Assembly: GCA_017938245.1 (NCBI GenBank)
Contig: JAGBBX010000024.1
Location: 47,050-111,049, forward strand
Reading direction: 5' to 3'
Length of the DNA stretch: 64,000 bases
From: Bacteroidaceae bacterium
GTDB taxonomy: Bacteria > Bacteroidota > Bacteroidia > Bacteroidales > Bacteroidaceae
Part shown: piece by piece, positions 1-64,000 of the stretch
Position numbering within the stretch: position 1 is the first letter of the stretch
How the letters are laid out: each line of letters opens with the position of its first letter
Program-made: the position numbers and the translations under genes
The notes under the pieces: model-generated
What the model was told of the DNA's origin: nothing
Databases searched by the model: none
Seen by the model: only the letters and a program-made list of their open reading frames with translations

Positions 1-84
1 ATCTCTTTTGAGTTCCCTCACACAAGGTTCGGGATGACATATTACCGAATCAACATATATCATTACTTTTATATTTCATCATCT

Positions 85-115
85 GTCATTTCGAACGAAG
101 TGAGAAATCTAATCA
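85..115 (+). repeat. Short dispersed repeat unit GTCATTTCGAACGAAGTGAGAAATCT..., copy 1
   Basis: A near-identical unit recurs at 548-580 (+) and 768-794 (-). The companion motif TTCAGAATGACAAA is at 121-135, 521-535 and 583-598. Confidence 0.7.
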
Positions 116-152
116 CTACATTCAGAATGACAAACTCGGTTCTAAGAAATAA

Positions 153-458
153 CTAATCGAACCATTCCATCTCTTCTGCTAAATCTTTTTTCTGTGGATT
201 TACTGAAGCTATAAGGTTCTCTTTTTTTGCTCTATTCCACCCTTTCAATTCTTTCTCACGCTTTATGGCATCTTCTATAAATTTATATTCCTCATAATAA
301 ATAAGGTAATGACATCTATACTTCTTTGTAAAGCCCTCAATTACACCTGTTTTATGCTCCACATACCTGCGATACAAATCATTTGTCACACCTATGTACA
401 AAACAGTGCGCGTTCTGTTTGACATAATATACACCCAATATCGATGAACATTAATCAT
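153..458 (-). CDS. GIY-YIG nuclease family protein (UPF0213-like)
   Basis: 101-aa ORF. The N-terminal YWVYIMSN...VLYIGVTNDLYRRYVEHK matches the GIY-YIG signature. Confidence 0.85.
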   Translation of the reverse strand: MINVHRYWVYIMSNRTRTVLYIGVTNDLYRRYVEHKTGVIEGFTKKYRCHYLIYYEEYKFIEDAIKREKELKGWNRAKKENLIASVNPQKKDLAEEMEWFD

Positions 459-547
459 AATAGGCTTTATAGCATTTCATTTTTTGCCATTTTAAACGCA
501 GTAAGAGATTCTTCGCTACGCTCAGAATGACAAACATAGCCAAACTT

Positions 548-580
548 GTCATTTCGAACAAAGTGAGAAATCTAATCAAC
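548..580 (+). repeat. Short dispersed repeat unit, copy 2
   Basis: GTCATTTCGAACAAAGTGAGAAATCTAATCAAC; one substitution relative to copy 1. Confidence 0.7.
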
Positions 581-767
581 ACGTTCTGAATGACAAATTA
601 CACTCATTCTATATGTTAAGAAAGAAGTAATTATTTTGCAAATATAAGAATCATATTTTAAATAATCAGAGTTTTTCAAGAATATAATTATCTTGCAACA
701 TTCTCAACTGACGAACTTAACTCAAAATATTGCAAGAATTACCGGTAACAATATTAAAAAGCATATA

Positions 768-794
768 AGATTTCTCATATTCGTTCGAAATGAC
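768..794 (-). repeat. Short dispersed repeat unit, copy 3 (inverted)
   Basis: The reverse complement reads GTCATTTCGAACGAATATGAGAAATCT. Confidence 0.6.
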
Positions 795-1096
795 ATTGAC
801 TTATAAGTCTCATTTAGAGTTAAGTTACTATATATTCTTCGTTTTCTAAAACTTAAATGGTTCGATGCGCAAAGTTGTCTTTGACGGCTGAATAACAACA
901 CCCACAAGAATAGAAGCATAGAGCGACCATTTACCCGATTCTATCATAAGATCATTGACACAGCAAAACTCAATGATATGCTTTCCCGCAACTGTTCCCA
1001 TTAAATATGGATAGCATTATAATTAGAACATTATAATTAGAAATCTTTAATAAGCAAAAAAAATCTTAATCACTTTTATTTACAACACATAATAAT

Positions 1097-1104
1097 TACC
1101 TTTG
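1097..1104 (+). promoter_or_regulatory. Bacteroidetes-type -7 box (TACCTTTG)
   Basis: Matches TAnnTTTG and lies about 33 nt upstream of the ATG at 1137. Confidence 0.5.
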
Positions 1105-1136
1105 CGAATATATAACACAAACACCGATAAAACCGT

Positions 1137-4100
1137 ATGAGAGCAATACTATCTTCACTGTTTCTTCTGTTATTGGCACTGCCGGCAGCTGCACAGAATA
1201 ATGTCGACGAGACTGCCAAGAGAGCCCTTGTTATGGGTCGAACACTAGTCCCCGAGTATGTCTATATGCATTTCGACAATACAGCCTACTATCTTGGCGA
1301 GACGATGTGGTTCAAGGCATATGTAACAAGTGGAAACAGCGACAAGACAAGCACACTGAGCAAAGTTCTCTACGTGGAGCTTGTGGCACCCGAGGGCTAC
1401 GTGGTTGAAACAAAAAAGTATAAACTCGACGATAGCGGCAGTTGCAACGGTGAATTTGAACTTAACCCGCTGCTTCTCTCGGGATATTACGAGGTTCGTG
1501 CCTACACACGATATATGCTGAACCGAAACAGCGAGGCCGTATTCAGCCGTGTGTTTCCCATTTTCGACAAGGTAAATGCCAATAATTGGGATTTTAAGAA
1601 TATGCTCGACCGCAAACGTGGTTTTATGTATCGTGGCGAGTGGGTCAATTCGGAACTTCCCGAGTGCACAATCACATTTTTCCCCGAGGGAGGTCATCTT
1701 GTGAGTGGTATCACAACACGTGTTGCATACGAACTTCGCGCCATAGATGGGGTATTCGGCAACGACACCGTAACCATTCTTAAGGATGGGAAACCTCTGC
1801 TGACAACCGTTCCCACACACAATGGCAAAGGCTATTTCGAGATAACTCCCGAAGCAAAGAGTAAATACACCGCTCAAGTATACAGCACCAACAAAAAGGG
1901 TAAAAGAGAGCGTTTCCGCTTCGACCTGCCCAAGATTGAGGCGGTCGGTGTAGGAATTAATGTTACACAAGATGCTGCTAACGTAACCATCAAAATAAGC
2001 AACAACGACAAGGAGAGTGGCGAGTTGGGCTTTGCACTGCTCCATCGCGGCACTATGGGTTTCTACAAAAAACTGCCTGCCGAGCAAAGCGAACACACAT
2101 TCACTCTACCCAAAAGCGGTCTTTTGGAGGGTGTCACACGTGCTGTAGTATTCAGCGATGAGATTCCTCTTGCCGAGCGTCAGTTCTTTGTAATGCACGC
2201 CCAACTGCAAAAGAATGACCGCCAAACAGTAAAACTGAATGTAAAAGGCAATAACTACAATATAAATAACCTAACCCCTAAAAGGCACGAAAAGATAACC
2301 ATCAGCATAGAGCGCGAAGATGGCAAGCCTATCGATAGCAATGTACAATTCTCGCTATCGGTAACCGATGCCGCAGGCAATCAATCGACATCTTGGGATT
2401 ATAATATGTATAGTTATCTGCTGTTGGGCTCGGAACTTAAGGGCTATATCCCCGATGCCTCACAATATTTCGTGCCCGAGAACAAGAATAGAGACGAGCA
2501 GCTCGACCTGCTTATGCTCACTCACGGATGGACATCATACGACTGGAACAAACTAATACAGATAAAGATGTCGCAGCTGCAACCCATAGAGCGAGGAATA
2601 ACACTAAAGGGTACTCTCTACCAGAAGAGCCGCGAGGATGGGCCCGGGCGATACAGCAAAGTAAACATTAAGCCTTCTAAATTCAACCTGACAAGCTTGC
2701 AATTCTCCTACGACAACAAGGTTGCCGAGCAAGAGGAGTTCCGTACCGACTCGACGGGTTCGTTTACCCTGGAGTTGGACGATTTCTACGGCAGGCGCGT
2801 AGGCAAACTAATCCCCACCGATAACTATCGTCACACCGACAATGTGTGGTATGCTTTCTCTCTGGACCGTTACTACTCGCCCAAATTCCGACTCTACGAC
2901 TATTGGGAGAGGAATTTAGGAGAATCGGTCGAGGAGCCTGTTAACGACAGCCTTATCAGACTGAACCCCTTTGAATATATGTTGGGACCATTGGAGGTTG
3001 TAACTGCAAAGAAAGAGGTACGCAACGGACGTCCGCCTCACAGCGAGATGCGTTTCGACTATCTTGACGAGTGGGAGTATGCACAGGATATAACATACCT
3101 TAAAGACGGCACCGCCAGTGACGAGCTGTACGACCTTGCCATCCACGAGGATTATATGAACGAGATTACCGATATTGAGTCGACCGATGTTGTAGAAGAG
3201 AACAGTAACCTCGAAGAGGATGAAGCAACGAATAACGGCCTCGACCCTGCCGAGCACCTCGAGAATCAGACTGCCGACATTTTCGACAATCAACGCCCAT
3301 CGGGTATATATGTCATAGACGGCAGCAAATCGGATCACGGAAAGTATCTCGGCAATATGTATTTCCCCGGTAAATTAGACAATACAAAATATATGGGTAC
3401 TACGGAACAGAGCTACAAAAACACACTCACCGCCGAGGATGTTGTGCGCAGTGCAATGTACCGTCACAACTACAACTGGGCCTATTGGGTGCAACTAATG
3501 GTAGTCCTGGGCGATTACGATCCATATAAAGTTCCTGCACCCGACACCGAGTATTACAAAGGAAAAGACCCAGAGAAGATGGTTCGTTTCAAGGAAATAG
3601 TGATACGCAGCGACGAAAAGACAAGAAAGCAGTTCGAGAACACAAGTGTCTCTTGGGGACGCAAGACAAGTTCACTGAACAATAAAGAGCCGTTCACACG
3701 ATTCTATTTAGGATTCCTATCGCAAAGCTACCTTATTGCACGCGAGGGGGTAGACAACGCCCCTATGCCCGAGGTATTCCTCAGAGAACTTAAATCGGGA
3801 CAGATAACCAGCGGTGGCGGACAGTCGGCACCATTCAACCCTAATTATGTAGCCTGCCTCATCCCTCAAAAAGAGAGCGACGGCGATCTTATAACACCCG
3901 ACTTCTCCAATATGAGCGCAGCACGCTATACATCAATCCAGGGATATAACAAGAGCAAACAGTTCTACTCGCCCGACTACGGCAAGATGAAGCCCGATGC
4001 ACAGAACAACGACTACCGTCGCACACTCCTTTGGATACCCACCATAAAAGCCGAGAACGGCAAGATAAAGGCCGAACTATATAACAGCAGCTACTGCGAT

Positions 4101-4988
4101 GCCATAAAAGTAAACGTCGACGGAGTAGACGGCAACACATTCTACAGCAACAGCAATATGCTCACACGCACGATGGAGCAGAGGGCCACAGATGTGCAAA
4201 CACCTACGCAGCAAGAGAACAGCGCACCACAGAAGATTCAATACAGCAAAGAGGATGAGCAAGCGCTCAAAGAGAGGTGCGAGCTTGGTGATATAATGTA
4301 TAATCAGCAAAAATATACAGGAGCAATAAAAATATATGCCGAACTGTTGCAGTATAACTACCCGCCTGCAATGCACAAGATTGGATTATGCCACATACAC
4401 GGTCGCGGACTGGCAAAGAATATTGATAAAGCGATGGAATTCCTCACTCTTGCTGCCGAGTATGGTAACGGTGAATCGATGTTTACTCTTGCCGAAATAT
4501 ATCATAGCTACTACGGGAAGAGAGACGCGAGAAAGGCTACTGAGTGGTTAAAACGTGCCGAGGAGTGCGCTCAAAGCGACATTCTTGCCAAAGTAGCCTA
4601 CCACTATTACAATGGCACCATAGTAGAGAAGGATACCGTAAAAGCAATTAAATTATTCCGCGCAACGGCAATAGCCGGCAATGCCGACGGACAATATATG
4701 TATGGCAGATATATGCTGCAACAGGGCATTGCGAGCGAGAAAGAGATTGGCACACCTATTGAGAGCATAAAGCGTGCAGCAGCGCAATCGCACACCGAAG
4801 CTATGTTATTTATGATGCGCCACCACTACAATGCTCAAGAGCATAAAGCGGCATACAGTTGGGCCAACAAACTGCATCAGATAGGTGTAAAAGAGGGTAC
4901 GCTGCATCTTGCCGAGTGCTACGAAAAGGGATTGGGAGTGAAACGCGACAAGCGCCTTGCCGAAGATTTAAGGCGCGAAGCGAAATAA
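1137..4988 (+). CDS. Large secreted protein: N-terminal MG2/alpha-2-macroglobulin-like region and C-terminal Sel1/TPR-like repeats
   Basis: 1283-aa ORF with signal peptide MRAILSSLFLLLLALPAAAQ. It has a YYLGETMWFKAY-type N-terminal motif. The C-terminus carries repeated G-x-G-V/L-x-K-D/N...A-x-x-W/F Sel1-like units. Confidence 0.8.
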   Translation: MRAILSSLFLLLLALPAAAQNNVDETAKRALVMGRTLVPEYVYMHFDNTAYYLGETMWFKAYVTSGNSDKTSTLSKVLYVELVAPEGYVVETKKYKLDDSGSCNGEFELNPLLLSGYYEVRAYTRYMLNRNSEAVFSRVFPIFDKVNANNWDFKNMLDRKRGFMYRGEWVNSELPECTITFFPEGGHLVSGITTRVAYELRAIDGVFGNDTVTILKDGKPLLTTVPTHNGKGYFEITPEAKSKYTAQVYSTNKKGKRERFRFDLPKIEAVGVGINVTQDAANVTIKISNNDKESGELGFALLHRGTMGFYKKLPAEQSEHTFTLPKSGLLEGVTRAVVFSDEIPLAERQFFVMHAQLQKNDRQTVKLNVKGNNYNINNLTPKRHEKITISIEREDGKPIDSNVQFSLSVTDAAGNQSTSWDYNMYSYLLLGSELKGYIPDASQYFVPENKNRDEQLDLLMLTHGWTSYDWNKLIQIKMSQLQPIERGITLKGTLYQKSREDGPGRYSKVNIKPSKFNLTSLQFSYDNKVAEQEEFRTDSTGSFTLELDDFYGRRVGKLIPTDNYRHTDNVWYAFSLDRYYSPKFRLYDYWERNLGESVEEPVNDSLIRLNPFEYMLGPLEVVTAKKEVRNGRPPHSEMRFDYLDEWEYAQDITYLKDGTASDELYDLAIHEDYMNEITDIESTDVVEENSNLEEDEATNNGLDPAEHLENQTADIFDNQRPSGIYVIDGSKSDHGKYLGNMYFPGKLDNTKYMGTTEQSYKNTLTAEDVVRSAMYRHNYNWAYWVQLMVVLGDYDPYKVPAPDTEYYKGKDPEKMVRFKEIVIRSDEKTRKQFENTSVSWGRKTSSLNNKEPFTRFYLGFLSQSYLIAREGVDNAPMPEVFLRELKSGQITSGGGQSAPFNPNYVACLIPQKESDGDLITPDFSNMSAARYTSIQGYNKSKQFYSPDYGKMKPDAQNNDYRRTLLWIPTIKAENGKIKAELYNSSYCDAIKVNVDGVDGNTFYSNSNMLTRTMEQRATDVQTPTQQENSAPQKIQYSKEDEQALKERCELGDIMYNQQKYTGAIKIYAELLQYNYPPAMHKIGLCHIHGRGLAKNIDKAMEFLTLAAEYGNGESMFTLAEIYHSYYGKRDARKATEWLKRAEECAQSDILAKVAYHYYNGTIVEKDTVKAIKLFRATAIAGNADGQYMYGRYMLQQGIASEKEIGTPIESIKRAAAQSHTEAMLFMMRHHYNAQEHKAAYSWANKLHQIGVKEGTLHLAECYEKGLGVKRDKRLAEDLRREAK

Positions 4989-5001
4989 AGGAAATACGGC
5001 A

Positions 5002-5150
5002 GCGAAAATAGACGGCACTCGCTGAAAAAAATATTCAAGCAAGCTTGATATTTTTCGCTCGTTTGAATGAATCTTTGCGGCAAGCCGCGAAAATAGACGG
5101 CACTCGCTAAAAAAAATATTCAAGCAAGCTTGATATTTTTCGCTCGTTTG
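5002..5150 (+). repeat. Tandem duplication (2 x 64 bp, period 85 bp) of a hairpin plus T-run element
   Basis: 5002-5065 and 5087-5150 are identical apart from one G/A difference. Each copy holds an imperfect hairpin AAATATTCAAGC/GCTTGATATTT followed by TTTTT. This is probably the terminator of the upstream gene. Confidence 0.8.
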
Positions 5151-5167
5151 TAACTATCTTTGCAACG

Positions 5168-5413
5168 ATGAAAGGACAAAAAAAGATAAATAACAATACA
5201 GAAAAGTTCCTCTTAGGTGAGGAACTACTCTCCGAAGCAGCGGCAGCTCTATTTGAAGAACCTGCCAGAATAGCTCGTGATATATCACCCGAGGAGGCAT
5301 TGGAATTCGAGGAACTACACAATATTGTATCTTCGGGCGCATATTCGTACAAAGGCGATGACACTCTTTCCATCGCAGCTGAAGATGAAACACCCTACGG
5401 TGAAGATGAATAG
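5168..5413 (+). CDS. Small acidic hypothetical protein
   Basis: 81-aa ORF. A TATCTTTG box at 5155-5162 lies only about 5 nt from the ATG, so the mRNA would be leaderless. No recognisable family. Confidence 0.35.
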   Translation: MKGQKKINNNTEKFLLGEELLSEAAAALFEEPARIARDISPEEALEFEELHNIVSSGAYSYKGDDTLSIAAEDETPYGEDE

Positions 5414-5437
5414 AATTTAATTTATTCATTATAGATA

Positions 5438-5493
5438 ACGGGCGATTGAAAATCTCCCCTACACGTGAAGTGGGGTTGTTTCTCAATCGCCCG
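5438..5493. repeat. REP-like long imperfect hairpin (CGGGCGATT...AATCGCCCG)
   Basis: Inverted arms at 5438-5462 and 5472-5493 lie between convergent ORFs. They are related to the arms at 7581-7604 and 7647-7670. Confidence 0.65.
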
Positions 5494-5522
5494 AATATTT
5501 TTCGCTAATGATATACAATGGT

Positions 5523-7397
5523 TTATGATACAAACTCGTTCAATTCGAGCCAACGCATTGTCTTTTCGTCGATAAGATTCATCACCTCGGCAATTCGCTG
5601 CGACTTTTGCATAAGAGTGGCATTATCGAGCGTACCACTGCACATATCCTGTTCTATTTGCGCCTTTTCCTCCTCTAATTGTGTAATCTCACCCTCGAGT
5701 GCCTCATACTCGCGCTGTTCTTTGAATGTGAGTTTGCGTTTACCGCCATCGTCGCGTCGCGATGCCTTTGGTTGGCTGTTTTTGACAGCCCGCTCGGCCT
5801 CGGCTTTTGCTGCCGCTGCACGCTCTTCGTCGCGCCAATCGCGATAATCGGTGTAGTTACCCGGAAAATCTTTTATATCACCATTGCCATTAAAGACGAA
5901 AATGTGGTCTACAACACGGTCCATAAAATAGCGGTCGTGGCTAACCACAATAACGCATCCCTTGAACTCGCGCAGATACTCTTCGAGAATCTGCAATGTG
6001 TCAATATCGAGGTCGTTGGTAGGCTCGTCGAGGACAAGGAAATTGGGATTCGCCATAAGTACCGTACAAAGATAGAGACGGCGTTTCTCTCCTCCACTTA
6101 GTTTATAAACATAGCTATACTGCTTCTCGGGTGAGAAGAGAAAATGTTGCAGGAACTGCGATGCAGTGAGCATACGATTGCCAACAGGGATAACCTCGGC
6201 AATGGCTTTTACAACGTCAATCACCTTCATCTGCTCGTTGAACGAGAGTCCCTCCTGGCTGTAGTATCCCCATTTTACCGTCTCGCCAACCTCTATTATA
6301 CCACTGTCGGGAGCAACACGACCAAGAAGCATCTTGATAAAAGTAGATTTTCCCGTGCCGTTATTTCCTACAATACCCAATTTCTCGTATCGCGAGAATG
6401 TATAGTAAAAGTCGTGGGTGATAACCTTGTCGCCAAAAGCCTTCTCAAGAGCTTTCATCACAAAAATCTTACTACCGATATACTGCGATTTTATCTCGAG
6501 CGACACGCTTGAATCGTCGCGCATTGCAGCCGCCTTCTCCTGTAGTTTATAAAAAGCCTCTATACGGTATTTTGCCTTATGGGCACGCGCCTGCGGTTGC
6601 CGACGCATCCAATCGAGTTCGGTGCGCAGAAGATTTCGCGCACGCGCTGTCTCGGCAGCAAGATTCTCAAGACGCTCTTCGCGACGCTGTAGAAAATAGC
6701 TGTAATTACCCTTATAACGATAGATGCGACAATCGTCAATCTCTATTATCTCGTTACATACACGGTCGAGAAAGTAGCGATCGTGCGTTACCATAAGGAG
6801 GCTGCCTGTGAAACGCGACAGATAATCCTCGAGCCACTCTACCATCTCCATATCCAAGTGGTTGGTAGGCTCGTCGAGTATCATTATATCCGGTTGTTCT
6901 ATTAATACCGATGCAAGTGCTATGCGTTTCTTCTGCCCTCCCGACAATTCTGTTACAGGCTGTGAGAAATTAGTAATCTTCAGCATCTGAAGCACCTGCT
7001 TGGCACGATTCTCATAATCCCACGCCTCGAGACGGTCCATCTCCTCTATAAGATGATGCAACTGACGCTCGTCGCCATCGGCAAGCGCTTTCTCGTAACG
7101 TGCTATGAGCTGCGACTTTTCGCTATTGCGACGCAAACAAGCATCTATCACCGTTAGTCCATCCTGAAAATCGGGTTCTTGTTCAAGGTAACCTACTGTA
7201 ACACCGCTTCGTAATGTTATCTTACCCTCATCAGCTGTATCTTCACCGGCTATAATCTTAAGCAAAGTACTTTTTCCTTTACCATTGCGCGCAATGAGTC
7301 CAATACGCTGACGTTCCTCAATCGCAAACGAAATATCGCTGAAGAGTACTAAGTCACCAAAACTCTTGGCAAGCCCCTCTATCTGTAAATCTATCAT
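5523..7397 (-). CDS. ABC-F family ATPase (Uup/EttA-like, two ABC cassettes plus C-terminal coiled coil)
   Basis: 624 aa. Two Walker A motifs (GLIARNGKGKST, GIVGNNGTGKST) and two LSGG signatures. The C-terminal tail is charged. Confidence 0.9.
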   Translation of the reverse strand: MIDLQIEGLAKSFGDLVLFSDISFAIEERQRIGLIARNGKGKSTLLKIIAGEDTADEGKITLRSGVTVGYLEQEPDFQDGLTVIDACLRRNSEKSQLIARYEKALADGDERQLHHLIEEMDRLEAWDYENRAKQVLQMLKITNFSQPVTELSGGQKKRIALASVLIEQPDIMILDEPTNHLDMEMVEWLEDYLSRFTGSLLMVTHDRYFLDRVCNEIIEIDDCRIYRYKGNYSYFLQRREERLENLAAETARARNLLRTELDWMRRQPQARAHKAKYRIEAFYKLQEKAAAMRDDSSVSLEIKSQYIGSKIFVMKALEKAFGDKVITHDFYYTFSRYEKLGIVGNNGTGKSTFIKMLLGRVAPDSGIIEVGETVKWGYYSQEGLSFNEQMKVIDVVKAIAEVIPVGNRMLTASQFLQHFLFSPEKQYSYVYKLSGGEKRRLYLCTVLMANPNFLVLDEPTNDLDIDTLQILEEYLREFKGCVIVVSHDRYFMDRVVDHIFVFNGNGDIKDFPGNYTDYRDWRDEERAAAAKAEAERAVKNSQPKASRRDDGGKRKLTFKEQREYEALEGEITQLEEEKAQIEQDMCSGTLDNATLMQKSQRIAEVMNLIDEKTMRWLELNEFVS

Positions 7398-7520
7398 TCT
7401 ATTTTCTTTATAGTTGCGCGAAGATAGTGATTTTTAACGCTGCACCCAACAGAGAATATAAAAAAGTATTACTGTCCGATAAAAATAGAATAATCCCAAA
7501 AAGTGCTATTGACGGAGCCT

Positions 7521-7556
7521 TTCTCCTACTTTTCGTCGGCACGAAAAGTAGGAGAA
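7521..7556. repeat. Perfect 16-bp-stem hairpin (TTCTCCTACTTTTCGT cggc ACGAAAAGTAGGAGAA)
   Basis: Read directly from the sequence, in the intergenic region upstream of the ABC-F gene. Confidence 0.8.
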
Positions 7557-7580
7557 AAATAACAATGAAAGGCTATGATT

Positions 7581-7670
7581 CGGGCGATTAGAAATCGCCC
7601 CTACTCTCAATGAAAAGTAATGAATATCAATGATTTACCGCGGACTGTAGGGGCGATTTTTAATCGCCCG
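7581..7670. repeat. Inverted pair of 24-nt REP-like units (CGGGCGATTAGAAATCGCCCCTAC / GTAGGGGCGATTTTTAATCGCCCG)
   Basis: The arms at 7581-7604 and 7647-7670 are reverse complements with one mismatch. Confidence 0.75.
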
Positions 7671-7813
7671 CAACCGAGGCAATGAGAAAAGGCTGAATTT
7701 AGCAAACAAGCCTAAATGAGAGACTGAAAAAGTTTTACCAGACACCAATAATAAAAAAGAGAAAGCAGGGTAACCTTTTTTTGATTACCCTGCCTAATAT
7801 AAGAATATGTTTC

Positions 7814-8302
7814 TTATTTTCTTTCTCCACGACGTTCACCACGTTCACGTCTTTGGTCTCTATTCTCACCCCAGCTGCGACGACGCTTCTCTTGCTCCTC
7901 GCTGTATTTAAGATACTTCTCGTATTGCTCGGGCTTTAGAATCTCCTTCATCTGTGCATCTTTTACAGCCTTGCGCTGTTTCATCACCTCGCGGCGAGCC
8001 TGCATCTGCTCCTCGGTAGGACGCTGACGCTCAATCTTTTTGCCACTCTTACGAGCCTCCTCCATACGAGCACGACGCACCTTCATACTATCCTGCATAG
8101 CAACAGCATCGGAGTAATTCATTATATACACAAGCTGAAACTGCACACTATCGAGCCCTACAACATTGCTAAGTTGCTGAGTCTGCATCAGTGCCACCTG
8201 TTCAGGATTAAACTCGCGCTGCCGGCCACGACCTCTATTCTCCTGTGCCGATAATGTAATAGCCATCAACGCTACCAACACAAACAATAAATTTCTTTTC
8301 AT
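7814..8302 (-). CDS. Secreted K/R/E-rich protein (DUF4890-like?), hypothetical
   Basis: The start was moved to MKRNLLFVLVALMAITLSAQ (signal peptide). The longer ORF-track start lacks support. Confidence 0.7.
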   Translation of the reverse strand: MKRNLLFVLVALMAITLSAQENRGRGRQREFNPEQVALMQTQQLSNVVGLDSVQFQLVYIMNYSDAVAMQDSMKVRRARMEEARKSGKKIERQRPTEEQMQARREVMKQRKAVKDAQMKEILKPEQYEKYLKYSEEQEKRRRSWGENRDQRRERGERRGERK

Positions 8303-8489
8303 AACAGTCTGATATTTAAGTTTATAAATAGTAGTTCCTTTGCAAACTACGGTTCCCACTAAACTAGTAAGAACCGTAGACACCAAACATTGGAAAAATA
8401 ACAAGTAAGACAATTATAAACCTCGTCTCAATTATATGACTGCAAAAAGTATAAAAAGTCAAATAACAAACATTAATTTTAACATTTTT

Positions 8490-9143
8490 TTACAAACAAA
8501 CCATTCCATCGACCATTCTCACCGTTCTATCGGTGACAGATGCAAGCCCCTCGTCGTGCGTTACGATGAGAAAAGTCTGGTTAAAACGGTCGCGAAGTTC
8601 AAAGAAAAGTCTATGCAGTTCCTCTTTATTGCGACTGTCTAGACTTCCCGACGGCTCGTCGGCAAGGACCACATCGGGACGGTTTATAAGAGCACGAGCT
8701 ACCGCCACACGCTGATTCTCACCTCCCGACATCTCGGACGGTTTATGATGCGCCCGCTCGGCAAGACCCATAAGATTAAGCAGTTCCATAGCATCTTTTG
8801 TAGCCTGCGAAAGAGAGCGACCCGCTATGAGCGCAGGAATTGTTATATTTTCGAGTGCAGTAAACTCGGGCAGCAACTGATGAAACTGAAAAACGAACCC
8901 TATATGAGTATTGCGAAACTTTGCAAGCTGCGTCGAACTCATAGCAGCTATATTATCTCCATTAAAGCATATTGTGCCGCTATCGGGCCGGTCAAGAGCG
9001 CCAATCAACTGTAAAAGAGTTGTTTTTCCTGCACCACTGGGCCCGACGATGCTTATTACCTCGCCTTTATTAACAGTTAGGTCGACACCGCGAAGCACCT
9101 GCAAAGAGCCGAAACTTTTTTTCAAATTGCGAACCTCAATCAT
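8490..9143 (-). CDS. ABC transporter ATP-binding protein (LolD/MacB-type)
   Basis: 217 aa with Walker [10 protein letters not shown], signature MSGGENQR and Walker B VVLADEP. Confidence 0.9.
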
Positions 9144-9847
9144 ATATTACGAATTACATATTCTGTAAGATAGCAACCGAATGTTGCCGTAAAATATCCC
9201 AACGAGCCAATAATTGGCTTTCCGCCTTGTGGATTGGGACGAATGGCCTCTTTTATTGGAGGCTCCATACTGAATACCACCGGCAGTTTATATTGTCCTC
9301 TCCACTGACGTAACAGACGACGAAGATTCTTTGCCAACGTACACTGCTCACTCTTCCACAAATCACCTATGCGTATAAGTGACAAATCGCACTTGGCACC
9401 GGCACCCATACTCGAAACAATTTTTATTCCACGCTCCCAACAGCCACACACAAGCGCAGCCTTTGAGTCGAGCGAATCAATGGCATCGACAACAAAATCG
9501 TATTGCACGCTGTCGAGCAGCTCATCGATATTTCCAGGCTCTATAAACTCCTGTCGCACCGAGAGTACAACCTCGGGGTTAATAGCTCTCAGTCTCTCGG
9601 CTACAACCTTGCATTTAGGCTCGCCAACGGTTGAGTGCAATGCAGGCATCTGACGGTTTATATTGGTAACGTCAACCACGTCGGCATCGACAAGGGTGAA
9701 GCGCCCCACCCCGGAGCGACACAACATTTCGGCAGCCCAAGAACCTACACCGCCCAAGCCCACAATAAGGATATGCGCCGAGGATAAACGAGCGCTTTTC
9801 TCACCACCCAAAATCAAATTGCCACGCTGTAACCAATGATTATCCAT
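9140..9847 (-). CDS. tcdA: ThiF/MoeB-family tRNA threonylcarbamoyladenosine dehydratase (TcdA-like)
   Basis: The start was taken at MDNHWLQRG. The motif is [23 protein letters not shown]...[13 protein letters not shown]. The 99-aa upstream extension in the ORF track overlaps the asd promoter and start. Confidence 0.8.
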
Positions 9848-9918
9848 ATAAACTGTCAATTTATCGGCGAATTTACAAAAAAATCGACTAATTCGCAGTA
9901 TATATACAATTTTTCTTA

Positions 9919-9926
9919 TAATTTTG
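9919..9926 (+). promoter_or_regulatory. -7 box TAATTTTG upstream of asd
   Basis: TAnnTTTG match about 48 nt upstream of the ATG at 9974. Confidence 0.45.
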
Positions 9927-9973
9927 CACAACTTTTCAGAAACAGAATAGAATATACAAAATAATACAAGAAA

Positions 9974-10981
9974 ATGAGAATTGCTATTGTTGGTGTAAGC
10001 GGCGCAGTGGGCCAGGAGTTTCTGCGTGTGCTTGACGAGAGAAATTTCCCTTTTGACGAGCTTCTGCTTTTTGGTTCGGCACGCAGTGCAGGACAGGTTT
10101 ACAATTTCCGTGGAGTTGACTACACAGTAAAGGAGCTTAAGCACAACGACGATTTTAAGGGTGTCGACTATGCCTTTGTATCGGCCGGCGGCGGTGTTTC
10201 AAAAGATTTTGCCGAGACAATAACCAAGCACGGTGCAATAATGATTGACAACTCAAGCGCATTCCGTATGGACAGCGATGTACCCCTTGTTGTTCCCGAG
10301 GTAAATCCCACCGATGCATACGACACTCCCCGCAATATTATCGCCAACCCCAACTGCACCACAATACAGATGGTAGTAGCGCTTAAGGCAATTGAAAATC
10401 TTTCGCACATCAAGCGCGTACACTCATCGACTTACCAGGCAGCCAGCGGTGCAGGAGCATCGGCAATGGCCGAGCTTTACGAGCAGTACCGTCAGGTGCT
10501 TGCAGGCGAGGAGCCCACAGTTGAGAAGTTCGCCTATCAGTTGGCATTCAACGTAATACCTCAGATTGATGTATTTACCGAAAACGGCTACACAAAAGAG
10601 GAGATGAAGATGTTCAACGAGACACGCAAAATTATGCACAGCGACATTGCTGTCAGCGCAACCTGTGTGCGTGTACCCGCCCTGCGTTCACACTCGCAGG
10701 CATTGTGGATTGAGACCGAGGAGCCTCTTACAGTAGAGCAGGTTCGCGAGGCAATCGCAAACGGCGAGGGGCTTGTACTTATGGACAACCCCGAAAAGAA
10801 AGAGTATCCTATGCCCCTCTTCCTCTCGGGTAAAGACCCCGTTTATGCAGGACGTATCCGCAAAGACCTCACAAACCCCAACGGAATAAGTATGTGGATT
10901 GTAGGCGACCAGATTAAGAAGGGTGCAGCACTGAACGCAGTTCAGATTGCCGAGTTCCTCATCAATAATCCCAAGAAATAA
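9974..10981 (+). CDS. asd: Aspartate-semialdehyde dehydrogenase
   Basis: 335 aa with [16 protein letters not shown]..., NPNCTTIQ and [10 protein letters not shown] motifs. Confidence 0.95.
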
Positions 10982-11006
10982 GAGATAATACTCATATACA
11001 CACAAT

Positions 11007-11043
11007 AAAAAATGTTCAGCACACACAATGCTGAACATTTTTT
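11007..11043. terminator. Bidirectional intrinsic terminator between asd and rsgA
   Basis: 9-bp stem ATGTTCAGC/GCTGAACAT flanked by an A-run and a T-run. Confidence 0.75.
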
Positions 11044-11061
11044 ATTTGTCACAAGAGAAAT

Positions 11062-11994
11062 CTACTCCGCACCACGATATTTTCCCTCATCCTTATCCTC
11101 GAGCATACTAAGATACGACTGATAGCGCGACGGTGCAATCCTACCCTCTTCAAGCGCCTCAAGGACAGCGCATCCCGGCTCGTGCGTATGAGTGCAGTTG
11201 CCATATCTACAACCGGCCGACAGTTCAAAAAACTCCACAAAGTAGTGAGCTATTTCCTCGGTATCCATATTATAGGAGCCGAACCCTTTCACTCCCGGAG
11301 TATCAACAAGATAACTATCGGGCATAAGCTCGAACATCTGTGTATAGGTAGTGGTGTGCATACCCGTATCGTGTATATGCGAAATTTCGCCCACCTTTGC
11401 CGCCACCGACGGAGAGATAGCATTCACAAGACTCGACTTTCCCACTCCCGAATTTCCGGCCAGTAGCGACACCTTTCCACGCATCATATTACATAGTTCC
11501 TCTATCCCCACACCGCTTGTCGCCGACACTTTTAGGCAACTATACCCTATGCTTTCGTATAGCGCCACAAGATAGTCTAGTTCCTCGTTCTCTTGCTCAC
11601 CGTAGAGGTCTATTTTATTAAAGACCAATACAACAGGAACGCGATATGCCTCGGCCGAAGCAAGAAAGCGGTCGATGAAAGTGGTCGATGTAACAGGGTG
11701 GTTTATTGTCACCACAAGAAAACAGAGGTCTAGGTTAGCCGCTAAAATGTGTGACTGTTTCGAGAGGTTCGATGCTTTACGTACAATATAGTTCTTACGA
11801 GGCATAATACCGACGATATACGCCGTACCATCCTCGCGGACGCTTATTTCGACATAATCGCCCACTGCCACAGGGTTGGTGCTTTTTATTCCTTTCAGTC
11901 GGAAATTGCCCTTTACTCTGCACTCTATTACCTCGCCATTGGCGCAGCGAACATCGTATACGCTGCCCGAACTTTTTATTACGGTACCTTGCAC
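11062..11994 (-). CDS. rsgA: Ribosome small subunit-dependent GTPase A
   Basis: 310 aa with an OB-like N-terminus, GNSGVGKSSL, and a C-terminal Cys/His zinc cluster (CRYGNCTHTHEPGC). Confidence 0.92.
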   Translation of the reverse strand: MQGTVIKSSGSVYDVRCANGEVIECRVKGNFRLKGIKSTNPVAVGDYVEISVREDGTAYIVGIMPRKNYIVRKASNLSKQSHILAANLDLCFLVVTINHPVTSTTFIDRFLASAEAYRVPVVLVFNKIDLYGEQENEELDYLVALYESIGYSCLKVSATSGVGIEELCNMMRGKVSLLAGNSGVGKSSLVNAISPSVAAKVGEISHIHDTGMHTTTYTQMFELMPDSYLVDTPGVKGFGSYNMDTEEIAHYFVEFFELSAGCRYGNCTHTHEPGCAVLEALEEGRIAPSRYQSYLSMLEDKDEGKYRGAE

Positions 11995-12005
11995 GTTGCG
12001 GCCGT

Positions 12006-12566
12006 TTATACAGTCATAATCTCTTTCTCCTTATCGGCAAAGAGCTCCTCGGCTTTCTTTATGAATTTATCGTGAATCTTCTGCAATTTCTCCTCGCCGT
12101 CCTTAGCTACATCCTCGGGAGTACCATCTTTCACCGATTTTTTAAGTGTATCTATAGTATCGCGACGAGCATTACGGATACTAATCTTTGCAGTCTCGAG
12201 TTCGCGTGCACACTGCTTTACAAGCTGCTGACGACGCTCTCCTGTGAGGGGAGGAATAGCCACGATGATAACCTCGCCATTGTTGGCAGGCATAATACCT
12301 ACGGGAGAGTCGATAATTGCCTTCTCAATAGCACTGAACATACTTTTGTCCCAGGGTTTGATTGAGATTGTACGCAGGTCGGGGGTAGTTATTGTAGCAA
12401 CATTATTAATAGGAACCTCGGAACCATACGAGTTTACACGTACACAGTCGAGCAGGTGAGGATTGGCCTTTCCAGCGCGTATATGTGAATACTCCTCCTC
12501 GAGGTGCATAATAGCAAGCTCCATCATCTCTTCGGCCTCGCCGAGACATACTTTTACGTCTAACAT
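12006..12566 (-). CDS. frr: Ribosome recycling factor
   Basis: 186 aa with typical Frr length and motifs (IRAGKANPHLLD, LTGERRQQLVK). Confidence 0.95.
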   Translation of the reverse strand: MLDVKVCLGEAEEMMELAIMHLEEEYSHIRAGKANPHLLDCVRVNSYGSEVPINNVATITTPDLRTISIKPWDKSMFSAIEKAIIDSPVGIMPANNGEVIIVAIPPLTGERRQQLVKQCARELETAKISIRNARRDTIDTLKKSVKDGTPEDVAKDGEEKLQKIHDKFIKKAEELFADKEKEIMTV

Positions 12567-12852
12567 AATATTTCAGTTTAAGTTTATAAACAGTTTACCG
12601 CGAAGATAGTGACTAACAAACAAGAGCGGCAAAGACACTCTGCCATTTCACTGCGAGTGCAGGCTATTTTCGCGCTTTACCGCAAAGATAAACACAAACG
12701 GCGAATAATATAAAATTTTCAGCAATATTTTATACAGAGACTATACATATTCTGTATAAATATATCAATAGTTGAGAAAAAAATATACATTTGCAATTGC
12801 ACAACAACCAACTTCGCCCAAATATTGTTTTATCAGAAAAAAGGAGGTAATT

Positions 12853-13104
12853 ATGAGCGGCAAGATATCACAGAACCATTTAGTGAGAGTTTTCAACGGA
12901 AATCTATGGCAGGCCGAGATAGTACAGGGCCTTCTTCAGTCGAATCATATAAAATGTATGATTGAGAATGACACCCTATCGGCCGTTACATCGCCATACG
13001 CAACATTAGGCGGCGATGTGTGGGTACTTGTGAACGAGCACGACGAGGAAGCTGCTGCGCTTCTCATAAAGGACAATCGTTTAGAGTGTAACCCGTTTAA
13101 TTAG
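12853..13104 (+). CDS. DUF2007-like small protein
   Basis: The start was taken at the ATG at 12853, preceded by AAGGAGG. The upstream TTG extension is unsupported. Confidence 0.65.
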   Translation: MSGKISQNHLVRVFNGNLWQAEIVQGLLQSNHIKCMIENDTLSAVTSPYATLGGDVWVLVNEHDEEAAALLIKDNRLECNPFN

Positions 13105-13113
13105 ACCAAAATA

Positions 13114-13145
13114 AAAAGGACACCCAAAAAAAGGTGTCCTTTTAT
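13114..13145. terminator. Bidirectional intrinsic terminator (GGACACC/GGTGTCC)
   Basis: Hairpin flanked by A- and T-runs, between convergent ORFs. Confidence 0.7.
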
Positions 13146-13167
13146 TTCTACGCGACAAGCGCAACCA

Positions 13168-13518
13168 TTAGCCCTTAATCTCCTTGATACGAGCCTTCTT
13201 ACCTGTGAGGGCACGAAGATAATAGAGCTTAGCGCGACGAACGCGACCACGCTTGTTGACTGTGATGCTGTCGATAGAGGGTGAGTTCAAGGGGAAGATA
13301 CGCTCAACGCCTACTGTACCCGACATCTTACGTACAGTGAAACGTTTCTCGTTTCCGTGACCTGCAATCTTGATAACAACACCGCGGTACATCTGGATAC
13401 GCTCCTTTGTTCCCTCGATAATCTTGTAAGCTACTGTGATTGTATCACCGGGGTGAAACTCCATCTCGCGCTGTACATCTGTAGCAAATGCTTCTTTAGC
13501 AACCTTAATTAAATCCAT
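13168..13518 (-). CDS. rplS: 50S ribosomal protein L19
   Basis: 116 aa with clear L19 sequence character (PGDTITV...[10 protein letters not shown]...). Confidence 0.95.
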
Positions 13519-13752
13519 TTTTACGATTTTTTAAATTGTTGTTTCTCCTACGCAACATATCAAGTTACTCTTCCTTGACAGCGATTACGCCGGAAGCGGA
13601 TGCAAAGATAGCTCTTTTTTTCTTAACGCATTAAAAAAGTTGAGGATATTTTTCCTTAAGCCGCGAAATTTTAACCATTAAAGCTATTTTAGCACTGTAA
13701 ATTAGCACATATTTAATAAGAAAATGTAAATTTGAAGCCTAAATACGAAATT

Positions 13753-14553
13753 ATGAAGATAGAGAAGATTATACTAATCATTTTTCTTACGGCACAACTG
13801 TTTGTTACCTCTTGTCATAGAGAGTACTGCATTAAAAATATCGATGGGTGCACAATAGCCGTCACCGAAGAGCCAATAGAGAGTATCCCTGCCAACATCA
13901 TAGAACACATCAAAAGAGGTGAGAAGAGTGTCGACAGCATTAAATCGCCTGTAATAGGTCACGCACTGACAACGATGACAGTAGAGGCACCCGAAAGTTC
14001 GCTGATGAACTTTGCCGCCGACGCACTGCGCGAGCAGGCCCAAAGACACACCCGCCAGAGGATAGACGTTGCCATAACCAACAAAGGAGGTCTGCGCAGC
14101 GAAATTACCGAGGGCGCCATAACATTTGGCGACATTTACAACGTATTTCCTTTTGAGAACAGACTTGTACTTATAACCCTTAACGGTGAGCAGATGCTGC
14201 GTCTCTTCTCCGAAATCGCCAAAGAGGGAGGAGAGCCCATAAGCGGCGCACGTATGGAGATAATAGGGTATCCCGACAATCCTCGTTGCGGACGAGTGAA
14301 AATAGGAGGCAAAGAGATTCCGACCGACAAAGAGGAGCAGCTGAAACGAGAATATCGCATAGCTACCAGCGACTACCTTGCACAAGGTAACGACGGACTG
14401 ACAACACTTGCCGAGGGATATAACAAGAAAGAGTACACCATCACACTGCGCGACCTTATGATAGAGTATATTGCAAGACATCACAAAAGAACAAAAGGGG
14501 TAAGCGCACACAAAGATGGACGAGTAAAACTTATTGACGCAACCGATAAATAA
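13753..14553 (+). CDS. 5'-nucleotidase C-terminal-domain lipoprotein
   Basis: Lipobox LFVTSC. The substrate-binding-domain-like sequence includes ITNKGGLRS and DIYNVFPFEN. Confidence 0.8.
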   Translation: MKIEKIILIIFLTAQLFVTSCHREYCIKNIDGCTIAVTEEPIESIPANIIEHIKRGEKSVDSIKSPVIGHALTTMTVEAPESSLMNFAADALREQAQRHTRQRIDVAITNKGGLRSEITEGAITFGDIYNVFPFENRLVLITLNGEQMLRLFSEIAKEGGEPISGARMEIIGYPDNPRCGRVKIGGKEIPTDKEEQLKREYRIATSDYLAQGNDGLTTLAEGYNKKEYTITLRDLMIEYIARHHKRTKGVSAHKDGRVKLIDATDK

Positions 14554-14565
14554 CAGCATATAAAA

Positions 14566-15396
14566 ATGAGACAGATATATTTAATGGCATTGATGGCTCT
14601 CCTTGTGTGCGGTTGCCAAGAGAGGATAGCCGACAAGATAACCATTCTGCACACCAACGACACCCACAGCCACGTAGAGCCCGAGAAAAACCGAGGCGGG
14701 GGACTGATGAATCGTGCCGCACTGATAGAGCGTGAAAAAAAGCTCGCAGGCACCGAGAACACGCTGCTACTCGATTGTGGCGACTTTTCACAAGGCTCAC
14801 TCTATTACAATGTATTCAAAGGAGCCTTCGAGATAGACGCAATGAACATCCTGGGCTACAATGCCGGCACAATTGGTAATCACGAATTCGATTTCGGGTT
14901 AGAAAACCTCGCAAAATTGGTAAAACGAGCGCAATTCCCCATCGTTTGTGCCAATCTCGATTTTACAGGCACAGTTTGTGAGGGCCTTATCCCACCCTAT
15001 ATCAGCACAGAGTGCGGAGGAATAAAGATAGGAATATTCGGTCTATCGCCCAAGCTCGAAGGCCTTGTACTCAAAGAAAATTATCAAGGCGTAGAATACC
15101 GTTCACCCATTGAGGCTGCACAAGTGTGTGCCGACACACTCAGAAAAGAGGGTTGCACTCTCATCATCTGCCTATCGCATCTTGGATGGAATATCCCGGG
15201 TACGATAAACGACAGGCAGTTGGCAGCCGAGACAAGCGGAATAGATATTATCCTCGGCGGACACTCGCACGACCTATTCGAAGAACCTATACGCCTCAAA
15301 AACAAAGAGGGAAAAGAGGTTGTAATTCAGCAAGCAGGAAAATACGGACGAAACATCGGCAAAATAACAATAGAATCAGGAGAAAAGCCCGATTAG
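14566..15396 (+). CDS. Metallophosphoesterase (5'-nucleotidase N-terminal catalytic domain) lipoprotein
   Basis: Lipobox LLVCGC with the motifs ILHTNDTHSH, DCGDFSQG, GNHEFD and GGHSHD. Confidence 0.88.
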   Translation: MRQIYLMALMALLVCGCQERIADKITILHTNDTHSHVEPEKNRGGGLMNRAALIEREKKLAGTENTLLLDCGDFSQGSLYYNVFKGAFEIDAMNILGYNAGTIGNHEFDFGLENLAKLVKRAQFPIVCANLDFTGTVCEGLIPPYISTECGGIKIGIFGLSPKLEGLVLKENYQGVEYRSPIEAAQVCADTLRKEGCTLIICLSHLGWNIPGTINDRQLAAETSGIDIILGGHSHDLFEEPIRLKNKEGKEVVIQQAGKYGRNIGKITIESGEKPD

Positions 15397-15461
15397 CCGA
15401 AGAATTGTTTAAATTACGTTAAAAACAGCTTTTTTCGTTCTATTTATAGTATCTTCGCAGC

Positions 15462-15469
15462 TATATTTG
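15462..15469 (+). promoter_or_regulatory. -7 box TATATTTG
   Basis: About 29 nt upstream of the ATG at 15498. Confidence 0.45.
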
Positions 15470-15497
15470 AAATTTTTAACCTTAGATAATTAAACTA

Positions 15498-16574
15498 ATG
15501 AAAAAGAACCTTACAATCGCAACGATAGCATTGGCAGCAATGGCATCGTGCACAAACCAGCCTGTGGGTTACACCATCAATGGAACTGTTGCCGACTCTA
15601 CACTCAACGGCAAGACAATCTACCTTATCGATATCAACACCGAGGAGCAGCCAAGCGACTCGGCAGTTATCACAAACAACGCATACACATTCACCTCGCA
15701 AGAGGCTCTCGCAACTCCCTGTATCAAGAGGGTATTTATGGGTCGCGCAGGTCAGAATGTCATTATCGACAATGGCGCTGTAGTAAATATAAAGACAGGT
15801 GAATACCCCACCGACAACGGTGGTCTTAACGACAAGAATGCAGCACTTATGAATAGTGTCAGCGAAAAATCGAAGCAGTTACGTGAGACATACGGTGCTC
15901 TTATGCAGGCAGGTGTAAGCGCCGACTCAATCCGCACAGTCCTCACAGCCGAGCAGGATAAGATTATGGCTCTTTACACAACTGCCATCGAAGAGAACAA
16001 AGATAATATCTTTGGTGCATTAGTATTTGCTATGACAGCAGGCGACTACAACAGCGTCGAGGAACTTGACTCTGCTGCTGCAAATGTAAAATATGCAGAC
16101 GTTTTCAAGCAGGTAACAGAGCAGCGAGAGTCGCTTAAAGCTCTTGAGGCAACAAAAGAGGGCGCAATGTTCACCGATTTTGCAGGTAAGAACATAGATG
16201 GAACAGCTGCCAAGCTTTCGGATTATGTAGGCAAAGGCAAATATGTTCTTGTAGATTTCTGGGCATCTTGGTGCGGTCCCTGTCGTGGTGAGATTCCTAA
16301 CCTCGTTGAGCTTCAGAAAAAGTTTGGAGGCAAGAACTTTACCGTTCTTGGTGTAAACGTATGGGATCAGGAGGCCGAATTCAAGAAGGCACTCGAGAGC
16401 GAGGGTATCAACTATCCACAACTTTATGCTTCGGACAACCAAGATGCAACAACAATCTACGGCATAAAGGGTATTCCTCAGATTATGCTCTTTGGCCCCG
16501 ATGGTACAATTGTTAAACGCAACCTTCGCGGCGAGGCTATGAAGAAATTCGTTGCCGAGCAGCTGGCAAAGTAA
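15498..16574 (+). CDS. TlpA/AhpC-family thiol-disulfide oxidoreductase lipoprotein
   Basis: 358 aa with signal/lipobox ...AAMASC and a thioredoxin motif FWASWCGPCRGE. Confidence 0.9.
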   Translation: MKKNLTIATIALAAMASCTNQPVGYTINGTVADSTLNGKTIYLIDINTEEQPSDSAVITNNAYTFTSQEALATPCIKRVFMGRAGQNVIIDNGAVVNIKTGEYPTDNGGLNDKNAALMNSVSEKSKQLRETYGALMQAGVSADSIRTVLTAEQDKIMALYTTAIEENKDNIFGALVFAMTAGDYNSVEELDSAAANVKYADVFKQVTEQRESLKALEATKEGAMFTDFAGKNIDGTAAKLSDYVGKGKYVLVDFWASWCGPCRGEIPNLVELQKKFGGKNFTVLGVNVWDQEAEFKKALESEGINYPQLYASDNQDATTIYGIKGIPQIMLFGPDGTIVKRNLRGEAMKKFVAEQLAK

Positions 16575-16600
16575 TCTTCGATAGACAACAGAATAAATAT

Positions 16601-16628
16601 GAGGCAGAAAGCGCGCTTTCTGCCTCAT
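16601..16628. terminator. Bidirectional terminator, perfect palindrome TGAGGCAGAAAGCG/CGCTTTCTGCCTCA
   Basis: Lies between the convergent tlpA-like gene and upp. Confidence 0.8.
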
Positions 16629-16651
16629 ATTTTATTATATGGAAAAGATTA

Positions 16652-17302
16652 TCACTCTTTCTCACCAAAGCAAAGGTCACCGGCATCGCCCAACCCCGGA
16701 ACAATATAATAATGTTCGTTCAACTGTGGGTCTACTGCTGCACAATAGAGGATTACATCCTCGGGAAAATTATTTGCAACATATTCAACAGCATATTGGC
16801 TGGCAATAACCGAGGCAAGAATAACCTTTGACGGCACACCTTTTGTACACAATGCCTTATAGCTAAGCTCGGCACTGCTACCCGTTGCCAACATTGTATC
16901 GACAAGAAGAAGAGTCTTACCTTCGAGACGGGGAGCGGCAAGATACTCTATCTTAACATCGAAATGGGTTTCGTCGATATACTCTCTATATGCCGAGACA
17001 AAGGCATTCTCGGCATCATCAAAGATATTATGAAAGCCCGTATGCAATGGGAGTCCTGCTCTTAGAATAGTTGCCAATACCACTTTGTCGAGCGGCACAT
17101 TCTGCTCCGAATCGGCAAGAGGAGTCTTTACCGTAGAGGTACCATACTGCAACTCTTTGCTTATTTCGTATGCCATAATCTCGCCTATACGCTCGACATT
17201 TCTGCGAAAACGCATACTGTCACCCTGAACATTCACATCACGAAGTTCGGAAACGAACTTATTCAAGATTGTATTATTCTTGGAAAGGTCTACAATTTTC
17301 AT
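16652..17302 (-). CDS. upp: Uracil phosphoribosyltransferase
   Basis: 216 aa with a PRPP-binding loop LLLVDTMLATGSS and C-terminal IVPGLGDAGD. Confidence 0.93.
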   Translation of the reverse strand: MKIVDLSKNNTILNKFVSELRDVNVQGDSMRFRRNVERIGEIMAYEISKELQYGTSTVKTPLADSEQNVPLDKVVLATILRAGLPLHTGFHNIFDDAENAFVSAYREYIDETHFDVKIEYLAAPRLEGKTLLLVDTMLATGSSAELSYKALCTKGVPSKVILASVIASQYAVEYVANNFPEDVILYCAAVDPQLNEHYYIVPGLGDAGDLCFGEKE

Positions 17303-17343
17303 AGTTTTACTATTTTTACCGTTTTTACCTGTGCGAATATATG

Positions 17344-17351
17344 CAAACTTA
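17344..17351 (-). promoter_or_regulatory. -7 box TAAGTTTG for upp
   Basis: The reverse complement of CAAACTTA lies about 42 nt upstream of the upp ATG. This bounds the prophage left end to the right of 17351. Confidence 0.45.
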
Positions 17352-17397
17352 TTGAAATTAACATAAAAGCAGGCTCACATTTTTTCCTTTTTATAAT

Positions 17398-17465
17398 CCG
17401 CAAAACGAAGCGTTTCGCCTTTTTTGAACGAACCGCTCATTTTTTCAAAACGAAATGTACCTTTG
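17398..17465. promoter_or_regulatory. Fibre-proximal prophage end: three AACGAA-core repeats (putative transposase binding sites)
   Basis: Cores at 17404-17409, 17427-17432 and 17449-17454, spaced 23 and 22 bp. They are the reverse complement of the cores at the other end. Confidence 0.6.
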
Positions 17466-17524
17466 AGGGTATCCCCCTTTTTCAAAAAATTTTCGACTGG
17501 CTTACGCCAGTATTCAACAATTAA

Positions 17525-17555
17525 AACGGCGTTGGAATGGTGTTCCAACGCCGTT
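17525..17555 (-). terminator. Perfect 13-bp stem-loop downstream of the fibre/VR gene
   Basis: AACGGCGTTGGAA tggtg TTCCAACGCCGTT, about 29 nt past the stop at 17584 and about 90 nt past the VR. T-rich sequence follows on both strands. Confidence 0.7.
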
Positions 17556-17583
17556 CGTTTTTCGCTTTGTCGCTTCGCTCCCG

Positions 17584-20500
17584 CTATGCTACTTCGGCTA
17601 TCGCCTTGTAGGCTTCGACGCTTTGCGCTCTCTCGATTTTGCCGCGGAAGGCCAGGCGCGACCCGATATACGTGTACGAGTTCGAAGCATCGTGATACGC
17701 ATTCGCGAACGACACACCGCCATGCGAGAGCGCGGTGCTGTCGCCACGATAAACCACACGGCTAACTGACCCCGCATAGTAATACTTGTCGCAGTAGTAA
17801 GTGGTCTCACTACCAGTCAATGTTCCGACTGGTATGATGTCCATATACTTGCCGTGAGCTACAGCTGTGGTAAACTGGTCTGAACCCGTCTTCGCTTTGA
17901 CTTTGCGGGTCGTGCCGTCTGGCATTACAATATACCACTTATGATCTACTGAACCCTCATTGACTGACACATTGTCCATCATATCGTACTTGTGACCATA
18001 GATATCCTCATAGCCCAAGCAGTTCACATTGTTTATCTGCACATAGGAGCCGTTTTCCTCATACCACGCATAGGTGGTCTTGTTGTTCGGGTTGACGGTA
18101 TCCTTCATGCCCAACATTGCCGTGCCGCCTGTCTTGCGGGCATTGGTGTCCTGACCGTGACCGCACTGCGCCTGGCTGTTGCGTCTGCCATACTTGGCAA
18201 AGAACAGGTTGGCTATATCTCGGTGCATATCATAGTCTATCTGCTGCATTCCGCGTGCCTGGCTGTAATAATGGAAGTCCGTCCAGTTCATACTTGCGGC
18301 GGTCGAACCTCCCGTGATACAACTGCGGAGCTTTGTGCCTACGATAGAACTACCGAACACTGCGGTGAAGCACTCTTCGTGCTCTACCCAATCAGGCTCC
18401 ATATCTTCAATCCTGTCACTGTTAGACAGCACAACCTTGTCGAACTCAGCGGTTCGATAAACAGTGAAGTGCAATTCTGTGGCTCCTGCTGGCACATCAT
18501 ATATGAGATACATTCCGTTCTCAAACTTAACCGACAAAGATGATACGACCACATTGTCGAGGACATTACCCTCCGAGTCCGTAAAGATTGAACCCATAAG
18601 GTTTGTACCGACCACTGACGGGAAGCGGACACGCTTGAAGCCCGACACCTCCACACGGCACACGGCATAATTGCTGTCGGTCGCATAAGAGTTGGCAAGC
18701 GTTCCCTTGCCTGTCATTATCTTGTACTTGTCCTTATAGTCGCCCGCATCGGTTATATCCTGGAGTGTCAGGACTGTCGCCTCGGGCACATCGGGCATCG
18801 CCTTGTTGGTACTGTAGCAACTGTAGTTCTTGCCGTTCAGATAGTCATTGATACCTTTGAACCAGTAATGGGGCTCAAACATCATCACATCGCCCTCGCT
18901 ACCGTCAAGCATTGCAGGGGTACAGTTGGTTGTCTTCTCTGCGTCTGCATAATAGTTCGAGTTCTCATCGTGCAATGGGAAGTAGGTCATCACGCCGTCC
19001 TTGTTGTTCGCCGTAGTCTCAACCCCTGCAATGGTTATATTGCGTGTGGTCGGTTTGGTGGTAACTTTGGCAAGGCAACGGAAACGCTGCTTCAGGATGG
19101 CTTTGATATGACCGCTCGGCACGTAGTCATTGCCATAGGCACAACCCGTTTGGTTGTCGGGGTTGCTCACATTGTCATCTGCAGATACGTTCTCATCGAA
19201 CTCGATCATCGTGTACTGCGGTTGCATAATGTTCAACTCTGGGTAACGTGACTTGTACTCGGCATACACTTCATCATCAAGGTAGACGGTGAGCTGGTAT
19301 GAGCCGACAAGGGCACAAGTGTCCACAGCATTGCCGTTCGCATCGATACCGCCCAAATGCTTGTATCTCGCAAGGAAACTCTCATCGCCAGTCATATTGA
19401 CACCTGTAATACGGACACGCTTCACATTGGCACAACGGGCAAGGATATTCTCCCAATCCAGATTCGGGCACTCGGCAAAGCGGAAGGTCTCAATCGAGTC
19501 GTAACCCTCTACAAGCAAACCGCTGTTGTCGAGTTTTGGCAGATATTCCAGACGCAGGGCGGTGAGGGTTGCTGGTAACACAGCTTCACGCAACGGAGCA
19601 CCTTCAGCAAACACAACACTTTGGGCTTCTGTTCCACCTGCATTCATCACCTCGAGGCGTGTCTGGTTGGAGAAGTTCAACTCCGAAGAGGAAAGCGTGC
19701 CTGTCCTGGCATTCTTCTGACCGTTCAGATTTACCTCACGAAGTTGTCGGCACTGGTCAAGGACAGCACACCAACCCGATGCACCGCCGCCTGTCGTACT
19801 CAAGTCCAGGTACTGGAGATTGGTACACTTGTTCAGGTTCACGTCACCCGTCAGATTATCTGCCACGCCTCGCATATCAAGCCTCTTGGCTCGGCTGGCT
19901 CCATATACTCGTATCGGGTCATTGACTGTGAACGCATCGCTGAAGGTAAGCGTCACCTCCTCACCCTTCTCCGCCCTTTGGGACGGCTGTATCGATGGGG
20001 AGTTGTTGGTACCATAGCCGAAGTAATACACCTCGTTGGCGGTCACCACTATCGTATTGGCTGCCTCCGTTGCAGTACGGGCAAGGTACATATCGATGTT
20101 GTCCGAACGGTAACTGCCCGTTTCGTATTTAGCATCGAGCAGGGCATATCGGTTGCGTATGGTATGAATACGATGATGCTTACGGCTGCCGTGCAAAGCG
20201 TATATATGCGGGTACTTGGTCAGCGTTCCCTTCACATCAACGCCCTCAAGCATCGGCTTGATATACTTCCATTCGCCCGACTTGTTGTACTGGCGTGCCG
20301 ACCAGTTGCCCATCTGCTCCTCATTCAGCACCTGAAGTACTCGCTCGGGGGTCATAACCTCACGCAAAGCGGCTGCATCAGACTTCAGTTCCGCTTCAAA
20401 GTTGGCAAGGATAAGACACCAGAACATACTTGCATAGCCCTCGAAGGCGTATTTGCTCTTTTCTGCGTCCCAGGTCTCACGGTCCACATCGTACTTGTAG

Positions 20501-23500
20501 GCAAGGAAGCAGTCGTTTCGCACAAGGTAGGCGGTATCGCCATCGTAGAACAGAATATACCACACCTCGCCGTCAAAGGTTATCCAGATCATATTCTTCA
20601 CACGCTGGTCGAAGCAGGTGTTGTAGTCTGTGAACACATAGAAGGTACGCATCCAGCGCGTGTTGAAATACATCGAAGCCTCGTTCTTGAACTTCTCGCT
20701 CTTGAACGATGATATATCCTTGAAGTTGACCGTATCCGCATCGGCTGGCACACAATCACGCACCCAACGCCACAGACGCATGATAGCCTCCTTCTGGTAA
20801 CTGTTAGCCTCTTTCTCGTCCTTAGCGGTGTTGGGGTTAGACCACACAGTATCCTTTGGATAATTGAACTCCAGGGCGTTCTCAAACTCTCTGTCAAACT
20901 GCGACTCTATATCCTCGTCAACCTGGAACAAACCCAATTTCTGGGAGTTGTTCAGGAACTCAAGACTGATAACCTTGCTCTCATCGATACCTGCGACACC
21001 TTCAAAACCGACAACAGGAGCCCAGCCTGACTTGTCGTTGTTGAAGTTGTACTGACCGTGGTATGTCGGCTTCTCATCGATGGACTCTGCCGAGAACATA
21101 TCGCACGGCCAACCGTTGATGGCAGTGCGGATTGTATTGTTTATCTCCTGTGGCGGGGTGAACAGGCCTATCTCCTTGAAGCAGTCATTGAACAGCTTGG
21201 CAAGACCTGTGTTGTGTGTCATTGAACTATCCGAATAGTCACACTTCGGGTTGGCAACCTTGACAGCAGGGTCTCCAGGGACAACTGGCATTTTCAACGA
21301 ATCCTGCTTTACGCCGTTAATCCAAAGCTCAGGCTCAACACCCTTGGCAAAATAGATGCGGTAGTTCTTGCGGGCATACTTGGTTGAAGAAGTTCCCTGA
21401 ATGCGGACATATACATTCTTCAGGATGATTTCACCACCCCAAGGCGGATATATGTACACATCGGCAAGGAAGTTGGTGTCCTTGTTGTTCTCGGCATTTA
21501 TCTCATCAAGACCGCCCTTGCGGACTATCAAGATAACACCCTTGCCCTTCTTGCGGATCTTCTCAATATCGATACCGAGACCTTCATCATCCAGCACGTC
21601 ATTCTTGTCTGCAAGGTCTGCCATCTCCTCCGCCGTAGGACGGTCTACGATATGGTTGCCTAACTCATCATCATCGGATATGGCTTCGTTATATATACGC
21701 ACAATGCGGACTTCAACATCGGCAAAACTGCTGTCAATGGTAATGCCTTGTGGGGTGTCCTGGAGGAAGTTGTCGGCTTCAGCGTAGATGTCCGCCTTGC
21801 TTCGCTCTCCATCGATATAGAGCTCCATCAGCCTGCCGTCAGCACGCTTGCCCACTACAAACGCCACCTTCAGCCACTCCTCTGAAGCGAACTCCATGCC
21901 GACACCGACATTGGTGACAACTTCGTTGCCGTCCTCATCGGTCACGGTCTTTGTCGAGCCTGTGTACATCGAGGCCTTCTCCGCAGTAATCTGGAATCCC
22001 TTTGGTCCAGACATACAGGTAACGACATCGCCCTCGCGGTCAACCACATTGGAAACCTTAAACTCAAGTTCGATGGAGCATCCCGTAGAGGCGGCATCCG
22101 TTGCGAATGGCTTGTAATCGATATGCGCCTTTGCACCGTTACGCAAGATGAGCGACTCCCCAGTCCAACCGCTCGACTTCCAGTCCACACCTTCGAAGGT
22201 CGTTTGAACACCGTTAGAACTCCATACTGCGGGGTTCTCCTCATCATTGCTGCGACCTGCAGCATTCAGCTTCAGAACCATTCCGTAAGTGGTCTCACCG
22301 ATATTCACGCTGCTCTCCGTCACATTGATATGGAACAGGTATTCCGTTTCCCCGCACTTGAACATCATCTCGTTTGTGCCCTGGGTGGTAAAACGGTTCT
22401 TGTATGTCTGGCTGGTGCGTGCCACGCTAACGGTGGTACTCTTCACATCACCGTTGTACACATCCATCTTGGCTGGGGTGGTGTTCGGATCATAGGCTAC
22501 ATACTCAAAGGAGAGCTGTGCATACTGCCCAACCTCAAGTGTCGGGGTCAGGTGTGTGTCCGTAAAAATACGGCCATCGGCAAAACGGAGCTTCGTACCG
22601 ATGAGCGGAACGTCCGCACCGCTCTTGAAAATGTCGATGTAGATACTTTCACTCTTCAGGACAAGACCAGTAGCCGCTTCCATCTCCGCCACCATCTGGA
22701 TTGTATGTCGGCCAAATGACAACCCCGTCATCGATATGCCGAAACTGCCGTTGGTGGTACCGCTTCGGGTAACGGTGGCGGTATTGTACTGCACACCGTC
22801 AAGATATACGGTAATGACCTTTGTTCCCGAACCGCTGACTGCATAGGGGATATTCACGGTGTCATAAACTCCATAACCACCGTTCGCAATGGAGTTGGCG
22901 AGATTGTAGGAACTTGTCAGGGAGAGGGCAACAACTTTCACCGACACATAACTCTGCTTGGTCTGTGTCTTACCCGTTCCAGGATCTATCGTGGTGGCGC
23001 GGACATAAATGTCTGTGGTACCTACCTGCAGGTATTTGGAGAGGTCAAGCGTATAAGTACCTTTGCTCACATCCTGAATGGTATTGCTGTATATGGTCGA
23101 TGAGCCATACTTCATCGACACCTCTATGGTAGCCTTCTGTCCTGTGGTCACGCCTTTGTCATCGCCACTGCTATACTGGTGGTCATAGGTATAGGAAAGC
23201 TTAGAGTTGCCTCCCTGCTTGATAATGGTGTTATCTACGGAAGCATTCAGCACAATCTTCGTGGTACTCGCATCACCGCTGCCACCGCCACTACCTGCAG
23301 GAATATCGACAGCCGCAATCTCAGCACCGCTCTTGTTGGTAAGGGCAAGGCGGACACTGCTCTCGTCATCGTTGACCTCGGCGCTCATGCCGAATACCGT
23401 ATTGGCTTCAATCTCGTTCAACTTACCTGTTACGGCAGAGTTCTGCACGGGGTTGGTGCTGTTCGCATCGAGCGTCTCATCGACCTCCACCTCGTTGATG

Positions 23501-24450
23501 GTGATGTTGACATTGCCCGTTGCGTCTGGATTCTGAACCGTCCCATTTACGGTGACAGTCTTTATGGTACCAGCACCTCCGAAATCCTCCCAGCTTGCTT
23601 CCGCATCCCAACTGCCAATGTCGGTACCGACAAACTGCTTGGTCTCCCACTTGCCCTGTGACACCTCATAGGTTATGGTGCGACCCTTGGCACGCATCTT
23701 CTCCTCCACAACTACAATGGCGGTGGCAAGGGTGTAGAATCCGTTCGCAAGCGGATATGCCTCAGTGACATTGATTGTGTTACCGCCACCGCTGCCGCTA
23801 AACTCGACAATAGTACCCTCTTCGGAGTTCCATACATAACCGACCGCCCCGAACAAATAGATTTTATCCTTGTGAATCACGGTGTGGGCATCGTCACTGA
23901 AGAACTGGGTTGCCTTATCCCAGAACACATAGTATCCTCCACTACAGAGAGCGGCAAAGACGTTCAGGGCTTTAACAAAAACAACGCTCTCGGCCGAAGC
24001 TGGCGCCTCACCGTCAATAATGGTCGCATCATCAACGAAACCGTCAAATCTTACTGTTGCCCCTTTCAGGGCTGCCAATGCCGTTGACTCGTGGGTCGCA
24101 ACGACCTGGAATGCCTCTTCTGTTGCTGAGCGGGCATCACTTGTCGCCCGTTCTGCCTCGAGGGCTGCCTGCCCTGCATTATCCGCCGCCTCATTTGCTG
24201 ATTGCGCTGCAGTCTCGGCTGTGGTTGCCGCCGTAGTCGCCTTTGTCGCTGCCGCATTAGCCGTTTTTGCTGCATCTTCAGCTGGTTTGCGCAACAAGGA
24301 CACAGGCGCACTTACAACCTCCTCGCCACGCATTGCGGGAAGACTGTTTATGCCGTCCAGGCTATCCACAACTGGAAGCTCGTCAACACTCTGCGATTCC
24401 GCCTTGATGGCGTTAATCAATTCCTGTTTTTCTGCATTCGTCAGTGCCAT
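17584..24450 (-). CDS. Giant tail fibre/receptor-binding protein; DGR target
   Basis: 2288 aa. Regions by residue: Ala-rich coiled N-terminus, Ig-like repeats, LamG-like (about 720-925), CotH-like (about 1000-1345), LRR-like (about 1525-1700), C-type-lectin/FGE-like C-terminus carrying the VR (about 2229-2269). Confidence 0.9.
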   Translation of the reverse strand: MALTNAEKQELINAIKAESQSVDELPVVDSLDGINSLPAMRGEEVVSAPVSLLRKPAEDAAKTANAAATKATTAATTAETAAQSANEAADNAGQAALEAERATSDARSATEEAFQVVATHESTALAALKGATVRFDGFVDDATIIDGEAPASAESVVFVKALNVFAALCSGGYYVFWDKATQFFSDDAHTVIHKDKIYLFGAVGYVWNSEEGTIVEFSGSGGGNTINVTEAYPLANGFYTLATAIVVVEEKMRAKGRTITYEVSQGKWETKQFVGTDIGSWDAEASWEDFGGAGTIKTVTVNGTVQNPDATGNVNITINEVEVDETLDANSTNPVQNSAVTGKLNEIEANTVFGMSAEVNDDESSVRLALTNKSGAEIAAVDIPAGSGGGSGDASTTKIVLNASVDNTIIKQGGNSKLSYTYDHQYSSGDDKGVTTGQKATIEVSMKYGSSTIYSNTIQDVSKGTYTLDLSKYLQVGTTDIYVRATTIDPGTGKTQTKQSYVSVKVVALSLTSSYNLANSIANGGYGVYDTVNIPYAVSGSGTKVITVYLDGVQYNTATVTRSGTTNGSFGISMTGLSFGRHTIQMVAEMEAATGLVLKSESIYIDIFKSGADVPLIGTKLRFADGRIFTDTHLTPTLEVGQYAQLSFEYVAYDPNTTPAKMDVYNGDVKSTTVSVARTSQTYKNRFTTQGTNEMMFKCGETEYLFHINVTESSVNIGETTYGMVLKLNAAGRSNDEENPAVWSSNGVQTTFEGVDWKSSGWTGESLILRNGAKAHIDYKPFATDAASTGCSIELEFKVSNVVDREGDVVTCMSGPKGFQITAEKASMYTGSTKTVTDEDGNEVVTNVGVGMEFASEEWLKVAFVVGKRADGRLMELYIDGERSKADIYAEADNFLQDTPQGITIDSSFADVEVRIVRIYNEAISDDDELGNHIVDRPTAEEMADLADKNDVLDDEGLGIDIEKIRKKGKGVILIVRKGGLDEINAENNKDTNFLADVYIYPPWGGEIILKNVYVRIQGTSSTKYARKNYRIYFAKGVEPELWINGVKQDSLKMPVVPGDPAVKVANPKCDYSDSSMTHNTGLAKLFNDCFKEIGLFTPPQEINNTIRTAINGWPCDMFSAESIDEKPTYHGQYNFNNDKSGWAPVVGFEGVAGIDESKVISLEFLNNSQKLGLFQVDEDIESQFDREFENALEFNYPKDTVWSNPNTAKDEKEANSYQKEAIMRLWRWVRDCVPADADTVNFKDISSFKSEKFKNEASMYFNTRWMRTFYVFTDYNTCFDQRVKNMIWITFDGEVWYILFYDGDTAYLVRNDCFLAYKYDVDRETWDAEKSKYAFEGYASMFWCLILANFEAELKSDAAALREVMTPERVLQVLNEEQMGNWSARQYNKSGEWKYIKPMLEGVDVKGTLTKYPHIYALHGSRKHHRIHTIRNRYALLDAKYETGSYRSDNIDMYLARTATEAANTIVVTANEVYYFGYGTNNSPSIQPSQRAEKGEEVTLTFSDAFTVNDPIRVYGASRAKRLDMRGVADNLTGDVNLNKCTNLQYLDLSTTGGGASGWCAVLDQCRQLREVNLNGQKNARTGTLSSSELNFSNQTRLEVMNAGGTEAQSVVFAEGAPLREAVLPATLTALRLEYLPKLDNSGLLVEGYDSIETFRFAECPNLDWENILARCANVKRVRITGVNMTGDESFLARYKHLGGIDANGNAVDTCALVGSYQLTVYLDDEVYAEYKSRYPELNIMQPQYTMIEFDENVSADDNVSNPDNQTGCAYGNDYVPSGHIKAILKQRFRCLAKVTTKPTTRNITIAGVETTANNKDGVMTYFPLHDENSNYYADAEKTTNCTPAMLDGSEGDVMMFEPHYWFKGINDYLNGKNYSCYSTNKAMPDVPEATVLTLQDITDAGDYKDKYKIMTGKGTLANSYATDSNYAVCRVEVSGFKRVRFPSVVGTNLMGSIFTDSEGNVLDNVVVSSLSVKFENGMYLIYDVPAGATELHFTVYRTAEFDKVVLSNSDRIEDMEPDWVEHEECFTAVFGSSIVGTKLRSCITGGSTAASMNWTDFHYYSQARGMQQIDYDMHRDIANLFFAKYGRRNSQAQCGHGQDTNARKTGGTAMLGMKDTVNPNNKTTYAWYEENGSYVQINNVNCLGYEDIYGHKYDMMDNVSVNEGSVDHKWYIVMPDGTTRKVKAKTGSDQFTTAVAHGKYMDIIPVGTLTGSETTYYCDKYYYAGSVSRVVYRGDSTALSHGGVSFANAYHDASNSYTYIGSRLAFRGKIERAQSVEAYKAIAEVA
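17644..17766 (-). repeat. DGR variable repeat (VR)
   Basis: The reverse complement aligns to 43073-43195. The 113-nt core (17651-17763) has 11 mismatches, all at TR adenines. It encodes ...SRVVYRGDSTALSHGGVSFANAYHDASNSYTYIGSRLAFRG. Confidence 0.92.
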
Positions 24451-24452
24451 AG

Positions 24453-24758
24453 TTATTCTGTTTTAGATGTTACACCAATTGCAGCCAAAAGACTGTCAAT
24501 GATATTGGGACGGCAGAAATGCTCCGCAACTTTGATTATCAATGACACCTCAGCATCATTATATTCTTCACACCCTTGGCTATCGTATATTTTGAATGCC
24601 AATCTATGAGCTGCTATCCCATTCGCATTTACATATAGGAGGTTGGCGAAACTCTCCCTCATATCGCCAGTTTGCCGTTCTTTACGGCTGATGTCGGTAA
24701 AAACCGAAAATTCTTTGAAGTTCAACTTTGCCATATCGTCATTGTTAATGGTTACCAA
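24453..24758 (-). CDS. Hypothetical tail-module protein
   Basis: 101-aa ORF packed tightly between tail genes. The start could instead be the internal Met at about 24734. Confidence 0.55.
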   Translation of the reverse strand: MVTINNDDMAKLNFKEFSVFTDISRKERQTGDMRESFANLLYVNANGIAAHRLAFKIYDSQGCEEYNDAEVSLIIKVAEHFCRPNIIDSLLAAIGVTSKTE

Positions 24759-27394
24759 TCTCTCGGATGTTTATATTGAACCCAACAACCTGACTGCGTG
24801 TTGTTGGTTAAGTCCCTATGAAAAACATATTCTGCAGCATCGCCAGCTGAAGACAAATCATCAGGAGAAGAATTCGTATAATGAGAACCCTGGTCAGAAT
24901 GTATATATGATTCTTTCTTTATCTCATCATAGGTCATTGATGTACTATTCCATTCACGGTGATAACTATAACCTGGTTTTATATTGACCTTCTTCCCGTT
25001 CAAATTCTTAATCTTGACAACATGCCCATCATCATATACTTGCATTTCAGGGAGGGTTATTGTGATTTCCTCCGTATTTATACATGCAACAGAACATATA
25101 GTTCGTCCAAGTGTAGTGGTTGTAGAAACAGCACCTGTCCTAACAGCCAATCCAGATATGTGCCCGCCAAGCATACTGATTGCAACATTATCGCTTGCAC
25201 CTCGAGCAGAAACCAACATTGTATAATTAGCTCCAAATCCCCATTGGTCACTCTCGTCCTCATTTTCAAAACGGGCAACCCCACGTAATCCTGAAGAAGT
25301 AGGAAGGATATTGCCACCAATGCCAGCAAAACAATTGTGCTCATCGTTACGAAAGATAATATATGCGTCATTGGTAAATGACCCATCCTCGTTGCTGTTG
25401 GTCAAACCAGTACCACTAATACGGAATCCTCCGATGACCCCACTTGCCGCTTGTATGCTACCGTCCTCCAAAATCTTGAAATAATCGTTGGCTGTAACCA
25501 AACCCTCAAAAACTATGTTAGAGGCTCTTATCTTCACTCCCTCCTGGCTTGCACCGACAAACGACTTCAGATTACCTTCCCCATCGATGGCATACATACC
25601 CGTCACCTTCGAGGTCGTAATAAGCCCCGTTTCCTCAAGTAAGGCTTCGTCCTTGTCATAAACAGCCGCTGAAATCTTAACCAACCGCTCGGACTGCTCA
25701 AGCAGAGTCTTGTACTGATAGGTGAACGCTTCCACCTTGTCGGTACTCAACACGAGCATATAAAGGTAAATGTCACCCGTGAACGACAGTTTGAAGTCAC
25801 CTGTTCCATTCCAAAGACCGCTGCAGGTGTACTGCTTATACAGCCCATCGGTTGATTGGAGCTGCTCCTCGATATTCAGGGAGTCAAACTCCACGAAGCC
25901 CGTCTTATCCACATTCTCAAACGCGACCTTGAGCGTGCCTGGTTCTGCACATCGATAGAAGAAGGACAGGTACACTGGCAAGGCAGTTTTCAAACCATCA
26001 GAGGTAACGCCCATTTCTGGTATCACACGAAGATTGTCATACTTCTGGAGGATGTACTTGTTGCGGATACGGACCACAACACGCCCGTTGTCCGTGGTAA
26101 CGCTTGCGCTGTTACCCTTCTTTGACAGGACATTCTTGTTCGCCCATATCCACTTGTTGCCGACAAGGAAGAATACCATCTCGTTCTCTGTGGTCCACTT
26201 ATCCATACCGTCAGCGAATGCGGCATTGTTCAGATATCCGTTCTCACCGAGGAAGTCCTGGCGTATGCCCGTTACGGCTGCTTCAATCTTTCCCTCGGTT
26301 ATCTCGAACATCGTCTCCACATCCATATTGCGGTTGGCAAGAATAAATGTACCACGTAGGAAGGCATTGTCACTATATAAACCGTCCCCGTGGGGTTGCT
26401 TGTCTGCAGGGAACATCGTATCACTGATACCGTCAAGGTTTCCGAACCTCGCACGGAGGCAGCCTTCAAAGCTCTTTGAGCTGACACCGTTCATCACATC
26501 GATACGGGGTTGGCCGTCTTCAGTGGCGGATATGAGAACAAGGTTCTGGCGTGCCGTATTCTCGCTGTTACCCATCAGCACACATTCGTCACCAACCTCT
26601 GGGGGTGTCCCTGCAAACTCATCAATTGGTACCAGGATAGAGTTGTCCTGCACATCTGCGACCTCTACCCAATAACCCTTTGTAGTTCCATTGGCGAACA
26701 CCTGACAGCGTACAAGGTCGTGAATCTGGAACTGGTTGTCCTGCTCAAAGGTTATGCAATAATAGCCCTCCAACTCTTCAACCGTCTTTATCTTTCCATT
26801 GGCAGCGGAAACAACGATTTGACCACCGACACTGCGGATACGCTCAACGAGAAGTTCAAGCACAACCATCGTCTGCCTAACCGTAAGCTTGTCGATAGTA
26901 AGATGTATCAACCCGTTCGCATCTCGCCACAGACGGTATCCGCTACCAAGCAAGCCGTCCACGAACTGCCCTGCACCACGCAAGGTGTCTGTTATAACCT
27001 CCTTGTGCTGCACGCTGTCTGTTTTGCGGACGGGCTGGTCAAGGTAGTCATCGAACTGCCGCTTGTCCCACATATCGGCATTGTCAGCTTCTTTGGCGTG
27101 CGCCGCTTCATCCGCATATCCCGCCTTTATCTTTTCAGTAACAGACTCCTCGGCATCGTCGGTCCTGTGCCGTAAATACAGATAGCCGTCATCATCCATT
27201 GACTGGGCATCAAGCACCGCCATATTGTTATGCGTATGCCCGTCACCGTCAGAACCACCCGAAGACACCACATTGATTGTTCCGCCACCACCTCCCGACT
27301 GGGTGGCACTGCGACGGCGTTTGCTTCGTGGCAAAGCTTCGCGCAAGGTGGTTATCACACTAAATTCCTTCTTTGCCATACTAACTGAATTCAA
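24752..27394 (-). CDS. Tail/baseplate protein (Tal-like position)
   Basis: 880-aa ORF downstream of the tape measure and a Dit-like gene. No motif is assigned with confidence. Confidence 0.7.
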   Translation of the reverse strand: MNSVSMAKKEFSVITTLREALPRSKRRRSATQSGGGGGTINVVSSGGSDGDGHTHNNMAVLDAQSMDDDGYLYLRHRTDDAEESVTEKIKAGYADEAAHAKEADNADMWDKRQFDDYLDQPVRKTDSVQHKEVITDTLRGAGQFVDGLLGSGYRLWRDANGLIHLTIDKLTVRQTMVVLELLVERIRSVGGQIVVSAANGKIKTVEELEGYYCITFEQDNQFQIHDLVRCQVFANGTTKGYWVEVADVQDNSILVPIDEFAGTPPEVGDECVLMGNSENTARQNLVLISATEDGQPRIDVMNGVSSKSFEGCLRARFGNLDGISDTMFPADKQPHGDGLYSDNAFLRGTFILANRNMDVETMFEITEGKIEAAVTGIRQDFLGENGYLNNAAFADGMDKWTTENEMVFFLVGNKWIWANKNVLSKKGNSASVTTDNGRVVVRIRNKYILQKYDNLRVIPEMGVTSDGLKTALPVYLSFFYRCAEPGTLKVAFENVDKTGFVEFDSLNIEEQLQSTDGLYKQYTCSGLWNGTGDFKLSFTGDIYLYMLVLSTDKVEAFTYQYKTLLEQSERLVKISAAVYDKDEALLEETGLITTSKVTGMYAIDGEGNLKSFVGASQEGVKIRASNIVFEGLVTANDYFKILEDGSIQAASGVIGGFRISGTGLTNSNEDGSFTNDAYIIFRNDEHNCFAGIGGNILPTSSGLRGVARFENEDESDQWGFGANYTMLVSARGASDNVAISMLGGHISGLAVRTGAVSTTTTLGRTICSVACINTEEITITLPEMQVYDDGHVVKIKNLNGKKVNIKPGYSYHREWNSTSMTYDEIKKESYIHSDQGSHYTNSSPDDLSSAGDAAEYVFHRDLTNNTQSGCWVQYKHPRDW

Positions 27395-29501
27395 TTCCTT
27401 CGTAATTGTCTGCGGATAGTTCCGCCATAGTTATCTCACTGCTGTCCTGTAACAGGTTCTGGACCTCCGACAACAGGATATATTTACCCGAAGAGCTCGC
27501 ATCGGTGTGGATCTTCAGGTCAGGAAGAAGGCGCACCGTTCCCGACAGGGTATTATGACGCGAACCGTACTGGCTGTAAACCGTTCCGATAAGCAGCCTC
27601 TCAAGCCTGTCCTCCACCCCTGCGCGGTAGAATGTCTGGTATGCCTTGTAAGTCGAGTCCATAACAAGACCTCGGGCCGATGGCGACCAGGTCTTTCCAA
27701 GAGTGCCGAGAATGGTGTCAATGGTCAGCTCTTCCTTTGCCGCCTTGTTTATCCAGGCGGTGTCCTCTATATCGTCCAATGAAATGTCGGTACCGTTACT
27801 GTTGACCAGCGTAACAGTTGGAGTCTGATACATCAGCCAACGGGCACGGGAATAGATGTCCTTCTCCTCCCGCTTGTAGTCAAACTGGTAGATGCCCCTG
27901 CCAATATGAAGCTCGAGGAATCCGCCATTGTATGGGGGAAGGTCTATGAACTCACCGTCGCCCATCGCCTTCCATTTTTTAGGAAGCCCGCCACGGTAAT
28001 AGCCGATTATGGGCTTGTTCTTGCTCCATCCTCCGAACCCCGTCTTACTCTTGCGGTTGTCCCAATCATAATAGCAGAGCCACATACAGCCCCATTTGCC
28101 CGCACCCGACACCCACTTGCTGTTTGCCGCAGTATGCTTGTAGCCGTCCAAATCAATGACTCCGCTGTTCTCGTAGTGGTACAGGATTTTGCCACTGGCA
28201 TCTTTCAGATAAAGCATAACGGGGACATACCCCACATTACACCAGTCGTTAAGACGTTCCCAGTTCCCGCTTTCATTCTTTCCTGAAGCATCTTCAAAAG
28301 GATTGTAACGGACATCAAACAGCAAATCAAGGGTTACCTTCAGCTTGAAGGATGTACGCTTATAACTTACATAACCCAGGAATGAGGGCTTCGTTGAAAT
28401 GATAGGCACGGAAGTACATACGCCATTGTTGCGGGCTTTGACAAAAGAGTTCAACAGGTTCTGGGAGTAGTTCGTCTTTCCATTGCCTTTATACCCCCAT
28501 ATAACACCTGCTTCGTCATTGCCGCTGAAATCACTGTCGATACGGTAATACTTGGCTCCATTGGCAAGAGTCATCGGCAGATCATCCTGATCGCCCACAA
28601 CGATTCGGAACCCGTCTGCCGCATTGTCCCAATCATAATCCATCAGATACTTTCGGGTAGCCTCTTTGTCTGGCAGCACATTGTCGTGCTCCAGCTCTGT
28701 ATTCACAAGCTTGGCATCAGCGTATGGGGAGAAGGTGACCTTCACGTTGTTGTACACGACATCCACACCCAGATAGGCATCATCGCCCTTCCACCATACT
28801 TCCTCCGTATCCATGTCACTGTACACGGCATTCATATCAAATATATACAGATATCCCCCCTTCTGAACCATACGGAGGGCAAAGGGGCGCAGGACTTCAT
28901 CGAGGACTTCTCGCATTGTCATCGCCTCGCCGTCTTCATCATAGAAGTTATCGTTCAGCACATAGAGGGACGAGAAGTTTATTGCACTACCGTATTGGGA
29001 GGTCTTCGTGCTGATGAACTTCTGCACCCCGTTGTATTTTATGCCCATTGCGGCGATGCAGGTATCTATGACATCCTGAATGGTGCAGACCCCCGTCTTG
29101 CTCCACTTCACACGGTCAAGGACTGCAAAATCGGAGAAGGAGAATGTCACATCATAGTCCGTCTTCTCCGAATAGGGTTCCTCGTAAAGCTCCGTATCAA
29201 GCTGGCCCGACCAATACAGCTTGCCGTTCCTGTAAACATCGGCACGCATCGTGCCTACCTCAATGGAATAGAGGTTTATGAACTGTCGGTCTTTCAGACT
29301 CTGCAGGGTAAGTGTCAGACACGAGCCTTGCACTGGTTCCAGCTTGTCAACCTCATTCCACTCAATTTCAACGGGGGTGTCATAGGCGAACTTAACCTCC
29401 TGCGACGAAGCAAATGATGTATCACTGGACAGGATGTCCACGCGATACAGCACACCGTCCACACTGCGGAATGACCCCGTATATATTACCTGCATTGCCA
29501 T
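27381..29501 (-). CDS. Distal tail protein-like
   Basis: 706-aa ORF immediately after the tape measure, with a TAATG stop/start overlap. Confidence 0.7.
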   Translation of the reverse strand: MAMQVIYTGSFRSVDGVLYRVDILSSDTSFASSQEVKFAYDTPVEIEWNEVDKLEPVQGSCLTLTLQSLKDRQFINLYSIEVGTMRADVYRNGKLYWSGQLDTELYEEPYSEKTDYDVTFSFSDFAVLDRVKWSKTGVCTIQDVIDTCIAAMGIKYNGVQKFISTKTSQYGSAINFSSLYVLNDNFYDEDGEAMTMREVLDEVLRPFALRMVQKGGYLYIFDMNAVYSDMDTEEVWWKGDDAYLGVDVVYNNVKVTFSPYADAKLVNTELEHDNVLPDKEATRKYLMDYDWDNAADGFRIVVGDQDDLPMTLANGAKYYRIDSDFSGNDEAGVIWGYKGNGKTNYSQNLLNSFVKARNNGVCTSVPIISTKPSFLGYVSYKRTSFKLKVTLDLLFDVRYNPFEDASGKNESGNWERLNDWCNVGYVPVMLYLKDASGKILYHYENSGVIDLDGYKHTAANSKWVSGAGKWGCMWLCYYDWDNRKSKTGFGGWSKNKPIIGYYRGGLPKKWKAMGDGEFIDLPPYNGGFLELHIGRGIYQFDYKREEKDIYSRARWLMYQTPTVTLVNSNGTDISLDDIEDTAWINKAAKEELTIDTILGTLGKTWSPSARGLVMDSTYKAYQTFYRAGVEDRLERLLIGTVYSQYGSRHNTLSGTVRLLPDLKIHTDASSSGKYILLSEVQNLLQDSSEITMAELSADNYEGIEFS

Positions 29502-32500
29502 TATTCTGTTCTCTTTTGGATTCGTTCTGTCTTTTGTAAAATTCCCTTCAGCACTCGGCCATCGATAACAAACTCAACCTTGCCGCCTCCCGTTCCTCCT
29601 TCAAGCCCTATAATGGACTTCAATTTATCAAGAGGGGCTACTACTTCAGGGTTGTTGGAAGCACCTGCATACTCTCCGAAGATACCCAACGTAGGACCAT
29701 AGGCGATACCGCCATCCGCGAATTTGGGGATGGAAGCTACGGCAGCACCTACCGCTGCCATACTTGCGGCGAGGGCTATCAGGTTGTAAGGGAACGGCAC
29801 TGTCTGGGACTGTGCAGCTGCTCCCGAGAACGCTTGTGCGATGTTACCTCCGATAACCGAAGCTAACGCTGGCATCGCCTGTGCGACTGCAGTCAGGATA
29901 TTGGCACCATAAGAGAGCCAAGCCCCTGCACCTTCTCCAACGACACCAGACAACGAACCCATAAGCGAACTCAAGTTACCCATTGCCCCTGTAAGCAGGT
30001 CGCCCTTGCTATTCGTAGAGGTGATGACCTTCTCATACTTCTTCCACGAGCCAAGCAGACCTTCAACCTCCTTGCGCTGGTCATCTCCCAACGGGTTCTT
30101 CGTATCATCAAGCATACGCTGCAACTGGCGGATGCGTGACTTCACGGTCTCAAGTCCGACCATCTCCAGCTTCATCTGCAGACCATTGCCCGTCAGTGCA
30201 TCCAACTCGGCAATTTCCTGCTGCATGGACGGGATATCGGTCAGGCTCTTCAATGCATCCCGCTTTGCCTCCAGTGCCTGGATTGTTCTCTGTATGTTCA
30301 CAATCTCAGTGGCGGTAGCATTTTTCTGCTGATTGCTGTAATAGGTTATGGCATTGTCAAGCTCCGATATGGTATCAAGGGTTGATATATCGCCTGGAGC
30401 ATTCATTGCCGCCAATGTCGCATCCCATTCGCCACGCAGACGCTTCAGATCGTTTATCCACTTCTGCACTTCTGCACGCTCTGTCCCTGTTGTACGCTGA
30501 AGCTTCGCCTCATAATAGGACAGCTCGGCGTTCAGCTGTTCGTATGTGGTTATCTGGTCAATGCCTACTTCTGTGTGCGCACTATCTTCTAATGCCGTTC
30601 TAAGGGCGTTCAAACGCGCTATCTCGGCATCAATGCCAGCAAGATTTTCTGCAGTGGCGGTAGTACGCAGCGACTGTTGGTACTCCAGTTCCGCATCAAT
30701 AGCCTGGAGTGTATTCAATTCCTCGGGGCGATTGGCTGCAGCCCATTGCCGCTCGATAACAGTCTGGGCATCCTTGTATGCCTTGATCTTCTTATGGAGC
30801 AAGGCTATGGTTTCCGTCTCTGTGGGCTTGGTTTCCTGAAGCTTCTTCTCATAGTAAGAGACAGCATCTGCAAGTTCCTTGTATGTTGTCGGATTGGCTA
30901 CAGGCTTTTGCTCTGCCGTAGTCTTTCCCGTTTTGCCCTTACCTGAGCCTGTAGCATTGAAATCAATCTTGACCTCCTTGTTCTTCTTCTTGGCTTCGGT
31001 ATTGGCTTCTATTGATTTGGTCTGCTGGTCCAAGGTCGTTGCCGCTTCTTTTGCCGATGCGTCATCCTTGATACCGAAGAACTTCTTCACCCATTCCCAG
31101 GCTTTTTTTATGACGGCACTTGCCTTCTCGAAGGCTGCTACAAGGAAATCCCATACGGCAGAAGCCACTTCCTTGACTGCTCCCCAGACCTTGTCACAGA
31201 TATTGCGGAACCCTTCAAAATTATTGTAGGCATAAATGACTCCTGCCACCAACGCTCCGATGGCGGCGATGACAAGCCCGATGGGGTTTGCCGTTAGTAC
31301 CAGGTTCAACACCTTTTGAACACCTGTCCATACGGCAGTGGCTGCAGAGGCTGCTTTTGTCGCCACATTCTGGAGAATGGTGCTGCCAGTCAATTTTACC
31401 ACAACCTGGTTCAGTGTTGTCATTCCCGAATAGGCACTCTTCATCATCGTACCCATCAGGGCTATGGCATCGGCATTCTCCATTGCGAGGGCAGTGTACG
31501 GTGCCATAGAACCGAGCATCTCCGTAAAGCCTATCTTGATATTGTCCACCGATGCACGGAGCTCCTGCATACGCTGGGCAGTGGTTGCCGTTCTAACCGC
31601 TGCCTGTTCCTCGGCAACGGCGGTACCCGTAAGCTGGGCAGTCATCTCATCCACTGCTGAAGCGTTCTGGATAAGGAACTGCGCTGCAGCAATGTTTTCC
31701 ATACCGAAGACTTTTGACAGATAGGTCGCATCGGAAAGTTTGGGCTTCAGTGCCTCCAGGGCTGTGCCCAACGAGGTTTCGCCCAAGTCAATTCCCAGCT
31801 CTGTGTTAAGCTTCAGTATTATATTGCGTAAAGCGGTACCCGCCTCGCTTCCCTTGAGGTTTGCTTGTGAGAGGATTTCCAAAGCTCCTGCAGTGGATTC
31901 CACATCCAAGCCCATAGCGGAAGCGGCAGCACCCACCACCTTGAACGACTGCGAGAGATCTTCTATCTCCGCAGCACCGTATTTTGATCCAGCAGCAAGA
32001 ACATTGATAACGCGGTCCGCTGCTTCAGCCCCGAGACCGAACTGGTTGATTGTTCCCGCAAGAGCGTTTGCCGCTCCATCAAGGCTCATACCCGAGGCGT
32101 GCGCCAGCGTGATGGACTTCTCCTCGAGCTTATTCAAGCCGTCAATGCCGATTTTCGATATTTCAATTTGAGAGGCAAGCAAAGAATAGGCACGGGCTGC
32201 GGCATCAGCACCCAAGCCCGACTCCTTACCGAAACGGCGGCTGTTGGCCTCAAGTCCCTCCAGTTCCTCACCCACGATACCCGTAATGGAGCTCAAATCT
32301 GCCATTGACTGTCCGAAACTCATACCAGTTTCGGTTGCACTGGCGAACTGTGCCCCGAGCCGTTCCGCTACCTGCAGCATAGCGTTGAAGTTCGGCATCT
32401 CGAGCTTGCCAAGGGCAGACTGGAACTGCTGCATCTTCGTCTGCGTCTTGTCAACATCGGTCTGAAGGTCATTGAACGCACCAGTGATCTTCTTCACCAT

Positions 32501-32548
32501 TGCGGAGACCTTATCCTTCAACTCTACTATAAATGACACTGATTTCAT
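29501..32548 (-). CDS. Tail tape measure protein
   Basis: 1015 aa, Ala/Gly-rich and helical with hydrophobic segments. It follows the G/T chaperone pair. Confidence 0.9.
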
Positions 32549-32571
32549 ATCGCTCTGTTTATTTGTTACGG

Positions 32572-32880
32572 CTAACGCAAACCAAATCTGCGTTTTGCCT
32601 TTTCATATCTGGCATTGACCTCCTCGCGTGTTTCCTCACGCCTTTCGGTCTTTACCTCCTGCTTCTCCCATGGGAACTCCATAATATCTGTAGGGCGGAG
32701 TTTCTTCTTGCTGTAAGGCTGGAGGGAACACAGGCACGACATCCTCACACGCTCCCACTCGCCACGCTCAAGGCGTTCCCGTCCTCCGTTCCAGGCATCA
32801 AAGGTCGCCTTGAACTCAGAAGGGGTGCATCGTTCAAAGTCTTGCATACTCATTCCGATACACCCCAACGCTATTCCCAT
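32572..32880 (-). CDS. Tail assembly chaperone, -1-frame (T-like) segment
   Basis: The frame is -1 relative to 32904-33197 and stays open from the A9 slippery run into this ORF. Confidence 0.6.
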
Positions 32881-32903
32881 AAGTGCTTCTATGCCTCCTG
32901 ACT

Positions 32904-33197
32904 CTACTTCATCGGAGTGTCCGCTGTTTTTTTTTGAGTCTCCTGAACATCACCGAAGAACTCCGTGAAGTCCTCAGGCTCGAGCATATCGACAAACCTG
33001 TCAAATGCGATGTCAAATTCGACCCCGTCAGCATTACAAGCACTCTTCACGCAACACCAGACGAACATCAACATAAGGTCAACATCTGCCTGGTTCACTT
33101 CGCGGATGTCCTTGCCACTCTCACGCTTGAAGCGCACCATCGCACCCATTGTCACTCGGCAAGGGTACTCCTGTCCCTTAATCTTAATCTTCTTCAT
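32904..33197 (-). CDS. Tail assembly chaperone (G-like)
   Basis: 97-aa ORF between the major tail protein and the tape measure. It ends ...ETQKKTADTPMK over an A9 run. Confidence 0.75.
   Translation of the reverse strand: MKKIKIKGQEYPCRVTMGAMVRFKRESGKDIREVNQADVDLMLMFVWCCVKSACNADGVEFDIAFDRFVDMLEPEDFTEFFGDVQETQKKTADTPMK
32927..32935 (-). promoter_or_regulatory. Slippery A9 run (CAAAAAAAAAC) for a programmed -1 frameshift
   Basis: T9 on the plus strand. After a -1 slip the translation is [22 protein letters not shown]... with no stop. Confidence 0.6.
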
Positions 33198-33213
33198 AAG
33201 TTACGCATTAAGG

Positions 33214-33699
33214 TTATGACTGGGTGGTTGTAGCAGTCTCGCTCAAGCCGTTGCTGCCGTCCACCTTCTTGACCTCGCCCGAGTTCTCCAGCTGGACGCT
33301 GTACTTGGAGTCATCGCCCGCCTGACCGTCAAGATCCAGAGAGGTAATGATATACTTGCCAGCGTAACCGCCCGTGGTCTTGCCAGTACGCTTGTCACCG
33401 TCACGCAGAGAATATGCTGCATCTACGGGATCACCCTTCAGCATCAACTCCTTCAGCTGGTCGTAGGTCGGAGTTTCGGCGTCGCCGTCGGTAAGCACAC
33501 AGCCGTCAGCGGATATGCTCTCGCTGAAGCTCTTTACATACTTCTCCTTCCATTTGCCAGAGGAAGCCTCTTTTGTAATACGCTCACCAGTCTCAACCGA
33601 TGTGCTGACCTTACAGCCAGTGCTGAAACCGAGAGCCTTGCCACCGACACTAAGGATAAGGTCGGTACCGTCCAATACGCTTTTTGCTACTTCGCTCAT
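33214..33699 (-). CDS. Major tail protein (siphovirus, TP901-1/phi13-like)
   Basis: 161 aa. The position and sequence character fit (GTDLILSVGGKALGFSTGCKVS..., acidic/Thr-rich C-terminus). Confidence 0.75.
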   Translation of the reverse strand: MSEVAKSVLDGTDLILSVGGKALGFSTGCKVSTSVETGERITKEASSGKWKEKYVKSFSESISADGCVLTDGDAETPTYDQLKELMLKGDPVDAAYSLRDGDKRTGKTTGGYAGKYIITSLDLDGQAGDDSKYSVQLENSGEVKKVDGSNGLSETATTTQS

Positions 33700-34193
33700 A
33701 TCTTTTTGAATTTGAGTTTTACAATGATTGTTAGTAATATGCCGATGACTACACCGACAAGAAATGATATTAACGCCGTTTTAACAGGATTCGAACGCTG
33801 TTCCTTCTCCTCCTGAACAAGGCTCTGCAGACCTTCGTATGCCTCCTTGTAGGTCATGGCCATCGTCTCATAATATTCGCATTGCCTTTTCAGACTGTCG
33901 CAAATGGCATAGACGATAATTGTGTCCCGCTTGTATTGCACTACGGCATTGGCCTGACCGCTCTTGGCACGGTACTCTGCCTTATGGGGAAGCTTACGGA
34001 GGCTGTCTATCGGTATCTCCAGCATCACCTGTGACTGCGGTACCGTCACCGTCTCGATCTTCCTCACTTCGTATCGTAGGCTGTCCTCGGATTCCTGCAC
34101 CTCGTTCGATACGCTCTGGGAGCTCACCTTTCGGGAGGTCGCGCAACCTGTAAAGGACAGGGCAATCATCAGAATGCTTACAACTGTTAGCAT
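33696..34193 (-). CDS. Lipoprotein with C-terminal TM helix (unimolecular spanin-like)
   Basis: The start was taken at MLTVVSILMIALSFTGC (lipobox). The C-terminal TM is ALISFLVGVVIGILLTIIV. It overlaps the upstream ORF in a different frame. Confidence 0.6.
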   Translation of the reverse strand: MLTVVSILMIALSFTGCATSRKVSSQSVSNEVQESEDSLRYEVRKIETVTVPQSQVMLEIPIDSLRKLPHKAEYRAKSGQANAVVQYKRDTIIVYAICDSLKRQCEYYETMAMTYKEAYEGLQSLVQEEKEQRSNPVKTALISFLVGVVIGILLTIIVKLKFKKI

Positions 34194-34518
34194 CACCGAT
34201 AGCCTTGCGGAGCCTTGCCATTTCACGCTTGGTAGCACCGAACTCCTTTTTGGTCTCCCGTAACTCTTCTCGTGTCTCATGCAATTCCTTTTTAAGCGGT
34301 TCTACAATGTTTTCTATCAAAATACGGGTGGCGTGTTCAGCGTTGTCAATACGCACTGACTCAGCTTCAGCCTTTGCCCTCTCCGCTTCAGCCTTCGCCT
34401 GTTCCGCCTTGGCATTCGCCTCGCGGACCGTCGCCTTGAGCGTCAACACACCGATAAGAAGTGCCAACACCCCGCCGCCCAGTATGTAATTGAGTATTTC
34501 GCTGAACTCCATATCCAC
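33994..34518 (-). CDS. N-terminally membrane-anchored coiled-coil protein (holin- or i-spanin-like)
   Basis: TM segment ILGGGVLALLIGVLTL followed by a KAEQAKAEAERAKAEAE coiled coil. The last roughly 65 codons overlap 33696-34193. Confidence 0.55.
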   Translation of the reverse strand: MDMEFSEILNYILGGGVLALLIGVLTLKATVREANAKAEQAKAEAERAKAEAESVRIDNAEHATRILIENIVEPLKKELHETREELRETKKEFGATKREMARLRKAIGDANSCKHSDDCPVLYRLRDLPKGELPERIERGAGIRGQPTIRSEEDRDGDGTAVTGDAGDTDRQPP

Positions 34519-34523
34519 TCGTT

Positions 34524-34988
34524 TTATTGGTTAATCCCTATGGTCTTCAACCAAGCCTGTACATCAAAGCTGGGGCAACCCTTTGCTGCTACCTCCCCGT
34601 GTCCTATGATGCGGACTTTGGGGAATCGCCGATGGAAATCCTTTACATAGGTTTCCAAAGCCAGCTTCTGTTCTTTGGTGCGTGTATCCTTCGTAGTCTT
34701 GCCATCGGCTGCCACGCCGCCGACATACACGATGTGTCGGCTGATTGAGTTGTAACCTTTGGCTCCGTTGGTAATCTCCCAAGGATCAACATTCGCATCC
34801 TCATTGTTGGCGACAAGGCGTTCCACCTCGCCGTCAAGATGTATCAGGTCGGTATATCCCACCTGCGACCAGCCACGCCCACCCTTGCATACAGGGTTAG
34901 TGTGCCATGCTCGTATCTCATCAGACGATACTTCACGGCCTGGTGGCGTGGCGGTGCAGTGAAGGACTAAATACTTCAGCTTCGCCAT
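34524..34988 (-). CDS. N-acetylmuramoyl-L-alanine amidase (endolysin, PGRP/amidase_2-like)
   Basis: 154 aa with YLVLHCTATPPG...GYTDLIH...GHGEVAAKGCPSF. Confidence 0.88.
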   Translation of the reverse strand: MAKLKYLVLHCTATPPGREVSSDEIRAWHTNPVCKGGRGWSQVGYTDLIHLDGEVERLVANNEDANVDPWEITNGAKGYNSISRHIVYVGGVAADGKTTKDTRTKEQKLALETYVKDFHRRFPKVRIIGHGEVAAKGCPSFDVQAWLKTIGINQ

Positions 34989-36046
34989 TAAGCGGTAGCC
35001 TTGTAGCCGCTTCTCATCACGACACCTGCGTCGGCCTTCTTGAACATACAGATGAAGTAGTGACGGAAGTTGACCTTGTTACGCTGATACTCGGGGTCGT
35101 TCTCGGCAGCACTCCAGTACATCTTGGTTGAACCTGTAGCCTTGAACACTCGCTTGGTGTAGAATGCGAACGAACACTGGAACTCACCTGCAGATGCAGT
35201 GGCACCAACGGCTTTCTTCTCACCGCCTGTAGTGTAATACGGGTTGTTGCCGAAGGTATAGATGTCGAAACCATACATACGGGCAACCGTACCCTCACCA
35301 CGATTGATGTTGTACTGCTCCTTGAAATTCTGGTCTGCCTCCAAGAGGTCGTTCACATGGTCAGGACAAAGTACCAGACGGCGGCTGTCAACAGGCACCT
35401 TCAGATTGTCGAGGGCTCGCTTCATTGCCACAAGGTCGGCTGGGGTAAGTTTCAATCGGCCCGTTGCTTCGTCCCTTGCTCCCGTAGTAGTCAGCACAGG
35501 AGTCTTGGCGGTATGTGAAGTCGCACACAATGCGTGAGCAGCCTTGGCAAACTTACTGTCATTGATAGCATTCGAATGGCTCTCCTTCACACGGGAAATC
35601 TTGTCATAACTGATTGCGTACAGCTCATCATCGGTGACAGGGGTGACCTTTGTCTGGAACTTGTCAAGGCTGATGGTGATGTCTGCATCATCCAGGTTCT
35701 GGAGAGGAATAGGATATGTGGTATTGTTCACCAATACATCAGGGTCAACACCCACATCAACCAGATGGATGACATCATTATCCACCAACGAGGAGTTGTC
35801 GGGGATACCGTCCAACCACGAACCCACAAGGAACTCGCGGAGGGCTTTCACTATCTCACCCGTCCAAATCTCCTTCAGTACACCAGCACGCATCACACCC
35901 GAAGGCATTGCAGTGCTGACAACGGCGGAAAGGGCATTCATACCAAGGGCTCCAGCCACAGGGCTAATGCCGACAACCGCACCGAACGCTGCTCCTGTAA
36001 ATGCGTTGAACAGGAGAGCCATAAGCATTGAAATCATTGCTTTCAT
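34988..36046 (-). CDS. Major capsid protein (HK97 fold)
   Basis: The start was taken at MKAMISML, which avoids overlap with the protease gene. 352 aa, positioned after the protease/scaffold. Confidence 0.8.
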   Translation of the reverse strand: MKAMISMLMALLFNAFTGAAFGAVVGISPVAGALGMNALSAVVSTAMPSGVMRAGVLKEIWTGEIVKALREFLVGSWLDGIPDNSSLVDNDVIHLVDVGVDPDVLVNNTTYPIPLQNLDDADITISLDKFQTKVTPVTDDELYAISYDKISRVKESHSNAINDSKFAKAAHALCATSHTAKTPVLTTTGARDEATGRLKLTPADLVAMKRALDNLKVPVDSRRLVLCPDHVNDLLEADQNFKEQYNINRGEGTVARMYGFDIYTFGNNPYYTTGGEKKAVGATASAGEFQCSFAFYTKRVFKATGSTKMYWSAAENDPEYQRNKVNFRHYFICMFKKADAGVVMRSGYKATA

Positions 36047-36077
36047 TGTCTTCTTGTTTTTATTGGTTTGTACTCTG

Positions 36078-37025
36078 TTAATCCTCAATCTCGCACTCGA
36101 TGCCGTACTCAGCCTTGTAAAGACGCTTGTACTCGGCAACATTCTTCTCACGAAGTTCCAGGATCTTGTCTGCAGGGACCTCGCTCAGCTTCGAATAGGT
36201 TACGGGAGTGCCTGTAGGGGCTCCGCCCTGATGGCCGATTGTCTGGCTCAACTTAACCTGGGGAGTCATTGCCGCGAGAATGTTCTGCAACTCCTCAAGT
36301 CCGACCTTCTTGCCGAGCTCGACAAACTGCTCCTTCTTGTCGGCAGCCAGGCGTTTCTCACCGACAGCCTTGTCCACTGCATTGGTAATACGCTCGAGGG
36401 TGAGCGTGTCATTGTTCTTCTTGAGGTCTGCGTTCTCCGCCTTGGCGGTCTTCAACTCCTCAATGGCTGCATTGATAGCAGCCTCGTCTGCCGTCTCGGG
36501 CAAGCCTAACGATAAGGCTAATTTTTTCTGATCCATTTGCTCTGGGTTTTGAAAGTTGTTGTTATTAAGTAATGGCAAAGGACACTCTCCGTCCTTGCCG
36601 AGCGTGATACGCTTTCCGTCCTTTTGTAACACGATGGCATCGTCATTGGCACCGATATCCACAAGAGACACCTCAAAGAGTTTGCTCTTGGTGATGGTCG
36701 GGCAAGTCTGACCTTGCACAAGGTGCTGCTTGTCATCGCTGAGTTCCAGAATGTCGATGCCGACACTGACCATACGGAGGCTTCCGAACTCATACTGTTT
36801 CTTGCATCGCTTCGAGAGTTCCGAGGCGCAGTCGAACATCAGTTCCCCCGTCACTTCATCATTCTCAACCTTCAGGTCCTTAACATACCCGATGACTTGT
36901 CCGCGCTCGTGCTGATAAAGCAGTACAGGGTTTCGGCAGTACTGCTCGACATTCATGCCCGATGTCAGCACGCGCGTTCCGTAACTGTTCAGGCTGTCGT
37001 TTGAAATTCGTACTCGTTTGCTCAT
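36078..37025 (-). CDS. Prohead protease fused to a scaffold-like coiled-coil C-terminus
   Basis: 315 aa with an HK97-type protease-like N-terminus (VSLVDIGANDDA). The C-terminus is helical and charged. Confidence 0.75.
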   Translation of the reverse strand: MSKRVRISNDSLNSYGTRVLTSGMNVEQYCRNPVLLYQHERGQVIGYVKDLKVENDEVTGELMFDCASELSKRCKKQYEFGSLRMVSVGIDILELSDDKQHLVQGQTCPTITKSKLFEVSLVDIGANDDAIVLQKDGKRITLGKDGECPLPLLNNNNFQNPEQMDQKKLALSLGLPETADEAAINAAIEELKTAKAENADLKKNNDTLTLERITNAVDKAVGEKRLAADKKEQFVELGKKVGLEELQNILAAMTPQVKLSQTIGHQGGAPTGTPVTYSKLSEVPADKILELREKNVAEYKRLYKAEYGIECEIED

Positions 37026-37103
37026 ATATTTATTTTTTCAAATAAATGGAAAGGGGCGTTTTTGCCCGTTTGCGATGCAATATTAGCCCGTCTTTTTGAC
37101 CCT

Positions 37104-37161
37104 GCCAAAATAGTGTGAAACGGTTGCACACTTCTATGAAACCATTGCACACTATTTTGGC
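37104..37161. promoter_or_regulatory. 14-bp perfect inverted repeat in the divergent late-gene control region
   Basis: GCCAAAATAGTGTG (37104-37117) and CACACTATTTTGGC (37148-37161). TTGCACAC occurs twice between the arms. Confidence 0.5.
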
Positions 37162-37218
37162 AAACCCGCTGAAACACCGCAACTTTGCACCAGTTGTTCA
37201 ACATTTAACTTTTCATAT

Positions 37219-37692
37219 ATGACAAAGGCAGAAATGGAAAAAAAGAAATCGTTGGCACGCTCTCTATACCTGGCAGGTATGGAGCAGACCGAGATTGCGG
37301 ATAAGGTCGGGGTATCGCGTGTCACCGTATCAAAGTGGAGTACAGCCGATGGCTGGAAGGAGGCAAGAGCGGCAAAGCAGATTTCGCGCCCCGAGTTGGT
37401 AAACAAACTTCTGCTTACCATAGACACGCTCATCGAGCAGGTACACAAATCGGAGGACCCGACTATGATTGCAGGGCTCGGGGACAAGCTCGCCAAACTC
37501 TCATCGGTCATAGAGAAACTCGACAAGAAGGCTAACGTCGTGGATGCCATTGAGGTGTTTATGGCATTCTCCCGCTGGATGGAGTACCGTTCACAGACTG
37601 ACCCCGAAATCACTCCCGAACTGCTCAAGGCTATCAACAAGTACCAGGACAAGTATCTCATCGAGTCGATGGGCGCAAATACATTGAAGTAG
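37219..37692 (+). CDS. Terminase small subunit (HTH)
   Basis: 157 aa with HTH MEQTEIADKVGVSRVTVSKW, directly upstream of the large subunit. Confidence 0.75.
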   Translation: MTKAEMEKKKSLARSLYLAGMEQTEIADKVGVSRVTVSKWSTADGWKEARAAKQISRPELVNKLLLTIDTLIEQVHKSEDPTMIAGLGDKLAKLSSVIEKLDKKANVVDAIEVFMAFSRWMEYRSQTDPEITPELLKAINKYQDKYLIESMGANTLK

Positions 37693-37693
37693 T

Positions 37694-39253
37694 ATGGCTG
37701 GACTCAGTGAATTAAAGAAGAGTTATGCCGAATGGCAGGAACACTGCAAACGGGTCCAGTCCCTCACAGACCTGTCCTCATTGGTAAATGAAACGCCATC
37801 ACAGAAGGACAAGCGTATCAGACGGCTGCAGAAGGACTATGCCGCATTCTGCGAATACTACTTTCCGCACTTCCTGACCTTACGGGACAAGACTACGGGA
37901 GAGGTGATCCGAACCGTTCACAACGCACCGTTCCATAACAGTGCCGCACTCAAGGTCAAGAACACCCCGAACCTGAAGGCTGTATTCAAGTGGCCGCGAG
38001 GACACGCCAAATCAACTCACTTTGACATATTCCTTCCCCTGTGGCTGATGTTCCAACCCAAGAGACTTATCAATGTGATGGTGGTTGTCGGCAAGTCCGA
38101 GGAGAGTGCCATAGGTCTGTTGTCCGACATCCAGGCAGAGCTGGAATTCAACCAGCGCATTATCGCCGACTTCGGGGGGCAGAAGGCTGTCGGCAACTGG
38201 CAGGAGGGGCAATTCGTCACGCAGTCCGATGTGGCGTTCTTTGCCCGTGGTCGCGGTCAGTCACCCCGTGGTTTGAGGTACAAGGAGGCACGACCTGACT
38301 ACATCGTTATCGATGACTTGGATGATGATGAGCTTTGCCGCAACGAGAAGCGTGTTCACGATCTGACCGATTGGGTGAAAGAAGCCCTGTTCGGTGCGCT
38401 TGATGTGGGTCGTGGTCGCTTCATTATGGTGGGAAACCTCATATCTAAGAACTCGGTGCTGGCGAACATTGCAGCCACAAAGGGCGTGTATGTGTCCGAA
38501 ATCAAGGCTGTGGACAAAGACGGCGAACCCGTATGGAAAGAGAAGTGGACCAAGGAGGAGGCAGAGGAGGCAGCAGCCTTTATGGGCTACCGCTCCTGGC
38601 AGAAGGAGATGATGCACAACCCTATCAAGGACGGAACCATCTTCCGCCACGAATGGATACGCTACAAGAAGGTGCTGCCACTACACAAGTACGAGATGCT
38701 TGTATGCTATACCGACCCTTCGTTCAAGTCCACGACAGCAAACGACTACAAGGCTTCACGCCTATGGGGTAAGATTGGCAACGAGCTCCACCTTATTGAC
38801 TGCTATGTGCGCCAGGATACTGTTTCGGGAATGGTGCGATGGTTATACAACCTGCACGAGAGTATGCCCGAAAATGTGTCCGTCAGATTCTTTATGGAGG
38901 CGAACTTCATGCAGGACATCATTCTGGATGAGTTCACCACCGAAGGCAACATACGCGGATATCAGCTGCCCATCCTCCCTGACAAACGGAAGAAACCCGA
39001 GAAAATACAGCGTATCGAAGCGATATCCCCGTTGTGGGAACGCGGTTTCGTATTCTATAACGAAGCTCTGAAGGACACTCCAGATATGCAGGTGGGCATA
39101 GAACAGACACTCGCCCTGGAGCGTGGCAGCCGTGTTCACGATGATGCGCCCGATGCAGACGAAGGGGCTATATGGTATCTGCAGCGCAATACAAGACAAG
39201 AGAGTTTCAAACCGATGTTCGGGGCCCGCCCGACATCTAAAAATATATGGTAG
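37694..39253 (+). CDS. Terminase large subunit
   Basis: 519 aa with Walker A-like PRGHAKST, Walker B YIVIDDLDDDE and a C-terminal nuclease-like region. Confidence 0.9.
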   Translation: MAGLSELKKSYAEWQEHCKRVQSLTDLSSLVNETPSQKDKRIRRLQKDYAAFCEYYFPHFLTLRDKTTGEVIRTVHNAPFHNSAALKVKNTPNLKAVFKWPRGHAKSTHFDIFLPLWLMFQPKRLINVMVVVGKSEESAIGLLSDIQAELEFNQRIIADFGGQKAVGNWQEGQFVTQSDVAFFARGRGQSPRGLRYKEARPDYIVIDDLDDDELCRNEKRVHDLTDWVKEALFGALDVGRGRFIMVGNLISKNSVLANIAATKGVYVSEIKAVDKDGEPVWKEKWTKEEAEEAAAFMGYRSWQKEMMHNPIKDGTIFRHEWIRYKKVLPLHKYEMLVCYTDPSFKSTTANDYKASRLWGKIGNELHLIDCYVRQDTVSGMVRWLYNLHESMPENVSVRFFMEANFMQDIILDEFTTEGNIRGYQLPILPDKRKKPEKIQRIEAISPLWERGFVFYNEALKDTPDMQVGIEQTLALERGSRVHDDAPDADEGAIWYLQRNTRQESFKPMFGARPTSKNIW

Positions 39254-39254
39254 T

Positions 39255-39485
39255 ATGATTCAGTTTATCAAGAGACTTATTTTCGCTTGGAAGTACAAGC
39301 GTGCCGTAAAGAAGGCTATCAAACTCGCAAAGCTCACAGGCTTGCGGTATTTCGTGGTGTATATGAACGGAAGTCTGAAGGTCGCGCCCAAAAAGACCTT
39401 CAAGGAACTCATCGCCAAGAAACGGTTCCGCAGGGGTACGACCATACAGGACATTGAGAAGTCCGCCCTGTTCATAACCAAATAG
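39255..39485 (+). CDS. Small basic hypothetical protein
   Basis: 76 aa starting MIQFIKRL, packed tightly after terL. Confidence 0.5.
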   Translation: MIQFIKRLIFAWKYKRAVKKAIKLAKLTGLRYFVVYMNGSLKVAPKKTFKELIAKKRFRRGTTIQDIEKSALFITK

Positions 39486-39497
39486 GAAGGAGGCCGT

Positions 39498-39917
39498 ATG
39501 TTCATCACAGAGGAAGACTACAAGGTTGTCATCGGGGACGCTGCACTCAAGGTCATCACCCAGACGGATGAAGCCAACCGCGCCAATGCAGAGGCAGAAG
39601 CCATCGAAGAGATGTCAGGATACCTGCGCCCCAAATATGACTGCACGGCTGCATTCGCTACAGAAGGAGAACAGCGCAACCGCCAACTGGTAATGTACGC
39701 CTGTGACATTGCACTCTACCACATGGTATCGGCGATGCCGCAGAAAATGGGTTCAGAGATACGAAAGGAACGCTACGAGCGTGCCATCAAATGGTTGGAA
39801 GGTGTACAGGCTGGAAAGATTATCCCAGACCTGCCACTCGCCACAGATGAGGAGGGCAACACCTCGGGAGGCACGACACTGTTCAGTTCACAACCACAAC
39901 TTCATCACACCTGGTAA
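39498..39917 (+). CDS. DUF1320 (Mu gp36-like) head-tail connector protein
   Basis: 139 aa. The position before the portal and the sequence character match Mu gp36-family proteins. Confidence 0.65.
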   Translation: MFITEEDYKVVIGDAALKVITQTDEANRANAEAEAIEEMSGYLRPKYDCTAAFATEGEQRNRQLVMYACDIALYHMVSAMPQKMGSEIRKERYERAIKWLEGVQAGKIIPDLPLATDEEGNTSGGTTLFSSQPQLHHTW

Positions 39918-39919
39918 CT

Positions 39920-41266
39920 ATGGGATTCAAGGATTTAATTATGGGCTTCTCCCCAAAGCCTGACAACATCATACACACGCCCCATGGGGATTTTATTCTC
40001 GCCAAGGGAGACAAGAGGAGCGTGCGGAAGGTCATCATCGACCTGCAGAAGACTACCGATGCCCTGACCCGTCAGGATATGCAGGACTGGCGTCACGCCT
40101 GGCAGCTGGCTATCAATGTGGATAACCCCAACAGGCAACGCCTTTATGACATCTACCGCGATGCGCTCGTGGATCTTCACCTGTCGGGCTGTATCGAGCA
40201 GCGAAAGGGATTCGTAATGTCACGCTCGTTCAAGTTAGTCGATGCCAAAGGAAAGGAGAACGAGGAAGCGAAACACTTCTTTGAGCAGTCCTGGTTCAAG
40301 CAGCTGCTCAAGTATGCGCTCGACTCCATCTATTGGGGGCACTCGCTCATTGAGCTGGGGGACATCACGACTGACGGAGACGGCTGTATCTGCTACAGCG
40401 GGGTAACCCTGTTGCCACGAAAGCACGTCATTCCTGAATATGGGCGCGTGGTACCACAGCTCGGCATGGACTGGACTTCTGGAACGGAGTACCGAGAACC
40501 GCCGTTCACGGACTGGCTCATCGAGGCTGGTCTGCCCGATGATTTGGGTCTGCTCCTCAAGGCTGCCACACAGACCATCGCCAAGAAGAATATGCTCGCC
40601 TTCTGGGATACCTTCGGAGAGATCTTCGGTATGCCTATGCGTATTGCCAGGACAACATCCCGAGACCCGAAGGAACACGCCCAGCTGATGAGTATGCTTG
40701 ACGCTTCAGGAACAAAGCTCTCCATGGTGACAACCACCGAAACGGAGATAGAGTTCAAGGAGACCGCCAAAGGCGATGCCTACAATGTATATAACCAGCG
40801 TGTGGACCGTGCCAACTCGGAGCTCTCAAAGCTCATCATCGGTCAGACAATGACCATCGAGGACGGCAGCAGCCTCTCACAATCACAGACGCACCTCGAG
40901 GTGTTCGAGAACCTGGTGGAGAGTGACCGCGACATGCTGCGCGACATCGTGAACAACCAGCTCATACCTCGTATGGTGAAGCACGGTTTCCCCATCAAGG
41001 GGCTTCGCTTCGAATGGGACGATGCGGTGGACTATACTCCCGAGCAGCAGGTGGCATACGAGACTATGATTGCGGACCGCTATGAGGTGGACCCGACATA
41101 CTTTGCCGAGAAGTACAGTATGCCTGTAGGGGAACGCCGCCAGGCGACACCCGTCGCCCCTGCTCCTGATGACAACGATGATGAAGGCAACGACCCGACA
41201 GGGGGAGACGAAGACGGCAACAAGCCGAAAGGCAAGCAAAAGAACGCCCACCGTTTTTTCGACTAA
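39920..41266 (+). CDS. Portal protein (DUF935, Mu gp29-like)
   Basis: 448 aa with an acidic C-terminal tail, followed by a MuF-like gene. Confidence 0.85.
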   Translation: MGFKDLIMGFSPKPDNIIHTPHGDFILAKGDKRSVRKVIIDLQKTTDALTRQDMQDWRHAWQLAINVDNPNRQRLYDIYRDALVDLHLSGCIEQRKGFVMSRSFKLVDAKGKENEEAKHFFEQSWFKQLLKYALDSIYWGHSLIELGDITTDGDGCICYSGVTLLPRKHVIPEYGRVVPQLGMDWTSGTEYREPPFTDWLIEAGLPDDLGLLLKAATQTIAKKNMLAFWDTFGEIFGMPMRIARTTSRDPKEHAQLMSMLDASGTKLSMVTTTETEIEFKETAKGDAYNVYNQRVDRANSELSKLIIGQTMTIEDGSSLSQSQTHLEVFENLVESDRDMLRDIVNNQLIPRMVKHGFPIKGLRFEWDDAVDYTPEQQVAYETMIADRYEVDPTYFAEKYSMPVGERRQATPVAPAPDDNDDEGNDPTGGDEDGNKPKGKQKNAHRFFD

Positions 41267-41280
41267 GCCCCACTGACTAT

Positions 41281-42669
41281 GTGGGGCTGCACCAAAGGTA
41301 TGCAACACTGCTTGAGGGGCAACCGCTTGACTTTATCGCTGGGCGTAAGGAGGAAGAGGAGAAGATACGCACCCAACTGTCGGAGCTCTTTGACGGGATG
41401 ATGCAAACGCTGTTCCGTCAGCAGGGGGCTCACCTCGACATAGAGGTTCTGGAGACTCCCAAAATGCAGGAGTTCATAGAAGCACACGCTTCGGTGCTTG
41501 ACTCGTCTTTCAAGAAGGTGAAGATGTCCGACCTTATGCGCCGTAGGCTCACACGCTCAAACTATATCTTCTCGGGAATGAAGACCTTCCACGAGCTGAA
41601 CGAGGCGTTCCCCTCCCTGCTCGACGAGGACGGCAGCCGAAAACCGTTCGAACGCTTTTTGAACGATGTTCGAAAGATAGACGAGAAGTACAACGGCAAC
41701 TATCTGCGTGCGGAGTACAACTTCGTGGTCTCCTCGGCTGAAATGGCTGCCCGCTGGGAGGGCTTTATGGAAGACGGGGACCGTTACCACCTCCAGTACA
41801 GAACTGCCAACGACGGCAAGGTACGCCCCGAACACGCCGCGATGCACGGGATAACGCTCCCGCCTTCAGACTCGTTCTGGGAGGAGTTCTACCCACCCAA
41901 CGGCTGGAACTGCCGATGCACGGTCATACAGGTACGCAAGTCAAAGCACCCTGCAACTGACCACGAGGAGGCTATGGCACTCGGGGAACTCGCCACAGGC
42001 AGGGACTCCAAAGGCATCTTCCGTTTCAATCCTGGCAAAGAGGGAAAGAGCGTGCCCGACTACAACCCCTACACGATACGCAAGTGCAAGAGCTGCGACA
42101 TCGCCAAGGGTAAACTGAATACCGCAAAGCCGTTCATTCCAGAGAATGAGATGTGTGCTGCGTGCAAGCTCATCAGGGCACAGTTGGAGGACAACATCGG
42201 AGCATCAAGACGAATAGTCAGATACAACGAGGAGGAATGGGAAAGAACTTATATCTCCCCTAATGACAACGGGCTTGTCGCCACACAGTGGGAGCGCATC
42301 GCCGAATCGGAGGCAAGCAACTCCGAGCGTCAGAAGTTCGTCAAGGAGATGCGCATGTGCAAGGTGTTGGCCGACAACGGGCACGATGTGGAATATCTGC
42401 AGGGAGTAAACCGCCCAGCTGGTCAGACATACGACATCCGTATGGACGGCATAAAAGCCGACTTGAAGTGTATTACTGGCGGTGCTGGCAATATAGTCAA
42501 GTACATAAAAAAGGCCTTGACGAAGCAAGGCGGTGAAGCGGTTATTCTGGAACTTCCGAATAGTCCTGGTGTAGAGTTCTACGAGGCATTGGCTGAAGCA
42601 AGAAGAAAATGCAGAGGCCGTATTTTATTCTACATTCATGATGACAATGTCCTGAAAGAGGTAAAATAA
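41281..42669 (+). CDS. MuF/SPP1 gp7-like head morphogenesis protein with an extra C-terminal domain
   Basis: MuF core ...RPEHAAMHGITLP...NGWNCRCTV. The C-terminal roughly 110-160 aa carry an E...D-x9-DLK pattern. The start is GTG and uncertain. Confidence 0.85.
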   Translation: MGLHQRYATLLEGQPLDFIAGRKEEEEKIRTQLSELFDGMMQTLFRQQGAHLDIEVLETPKMQEFIEAHASVLDSSFKKVKMSDLMRRRLTRSNYIFSGMKTFHELNEAFPSLLDEDGSRKPFERFLNDVRKIDEKYNGNYLRAEYNFVVSSAEMAARWEGFMEDGDRYHLQYRTANDGKVRPEHAAMHGITLPPSDSFWEEFYPPNGWNCRCTVIQVRKSKHPATDHEEAMALGELATGRDSKGIFRFNPGKEGKSVPDYNPYTIRKCKSCDIAKGKLNTAKPFIPENEMCAACKLIRAQLEDNIGASRRIVRYNEEEWERTYISPNDNGLVATQWERIAESEASNSERQKFVKEMRMCKVLADNGHDVEYLQGVNRPAGQTYDIRMDGIKADLKCITGGAGNIVKYIKKALTKQGGEAVILELPNSPGVEFYEALAEARRKCRGRILFYIHDDNVLKEVK

Positions 42670-42777
42670 AAATGGGACACCCATCGATGCCCCGTTGGCG
42701 GTACACGGTCACTGACCCTGTCCCTACACATTGCTGTGCACTGCAAAGATACAAACATTTTTTCAAATCCAAGCAAT

Positions 42778-43011
42778 ATGAACAAAATTATTTCATTTCT
42801 GAAAGAAAGCAACCGCTACAAACACCTTATCGGAGGCTTCTTTGTAGGGTTGCTTGCCTTGACACCCTGGACCGCTATTTATGCGGCTGCAGTAGCTGCT
42901 TCTTGCCTTGAACTCAAGGACAAGCTCAAAGGCTGCTACTGGGACTGGCTTGACTGGATCCTGACTGTTGTCGGCGGTGGAATTGCTGCCATTATTTGGT
43001 TGTTCCTGTAG
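42778..43011 (+). CDS. Small two-TM membrane protein
   Basis: 77 aa with hydrophobic segments LIGGFFVGLLAL...AAAVAASCL and ILTVVGGGIAAIIWLFL. Confidence 0.6.
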   Translation: MNKIISFLKESNRYKHLIGGFFVGLLALTPWTAIYAAAVAASCLELKDKLKGCYWDWLDWILTVVGGGIAAIIWLFL

Positions 43012-43072
43012 CCGACATTCTCGGAGTTCGTGTTTATTCAGTACCTTTGTAGCCGAATTGGTGGAGTTCCCC

Positions 43073-43195
43073 ATAAGCCGTGTGGTTTATCGTGGCAACA
43101 ACAACGCGAACTCGAATGGCGGTGTGTCGTACGCGAATGCGAATAACGATGCTTCGAACTCGAACACGAATATCGGGTCGCGCCTGGCAAACAAC
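43073..43195 (+). repeat. DGR template repeat (TR)
   Basis: Adenine-rich copy of the VR. In the VR frame it reads SRVVYRGNNNANSNGGVSYANANNDASNSNTNIGSRLANN (AAC-rich). It lies about 190 nt upstream of the RT start. Confidence 0.92.
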
Positions 43196-43386
43196 CAAAG
43201 TATTTATATCGGCGTACAACACCGAGGATGTATCCTCACCGTCGTGCCGAGGGGAGCAAGCCACAGCAACAGCAGTCACAGACTGGAAAGCTGAAAAATT
43301 AAACGGACGGGTAGAGTTTGGTAGGTCCTGACGGATTCGAAGAACTTGGACCCAAGGAAGGAAGGCAACAGCCTCAAACTAACAGT

Positions 43387-44688
43387 ATGCGAAGAGAAGG
43401 TTACATCATCAAGGAGATTGTGGACTACTCCAATATGGCGGAGTCGTTCAACCAGGTACTCCGTGGCAAAAAGCGGAAACGCTGCCGCCAGGGGCGTTAT
43501 CTTCTTGCGCATCGGGAGGAGGTCATTCAGGAACTGACCAACCAGATTGCCGACGGCTCATTCAAAGTGAGCGGATATCGGGAGAGGGAGATTGTGGAGG
43601 GTGGCAAGCTCCGCCGTATTCAGGTTCTCTCTATGAAAGACCGTATCGCCGTTCACGCCATAATGGCAGTGGTCGACAGGCACCTGAAGAAGCGGTTCAT
43701 ACGCACGACCTCCGCAAGTATCGAGGGACGGGGAATGCACGACCTGATGAAGTACATTCGCCGTGACTTACAAGAAGACCCCGAAGGAACACAGTACTGC
43801 TACAAGTTCGACATCTCAAAGTTCTATGAGAATGTGAAGCAGGACTTCGTTATGTACTGCGTCCGCAGGGTGTTCAAGGACAAGACGCTCATCAACCTGC
43901 TCGACGGGTTTGTCCGAATGATGCCTGACGGTATCAGTATCGGGCTCCGCTCATCACAGGGACTGGGCAACCTCTTATTGTCTGTCTATTTAGACCATTA
44001 TCTGAAGGACAGGTACGGAGTCCGTCATTTCTACCGCTATTGTGATGACGGGGTCGTACTCGGTAACGCGAAATCGGAACTGTGGGAGATTCGTGATGCC
44101 GTCCACGAACAGCTGGAGCAAATCGACCTCAAGGTGAAAGCCAACGAGCGTGTGTTCCCAGTGGACGAGGGCATTGACTTCCTGGGATATGTCATCTATC
44201 CCGACCATGTGCGACTACGCAAGCGCATTAAGCAGAAGTTCGCCCGAAAGATGCACGAGGTAAAAAGTAGAAAAAGGCGGCGTGTTTTGATAGCAAGCTT
44301 CTACGGAATGGCAAAGCACGCCAACTGTATAATGTTGTTTAATAAATTAACAGGCAAAGAAATGAAATCATTTAAGGATTTGAATGTCGCTTACAAGCCC
44401 GAAGACGGCAAGAAGCGATTTGCGGGTGCGGTGGTAAGCATCCGCGAGTTGGTGAACCTGCCCATCGTAGTAAAAGACTTCGAGACTGGAGTGAAGACCA
44501 GCCAGGGCGAAGACCGCTGTGTCGTTGCCATCGAGGTGAACGGTGAGCAGAAGAAGTTCTTCACCAATTCAGAGGAGATGAAGAACATCCTCCAACAAGT
44601 GAGTGAAATGCCCGATGGCTTCCCCTTCGAAACCACCATCAAGTCGGAGACCTTCGGCAAAGGTAGAACAAAGTACGTCTTCACTTAG
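43387..44688 (+). CDS. DGR reverse transcriptase with a roughly 110-aa C-terminal extension
   Basis: 433 aa from MRREGY. It has the DGR-type motif SIGLRSSQ and catalytic YCDD. Residues about 321-433 extend beyond the expected thumb. Confidence 0.92.
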   Translation: MRREGYIIKEIVDYSNMAESFNQVLRGKKRKRCRQGRYLLAHREEVIQELTNQIADGSFKVSGYREREIVEGGKLRRIQVLSMKDRIAVHAIMAVVDRHLKKRFIRTTSASIEGRGMHDLMKYIRRDLQEDPEGTQYCYKFDISKFYENVKQDFVMYCVRRVFKDKTLINLLDGFVRMMPDGISIGLRSSQGLGNLLLSVYLDHYLKDRYGVRHFYRYCDDGVVLGNAKSELWEIRDAVHEQLEQIDLKVKANERVFPVDEGIDFLGYVIYPDHVRLRKRIKQKFARKMHEVKSRKRRRVLIASFYGMAKHANCIMLFNKLTGKEMKSFKDLNVAYKPEDGKKRFAGAVVSIRELVNLPIVVKDFETGVKTSQGEDRCVVAIEVNGEQKKFFTNSEEMKNILQQVSEMPDGFPFETTIKSETFGKGRTKYVFT

Positions 44689-44709
44689 ACGCACGCAACA
44701 TTTCAATGT

Positions 44710-45192
44710 ATGAGAAGAATTGAAGGCTCTGCAGGGGTCAAACTGATAGAATGTACACACCCTGCAAAAAACAGATGGCATATCCGTTGGGATGTGCAGG
44801 AGAACGAGGACGGCTCGGCTACCTACATGGAGGAGGAGTTCAACCACCGACCTACTGAAGACGAGATAAAGAAGACCGTTGTCGACTGGATCAACGCCCA
44901 GACGGACGAGGCTATATTGTCAGGCTTCGAGTGGAACGGCATGCGTGTATGGTTGTCTGGAGAGAACCAGTTCAACTATAAGGCAGCGCACGACCTCGCA
45001 CACCAAATGCCTGAAGCAGCCCTGCCTGTAAAGTTCAAGTTCGGCACGGACGATGAACCTTGCTATCACACATTCCAGACCGTGGAAGAACTGACGGACT
45101 TCTATGTGCAATCAATCAAGTATATTCAGGGGAAACTGGATATCGGTTGGGACAAAAAGGACGCTTTCAGTTTGGACTCATACCGAGTGTAG
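44710..45192 (+). CDS. DUF4376-like protein (fibre-assembly-associated domain?)
   Basis: 160-aa ORF directly after the RT. The assignment is tentative, from sequence character only. Confidence 0.55.
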   Translation: MRRIEGSAGVKLIECTHPAKNRWHIRWDVQENEDGSATYMEEEFNHRPTEDEIKKTVVDWINAQTDEAILSGFEWNGMRVWLSGENQFNYKAAHDLAHQMPEAALPVKFKFGTDDEPCYHTFQTVEELTDFYVQSIKYIQGKLDIGWDKKDAFSLDSYRV

Positions 45193-45212
45193 AACAACCC
45201 TTTGGGGGAGGG

Positions 45213-45360
45213 AATAAAAAAAGCCCCCAGCCTGTTAATCAGTCGTCTCACTTACTTATTAACACCACACCCGAAGAAGGCGGGACTGGGGGCTATATAC
45301 CCTCATTCGCCTTTTTCGGGTGACTTTTTTGTGGTGTGCCGAAGCACATAAATAAGTGAG
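45213..45360 (-). ncRNA. Candidate structured small RNA (antisense orientation)
   Basis: A minus-strand TATCTTTG box lies at 45367-45374. There is a cUUCGg hairpin (45336-45347), nested helices, and an 8-bp GC stem (45223-30/45286-93) followed by U7 on the minus strand. Confidence 0.3.
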
Positions 45361-45383
45361 ACGGTGCAAAGATAGTAAAATTT

Positions 45384-45632
45384 TTGCGTATGAAAGTAAT
45401 TGAGATACTAAACTTGAACAAAGAGCTGCTAAAAAACTTTCAAAAGGCAGGCATAAGGATGGACGATGTGCAATATATCGACCTTTTTAACGAGTACCTG
45501 GCACTGGTCACTCGAGGGGAGAAAGTCTCCTATATCGTGGCGACTCTCGCCGACAAGTACTCCGTCAGCGAACGCAAGGTGTACGACCTGATTAAACGCT
45601 TCAAAAGCGACTGCAATCTGCTTGCAGTGTAA
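45384..45632 (+). CDS. Small HTH protein (Mor/C-like activator candidate)
   Basis: 82 aa with C-terminal HTH-like YSVSERKVYDLIKRF. Confidence 0.6.
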   Translation: MRMKVIEILNLNKELLKNFQKAGIRMDDVQYIDLFNEYLALVTRGEKVSYIVATLADKYSVSERKVYDLIKRFKSDCNLLAV

Positions 45633-45670
45633 TCTGCAGGGCTATGCCGTAAGCTTCGGAATTGCCGTAC

Positions 45671-45678
45671 TACCTTTG
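45671..45678 (+). promoter_or_regulatory. -7 box TACCTTTG upstream of the ThyA-like gene
   Basis: TAnnTTTG match about 24 nt before the ATG at 45702. Confidence 0.45.
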
Positions 45679-45701
45679 CATACCATTTCAAATGTACGGC
45701 T

Positions 45702-46340
45702 ATGAACAAGTATCATCAAATCCTGCACAAGGTGCTTGCATCGGGCAAGAACCAGACGAACAAGAAGGGGAACATCCGCTACTTGCTCAACGAACAACTG
45801 TCATTAACGCCAGCCGACCTGCTCGACATCTTCGAGGGGCACGGCATAGCACGCAAGAAGCTCCGCTCCGAACTCCAGCTGTTTATGCAAGGGGAGCGCA
45901 ATGTGGAGAAGTACCGCGATGCTGGTATCAACTGGTGGGACTACTGCGGTTCCATCCTCGTAAACTCTTATCCAACCTACTTCGAGAAGCTGCCGCCTCT
46001 CATTGAGAAAATCAACAGAGAGAAGCGAAGCAGCAAAAACTATGTGCTGTTCCTCGGGGCGACAAACGCCGAGAGCAACCAGGCACCCTGCTTGAGTCTG
46101 GTACAGTTCCAGATCGACGAGGGCGAACTGGTGGTGTCAGCATACCAGCGCAGCTCCGATGCCAACCTCGGACTCCCTGCAGATATTTACCACCTCTATC
46201 TTATGGCACGACAGATAGACCTGCCTTTGAAATCAATCACGCTGTTCCTTGGTAATGTTCACATATACCAAAACAACATAGAGAAGACCGAGTCGCTGCT
46301 GGAAGGCAACGACAATGTAAAATTTGAATTAAACACATAA
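45702..46340 (+). CDS. Short thymidylate synthase/pyrimidine hydroxymethylase-family protein
   Basis: 212 aa with APCLSLVQFQ (catalytic Cys loop), YQRSSDANLGLPADI and GNVHIYQNN. These parallel the ThyA motifs PCH..QF, YQRS.D..LG.PFNI and GD.H.Y.NH. Confidence 0.75.
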   Translation: MNKYHQILHKVLASGKNQTNKKGNIRYLLNEQLSLTPADLLDIFEGHGIARKKLRSELQLFMQGERNVEKYRDAGINWWDYCGSILVNSYPTYFEKLPPLIEKINREKRSSKNYVLFLGATNAESNQAPCLSLVQFQIDEGELVVSAYQRSSDANLGLPADIYHLYLMARQIDLPLKSITLFLGNVHIYQNNIEKTESLLEGNDNVKFELNT

Positions 46341-47195
46341 ATGAGAAAAAACTATCTGTCAGCCCCACTGCCATTCGTGGGGCAAAAGCGTATGTTCGCA
46401 CGCGAATTCATCAAGGTTCTTGAGCAATATCCCGAAGACACCGTTTTTGTGGATCTGTTCGGCGGTTCGGGCTTGTTGTCCCACATCGCCAAGTGCCAGA
46501 AGCCAAATGCCACCGTCGTATATAATGACTTCGACAACTACCGCCTTCGCCTGGAGAACATACCCCGAACCAATGTCCTACTCGCTGACCTGCGTGCCAT
46601 CGTGGGCGATATGCCGAAACACAGCTGCATCAAAGGGGAGAAGCGAGACCTCATATTTGCCCGTCTGGAACAGGAAGAGCGAGAGTATGGTTATATAGAC
46701 TTCATCACCGTATCCTCCGCTCTTATGTTCTCGATGAAGTACAAACTGAGCATTCCCGAAATGAAAAAGGAGGCCCTCTACAACAACATACGCAAGGCGG
46801 ACTATCCTCCATCGGCGGACTACCTCGAGGGTATCACCATCGTCTCGGCTGACTACAAGGAGGTATTCAGGCAGTACAAGGACACCCCGAACGTGGTGTT
46901 CCTGGTTGACCCGCCATACTTGAGTACCGAGGTCGGGACATACAGCATGTATTGGAAACTGGCGGACTACCTCGATGTGCTTACCATCCTGGCAGGACAT
47001 CAGTTCATTTACTTCACCTCAAACAAGTCCTCCGTCGTAGAACTCTGCGACTGGCTCGGCAAGAACCAGACCGTGGGCAACCCGTTCAAGAACTGCCGCA
47101 AGGTGGAATTCAACGCAACAATGAACTACAATGCCCACTATACGGATATGATGTTCTACACCCAGAAGGAAGAACAACATCGCATCGCCGCCTAA
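46341..47195 (+). CDS. Dam-like N6-adenine DNA methyltransferase (D12 class)
   Basis: 284 aa with the SAM motif VDLFGGSG and catalytic DPPY. Confidence 0.85.
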   Translation: MRKNYLSAPLPFVGQKRMFAREFIKVLEQYPEDTVFVDLFGGSGLLSHIAKCQKPNATVVYNDFDNYRLRLENIPRTNVLLADLRAIVGDMPKHSCIKGEKRDLIFARLEQEEREYGYIDFITVSSALMFSMKYKLSIPEMKKEALYNNIRKADYPPSADYLEGITIVSADYKEVFRQYKDTPNVVFLVDPPYLSTEVGTYSMYWKLADYLDVLTILAGHQFIYFTSNKSSVVELCDWLGKNQTVGNPFKNCRKVEFNATMNYNAHYTDMMFYTQKEEQHRIAA

Positions 47196-47223
47196 AGGCG
47201 TTTTAACGCCGTTCTAACGCAAC

Positions 47224-47263
47224 AAAAAGAGCGTCCCAAGCAAATAGCCAAGGACGCTCTTTT
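47224..47263. terminator. Bidirectional terminator (AGAGCGTCC/GGACGCTCT)
   Basis: 9-bp stem flanked by A5 and T4, between convergent phage genes. Confidence 0.7.
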
Positions 47264-47277
47264 CGCGTGGATATGGG

Positions 47278-47715
47278 CTAAATATGCCGCACACCGCGCA
47301 ACCTGTAAACCTCTACGCTTTCCACAATCTCCTCGTGGTCGTGATTCGTGTAGGTTTCCGCCAAATGCAGGGCGTGGAACTTCTCTCCAGCAAGCCCATC
47401 GATGACCTTCTGTATCTTCTCTGAATAGTCGAATACTGCCAACGCTGCATCCTGGTCTGAACTGCCGTCTGCAGCAGAACCTTTCCAGTCGGTCACGATG
47501 TGAAGCTTCACAAGTCCAGTGCCACGCTGGGTCTTGCCACCCGTAGTCTGCTCCCAGGTTATCGGGCAAATCTCGATAAATACTGCAGGGCGTTCCCAAG
47601 CCTCCTCCTGCTCGATGAACTCCACATTGCGGTTCCACAAGTCTATGTGCTTAATCTCTCCATCGCCTATGCTTCTCAACTTCTCGCACAGGGCTTTGTA
47701 TAACTCTGTTCTCAT
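47278..47715 (-). CDS. Head-tail joining/neck protein
   Basis: 145-aa ORF following the Mu G-like gene. No firm family assignment. Confidence 0.55.
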   Translation of the reverse strand: MRTELYKALCEKLRSIGDGEIKHIDLWNRNVEFIEQEEAWERPAVFIEICPITWEQTTGGKTQRGTGLVKLHIVTDWKGSAADGSSDQDAALAVFDYSEKIQKVIDGLAGEKFHALHLAETYTNHDHEEIVESVEVYRLRGVRHI

Positions 47716-48269
47716 ACCTTGAAATCGTGATTGAAATACTCTGTCAAATTCTCCTCTATAATCTCACGCACCGACTGCTCAACTTCGGGGGAGTGCCCCA
47801 GGAACTGACGGCGCGGGATCTTGATTGTGCTGCCGACCTTCATCAGAGCGAGGTGCATCCAAAACTCGGCTTCAGCACTCAACTGGATGGTGCGCTTGTC
47901 GTTTCTCCGCTCCCCGTTCTTCTTTCGTCCGAATGAACCTGTGGAGGAGTAATACTTCGCCCAGAAGAACCGCTTCATCTTAGCGGTAACTGTTATCTCT
48001 CCACCCTCATTGTGGATTTCCGCGTGCGGTTCGTCCGAATAGAAAGTGATGCTGCTGTCTGTGGACTTACTGCGTATGCTCTTACGGAGACCGCCCGTAT
48101 CAATCAAAATGGAGCCGCCAGGACGAGTCGGGCTCTTGCGCCTCTGCCATGCTTCCGAGAAGAAGCCCTGCCGCTCAAAATTGCGGTCAAACTCATCTGA
48201 CAACTCCACCCGAATATCTTTGAGGATATTGCGGAAAACCTGTTTCATGTCATTGTTCGCCATAGTCAA
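47712..48269 (-). CDS. Virion morphogenesis protein (Mu gpG-like)
   Basis: 185 aa. DEFDRNFERQGFF...ILIDTGGLRKSI resembles the Mu G family. Confidence 0.7.
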   Translation of the reverse strand: MTMANNDMKQVFRNILKDIRVELSDEFDRNFERQGFFSEAWQRRKSPTRPGGSILIDTGGLRKSIRSKSTDSSITFYSDEPHAEIHNEGGEITVTAKMKRFFWAKYYSSTGSFGRKKNGERRNDKRTIQLSAEAEFWMHLALMKVGSTIKIPRRQFLGHSPEVEQSVREIIEENLTEYFNHDFKV

Positions 48270-48486
48270 AATCTAAAAACATCTGCACATCACCTGGCAC
48301 CTCATTTTTAGGCTCACACGAGGCGTGAAGTATGTTGTAGAAGGTTCGTTCGGATATACCATAAACAGGATATACGAACCTGCGCCATATCTCGCGGTTA
48401 GGAAGCCCGCGTTTGGCATGCTCATCGTATATCCTATTTATATCTGTCACTCTCTTTTGATAACTTACTCCACGCCTCTTGGCCAT
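48250..48486 (-). CDS. Small DNA-binding-like protein
   Basis: 78 aa and basic, with a possible HTH (YGISERTFYNILH). Confidence 0.5.
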   Translation of the reverse strand: MAKRRGVSYQKRVTDINRIYDEHAKRGLPNREIWRRFVYPVYGISERTFYNILHASCEPKNEVPGDVQMFLDFDYGEQ

Positions 48487-48499
48487 AGGTTAGTTCTGA

Positions 48500-48748
48500 T
48501 TATCGGTTTACACGTTTAGGGGCTGAAGGGTTGTATGGACGTATGTCATAAGTGATTTTTGCACTGACTGTCACACGCCCAGTTCCGCCGCATTGGTCAC
48601 ATACCCATTCCTCCCCTGTATGGGGATCTCGCTCAATGCCTGTGCCGCGACACTTGCGGCACAGGGCTACTTTCGGTTGTTTTTCTACTTCCTGGATCAT
48701 ATCTTCAACTTTTAGGATTCTGTCATACCAAGCGGGATAGGTTTCCAC
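48500..48748 (-). CDS. Small DnaJ-type zinc-finger protein
   Basis: 82 aa with two CxxCxGxG motifs (CRKCRGTG, CDQCGGTG). Confidence 0.65.
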   Translation of the reverse strand: METYPAWYDRILKVEDMIQEVEKQPKVALCRKCRGTGIERDPHTGEEWVCDQCGGTGRVTVSAKITYDIRPYNPSAPKRVNR

Positions 48749-49380
48749 ATCCCGTTCTCGTTCTTGATTTCCGCACGGATGAACTTCTTGCTCACCTCGG
48801 GTTGATAACTCTCCTCGATGATGCGTACACCTTCAAGGAATCGTTCATCCCCAGTATCCTGCGCAACCTTTCGGAGCTGGACTATTCGGCTTGCCTTCAG
48901 TGTTCCTTTGGCATCACGAGCCAACAGACGGAACACCATGTTCACCAATGCCTCGGTCTTCTCATCATTGGCAAGGCTGGAGATGTACTCCTTCACAATG
49001 GCAATACCATCTTCAACTGTATCACGGTACCCATCGGTCACATACACACCAATGGTGATGCGTTTGTTGCCTTCGCTGTTGGTGAAGGTGTGGCTGCGCT
49101 GATCATCCTTGACCTTCGTCTTGAACAACTCGCTCTTCATCTCAAGTATGGTCTTGAAGTTATCCATTACCTGAGCCTTGCTGTTCTTGATGTCTCCGCT
49201 TATCGCCAACAGGATAGGAATACAACGCTCTATCTCCTCATCAACGAGGTCGCGGTACTGCTCACGCTCTGCCTGTGCCTTGGCTTCAGCAGCCTTTTTT
49301 TCTTGGTCTCTTTTGAAGGCAGCGAACTGTGCTTGCTCTTCAGCCGTCATTTCAACGGTGGTGGTTTTGTTCTCGTTCAT
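48712..49380 (-). CDS. DUF3164-family protein (Mu-like early region)
   Basis: 222 aa. The length, position and sequence character are typical of DUF3164. Confidence 0.65.
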   Translation of the reverse strand: MNENKTTTVEMTAEEQAQFAAFKRDQEKKAAEAKAQAEREQYRDLVDEEIERCIPILLAISGDIKNSKAQVMDNFKTILEMKSELFKTKVKDDQRSHTFTNSEGNKRITIGVYVTDGYRDTVEDGIAIVKEYISSLANDEKTEALVNMVFRLLARDAKGTLKASRIVQLRKVAQDTGDERFLEGVRIIEESYQPEVSKKFIRAEIKNENGMWKPIPLGMTES

Positions 49381-49392
49381 AGTGGTAGTATG

Positions 49393-49587
49393 TTAATCTA
49401 ACTTCTTGAATAACGAATTCATTGCGTTGCTACAGTTTTCACGTTCATTGAACGCTGCATAGAGCACTGCAAGTGCAATCTCAAAAAGGGTGTCGGCTGT
49501 TACCTTTCCCAAAAGAAGGGGGGCTACAAGCATTACCTTCACTAACTTAGCGATGTATCCGCCTACTGCTTTCAAATTCTGTTTCAT
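49393..49587 (-). CDS. Small hydrophobic hypothetical protein
   Basis: 64-aa ORF in the early operon. Confidence 0.45.
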   Translation of the reverse strand: MKQNLKAVGGYIAKLVKVMLVAPLLLGKVTADTLFEIALAVLYAAFNERENCSNAMNSLFKKLD

Positions 49588-49598
49588 TGTCTTAAATT

Positions 49599-49775
49599 TT
49601 ATTGGTTGTCATTTTCGTAATCCTGCATCTCGCAATAGTCATCGATTGACATTGCTTCGTATTGGGCGTATGCCCAGTCTGCGAGTTCGCTGAAGAACTG
49701 TGCAGCTTCGTCCCGTTCCATACCGAGGGACGCTTCGGTTGCCTGTTGCTTCAGGGCTTTCAGTTTGTTGTCCAT
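49599..49775 (-). CDS. Small acidic hypothetical protein (58 aa, below the ORF-track cutoff)
   Basis: Hand-translated as MDNKLKALKQQATEASLGMERDEAAQFFSELADWAYAQYEAMSIDDYCEMQDYENDNQ. It fills the gap between two ORFs. Confidence 0.45.
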   Translation of the reverse strand: MDNKLKALKQQATEASLGMERDEAAQFFSELADWAYAQYEAMSIDDYCEMQDYENDNQ

Positions 49776-49779
49776 AGTC

Positions 49780-50247
49780 TTAACATAAATGGGGGTTACC
49801 GCCTATCGGGATGAAGTAGGTAATCTCGCCCGTTGGTTGAACTTCCTTTTTCTGTTTCAGTCCCCCTTTGCGCTGGATGGCACGAAGCTTCTCCGAAAGC
49901 GCATCGAGTTCTTCAATGGTCAGGCGTCCGAAGACCTTGCCCGAAATTCGCTGGTCCTGGCAGAAGGCATTGATACGCGTCCAGTCGGTGGTATCAATTC
50001 CCAACTTCTGCATCAGCTTCAGACAAAGGCTGCGTTTCTTCTTCTGCTCATCTTTGCGACCTGTCAAACGCTCAATAGCCTCACAACAGGCTTCATACTC
50101 TGTCCTGGTCATCTCTCGGAGGCTGTCGGTTCTGTTCCAGGTCCACTGCCTCACGAGGTCACGCTTCATATCTTCTCGATCACCACTACATGGCAACAGA
50201 TTGAACGATGCATAAAAGCGTGCGAAATTGGTTACCTCCTGTGCCAT
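49780..50247 (-). CDS. GemA-like (DUF1018-like) protein, tentative
   Basis: 155 aa. The call rests on position in the Mu-like early/middle region and on a helical, basic linker. Confidence 0.45.
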   Translation of the reverse strand: MAQEVTNFARFYASFNLLPCSGDREDMKRDLVRQWTWNRTDSLREMTRTEYEACCEAIERLTGRKDEQKKKRSLCLKLMQKLGIDTTDWTRINAFCQDQRISGKVFGRLTIEELDALSEKLRAIQRKGGLKQKKEVQPTGEITYFIPIGGNPHLC

Positions 50248-50251
50248 AACT

Positions 50252-50503
50252 TTACATTGCTTTTACTTGATCCTCTACTGTAACCACAGCCCCAGCAACA
50301 AACATTGCAAGCATCTCTTGTGGTGTTACCCCCAGCGAGGCAAATGAGTCACTTTTCAATATCACATCTTCCGAGGTCATAACTTCCCAAGCTTTCTCCA
50401 CATCGTCCCTGTCGTGGGAACTCGTTCCAAGCAGGAAGAGGACATTGTCATAATCCTTACGGTCAAATTCAAAGACCACTCTTACTTTCTGATTGTCTGC
50501 CAT
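50252..50503 (-). CDS. Hypothetical protein
   Basis: 83 aa from MADNQKVRV. This start abuts the upstream stop. Confidence 0.5.
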   Translation of the reverse strand: MADNQKVRVVFEFDRKDYDNVLFLLGTSSHDRDDVEKAWEVMTSEDVILKSDSFASLGVTPQEMLAMFVAGAVVTVEDQVKAM

Positions 50504-50505
50504 AA

Positions 50506-50955
50506 TCATTCTCCTTTCGATAATTGAAATCTTGTTGCCATTACTTGCTTGTTGCACTCTGGGCAGCACTCGCCCCCGTGCTTCACTGGGTGCGGGTTGT
50601 GCCCGTAGCCTGAATGTATCTCGCCACAGATGCAGCATACATATTCACGGCTTGACTTCTGCCCCTCGAACATCACCTTGATGCCGCAACTGCTTGCCAC
50701 ATCAAGCTCCAGCTTCGCGCCCTTTGAGAGTTCCCAGCCGTTGAGCATATAGATGTAGTCACAGCCCACGAGCAAAGCAATGTCTGCCTTCATGTGCGCC
50801 ATCCAATGGGCCTCTGCAGGGACACCGTTCTCAAAGGGGTTCACAGGTTCAAAGCCCTGCTCCTTCAATCGGAGAGCAGCTGCTTCAAATGTAGCCCGTC
50901 GCTCTTCCATTCCGTAGTGGGCTATCGCACCACTGATGTAAACTTTCTTCTTCAT
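50506..50955 (-). CDS. DUF4406 (nucleoside 2-deoxyribosyltransferase-like) fused to a Cys-rich zinc ribbon
   Basis: The N-terminus is KVYISGAI...NPFEN...CDYIYMLNGWELSKGAKLE. The C-terminus is CCICGE...CCPEC. Confidence 0.65.
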   Translation of the reverse strand: MKKKVYISGAIAHYGMEERRATFEAAALRLKEQGFEPVNPFENGVPAEAHWMAHMKADIALLVGCDYIYMLNGWELSKGAKLELDVASSCGIKVMFEGQKSSREYVCCICGEIHSGYGHNPHPVKHGGECCPECNKQVMATRFQLSKGE

Positions 50956-50956
50956 C

Positions 50957-51136
50957 TCACTCTATTGTTAGTTGAACATTAAAATTGAATTCCTTACATA
51001 GTCGCCTTATCTGTATGACCTTCATCGGGTCCTTGTCGTAGGCGAAGTATATCTCTCTTGCCTTGGTGTTGCACCGAACTCCCTTCTTGCGTAGCCTATA
51101 CAGGAGATTCGTCCGCCGTTTCAGTCTCGGGTCCAT
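50957..51136 (-). CDS. Small basic hypothetical protein (59 aa, below the ORF-track cutoff)
   Basis: Hand-translated as MDPRLKRRTNLLYRLRKKGVRCNTKAREIYFAYDKDPMKVIQIRRLCKEFNFNVQLTIE. It overlaps the upstream gene end by about 40 nt. Confidence 0.4.
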   Translation of the reverse strand: MDPRLKRRTNLLYRLRKKGVRCNTKAREIYFAYDKDPMKVIQIRRLCKEFNFNVQLTIE

Positions 51137-51770
51137 CGTTTAGCGTATTATAAACTTCAACTTCCTTCTCTTCCCAGATGCTGTAATAAGCACCCACTTG
51201 ACCAGCATATCGTCCTTGGCAATAGGCTCGATAACCTTGCGTGCGAACTTTCACACCAGCCTTATACTTCAGCCTGATTGCTGGTTTGCCGAGGGGCTTA
51301 CCTTTGTCCTCCTGGCTGATGAAGATGAATGTCTTCTTCGGGAAGCGTTCTATGAGTTCTGCGGTAAGTTTATATTCCCAACCAGCTTCATAAGCCTCTT
51401 GATAACTATCGACTATGATAAACTTGGCACTTTTGGGCTTTGCCAGTCGTTTGCCCAGCTCTTCTATATCGCCATCAGTTATGATGCGGAAAGAGCCTTG
51501 GACCTCGTTCATCTTGAAACGCTCGAGACGCTTCTGCATAGACAATCCGACACCTTCCTCAAGAGAGACATACAGCACGGAGCCGATACCACAAAGCATC
51601 TTGGCAAGCTGCATCACGAAGGAACTCTTACCGCTGGCACTGGGTCCAGTGATGAACCAGGTATCACCCTGTTCAGGCTCTCCGAACACCTCTTTCCACT
51701 TGCCTGTAAACGGCAGCACCTTGTGGTTTATGCTTGCAACATCCTTCGGACTGTATGCTCTCTTTGCCAT
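51096..51770 (-). CDS. P-loop NTPase (RecA/Sak4-like fold?)
   Basis: 224 aa with Walker A GPSASGKSS and Walker B FIIVDSY. Confidence 0.7.
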   Translation of the reverse strand: MAKRAYSPKDVASINHKVLPFTGKWKEVFGEPEQGDTWFITGPSASGKSSFVMQLAKMLCGIGSVLYVSLEEGVGLSMQKRLERFKMNEVQGSFRIITDGDIEELGKRLAKPKSAKFIIVDSYQEAYEAGWEYKLTAELIERFPKKTFIFISQEDKGKPLGKPAIRLKYKAGVKVRTQGYRAYCQGRYAGQVGAYYSIWEEKEVEVYNTLNDGPETETADESPV

Positions 51771-51773
51771 CGC

Positions 51774-52646
51774 TTACGCCATTTTCAGTTTCTCAATCTC
51801 CGTATATACACGGCGGAGTCCACCGTTAGTCTTACGCACAAGGGTAGCGATATCGGTTCCTGCAGGGGCATTCACCTTCGCCACGGCACAAGCCTGGTCC
51901 TTCAGGAACTTCTCACGCTCCTTGCCATCATCGGGTGTCACCTTGCTGTATCTGTCACCGTAACGGCTCAACATCTCGGTGTAGCCCACCTTCTGGTGCT
52001 CTATCGAGCGTTCAATCTTCGCCTTCAGGCCATCGGCACCCATCATATACCAGGCGCAACATCTCTCGGTAGCGTTCCACAAGGCTTTGAGCTCAAGGAA
52101 CGCCTCATACTGAAGGTCGCCAGCTTCATCAAGAATGATAAGGGGAGTTTCGATAGAACGGAGATAGTACACAAGATCCTCGTAAACATCACTGTATCTG
52201 CCGTTGCTGTTCACGCCAAACTCACTGGCTATCTTACGCACCAGCTTCAGCTTTGTCTTCACCTGTGAGCAGTCCACATAGATTGCGTTACGGTGTCCTT
52301 GTACATAGTAGCGTGCGGTGAAGGTCTTGCCGATATTCGGTATATCGCAAAGGATAGCACTCAAGCCGCTCTGCTGGCAAGCCTCCAACTGTATAGTGAT
52401 AAAGTCGAAGGTGGCAGTCTTGGCAGCTTTCCACTCCATACCGCCTCGGAGGTTTACACCCAGACGGCGGGCAATGGTTATCCAGTTGGCATCGCTCAAC
52501 GCCTTGTCGGTCTGACCGTTCTTGATGGCACTGTAAACCGAGGTAGAGATACCCAACGAAGCAGCGTGCTTCGCATCGCTCGGGTAGTTTGCACGGTTGG
52601 CTGCTATCGCCTCCAATATCCGTTTCTTGTTGTCTGCTGTAATCAT
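51774..52646 (-). CDS. MuB-like AAA+ transposition ATPase with N-terminal HTH
   Basis: 290 aa with an HTH (ASLGISTSVYSAIKNG), Walker A-like IPNIGKT and Walker B ILDEAGD. It lies directly downstream of the transposase. Confidence 0.8.
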   Translation of the reverse strand: MITADNKKRILEAIAANRANYPSDAKHAASLGISTSVYSAIKNGQTDKALSDANWITIARRLGVNLRGGMEWKAAKTATFDFITIQLEACQQSGLSAILCDIPNIGKTFTARYYVQGHRNAIYVDCSQVKTKLKLVRKIASEFGVNSNGRYSDVYEDLVYYLRSIETPLIILDEAGDLQYEAFLELKALWNATERCCAWYMMGADGLKAKIERSIEHQKVGYTEMLSRYGDRYSKVTPDDGKEREKFLKDQACAVAKVNAPAGTDIATLVRKTNGGLRRVYTEIEKLKMA

Positions 52647-52683
52647 TGTCTCAAACTTATTTTAATGTTATTCTAATGCTGTT

Positions 52684-54678
52684 CTAAAGGGATTCCAACG
52701 CACTTGGGACGTGGTAAGTAACCGCCTCTTCTGGTTCGCCCAGGGTCGGGAGCTCCAGAGCTTCAACCGCCACCTCGATAGGCTGCTCCACCTTTGCCAC
52801 CCCTACAGGGACAATGGCATTGCGGTTCACATAGCCGTTGAAGTCCGCTATCTTCTTCTGCTGGGCAACGAATATCTCCCTGTCCTCATCCGTCTGTTCG
52901 GCATCGGCTGTGTTGAAAGTGCCGACATCCTCGAGCTTGTCAATCAGGCGGTCACTCTGGAAGATATACACATCGGTCACCTCACCCTCATCATTGGTCA
53001 GATAATAGGCATCCACCTTCCAGTTGTTGGGTTCCAGTTTTTCAATGACCTCGGTCTTGCTCAACCACCAGTCCTTATAAGCCACCTTGCAGTAGCTGTT
53101 ACGGCGTATGGTTGTCGGTACCCGTTCACCGATGAAACGTGCCCATACAGACTTATCCATTGGCTGGAGGGTCGGGTTCATATTCGCCTCAAGAACCTGC
53201 CAGCGTGTCATACCTGGATACTTCTTCTGGTTAGGGTGCAGGGAGTGGTTGAACTCCTGAATGTCGCGCATATCGTCAGCGATCAATTCATCCCAGGTGT
53301 AATACTGCTTATCCTCGTAGGTGTCGTTTGCCGCATCAAACACCTTCTTCGACTCGGTACGGTAGGCACGGCCTTTGGCATAGAAGCGACCAATACCGAG
53401 GTGGTTCTTGTGCTCAATGCTACGCTTCTTCGCTCCGTTCAAAGGCTCGGCATACTTCTCCTGCGAGTTCATAGGAGCACAGAAGCGGACGAACGGGAAC
53501 AACACTCCAGCCTTGAGGAAGCTGTCACGCCATTGGCTCATAAGGTGGTTCTCAACCTCCACCTGTGCAGGACAACCCCAACCGTGGCGTTCTATCAATC
53601 GGAACATCGAGCGGAAGCAGTCTGTCACCAGGTCCACATTCTTGTAGCGGTTGTAGGCAAAGCCCACCACGCACTGGCTTGCCACATCGTAGGCGTAGTA
53701 TGCTTTCGGGCGGATCTTTGTGTCTGCCAGCTTACGGGGAAGGTCGCGGTCATCGAATGACACTTTCGAGAATGAGAACTCAGGAGCGTGGCGGTGAACG
53801 TGTGGCATCTGCTCGTGCATAAAGGTCGTGTACGACATCTGTTTCTGGTCTATCAGCACACGGTTCTTCGGCATATTCAGATAGTTCGTGATGGTGCTTT
53901 CGCTGAGTGACATTGGTTCGCCGTTCTTGTCGGTCCACTCATCAGGATTGAGAAGCTCGCCTGTCTCATAGTCCCACACCTCCAGTTCGCCGCATACGAA
54001 AGAGTTGTACATCTCCCAGACGCTGGTGTTGAACGGCTTGTTGGGGAGTACCGCAATCGAAAGGATAAGACGCTCGGTCTTGTGGTCAACCTTACGGCGG
54101 CTCTGGTTGCCGAACTTGCCACTGATAAGGCAAGCATAGCCCTGTGCCTGGTACTCGTTCACCTTCTTGCGGAAACGGAGCATACTTGTAGGCAGGGTGT
54201 GGTTGGTCTTCATTCTGTAGCCTTCCACCGCCTGGGACATCATCGACCAGTCATACTTCAGTCCCATCGTCTTATGTATCGCCTTGGCGTTGTTGTATAA
54301 GCGAATGCAAGCGTTCAGCACACTGGCGTTGGCAACATACTCGGCTACATGGGCATCGGTGGCGTGGTCGTGTCCGCACTTGTTTCTCCAGTCAGCAAAA
54401 TAGGCTACGGCTGCCTGGTCTATCTCATAGTTGGCATCCAACCAGGCAAGCAGCACCTCAAGAGACGGGTCGGGATACAAGGCTTTCACCTTATCCTTGT
54501 AAGTATCAGGGAGGCTGCTTACGGATACAAGGGCATAGTTGTTACTTGAGCCACCACCACGGCGTACCACATCGATGCGACCACGCGCTGCGAGTTGCTT
54601 ATAGTTCGGAGTTGACATAATGCCCCCGTCTATAAGCTCACGCGCCGAAATGCAAAGTGTATTACCGTAGTATTCCAT
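52684..54678 (-). CDS. Mu-type DDE transposase (MuA-like)
   Basis: 664 aa with an N-terminal DNA-binding region, a central rve/DDE-like core and an acidic C-terminus. It is paired with the MuB-like gene. Confidence 0.85.
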   Translation of the reverse strand: MEYYGNTLCISARELIDGGIMSTPNYKQLAARGRIDVVRRGGGSSNNYALVSVSSLPDTYKDKVKALYPDPSLEVLLAWLDANYEIDQAAVAYFADWRNKCGHDHATDAHVAEYVANASVLNACIRLYNNAKAIHKTMGLKYDWSMMSQAVEGYRMKTNHTLPTSMLRFRKKVNEYQAQGYACLISGKFGNQSRRKVDHKTERLILSIAVLPNKPFNTSVWEMYNSFVCGELEVWDYETGELLNPDEWTDKNGEPMSLSESTITNYLNMPKNRVLIDQKQMSYTTFMHEQMPHVHRHAPEFSFSKVSFDDRDLPRKLADTKIRPKAYYAYDVASQCVVGFAYNRYKNVDLVTDCFRSMFRLIERHGWGCPAQVEVENHLMSQWRDSFLKAGVLFPFVRFCAPMNSQEKYAEPLNGAKKRSIEHKNHLGIGRFYAKGRAYRTESKKVFDAANDTYEDKQYYTWDELIADDMRDIQEFNHSLHPNQKKYPGMTRWQVLEANMNPTLQPMDKSVWARFIGERVPTTIRRNSYCKVAYKDWWLSKTEVIEKLEPNNWKVDAYYLTNDEGEVTDVYIFQSDRLIDKLEDVGTFNTADAEQTDEDREIFVAQQKKIADFNGYVNRNAIVPVGVAKVEQPIEVAVEALELPTLGEPEEAVTYHVPSALESL

Positions 54679-54688
54679 AAAGCCCTCC

Positions 54689-55051
54689 TTATCTCAAGGT
54701 CATCGCCCAGTTTTGGATTCCCTCAATGTCGTTAAGCATCACAACATCGTAGTGCCTAACCTTCAAGCCCTTGAAAAATACATCCCCTGAAGAATCATTC
54801 TTGCTGAACTCCAACATTGCCCCGTTTGGCAGATATTGGCGCATATAGTTATCGTGATCGTGGAATGTCTCAACTGACGGTTGCTTACTCATCAATATGC
54901 CATAGTTCGCATAAGCTGCTTTGCGGATCTTGCAAGCAAGTTCACTATCACTTTCAAAGGTTAAAGCCTTCCATATCATTACAGAAGTGCAGTTGAATAC
55001 CTTCATCAATTTTTGACGGGTCTCCTTAGTTACATGAATGTATCGTCCCAT
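54689..55051 (-). CDS. Early-region hypothetical protein
   Basis: 120-aa ORF in the early operon. Confidence 0.55.
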   Translation of the reverse strand: MGRYIHVTKETRQKLMKVFNCTSVMIWKALTFESDSELACKIRKAAYANYGILMSKQPSVETFHDHDNYMRQYLPNGAMLEFSKNDSSGDVFFKGLKVRHYDVVMLNDIEGIQNWAMTLR

Positions 55052-55058
55052 ATCTCAC

Positions 55059-55256
55059 TTATTTAATTTCGTTAATAATCGGTTTTAAACTGCAACCATA
55101 GCAGGTTACAAGTTTGTTCTGCATCTCCTTCACAAACTCATCGGTTGCCTTGAATGTTACCCCTACACCTGGGGTGTGAGTAAACTCCTTGCCACGGACA
55201 ATCAGATAGAAGCAAACCTTGTTGAGAGTACTCTTTGTTACGAATGTCTTTTCCAT
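55059..55256 (-). CDS. Early-region hypothetical protein
   Basis: 65-aa ORF. Confidence 0.45.
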   Translation of the reverse strand: MEKTFVTKSTLNKVCFYLIVRGKEFTHTPGVGVTFKATDEFVKEMQNKLVTCYGCSLKPIINEIK

Positions 55257-55263
55257 ACCTCAG

Positions 55264-55644
55264 CTATTTAAGATTGTTTGCAATGTATGTGTGGTCTTCT
55301 GTATTGAAAGGCAAACCCAACTCCATTTTTCGGAGTACCACGTTACGATGTCCAATCAATGACACAGCCTTAAAGTAGAGTTCCTCACTATCATAATCAC
55401 AAGCCTTCGTGATAAGGTAGTCGGCAATGTTCTCAATAACTTCTTGCTTCTGCTTGCACTGGAGTTCATAGTTTACGGCACGCACGTGAACATCTCTCAA
55501 AATTTCGCTTTCGCCATACTTCTTGAACTCTTCACAAAACTGATCCTTATCCATTGAGGTGTTCATATAAACCGCGTGGATGTAGTCAAACTGCTCAGGG
55601 GTAGGGGTGATTCCCGTTCTCTCTGTAAATTCCTTCTGTGTCAT
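55264..55644 (-). CDS. First early gene (Ner/Cro-position protein)
   Basis: 126 aa. The N-terminus MTQKEFTERTGI looks HTH-like. The gene is divergent from the repressor. Confidence 0.55.
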   Translation of the reverse strand: MTQKEFTERTGITPTPEQFDYIHAVYMNTSMDKDQFCEEFKKYGESEILRDVHVRAVNYELQCKQKQEVIENIADYLITKACDYDSEELYFKAVSLIGHRNVVLRKMELGLPFNTEDHTYIANNLK

Positions 55645-55695
55645 TGTCTCTCTTATTTATTGGTTCTAAAATTCGTTCAACTCGGCAAATTTTCG

Positions 55696-55751
55696 TATCT
55701 TTGGCCGCCGTTAATTGATTAACACGGTGCAAATATACAGAATATTCTGTA
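55696..55751. promoter_or_regulatory. Lysis-lysogeny switch: overlapping divergent promoters plus a 16-bp palindromic operator
   Basis: Plus-strand TATCTTTG at 55696-55703 and minus-strand TATATTTG at 55730-55737. A perfect palindrome TACAGAATATTCTGTA lies at 55736-55751 and TTAATtgATTAA at 55711-55722. Confidence 0.55.
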
Positions 55752-55763
55752 ATCACAAAAATT

Positions 55764-56288
55764 ATGAAGGAAAAAAATGCAGAAATTTCTGCAAGAATAG
55801 ATGAAGTCATCTGTATCTTGCACACAAACCCCAATAAATTTGCTAATGCATTGGGGTACAGTAGGGCACAGACTATATATGATATACTGGAGGGAAAGTC
55901 TGCGCCAAGTTATGATTTTTTCAAGAGGTTTACAATGTCAGGATATTCTGTATTTATAAACCTTAGATGGCTACTTTCAGGAGAAGGTAATCCTATAGTG
56001 GAAGAAAGATACTTGGAATCAGATCTGCCAATCATAAAGGGGGAAATGACTCCAGAGGAAGCAGCTCAAAAACTAAAAGAAATAAAGGCAAAGAAGCAAC
56101 AGCCAATAGCCAATAACCAAGACCCAATCATCAATCGAATACTTGAGTCAATGGACAAAAAGGATGCTATTATAAAAGAGCAAGCAGAGGAGATTGGACA
56201 ACTGCGTGAGCGGATAGCCCAGCTTCAGCGTGAAAAAGGAAAAAATGCTTCGGATGCCCAGACTTCGGACATTGCAAATGTAGGGTAA
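55764..56288 (+). CDS. CI-type phage repressor (HTH plus C-terminal coiled coil)
   Basis: 174 aa. The motif is ...KFANALGYSRAQTIYDILEGKSAPSYDFF...NLRWLLSGEGNP, with a charged helical C-terminus. Confidence 0.8.
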   Translation: MKEKNAEISARIDEVICILHTNPNKFANALGYSRAQTIYDILEGKSAPSYDFFKRFTMSGYSVFINLRWLLSGEGNPIVEERYLESDLPIIKGEMTPEEAAQKLKEIKAKKQQPIANNQDPIINRILESMDKKDAIIKEQAEEIGQLRERIAQLQREKGKNASDAQTSDIANVG

Positions 56289-56401
56289 CACATCTTCGGA
56301 TCATCTGGGGCGGTCGTAAGGACTCCCTGTAACGAAGCGTATGTACCCCGTACCCCCTAAATACCCCATATTAGGGTAGGGTACCCCCCTCTAATAACCA
56401 C

Positions 56402-56437
56402 AAAACCCCGTAGAAACCGCATTCTAACGGGGTTTTT
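56402..56437 (+). terminator. Intrinsic terminator downstream of the repressor gene
   Basis: 10-bp stem AAAACCCCGT/ACGGGGTTTT followed by Ts. Confidence 0.65.
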
Positions 56438-56548
56438 ACATTGTTTGAACGCAAAAACCTATATCGCAAATGGGCAGTTTCCCCCACTCTACCCCTTCAA
56501 AATGGCAAGTTCCCTCCCCTCTATCCCCCCCCTCCAAAACCCCGAATG

Positions 56549-56606
56549 TGTAACCCCACTTTTTGAAAAATGTAACCCCACTTTGTAACCCCACCTGTAA
56601 CCCCAC
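56549..56606 (+). repeat. Four direct copies of TGTAACCCCAC
   Basis: Copies at 56549-56559, 56571-56581, 56584-56594 and 56596-56606, inside an ORF-free C-rich tract. Confidence 0.85.
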
Positions 56607-56870
56607 CCCTAAAAATCGGGCATTTTTTGCCCCTCTACCCCACCCCACTCCAGCCGCCATTCAAAGCACGTTCGAACCCCATTCCAACAGAGCCAGCACA
56701 AAGCCCATAAAAGCCCCAAATACGCGCTCAAACCGCTTCACACAAGGGTTTTACCGTCTGCACACAAAAAAAGGCCGCAGGTGCAAACCCACAGCCTCAT
56801 AGATGTAAACCAGACGCAAACCTGCGCCTCCGTTTATGCCGTCAAAATTAAACCGAAATTAAACCAATGT

Positions 56871-56985
56871 AAACGCTTCGTTTTGTGCCTCTCAACAGAG
56901 CAAACCAACCTAACCAACTGAAACACAAAGCAATTAACCCTCAAAAGGCTCTACCCTACATTATACACTTCGTTCTGTGCCCCGT
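56871..56985. promoter_or_regulatory. Repressor-proximal prophage end: TTCGTT-core repeats (putative transposase binding sites)
   Basis: Cores at 56877-56882 (AAACGCTTCGTTTTGTGCC) and 56969-56974 (ACACTTCGTTCTGTGCC). An inverted copy lies at 56331-56336. Confidence 0.55.
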
Positions 56986-57168
56986 ATTTTAGACTCCTAT
57001 TTTTAACAAAAACAAAAATTAGACAGTTTTTAACAAAATTACGTTTAAATATTAACAGTGAGCAAGTTAAGTATAATATACAAGTATATTACAATATTTA
57101 AATAGCGGCTTTTCACACTAATTAAAGAAAAATTTCTTTAATTATTTGAGAGTTTAAGTAAAAAGATA

Positions 57169-57176
57169 TATCTTTG
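57169..57176 (+). promoter_or_regulatory. -7 box TATCTTTG for pckA (about 200-nt leader)
   Basis: Exact TAnnTTTG match. The ATG is at 57380. Confidence 0.5.
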
Positions 57177-57379
57177 CATTCGGAAAACTTCGGCAACTTC
57201 AAAGGGGCATCCTTTTAATTGTCAGAGGGAGCATTTATCAAAAGTCAAAGGAGGGTATCTTTCGAACCTGCGAACAGGCTTCTTTCTAACTTTCAAAGGA
57301 GTATCCATTTTAGTGTTGCATCAAGTTTTTCCTTGTGACTAAAAATTGAATTTATTAACCAATAATTTTTTATTTAATT

Positions 57380-58984
57380 ATGGCAACAATAGATCTTACC
57401 AAGTATGGTATTACCGGCGCAACAGAGGTAGTTTACAACCCCTCTTACGAGCAGCTTTTTGCTGAGGAGACAAAGCCGGGTCTCGAAGGTTATGAGGTTG
57501 GTCAGGAGACTGAGCTCGGTGCAGTGAACGTAATGACAGGTGTTTACACCGGCCGTTCACCCAAAGACAAATTCATCGTTAAGGATGCAACATCTGAGAA
57601 CACTGTATGGTGGACATCTGAGGAGTACAAGAACGACAACAAGCCCGTTACAACCGAGACTTGGAATGTTCTTAAAGATATTGCAACAAAGGAGCTCTCG
57701 AACAAGAGACTTTTCGTTGTTGACGCTTTCTGCGGTGCTAACGCAGCTACACGTCTGAAGGTACGTTTCATTATGGAGGTTGCTTGGCAGGCTCACTTCG
57801 TTAAGAATATGTTCATCCGTCCCACAGAGGAGGAGTTGGCATCATTCGGCGAGCCCGACTTCGTAGTTTACAACGCATCTAAGGCTACTGTTCCCAACTA
57901 TGCAGAGCTTGGTCTTAACTCTGAGACAGCAGTTGTATTCAACCTCACAACACGTGAGCAGGTTATCCTCAACACCTGGTACGGTGGTGAGATGAAGAAG
58001 GGTATGTTCTCTATGATGAACTACTACCTCCCCCTCCAGGGCATCGCTTCAATGCACTGCTCGGCTAACACAAATGAGAAGGGCGAGACAGCTATCTTCT
58101 TCGGTCTCTCAGGTACAGGAAAGACTACTCTTTCTACCGACCCCAAGCGTATGCTTATCGGTGACGACGAGCACGGCTGGGACGACGACTGCGTATTCAA
58201 CTTCGAGGGTGGTTGCTATGCAAAGGTTATCAACCTCGACAAGGAGAGCGAGCCCGATATCTACAATGCTATCCGTCGCGACGCACTTTTGGAGAACGTA
58301 ACAGTTGACGCTGAGGGCAAGATTAACTTCGCCGACAAGAGCGTAACCGAGAACACTCGTGTATCTTACCCCATCAACCACATTAACAACATCGTTAAGC
58401 CCGTTTCTAAGGCTCCCGCTGCCAAGAAGGTTATCTTCCTCTCGGCCGATGCATTTGGTGTACTTCCTCCCGTATCAATCCTCTCACCCGAGCAGACACA
58501 GTACTACTTCCTCAGCGGCTTCACCGCTAAGTTGGCAGGTACAGAGCGCGGTATCACAGAGCCCACTCCTACATTCTCGGCTTGCTTCGGTGCTGCATTC
58601 CTGAGCTTGCACCCCACAAAGTATGGTGAGGAGCTCGTTAAGAAGATGGAGGCTAACGGCGCTAAGGCTTACCTCGTGAACACTGGTTGGAACGGTACAG
58701 GCAAGCGTATCTCTATCAAGGATACACGTGGTATCATCGACGCTATCCTCGATGGCTCAATCGACAAGGCTCCTACAAAGACTATTCCTTTCTTCGACTT
58801 TGTAGTACCCACAGAGCTTCCCGGTGTTGACCCCGCTATCCTCGATCCTCGCGATACATACGCCGAGGCCTCTGAGTGGGAGGTTAAGGCTAAGGATCTC
58901 GCAGGTCGCTTCATCAAGAACTTCGCTAAGTACACAGGTAACGAGGCTGGTAAGGCTCTTGTTGCAGCAGGTCCCCAGCTCTAA
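57380..58984 (+). CDS. pckA: Phosphoenolpyruvate carboxykinase (ATP)
   Basis: 534 aa with GRSPKDKF, the kinase-1a loop [11 protein letters not shown], and DDEHGW. Confidence 0.95.
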
Positions 58985-59014
58985 TTAAGCAATAGTTTAA
59001 ATTAGATAATTCAG

Positions 59015-59046
59015 GCATCGGCTCCTTTTGGAGTCGATGCTTTTTT
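59015..59046 (+). terminator. pckA intrinsic terminator
   Basis: GCATCGGCTCC tttt GGAGTCGATGC followed by T6. Confidence 0.8.
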
Positions 59047-59109
59047 ATACCAAATTTCTTCATCTGATAAATAATAACTACTTTTGCGATAAATTGCGAA
59101 GAACACCGT

Positions 59110-60279
59110 ATGCCAAGCCAAGAGACTAAGAATTTTATTGCAGCACACCGCAACGATGATATACGTTCGCTTGCCCTGCAAGCGAAACGCTACCCCGATG
59201 TTGATATGCGTGAGGCTGTAACGCAAATAGAAGGATGGCAACTTGCCAAAGAGAAACTACCCGAGTGGGCAGCAACGGAGGGATTGCTCTACCCTCCCCG
59301 ACTATCAATGGAGCAGTGCTCGTCGCAGGCTACAGCATTGTACAAAGCAAGAATCGCAAGTGGAAATCAGTTGGCCGATATCACAGGAGGGTTTGGAATT
59401 GATTGCAGCTATCTGGCGCAGAGATTCGAAAAAGCAATATATATCGAACGTAACAAAACACTTTGCGACATTTCACGACATAATTTCGGATTGTTAGGAT
59501 TAGACAAGATAGAGATTATAAATGGGCAGAGCGAAGAGCTATTAGAACAGCTTCCACATTGCAGCTGGATATATGCCGACCCTGCTCGACGCGACAGCAG
59601 CGGCGGAAAGGTGGTTGCTCTTGCCGACTGTGAGCCTAACATTCCACTACTCGAGGAGAGACTTATGAGCAAGTGTGACAAAGCTATGATAAAATGTTCA
59701 CCGATGCTCGATATTACCGCCGCCTGCCGCGAGTTGAAGCACGTCGGTGAGATTCACGTTGTAGCCGTTAATAACGAGTGTAAAGAGTTACTATTTATAC
59801 TATCCAATGAAGCATCACCCTCAATCCCCATTCACTGTATAAACATTCTAAAAGAGGGGTCACAGAGTTTCTGCTGCACGATGGGAGAAAGCTACTGCAC
59901 AGCGTATGCCGAGAGTATCGGAGAATATCTGTACGAACCTAATGCAGCAATACAGAAAGCCGGATGCAACGATGCACTCACACAATCATTCGGAATAGAG
60001 AAACTGCACCCTAACAGTCAGCTTTTCACATCATCGAAACACTTAAAAGAGTTTCCCGGAAGGTCGTTCATAGTTGAGGGAGTAAGCCGCTTCTCGAAAG
60101 GTGAGATTAAAAGTCTGCTTAACGGCATTAAAAAAGCCAATATAACCATACGTAATTTCCCCGACACAGTACAGGGACTGCGTAAACGGCTAAAAATAGG
60201 CGAAGGTGGCGACACATATATATTTGCCACCACCCTCTATAATGGAGAAAAAGTTTTAATAAAATGCCGCAAGCCCTAA
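59110..60279 (+). CDS. Class I SAM-dependent methyltransferase with a THUMP-like C-terminal region
   Basis: 389 aa with the SAM motif ADITGGFGIDC. A TACTTTTG box lies at 59079-59086. Confidence 0.7.
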   Translation: MPSQETKNFIAAHRNDDIRSLALQAKRYPDVDMREAVTQIEGWQLAKEKLPEWAATEGLLYPPRLSMEQCSSQATALYKARIASGNQLADITGGFGIDCSYLAQRFEKAIYIERNKTLCDISRHNFGLLGLDKIEIINGQSEELLEQLPHCSWIYADPARRDSSGGKVVALADCEPNIPLLEERLMSKCDKAMIKCSPMLDITAACRELKHVGEIHVVAVNNECKELLFILSNEASPSIPIHCINILKEGSQSFCCTMGESYCTAYAESIGEYLYEPNAAIQKAGCNDALTQSFGIEKLHPNSQLFTSSKHLKEFPGRSFIVEGVSRFSKGEIKSLLNGIKKANITIRNFPDTVQGLRKRLKIGEGGDTYIFATTLYNGEKVLIKCRKP

Positions 60280-61127
60280 GTTGCGGGAACATAGTTCACA
60301 TTCAGTGTGTAGAAAGTGTTACGCTCGAATGTAAATGCAGGCAGAATGAATTTCATTGAACCGCCATTCGCATCAAAAAGTTCGACACTCCACTCATCAT
60401 CTCCAAACTCCACAGGCAATAGAGCCATAAAGAGTGTCGTGGGCGTTGTATTTAGCGATACACCATTGCAATCGAGGGTTATATTCTTGCCCGTTGTATC
60501 TCCCATCTTATAATTTGCAGTTGTCACATCCACAAGCAGATCTCCTGTCACAGGCTTAACACCGGACGTGAGCACAATACTCGATATTGTAACGTCGACA
60601 GGCGAAGACAAACTGAAACGTATAAAACTACACACATTCTTGAATGTAAAGGATGTTGTACTGACATTTCCCACCTCTGCCACCATTGGAACCCCATTGG
60701 GAATAGAGTTCACTACAGCTTTCTGCCTTGCAGGAAATATTGTACTGACAGTATCATTATCGATAAGTGCTGCCGATTTATTATATGGATACAGCGCCAC
60801 GTTGGTATAGGAGAAGCCTTCATCGTCGGTTGTGCCTCCAATGATAAATTTTCCCTCAACTATAAATTTAGCGCTTCTACCCTTAGGTGTACCATATATA
60901 ACCGCACAGTTCATAATGTCGCCGCCAAGAAAAACGCTCAGCGAATCGTTTGTATCCCAAAATATACTTCTACCATCATTGTCCAGCGTTGTTCGTGTCG
61001 ATGAGGTAAAATCCTCGACCTCGGCATCAATAACATAAGGCACATACGATGGGGTAAATTCCTCGTCGCTACTGCAACCCGTAGCTATAAACGCAACAAG
61101 CGTTAATATAAAACCAACTTTTTTCAT
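60276..61127 (-). CDS. Lipoprotein, fimbrillin-like
   Basis: 283 aa with lipobox FIATGCSS and beta-rich sequence typical of the Bacteroidales fimbrillin family. Confidence 0.65.
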   Translation of the reverse strand: MKKVGFILTLVAFIATGCSSDEEFTPSYVPYVIDAEVEDFTSSTRTTLDNDGRSIFWDTNDSLSVFLGGDIMNCAVIYGTPKGRSAKFIVEGKFIIGGTTDDEGFSYTNVALYPYNKSAALIDNDTVSTIFPARQKAVVNSIPNGVPMVAEVGNVSTTSFTFKNVCSFIRFSLSSPVDVTISSIVLTSGVKPVTGDLLVDVTTANYKMGDTTGKNITLDCNGVSLNTTPTTLFMALLPVEFGDDEWSVELFDANGGSMKFILPAFTFERNTFYTLNVNYVPAT

Positions 61128-61138
61128 AATGACATCTT

Positions 61139-61294
61139 TTAATTATCCCAAATATTGCCCCACGAACTACGGCTGTTCTGCTTACTTGTGGGAATATTGC
61201 CACCATTCTCCAACTGTTCGCTCGAAGCTGCAATCATACTCACACATTCACACTCTACCGTATCTATGGTAGGTTTCAAATACTCTTTTTTCAT
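61139..61294 (-). CDS. Small peptide (51 aa) upstream of the fimbrillin-like gene
   Basis: Starts MKKEYLKPTIDTVECECVSMIAASS and ends SSWGNIWDN. The ORF-track upstream extension is unlikely. Confidence 0.45.
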   Translation of the reverse strand: MKKEYLKPTIDTVECECVSMIAASSEQLENGGNIPTSKQNSRSSWGNIWDN

Positions 61295-61413
61295 ACTCGC
61301 TATTTTCTCTTTTAGTTGTTTATACAAGAAATATAACAAACATAAAAGAAAAAAGTTCCACCCACAGACTTTACTGTGAGTGGAACATATATGGTATGAA
61401 CCGCTTTACAATG

Positions 61414-63027
61414 TTACTTCTTACGTTTTTTCAACAGAACAGCATCGATATTACGTTCCTGAAGTAATTCATACGCCTTTAAGAAGTTATCATCCTTGGT
61501 ATTGATTATCTGCATATACTCGCTCATATCCCAAAGGTCGCGGGCCAGCAACGCCTTCATCTGTAGCGAGAGCATAGGAATAGAACGCTGATACTCCTCG
61601 TCGCCACCTTCGAGTTTTACACTGTCGCGCTCGGCCATACTGCGCAGACGTCCGAGAAGAGCCTCATCGACCACAAAATCCTTAACAAATTTCTGCATAG
61701 TAGGATAGTTCTTCTGTAGAGTCTCGCGATTATCATCGAGGTAGCGCAATGTAGTCTGTAACATTGTTCCCCGACGCACAATATCTCGATGATACTTTGT
61801 ATATTTATTTGTATCGAGCGGAACAAAATAGTCGGGCATAATACCTCCACCACCATAGACCGTGCGTCCCAGGCGTTTTGTTGTCATTTTTAGAGAATCG
61901 GGGAAGTGAATACTATCGGCAGTAACCAGTTCGCCGCGGTTGTATCGTTCCATAAGGTCGTTACCATAGCTTATAGAGTCACCATAAGGCTTTTGTATAT
62001 TGCGTCCCGACGGTGTATAATAACGTGCTATGGTCAATCGTATCATAGCACCATCGGGCAGATTAAATGCTCGTTGCACCAATCCCTTTCCGAATGAGCG
62101 ACGACCTACTACAACGCCTCTATCCCAATCCTGTATGGCGCCTGCGAGAATCTCCGATGCCGATGCCGATGTCTCGTCTATAATCACCGCAACCTTTCCA
62201 TCGACGAAACGTCCTCCGCCCTCGGCAAGGTATTCGTAGCGTGGAAATACCCGGCCCTCGGTATATACCACCAACTGACCTCGTTCAAGGAACTCGTTTG
62301 CAATATCTACTGCAGCCTGCAAGAATCCACCGCCATTCCCCTGCAGGTCGAGGATAAGATTCTTCATTCCTCTTTTCTTCAACGAATCGAGTTTCGTTAC
62401 AAATTCGTGATGCGTGGTAGCTGCAAAAGAGTTTATATGTATATAACCGACCTTTTTATCTACCATATATGCAGCATCGACACTATAGGTATTTATCTTG
62501 TCACGAATAAGGTTAAAGAGAATAGGAGCCGATAGTCCGCGACGCATCACCTCTAACTTAACCGAAGAGCCTTTCGGACCACGCAGACGTTTCATAATCT
62601 CTCCTCTATCCATCTTAACACCTGCTATTGCAGTATCGTTGACAGTAACTATTCTGTCACCGGCCAGGATACCGGCCTTCTCTGATGGACCATTCAATGT
62701 TGTCTGAATAACAAAAAGGGTATCATCAACAATATTAAACTGTATTCCTATACCCTCGAAGTTTCCGCGCATAGCCTCATTAATACTCTTCACCTCGTCG
62801 GGTGTAGAGTAGGTAGAGTGAGGATCAAGTTCTTTTAGCATTGCCTTTATTCCCGCCTCTACAATCTTCGGTTCGTCTACTTCATCGACATAATAGCGAG
62901 TTATCATACTCTCGGAGAGGAGCAGTTTGGTCAACTGCTCGGGGAGCCCCTGTCCCTGCTCTTGCGCTCTTACAACTGTAAATGGCAGCAGTAACAGAGC
63001 GAGCATATATACTATCGTTTTTCTCAT
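61414..63027 (-). CDS. S41 family C-terminal processing peptidase
   Basis: 537 aa with a signal peptide, a PDZ-like region, and the S41 core (DLQGNGGG, ETSASASEI). Confidence 0.92.
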   Translation of the reverse strand: MRKTIVYMLALLLLPFTVVRAQEQGQGLPEQLTKLLLSESMITRYYVDEVDEPKIVEAGIKAMLKELDPHSTYSTPDEVKSINEAMRGNFEGIGIQFNIVDDTLFVIQTTLNGPSEKAGILAGDRIVTVNDTAIAGVKMDRGEIMKRLRGPKGSSVKLEVMRRGLSAPILFNLIRDKINTYSVDAAYMVDKKVGYIHINSFAATTHHEFVTKLDSLKKRGMKNLILDLQGNGGGFLQAAVDIANEFLERGQLVVYTEGRVFPRYEYLAEGGGRFVDGKVAVIIDETSASASEILAGAIQDWDRGVVVGRRSFGKGLVQRAFNLPDGAMIRLTIARYYTPSGRNIQKPYGDSISYGNDLMERYNRGELVTADSIHFPDSLKMTTKRLGRTVYGGGGIMPDYFVPLDTNKYTKYHRDIVRRGTMLQTTLRYLDDNRETLQKNYPTMQKFVKDFVVDEALLGRLRSMAERDSVKLEGGDEEYQRSIPMLSLQMKALLARDLWDMSEYMQIINTKDDNFLKAYELLQERNIDAVLLKKRKK

Positions 63028-63060
63028 CTTTTATACTATTTCTTAAAAATTATATCTGTT

Positions 63061-63510
63061 TTATGGTAACATATCACTCACATCCTTGCCGTAGTTCATT
63101 AGCTCGCGTACCACACTGCTGCTTATCGAGGCATACTGCGGTTCACTTATCAGAAGAACCGTTTCTATACCGCTTATTTGTCGGTTCACATCGGCAAGTT
63201 CGCGTTCATACTCAAAGTCCTTTACACTGCGTACACCGCGCAACAGGCAGTCGACACCCACCTCTTTTGCAAAGTGAACAGTGAGTCCATCGTATGCCAC
63301 AGCCTCGACGCGCGGTTCGTCGGCATACAATCGACGAAGAACCTCTACCCTCTCGTCTGTACTATACTTAGCCCGCTTGTCCGAGTTACGTCCCACAGCT
63401 ATTATAACACGAGAAAACAGTTGCAAGGCACGCTGTACTATGCGATGGTGCCCAATGGTAAAGGGGTCGAACGTGCCGGCAAAGAGCACACACTTTCCAT
63501 TATTCATCAT
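63061..63510 (-). CDS. coaD: Pantetheine-phosphate adenylyltransferase
   Basis: 149 aa with [10 protein letters not shown] and ISSSVVRE motifs. Confidence 0.93.
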
Positions 63511-64000
63511 TAGCCTTATCCTCCTCTACAACAAGATTATCGATAATAAAATTCTGACGTTCCATTGTGTTCTTACCCATATAATAGCTGAGAAGGTCGT
63601 CGACTTTATCGTCCTTGTGCATTGTGACACGCTCGAGACGCATATCCTCTCCTATAAAAGTGCGGAACTCATCGGGAGAAATCTCTCCAAGACCTTTGAA
63701 TCGGGTAATCTCGGGATTTGGCGAGAGTTTCTCTATTGCCGCAATACGCTCCTCCTCGGTGTAGCAATATATAGTCTCAAAATCGCCTTTTCCTTTTTGC
63801 TCTGCCTTTTTTCCTCGCACATTCTTGCGTTTATTGCGCACGCGGAAAAGCGGTGTCTGTAGAATATATACGTGACCTTTCTTTATGAGTTCGGGGAAGA
63901 ACTGCAAGAAGAATGTTATCAGCAGCAGGCGAATGTGCATACCATCGACATCGGCATCGGTTGCAACAATTACTTTATTGTAACGTAATCCTTCGAGACC
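63500..64000 (-). CDS. Type IIA topoisomerase subunit B (GyrB/ParE), C-terminal part, truncated by the window edge
   Basis: [11 protein letters not shown]...[11 protein letters not shown] is the Toprim/C-terminal region. The ORF is open to the window end. Confidence 0.85.

Follow-up and report, generated by a model that had tools for sequence, protein, structure and literature searches.

Domain architecture of a giant DGR-diversified putative tail-fibre protein from a Hankyphage-like Bacteroidales prophage

The gene at 17584..24450 (-) of the 64,000-nucleotide stretch of Bacteroidaceae DNA that we analysed (the window) is the intact tail-fibre gene of a Hankyphage-like, Mu-like Bacteroidales prophage, and its 2288-aa product is the variable protein of the prophage DGR. 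The polypeptide carries a LamG module, a CotH-like atypical kinase fold and a solenoid of leucine-rich repeats (LRR), followed by beta-sandwich and probable C-type-lectin-like modules, and the residues corresponding to the catalytic and metal-binding positions of CotH kinases are conserved among its relatives. We consider it probable that the protein serves as the distal tail fibre, that is the receptor-binding protein, of this Mu-type prophage, with a tip that is retargeted by the DGR and a kinase-like module that is active.

The gene, its surroundings and its DGR

The ORF opens with an ATG, runs without an internal stop and closes the tail module. Upstream on the same strand lie a tape measure gene (29501-32548, with PhageMin_Tail and PHROG tape-measure matches) and the genes of two large tail proteins, and the next gene downstream encodes a host uracil phosphoribosyltransferase (16652-17302), confirming the first-pass annotation, which had taken the ORF for the terminal tail gene of a prophage. 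The whole protein matches phrog_14959 with 2169 bits, and exact look-up of its sequence returned no record in public assemblies. A joining of several genes by frameshift or fusion, raised as a concern in the first-pass annotation, was ruled out by comparison with collinear homologues of about 2300 aa. At least 120 homologues of 2214-2399 aa are listed, with 54-95% identity over alignments spanning 90-100% of the query, and because these proteins of similar length are collinear with it nearly end to end, the 2288-aa ORF is a single gene and no fusion artefact.

The variable repeat (VR) occupies 17651..17763 (-), corresponding to 38 codons (aa 2230-2267), and its template repeat (TR) lies at 43076..43188 (+) as an AAY-rich sequence encoding ...RGNNNANSNGGVSYANANNDASNSNTNIG...; the pair was recovered by blastn at word size 7, having been missed by a repeat search with the default seed. 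Over 113 nt the two repeats differ at 11 positions, all 11 of which are adenines in the TR (28 A in 113 nt; hypergeometric P = 3.7e-8), confirming the earlier assignment of the protein as a DGR target. Since the VR starts at aa 2230 and leaves 21 residues before the C-terminus, it was also correctly placed in roughly the last 60 codons. Next to the TR are a reverse transcriptase (RT) gene (43318..44688 (+); Pfam RVT_1, E 3.2e-15), whose product shares 77% identity with the RT of Hankyphage p00 and by this homology would belong to the DGR clade, and an Avd-like accessory gene (44710..45192 (+)), recognised by homology and position, whose product is 62.5% identical to that of p00 ORF 40044-40529, labelled 'Avd' in PV107409.1, and matches Pfam DUF4376 (E 2.6e-5). 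The AF2 model falls to a pLDDT below 50 at aa 2234-2255, inside the VR, and the Hankyphage VR is reported to be actively diversified in culture (PMC12135933). With TR, RT and Avd-like protein, the DGR would copy the TR into cDNA with adenine errors, and the mutated cDNA would take the place of the VR, so that some dozen AAY codons are recoded; a tip with a new VR could then bind another surface ligand, leading to a shift in host range.

Modules along the polypeptide

Searched as a whole, the protein yielded little: the Pfam scan returned nothing at E <= 1 for the CotH, LRR and LamG families, the NCBIfam scan no relevant match, and phmmer against the PDB only the LRR of BRI1 (E 0.11). The first-pass annotation had made its CotH and LRR assignments dependent on significant profile matches, and by the plain Pfam scan alone they formally failed; this negative is overturned by sensitive tests, because relatives pass the CotH cut-off, the CotH fold is found at E 1e-8 and the LRR profile at E 2e-9. 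The same scan is misleading for LamG as well, since the isolated segment exceeds its cut-off. These whole-protein and single-sequence results are what a long featureless structural protein with chance or compositional domain resemblances would give, but we regard such a reading as hardly credible: independent lines agree for each module, the only significant PDB folds are two CotH entries, and the significant CotH fold, LRR profile and LamG Pfam matches refute it. Of the four domain assignments of the first-pass annotation, LamG, CotH and LRR are correct, as is the DGR-target and tail-gene context, and the C-type lectin is supported by a moderate fold match; every motif that it quoted sits at the residues it gave, and its conversion of sub-regions to nucleotide positions is arithmetically sound.

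Near the N-terminus, an Ala-rich segment (24076..24288 (-), aa ~55-125) is, judging from its sequence, probably a coiled-coil and may have a role in attachment or oligomerisation; aa 53-113 give a weak match to a PHROG 'tail fiber protein' family (phrog_3279, E 0.0016). A beta-rich region (22351..23268 (-), aa ~395-700) shows only weak BsuPI matches and possibly consists of Ig-like repeats, with a homologous region present in 74 of 149 representatives. The LamG, or concanavalin-A-like, jelly roll follows at 21670..22131 (-) (aa 774-927), where Pfam Laminin_G_3 (PF13385) is matched by the isolated segment with E 6e-7 and 30.2 bits against a gathering cut-off of 27.6; Laminin_G_3 is also detected in 15 of 19 family members, and the orthologue P0012 matches it with E 3.4e-7. 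The LamG-like stretch that had been proposed at residues ~720-925 is therefore supported above the curated cut-off by the window protein itself.

C-terminal to the CotH-like module, aa ~1516-1700 (19351..19905 (-)) form a cysteine-containing LRR solenoid that resembles those of F-box-LRR proteins. A family profile covering aa 1500-1770 (A6) matched 85 PDB chains at E <= 1, led by FBXL2 (6o60_C, E 2.2e-9), and the best 60 of the 85 are all LRR-type proteins. Pfam LRR_EndoS and LRR_4 each match 10 of 20 family members, the window sequence alone reaching E 0.0057 for LRR_4, below the cut-off, and Foldseek relates the region to SKP2/FBXL2 with a probability of 0.84-0.90. The family-profile matches bear out the earlier call of repeats at residues ~1525-1700. 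A generic beta-helix was also considered for this region and rejected, as tailspike folds matched with a probability of 0.30 or less, against the significant LRR profile matches.

The beta-sandwich module or modules at aa ~1790-2010 (18421..19083 (-)) are all-beta in the AF2 model, with pLDDT > 90. Foldseek matches them to the CBM51 structure 2vnr (probability 0.66, E 0.049) and a Pfam scan of the segment returned no match; on the model, a CBM51-like, carbohydrate-binding function is possible. The last module, aa ~2020-2288 (17587..18393 (-)), contains the VR and appears to be C-type-lectin-like, of the DGR 'CLec3' type. A multi-domain Foldseek query gave TaqVP (5vf4_C) with a probability of 0.87 and E 0.066, and the Hankyphage orthologue is reported with a C-type lectin domain (PMC6199706). 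This moderate fold match, taken with the literature, suggests that the lectin-like tip proposed earlier is real, although a C-terminal profile (A7) found no match in the PDB or Pfam. Put together, the Ala-rich N-terminal segment and the beta-rich repeats would tie the fibre to the tail tip, the LamG - CotH-like kinase fold - LRR core and one or two beta-sandwich modules would follow, and the C-type-lectin-like domain would present the 38-codon VR at the far end.

The CotH-like module and its active site

The CotH-like atypical kinase fold extends over aa ~1000-1442 (20125..21453 (-)). With an AF2 model of aa 960-1500 (pLDDT 81.9, pTM 0.83) as query, Foldseek against the PDB returned the CotH structures 5jd9 (E 1.1e-8) and 5jda (E 2.7e-8), both with probability 1.00; these were the only entries at E <= 0.001, all other PDB matches having E > 0.04, and 18 CotH-fold matches were found among viral structures. 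At the level of Pfam, four orthologues of about 60% identity (P0012, P0023, P0025 and P0082; 27-31 bits) pass the gathering score of CotH (PF08757), as do 7 of 8 distant relatives. The proposed CotH-like stretch is accordingly upheld by fold and by orthologues, but not by the Pfam score of the window protein, whose segment aa 1000-1350 stays below the cut-off (E 0.025, 14.5 bits vs 23.8), a result that counts against the CotH reading. PDB searches with a diverse CotH-segment profile (A3) gave no CotH match even at E 10, those with a full-length orthologue profile (A2) no match, 5JD9 included, and those with the distant relative P0229 likewise none.

Within the module we identified a predicted catalytic loop, D1281-QRVK-N1286, and a metal-binding motif, Y-D1303-G-D1305 (20536..20610 (-), aa 1281-1305). 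D1281, K1285, N1286, D1303 and D1305 show no variation across 43 orthologues or across 17 sequences with identities of 31-48%, so that the conservation of CotH catalytic residues, which had been put forward as a check, holds for the Asp/Asn/Asp equivalents. The motifs with D1281/N1286 and D1303/D1305 align with D-GFVH-N and W-D-Y-D of 5JD9, the sequence of which was taken from the PDB after a search with a B. subtilis CotH query (E 2.6e-140); the hhalign alignment is weak (E 0.15), which also counts against the CotH reading. The counterparts in B. subtilis CotH are the catalytic D228 and the metal-binding D251, and the substitutions D228Q and D251A abolish activity there (PMC7821199). Because the catalytic Asp/Asn and metal-binding Asp of CotH kinases are kept, the module would be an active phosphotransferase and not a dead scaffold.

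The main competitor is a pseudo-enzyme, in which the CotH-like module acts as a rigid scaffold or second ligand-binding surface and the protein is purely a multi-module adhesin or fibre, with LamG, CotH, LRR, CBM-like and CLec all serving to bind. CotH proteins of Mucorales are surface invasins. The module is flanked by the binding modules LamG, LRR and CBM51-like, it is far from bona fide CotH (8-10% identity, no HMM-to-sequence match to 5JD9), and ATP is scarce outside cells; the little ATP available to an extracellular tail fibre counts against kinase activity. Pseudokinases, however, usually lack at least one such active-site residue, and because all five are strictly invariant in relatives despite identities of only 31-48%, a working active site is to be expected. 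We therefore see the pseudo-enzyme as a real but minor possibility, and favour a tail fibre with an active kinase-like module.

The conserved active site could also belong to a DGR-retargetable effector, whose variable C-lectin tip would pick a host protein or glycan for the kinase to modify, either within the infected cell or following ejection, manipulating host physiology or excluding competitors. More than 1000 protein clusters, whose tips are interchangeable, are built on a conserved LamG-CotH-LRR core, and this CLec tip is common to only 35 of the 149 representatives that carry the core; the function of the core would therefore be independent of a particular tip. Two observations count against a fibre. 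In culture, most Hankyphage particles lack tails, and Roux et al. set the corresponding cluster apart, as an exception, from the structural targets, proposing host-signalling manipulation with a model that places the kinase near the VR (bioRxiv 10.1101/2020.04.01.020958). An effector is nonetheless unlikely in view of the position of the gene, which stands last in the tail module, directly behind the tape measure and minor tail genes as in Hankyphage, the weak tail-fibre PHROG match of the N-terminal region, and the great length and the beta-rich and LRR solenoid modules typical of fibres. A tail fibre thus remains our preferred reading, and incorporation into the virion and receptor binding would follow from it.

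A more far-reaching version of the fibre hypothesis, which we hold to be doubtful, is that an active kinase is carried on the tail fibre and its site of delivery is retargeted by the DGR-diversified lectin tip. If true, hypervariability would serve the self-reprogramming targeting of an enzyme rather than simple adsorption, and candidate substrates would be proteins or glycans of the host surface or periplasm, or else proteins of phage or host at a late stage of infection. Temperate phages of the Hankyphage type rank among the most widespread in the gut Bacteroidales of humans and animals, and their DGR is active. Given the more than 1000 clusters with this core, such a kinase would then represent a widespread unrecognised step in gut-phage infection of these bacteria.

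Relation to known systems

Among DGR C-lectin variable proteins, Mtd of Bordetella phage BPP-1 and TaqVP of Thermus share with the 2288-aa protein a C-terminal VR diversified by adenine mutagenesis, the moderate fold match being to TaqVP, but they are proteins of ~380 aa without enzyme-like or LRR modules and show no similarity detectable by profile search. Bacillus CotH (PDB 5JD9/5JDA; PF08757) has the same atypical kinase fold (TM 0.53-0.61, normalised to the target) and the same D-x4-N loop and D-x-D metal motif, spaced by 22 residues here and 23 there; it is a 360-aa stand-alone enzyme rather than a module of a phage protein, and the identity of 8-10% refers to the Foldseek alignment.

The closest described system is Hankyphage (Bacteroides phage p00, BK010646.1), whose target ORF 31489-38226, annotated as tail fibre in PV107409.1, is collinear with our protein (56% amino-acid identity across 93% of the query), is likewise preceded by genes for a tape measure and a minor tail protein and has its VR at the same C-terminal place. 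Besides RT and the Avd-like protein, ThyA (84%) and an N6-methyltransferase (71%) have homologues here, and the Mu-like backbone is shared, with Portal_Mu, Mu F and an AAA_22 MuB-like gene recognised by Pfam and a MuA-like transposase suggested by gene order relative to p00. The two phages differ in the tape measure (1015 aa here vs ~1454 aa), in the place of the p00 hub and minor tail protein, taken here by ORFs of 706, 880 and 101 aa, and in the TR-RT-Avd-thyA-MTase block, which in p00 stands behind the target but here is found on the opposite strand at a distance of 25 kb, adjoining the Mu F gene. Megablast of the tail-fibre gene against a phage collection gave no match, and because there is no nucleotide-level match to Hankyphage, the prophage would represent a different species or genus.

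The first-pass annotation knew of no description of such an architecture, a claim to novelty that fails, as the same architecture appears in several publications. Wu 2018 described DGR targets of ~2000 aa with CotH and Laminin_G_3 (category f1; PMC5758913), Roux 2020 a viral target of 2284 aa that includes a CotH-like kinase (PC_00012; bioRxiv 10.1101/2020.04.01.020958) and Macadangdang 2024 proteins of >2000 aa with CotH active regions, carbohydrate-binding motifs and LRR (domain group 3; bioRxiv 10.1101/2024.11.15.621889), and Benler 2021, also among the descriptions of such large phage DGR targets, terms CotH-lectin fusions 'currently unstudied'. Like the members of these groups, our protein exceeds 2000 aa, combines CotH with Laminin_G_3 or another carbohydrate-binding module, LRR and a C-terminal VR of probable CLec type, and is prophage-encoded in gut Bacteroidales, with no difference in kind; in size, phage origin, CotH, carbohydrate-binding and LRR modules and C-terminal VR it agrees throughout with the Hankyphage-type giant DGR targets. 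Beyond those reports, each module has here been checked on this sequence and the active-site residues mapped, which identifies the residues to mutate, and the conserved Asp/Asn/Asp motif and LamG-CotH-LRR core in a member only 56% identical to its Hankyphage counterpart strengthen the case for a functional kinase-like module. The 2288-aa protein thus adds a divergent member to a described architecture and is no new kind of system.

An intact giant gene at the end of a Mu-like prophage

The giant gene at 17584-24450 on the minus strand is a single ORF with an ATG start, 2288 codons and no internal stop. The peptide motifs quoted for its product in the first-pass annotation all lie at the residues claimed, and the nucleotide ranges of its sub-regions were correctly converted from residues. 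Homologues numbered 1896 in a search of 5.8 billion proteins; the top 120 are 2214-2399 aa long, share 54-95% identity with the giant protein and align over 90-100% of it. These nearly full-length homologues rule out an assembly or frameshift artefact, and the suspicion that several genes had been joined through sequencing error was not borne out. In a tblastn search of 50,697 phage records the protein had 48 matches, the best being Bacteroides phage p00 (Hankyphage, BK010646.1) and its kin, with 56% identity across 93% of the protein; megablast of the gene against the phage collection gave no match. The newest Hankyphage records annotate the orthologue as a tail fibre protein. In contigs from one genome per species, relatives turned up in Bacteroidaceae, Alloprevotella, Prevotella, Alistipes and other Bacteroidales, and a Bacteroidaceae relative from a water-buffalo caecum MAG shares 88% identity. 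Full-length relatives with 52% identity also lie on contigs binned to two non-Bacteroidota MAGs, Eggerthellaceae (L007) and Akkermansia muciniphila (L012), most likely mis-binned phage contigs rather than a real host jump.

As proposed, the gene is the last of the minus-strand tail module. Upstream of it lie a 101-aa ORF and proteins of 880 and 706 aa, both with PHROG matches to large phage proteins, and beyond these a 1015-aa tape measure protein (PhageMin_Tail, E 2e-23, and many PHROG tape-measure families). A host uracil phosphoribosyltransferase gene adjoins it downstream, followed by redoxin and nucleotidase genes, which places the giant gene at the prophage end. An imperfect 31-nt palindrome just past its stop codon, at the prophage-host junction (17525-17555), is probably its terminator. 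The prophage is Mu-like by its Portal_Mu, Mu F and AAA_22 MuB-like genes, and a 664-aa ORF at 52684-54678 with no Pfam match should, from gene order relative to p00, be the MuA-like transposase. The Mu F-like head protein (41281-42669, plus strand) has a weak C-terminal CdiA_C toxin-domain match (aa 385-429, E 7e-4, below cut-off) and may represent a polymorphic toxin fusion of the MuF type. Two pairs of direct repeats lie beyond the prophage, in the host flank, at 4999-5078/5084-5163 (80 nt, 93% identity) and 84-134/547-597 (51 nt, 90% identity).

Module composition of the giant protein and its family

A Pfam scan of the whole protein gave no match at E <= 1 to any family that had been proposed. 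Taken literally, this is the lack of CotH and LRR profile matches that was to count against the proposed modules, but it is overturned by Pfam CotH matches in orthologues, an LRR family profile and an AlphaFold2 fold match. The negative scan is a sensitivity artefact: the isolated segment aa 720-960 (21571-22293, minus strand) passes the gathering cut-off of Laminin_G_3 (E 6e-7, 30.2 bits against 27.6, over aa 774-927), bearing out the LamG-like module that whole-protein hmmscan had missed. Of 19 diverse relatives, 15 match this family too. Multi-domain proteins of such length should be scanned segment by segment.

The CotH-like module is backed by its fold and by its relatives. The Pfam CotH cut-off is exceeded by four orthologues of about 60% identity (E 2.5e-7 to 3.8e-6, profile positions 1-230) and, over the catalytic core, by 7 of 8 distant relatives (33-36% identity); the giant protein's own segment matches CotH alone, below threshold (E 0.025). 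The AlphaFold2 model of aa 960-1500 (pLDDT 81.9, pTM 0.83) has just two PDB matches with E <= 0.001, the B. cereus CotH kinase structures 5JD9 (E 1.1e-8) and 5JDA (E 2.7e-8), both at probability 1.00, followed by non-significant matches to the atypical kinases PIKKs, HipA and Fam20C. Predicted viral structures gave 18 significant matches, including "Spore coat protein H kinase fold" proteins, Bacillus phage G gp353, and "internalin-like" and "spore coat protein-like" proteins of crAss-like phages. When the 5JD9 sequence, taken from a PDB search, was aligned with a 17-sequence profile of the segment, the alignment was weak (E 0.15) but as expected, pairing FD(1281)QRVKN(1286) with CotH FDGFVHN and FYD(1303)GD(1305)T with PWDYDAT, the spacing between the two motifs being equal to within one residue. 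At the corresponding residues of B. subtilis CotH, D228Q and D251A abolish activity (PMC7821199). Catalytic-residue conservation had been put forward as a check: 43 orthologues, and also 17 relatives with only 31-48% identity to the giant protein, all retain D1281, K1285, N1286, D1303 and D1305. This invariance suggests, though it does not prove, a working phosphotransferase site; that the module is instead a catalytically dead scaffold or adhesin, against which the invariance speaks, is a minority reading.

The LRR module was recovered with a 20-sequence profile of aa 1500-1770, which matched FBXL2 (E 2.2e-9), a plant NLR LRR (E 3e-9), LGR4, BRI1 and others in the PDB; 85 chains reached E <= 1, and the 60 matches listed are without exception of LRR type. 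Pfam LRR_EndoS and LRR_4 are each matched by 10 of the 20 profile members, and fold search gave probabilities of 0.84-0.90 for SKP2 and FBXL2. Confidence is high across the model of aa 1500-2288 (pLDDT 86.4) save at the variable residues aa 2234-2255 (pLDDT < 50). Its fold matches include the Thermus DGR variable protein TaqVP (5VF4; probability 0.87, though with E 0.066) and CBM51-type beta-sandwiches (probability 0.66). Sequence-profile searches with the final 270 residues found nothing in the PDB or Pfam. A C-type-lectin fold at the C-terminus is therefore plausible but the least secure of the four module calls; it fits the published account of the Hankyphage orthologue. That the module resemblances as a whole are due to chance, as the whole-protein scan might be read, is extremely improbable beside the CotH and LRR matches.

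A phmmer search of 1.84 billion cluster representatives with the CotH-like segment yielded 1176 relatives, almost all of them within proteins 1600-2700 aa long; 268 reach E <= 1e-30. Among 149 new representatives (P0121-P0269), regions homologous to LamG and LRR are present in 139 and 124, against 35 for the C-terminal lectin-type domain and 42 for the N-terminus. Judged from these homologies, LamG-CotH-LRR is thus a conserved core shared by over 1000 protein clusters, and the ends are exchangeable. Some representatives have BspA-type LRR_5 domains in place of the lectin-type C-terminus (P0173, E 1e-39), so many such proteins may not be targets of a DGR.

Diversification of the tip and proposed function

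A repeat finder at default settings missed the variable and template repeats (VR and TR), which short-word blastn recovered as 17651-17763 (minus strand) and 43076-43188 (plus strand). All 11 differences across the 113 nt fall at adenines of the TR (28 of its 113 nt are A, giving a chance probability of 3.7e-8). The TR encodes an AAY-rich peptide, RGNNNANSNGGVSYANANNDASNSNTNIG, and the VR encodes RGDSTALSHGGVSFANAYHDASNSYTYIG, aa 2230-2267 of the giant protein. After the TR come the reverse transcriptase gene (RT, 43318-44688; RVT_1, E 3.2e-15; 77% identical to Hankyphage RT) and a 160-aa Avd-like ORF with 62.5% identity to the Hankyphage ORF annotated as Avd. The DGR block (42779-47195, plus strand) comprises, in order, a 77-aa ORF with hydrophobic segments (apparently two-TM), TR, RT, the Avd-like gene, thyA and an N6-methyltransferase gene, and has the Mu F gene on one side and the early genes on the other.

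We think it probable that the giant protein is a phage distal fibre and that mutagenic retrohoming rewrites its lectin-like tip, which would let it follow variable Bacteroidales surface structures; we infer its placement in the virion, and Hankyphage tails are seldom assembled in vitro. The LamG, LRR and beta-sandwich modules would add further binding sites or act as spacers, and the conserved CotH-like module would be a putative enzyme. That the protein is a DGR-retargeted effector and not a fibre is unlikely, with the conserved active site on its side and the tail-module position against it.

Comparison with described DGR targets

The window's DGR block lies 25.3 kb from the VR on the opposite strand, whereas in Hankyphage p00 and most relatives the equivalent block directly follows the target gene. 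The relatives L005, L010 and L015 likewise lack an RT in the 10 kb that follow the target downstream. The Hankyphage DGR diversifies the orthologue of the giant gene in culture (PMC12135933). The giant-protein observation is confirmed and its domain interpretation largely so; the view that the architecture had not been described was mistaken, since CotH-bearing giant DGR targets appear in Wu et al. 2018, Roux et al., Benler et al. and Macadangdang et al. 2024. "Category f1" targets are about 2000 aa long, have CotH and Laminin_G_3 as main motifs and are probably phage-derived (Wu et al. 2018, PMC5758913); the viral target cluster PC_00012 carries a CotH-like kinase, with a 2284-aa member modelled (Roux et al., bioRxiv 10.1101/2020.04.01.020958); and a Bacteroides "domain group 3", with targets longer than 2000 aa that combine CotH, carbohydrate-binding and LRR motifs, has been defined (Macadangdang et al. 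2024, bioRxiv 10.1101/2024.11.15.621889). The giant protein is a divergent new addition to this already described class of phage DGR targets.

Follow-up and report, generated by a model that had tools for sequence, protein, structure and literature searches.

What does a DGR reverse transcriptase (RT) work with when its locus carries no avd gene? Avd is present in about 74% of DGRs and hence is not universal. About a quarter of DGRs do without it, and how these reverse-transcribe mutagenically is an acknowledged question; a survey that recognised an avd-less lineage concluded that an Avd-independent mechanism operates there, and recorded C-terminal extensions of unknown nature in ~20% of DGR RTs (Wu et al. 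2018, PMC5758913). The locus described here poses the question in concrete form. The first-pass annotation of this DNA had noted an RT with a C-terminal extension and no visible Avd, and had suggested that the extension, or a neighbouring gene, might take over the function of Avd. The features under discussion, in a window of 64 kb (the whole stretch of DNA that was analysed), are as follows:

17584..24450, minus strand: DGR target gene encoding a 2288-aa tail-fibre-like protein, an ORF that comes after the tail genes, as does the 2245-aa target of Hankyphage p00
17651..17763, minus strand: VR core, from an ungapped scan and alignment with the TR (extended A-only run, 17644-17766)
41281-42669: MuF gene, upstream of the two-TM ORF and the RT
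42778..43011, plus strand: two-TM ORF of 77 aa that shortly precedes the TR (phrog_38535, E 9e-29)
43076..43188, plus strand: TR core, from an A-tolerant scan, matching the annotated TR of p00 (extended A-only run, 43073-43195)
43207..43354, plus strand: structured TR-RT spacer RNA of 148 nt, Rfam RF03068 (RT-3 RNA), from cmscan and covariation
43387..44361, plus strand: DGR reverse transcriptase core, residues 1-325, fingers to thumb (Pfam RVT_1, alignment with the Bordetella phage RT, motifs)
44362..44688, plus strand: candidate C-terminal accessory domain, RT residues 326-433 and the stop codon (phrog_19665, AlphaFold2, BFVD, adjacency to the RT)
44710..45192, plus strand: DUF4376 protein of 160 aa, pI 4.9 (Pfam DUF4376, E 2.6e-5; phrog_19239, E 2e-66)

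The locus is the DGR of a Hankyphage-like, Mu-type Bacteroides prophage and belongs to an Avd-less DGR lineage. The prophage occupies the window from about 17.5 to 57 kb and is a Mu-like relative of Bacteroides Hankyphage p00. Hankyphages are among the most widespread gut phages. They form lysogens in many species and carry an active DGR (PMC12135933, PMC6199706), and their DGRs are active in experiments, in culture (PMC12135933). The TR-RT region shares 77-78% nucleotide identity with p00 and 15 other Bacteroides phage records, and the genes for RT, DUF4376, Mor, ThyA (thymidylate synthase) and Dam methylase follow one another as in p00, with equal sizes; on sequence and synteny around the RT alike, the locus is thus of the Hankyphage type. 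The TR, the RT-3 RNA and the RT gene form a single plus-strand unit, flanked by MuF on one side and the early genes on the other. The VR does not lie directly upstream of the TR in the manner of p00: it is 25 kb off, on the opposite strand, and this layout is common to 44 of 61 related viral contigs.

TR and VR differ at 11 positions in the 113-bp core and at 18 in the 123-bp run, all of them at TR adenines, as in a DGR. The pair was found by a custom ungapped scan tolerating mismatches at TR adenines; a generic repeat finder with 8-nt seeds returned no TR/VR pair. The position of the VR is an addition to the earlier reading, in which it was absent. Its 3′ flank, CCTTCCGCGGC, is conserved with p00. 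The VR forms the last ~60 residues of the 2288-aa ORF, which has no Pfam match at E<=0.01; in the p00 homologue of this target, a C-type lectin domain has been reported (PMC6199706). The TR/VR comparison shows that the predicted substrate of diversification by this RT is the C-terminus of the tail-fibre-like protein.

Between TR and RT, the first-pass annotation had pointed to small hairpins, GAGGAtgtaTCCTC and GGTCC...GGACC. They are real, and both are parts of a functional-looking RT-3 RNA, a known Rfam motif, which cmscan recovered over model positions 1-148 of 148 with 129.7 bits (gathering score, 40.5; E 4e-33). In a 22-sequence alignment of the spacer, 17 of the 38 pairs have compensatory changes and 96.8% of the cells are paired, as opposed to 31-50% in slid controls. 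None of 500 shuffles reached the observed pairing on four of five measures, and two of 500 did so on the fifth. The spacer is thus a member of RF03068 both by score over the full model and by covariation. Just 3′ of the TR, columns 62-104 of the alignment (A8) form an interrupted stem capped by a tetraloop, which is conserved and covaries; in the BPP-1 DGR, a stem-loop in this position is the element that Avd binds. The first stem-loop of the RT-3 RNA spans 43209-43250.

On the plus strand, the RT ORF opens with an ATG at 43387 and closes with the stop codon at 44686-44688. An in-frame TTG at 43318 is an unlikely start because it is located inside the structured spacer RNA. Pfam RVT_1 spans residues 72-270. 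The motifs ISIGLRSSQ and YCDD, which conform to the motif-4 signature [ILV]GxxxSQ and the YxDD box of DGR RTs, align with IPIGSLTSQ and YMDD in the DGR RT of the Bordetella phage (bRT, PDB 8ub7, 328 aa). The ORF and this alignment bear out the earlier description of a 433-aa DGR RT that starts at 43387, carries SIGLRSSQ and YCDD, and continues in frame past its thumb: bRT matches residues 3-319 only (E 8e-23), and residues ~320-433 lie outside the match. The protein is, therefore, a normal DGR RT of ~320 aa, followed by an autonomous domain of 108 aa. A Met at the start of the domain (44362) was found in every junction variant seen.

The suggestion that this stretch is an independent, β-rich small domain agrees with a confident AlphaFold2 model of the domain alone (mean pLDDT 85.4), which has five strands and one main helix. 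The secondary structure elements assigned by DSSP (E34-45, E51-59, E62-68, H71-81, E89-98, E102-107) follow each other in the order β1-β2-β3-α-β4-β5, which is the strand order of the OB fold; the assignment comes from a single AlphaFold2 model and an alignment of 18 sequences. A Foldseek search of BFVD returned phage proteins that carry an ssDNA-binding name (E 1.6e-4 to 1e-3, TM 0.5-0.56), and matches that include DUF669 as well as ssDNA-binding names at E about 1e-4 to 4e-3, all of these targets being predictions too, with automatic names. Against the PDB, Foldseek gave nothing significant (best E 0.14, TM 0.3-0.4), and the weak matches are enriched in OB folds (hSSB1, RPA70N, Teb1 OB-A, MetRS-C). 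From these models, we infer an OB-like fold for the domain and, with it, binding to single-stranded nucleic acid.

Sequence searches with the domain in Pfam, NCBIfam and the PDB sequences yielded no match. It matches phrog_19665 (E 2e-21), and PHROG 1423 takes in the RT extension, though no protein library searched (Pfam, PHROG, NCBIfam) gives the domain a name. Its pI is 7.8 here and 8.3 ± 1.1 among 20 standalone homologues, only mildly basic as compared to the pI of 9.5 of Avd (Wu et al. 2018, PMC5758913). Avd is recognised by family membership, a four-helix bundle and a basic pI; the domain has no Pfam or NCBIfam match, its model is β-rich and its pI is near neutral.

Comparison of RT architectures does away with the rarity of the extension that the first-pass annotation had implied. 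A continuous ORF for RT and domain is present in 78 of 80 Hankyphage-like IMG/VR contigs, and the p00 record (where the RT has 434 aa) and that of BKO1-TP1 have the same one. Together with PHROG 1423, this makes the extension a common part of the RT clade, an outcome that the annotation had itself named as speaking against its proposal. Elsewhere, the domain occurs on its own. In at least 400 other viral contigs plus Bacteroidota genomes, it is encoded by a separate gene of ~105 aa, the start of which overlaps the stop of a ~330-aa DGR RT; in this split form, the overlap between the ATG of the domain gene and the RT stop codon amounts to 17 nt. In all, the family comprises 385 cluster representatives, standalone or at the C-terminus of an RT.

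We inspected 81 loci with homologues of the standalone type. In 72 of them, the small ORF lies no more than 60 nt from where a ~330-aa RT ends, usually overlapping its stop; six loci have the domain ORF 360-383 nt downstream, two are fused and one is without an RT. The RT is on the strand of the domain in 20 of 21 genome loci, 18 of which have the two directly adjacent or fused; these loci, with identity down to 28%, come from Dysgonomonas, Paludibacter, Pedobacter, Ferruginibacter, Ignavibacteria and Anaerolinea. Fusions are found in at least two separate clades, i.e., the Hankyphage clade and a group of four loci (L077/L083/L177/L181). The split loci are DGRs in their own right, since 16 of 18 checked have a TR ~90-130 nt upstream of the RT and one to three VRs just upstream. 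Moreover, the domain co-occurs with the related Rfam motifs RT-3 and RT-17 across very different phages and hosts. Across loci, identity is 85-100% in the domain versus 76-100% in the RT core; by this measure, the domain is better conserved than the core, and it appears to be under selection. Taken over all loci, the comparison shows that the extension and the small ORF overlapping the RT stop make up one unnamed domain family that is tied to an RT lineage.

Programmed frameshifting was considered for the split genes and was rejected: relative to the RT, the small ORF is read in the +1 frame, and the A-rich heptamer in the overlap is not conserved between loci. Translational coupling is a simpler reading of the overlap than frameshifting.

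The absence of Avd claimed at the outset was upheld by profile searches. No Avd family is among the Pfam matches (E<=0.1; <=1 for part) of 30 prophage proteins and segments. The set screened at E<=1 consisted of the RT, the extension, the two-TM ORF, the DUF4376 ORF and MuF; the rest comprised 20 small ORFs, the target protein and its C-terminal 300 aa, thymidylate synthase, the methyltransferase and Mor. Likewise, no Avd was detected among nine neighbours in two split loci, nor among the 144 flanking ORFs of 32 dereplicated split-type loci, the mutual exclusivity of Avd and domain being scored within domain-bearing loci.

Fused to the RTs of its lineage or encoded right behind them, the extension appears to be the best candidate for an RT accessory function. 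In our main reading, to which we assign a probability of about 0.6, the domain is an RT accessory subunit, an OB-like binder of single-stranded nucleic acid that is a functional analogue, and not a homologue, of Avd in an Avd-less DGR of the Hankyphage type. It would hold the DGR RNA, the growing cDNA or both; on the RNA, the most plausible site is the conserved stem-loop that directly follows the TR. In this way, priming and processive, adenine-mutagenic cDNA synthesis could do without an Avd pentamer. A 1:1 supply of domain and RT would be ensured by the fusion or, where the genes are split, by translational coupling. It is plausible that the domain substitutes for Avd.

The neighbouring genes have a claim of their own to be weighed. 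They are of the kinds first described, a two-TM protein and a DUF4376-like protein; as substitutes for Avd they fare poorly. For the two-TM ORF, which has no Pfam match, a homologue upstream of the RT was detected in only 29 of 80 Hankyphage-like loci; we have rejected the ORF as a partner kept throughout the group, and it probably does not belong to the DGR. The DUF4376 protein could be the real accessory factor, which would leave the RT domain with another or a minor role. It always adjoins the RT in Hankyphage-type phages, and it is annotated with the note “Avd” in GenBank record PV107405. With its 160 aa and pI of 4.9, directly 3′ of the RT, it also fits, compared by published description only, the CH1 class of proteins (160-169 aa, pI 4.7 ± 0.2, no motif), which flank the RT of avd-less DGRs, have been seen only there and were proposed as an accessory gene (Wu et al. 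2018, PMC5758913). However, DUF4376 is its only Pfam match, it is acidic while Avd is basic, and its AlphaFold2 model (pLDDT 92.6) is of mixed α/β type and not a four-helix bundle; compared with the PDB, that model gave no significant match, with no Avd structure among the matches. As far as prediction goes, the gene noted “Avd” in the Hankyphage record is not Avd-like. In addition, phmmer searches for the DUF4376, two-TM and Mor genes found no homologues in the 81 split-type loci, all of which keep the domain. DUF4376 resides in a block with the unrelated Mor, ThyA and Dam genes, so that its linkage to the RT says little, and the papers that mention DUF4376 are, in the parts available, largely about receptor-binding proteins of phages, tail fibres and their chaperones. 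We consider it quite unlikely that this protein is the accessory factor.

The domain itself could serve another purpose, as a protein–protein adaptor that engages a host factor for cDNA integration or tethers the RT to a phage protein. Small β-barrels often mediate protein contacts, the near-neutral pI and the lack of a significant match among solved structures are in keeping with such a role, and the cDNA integration step is unexplained for all DGRs (PMC12135933). Nevertheless, the closest structural matches from outside the family are phage proteins that bear an ssDNA-binding name (albeit predictions), and the occurrence of the domain with RT-3 and RT-17 RNAs in such different phages and hosts makes RNA, cDNA or the RT the more likely common partner; an adaptor seems unlikely to us. 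It is very improbable that another locus of the host genome provides an Avd in trans, the extension being irrelevant to that need. The window covers 64 kb of the genome and other Bacteroides DGRs do encode Avd-like proteins (PMC11601372), but Hankyphage, which lysogenises many species, has an active DGR (PMC12135933, PMC6199706), a profile search of the genomes of avd-less DGRs found no avd elsewhere (Wu et al. 2018, PMC5758913), and the 32 split-type cassettes with no Avd beside them are diverse. There is, finally, next to no chance that the fusion arose as an artefact of sequencing or assembly, or that it reflects recent read-through from one gene into the next in this single genome. The junction is AT-rich and looks intergenic, with stop codons in the other two frames, and close homologues in the protein database are products of 108 aa, 80-96% identical to the extension, which had first suggested an unusual fusion. 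The idea of a standalone 108-aa protein was rejected because the genes concerned are at the ends of contigs that break within ~45 nt upstream of the Met, while complete contigs have the fusion; the artefact is refuted by the continuous ORF in 78 of 80 independent viral contigs, in p00 and in BKO1-TP1.

The RT “extension” is a conserved module able to exist alone, one that follows an RT lineage across Bacteroidota, and the present result provides a concrete candidate accessory module for Avd-less DGRs. Tentatively, and with the odds somewhat against so broad a claim, the whole family of 105-110-aa OB-like domains may constitute a second accessory class in DGRs that has no relation to Avd; its members, fused or translationally coupled to the RT, would bind either the nascent cDNA or, in RT-3 and RT-17 RNAs, the stem-loop that directly follows the TR. 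Were this true, a second accessory class would explain the priming and completion of mutagenic cDNA in a large Avd-less lineage of DGRs in Bacteroidota phages. A search of the literature in full text found no paper on an OB-like DGR accessory module. The extension and the Avd-less state are the ordinary design of a known gut Bacteroides phage family and have already been described in part; since the locus is an ordinary member of that family, the value of the analysis lies in annotation and in the hypothesis, and not in a discovery.

The closest known system is Hankyphage p00 itself (BK010646; Bacteroides (Phocaeicola) dorei; Benler et al. 2018, PMC6199706), with ~78% nucleotide identity across TR, spacer and RT. 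Its 434-aa RT carries the same C-terminal domain, the identity with the RT in the window being 77% in the core and 87% in the domain. The RT-3 RNA is present in the p00 spacer as well, as are the downstream DUF4376, Mor, ThyA and Dam genes, the Mu-like backbone and a target of >2200 aa with the VR at its C-terminus. In p00, however, VR, TR and RT stand side by side at the right end of the genome, whereas the VR in the window is 25 kb away. For the domain, the nearest likeness is to phage OB-fold SSBs (SSB and DUF669 entries in BFVD), which have the strand order of the domain model (Foldseek E 1e-4 to 4e-3) but no detectable sequence similarity to it (Pfam, NCBIfam, PDB sequences), nor a significant match among PDB structures.

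With the BPP-1 system (bRT-Avd-RNA, PDB 8ub7; Handa et al., bioRxiv 10.1101/2023.10.23.563531), the locus shares an RT core homologous over the full length of bRT (E 8e-23), a TR followed by a structured spacer RNA, adenine-specific mutagenesis and a phage target of the receptor-binding type. It differs in that it has no Avd gene and in that its RT has the extra β-rich domain of 108 aa; moreover, the BPP-1 spacer motif is Rfam RT-10 while that in the window is RT-3, and no significant BPP-1-like hairpin is found downstream of the VR (DNA folding, z = 1.3). The avd-less classes of Wu et al. 2018 (Architecture A/E, Lineage 3, CH1; PMC5758913) likewise lack avd and have an RT extension without a recognised motif. 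That survey left the extensions undefined, and a small ORF overlapping the RT stop is not among its accessory classes, whereas in our comparison the extension and the overlapping ORF emerge as members of one RT-linked domain family.

The window carries a diversity-generating retroelement (DGR) that lacks the accessory protein Avd and combines a reverse transcriptase (RT) bearing an extra C-terminal domain, a conserved structured spacer RNA between template repeat (TR) and RT, and a remote variable repeat (VR). The repeats were located with a scan allowing mismatches only at template adenines. The features concerned are:

43076-43188, + strand: TR core, an A-rich repeat upstream of the RT (adenine-mismatch scan)
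17651-17763, - strand: VR core, partner of the TR (adenine-mismatch scan)
17584-24450, - strand: DGR target ORF, 2288 aa, C-terminus encoded by the VR
43387-44688, + strand: DGR RT, 433 aa, an ORF with Pfam RVT_1 over residues 72-270
44710-45192: Pfam DUF4376 protein, 160 aa, pI 4.9, homologue of a gene noted as "Avd"

TR and VR differ at 11 positions in the 113-bp core and at 18 in the extended 123-bp run, all at TR adenines, with zero differences elsewhere. They lie 25 kb apart on opposite strands, within a Mu-like prophage (~17.5 to 57 kb) that encodes tail genes, terminase, portal, MuF, Mu gp36, protein S and DUF3164; its capsid gene, MuA and MuB were assigned by position relative to p00, the Bacteroides Hankyphage (BK010646, PMC6199706). 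The target protein has no Pfam match at E ≤ 0.01, either at full length or over the last 300 residues.

Across the TR-RT region, identity to p00 and to 15 further Bacteroides phage records is 77-78%. In p00, the target (with VR), a small ORF, TR, RT, DUF4376, Mor, ThyA and Dam follow in this order at the genome's right end. In the window, the block from the small (two-TM) ORF through TR, RT, DUF4376, Mor and ThyA to Dam has moved from that end to a place between MuF and the early genes, and is inverted with respect to the target gene. Relatives often share this arrangement: of 61 related IMG/VR contigs with sufficient sequence upstream, 44 have MuF upstream of the TR and 10 have the target there, as in p00. 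The MuF-like protein itself (41281-42669, +) weakly matches a CdiA C-terminal toxin domain over residues 385-429 (PF18451, E 7e-4, short of the curated cut-off), and may carry a fused polymorphic toxin module.

The ATG at 43387 was chosen as the RT start because the in-frame TTG at 43318 is situated within the structured spacer RNA. The nearest solved structure, the RT of the Bordetella phage BPP-1 DGR (bRT; PDB 8ub7, 328 aa), aligns to residues 3-319 (E 8e-23), with ISIGLRSSQ over IPIGSLTSQ and YCDD over YMDD, while the last ~110 residues are without counterpart in bRT. The first-pass annotation, which described a 433-aa RT from this ATG with SIGLRSSQ and YCDD motifs and a stretch of about 110 aa past the RT core, is borne out on these points.

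A standalone 105-aa PHROG family (phrog_19665, E 2e-21) matches residues 326-433, which the RT family phrog_1423 spans as well; sequence searches of Pfam, NCBIfam and the PDB gave no match. An AlphaFold2 model from an 18-sequence alignment (mean pLDDT 85.4) predicts a disordered linker, strands 34-45, 51-59 and 62-68, a helix 71-81, and strands 89-98 and 102-107, the order of secondary structure of an OB fold. The standalone family and this confident five-stranded model uphold the earlier proposal of an independent, beta-rich domain. Foldseek found no significant match for the model among solved structures (best E 0.14); the weak matches include the OB proteins hSSB1, RPA70N, Teb1 OB-A and MetRS-C. 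Among predicted viral structures, the top match is another domain-carrying RT (E 5e-8), followed by phage proteins named ssDNA-binding and DUF669 (E 1.6e-4 to 4e-3, TM 0.5-0.56). On account of these structural neighbours, we call the extension OB-like and SSB-like, with moderate confidence.

That no Avd is visible near the RT, as originally remarked, was confirmed: Avd families were absent from the Pfam matches of 30 prophage proteins or segments. Likewise, no Avd match was found for nine neighbours in two split-type loci (those in which the domain is a separate small ORF after a ~330-aa RT), nor among the matches listed for 144 flanking ORFs of 32 dereplicated split-type loci, where one marginal match (E between 0.007 and 0.01) could be missing.

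The DUF4376-like neighbour, correctly recognised as such, is the homologue of the post-RT gene that has an "Avd" note in the B. thetaiotaomicron hankyphage record PV107405.1 (40044-40529). In the first Hankyphage paper, the argument was built on nothing more than how large "a small ORF" is and on its pI (PMC6199706). Neither the sequence nor the pI of 4.9 nor the mixed α/β fold predicted for the window protein (pLDDT 92.6, no significant PDB match) supports that name, and the protein is not Avd-like. By description (length, pI, avd-less DGR), it fits the CH1 class, proteins of 160-169 aa and pI 4.7 that occur exclusively in avd-less DGRs (Wu et al. 2018, PMC5758913). Judging by titles and abstracts, papers mentioning DUF4376 are mostly about receptor-binding proteins of phages, tail fibres and the chaperones of these. 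No DUF4376 homologue was found in 81 split-type loci. Wu et al. also reported C-terminal extensions without recognisable motifs in ~20% of DGR RTs and one RT lineage without avd; searching such genomes with a profile, they detected no avd at other sites and concluded that an Avd-independent mechanism must exist (Wu et al. 2018, PMC5758913).

Autonomous and strongly conserved, the domain accompanies this RT lineage as an obligate genomic partner. An exhaustive profile search yielded 385 cluster representatives in two architectures, at the C-terminus of 430-580-aa proteins or standalone (101-113 aa). RT and domain form one continuous ORF in 78 of 80 Hankyphage-like viral contigs, where the junction Met is kept in every variant seen and identity is 85-100% for the domain and 76-100% for the RT core. 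By the refuting condition that the first-pass annotation itself set, the extension is no rarity, since it is the normal architecture of the Hankyphage-type family. In the standalone-type set (81 loci, drawn from at least 401 viral contigs), the small ORF lies within 60 nt of the end of the ~330-aa RT ORF in 72 loci and 360-383 nt downstream in six; two loci are fused and one has no RT. At ten junctions inspected, the small-ORF ATG precedes the RT stop by at least 17 nt (e.g., ATGAAGAAGTTCTCTGA), and 16 of 18 checked loci have a TR ~90-130 nt upstream of the RT and one to three VRs just upstream. In cellular genomes and MAGs, where domain identity falls to 28%, the RT is on the domain's strand in 20 of 21 loci and directly adjacent or fused in 18. 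Hosts include Dysgonomonas, Paludibacter, Tannerellaceae, Pedobacter, Ferruginibacter, Gillisia, Ignavibacteria and an Anaerolinea MAG. Domain and RT have fused independently in at least two clades, which, together with the alternation of fused and split forms, is a classic sign of functional partnership.

Six viral loci (L085, L088-L093; e.g., L089 5608-5997) have an extra 129-aa ORF, without Pfam match, between RT and small domain gene, which adds a third layout to the fused and overlapping ones.

We rejected a separate 108-aa gene in the Hankyphage clade: the 108-aa "proteins" that a homologue search returned as nearly identical to the extension stem from contigs that break off no more than about 45 nt before the Met. 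Such breaks are frequent in metagenome contigs (window 44320-44361; starts of L004-L010), giving rise to spurious database entries; the L008 start is Nextera adapter sequence. Between loci, the identity of the RT core disagrees with that of the domain (e.g., 82% vs. 96%), which, with the contig ends, suggests a recombination junction rather than a separate gene. P0093 (149 aa, on 116 contigs) is an internally deleted RT, with ~65 N-terminal RT residues joined to domain residues ~25-108, presumably a decayed yet widespread DGR.

The TR-RT spacer carries the Rfam RT-3 motif (RF03068; 43207-43354, + strand, 129.7 bits against a gathering score of 40.5), as does that of p00 (146.6 bits). Rfam RT-1 to RT-19 are motifs near RT genes, RT-10 being the BPP-1 TR-RT spacer (Weinberg et al. 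2017). Split-type loci carry a related motif, RT-17, which reached the gathering score in six of nine loci searched. The 3′ half of RT-3 (43259-43368, +) weakly matches RT-17 and RT-18 (26.5 and 23.6 bits, below gathering); as RT-17 is the motif of the split-type loci, the three families may be related. In an alignment of 22 diverse Hankyphage-like spacers, compensatory changes occur in 17 of 38 consensus pairs, and paired cells make up 96.8%, versus 31-50% in slid controls; on four of the five measures none of 500 shuffles reached the value of the real alignment, and on the fifth two did. Of two hairpins noted earlier in the spacer, GAGGAtgtaTCCTC is helix 3; GGTCC...GGACC differs from the supported helices (7-10), although part of it is paired in the Rfam consensus.

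We propose that the domain would bind nucleic acid in single-stranded form, be it the cDNA or the DGR RNA close to the TR, and would supply the accessory function that Avd supplies elsewhere; fusion or overlapping ORFs would ensure its stoichiometric supply with the RT. The weak points of this proposal are the domain's mild basicity (pI 7.8 in the window, 8.3 ± 1.1 in standalone forms) and an OB assignment without a significant solved-structure match. In BPP-1, cryo-EM places the Avd-binding element in a stem-loop immediately 3′ of the TR (bioRxiv 10.1101/2023.10.23.563531); here that position is taken by a covarying stem, interrupted along its length and closed by a tetraloop (alignment columns 62-104). 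The locus belongs to the already known Hankyphage-type DGR family, whose normal architecture includes the extension; compared with the literature and protein libraries searched, what appears new is a discrete OB-like domain family, fused or separate, that tracks Avd-less DGRs. With it, the question of retrohoming without Avd can be tested directly in a system of demonstrated activity (PMC12135933).
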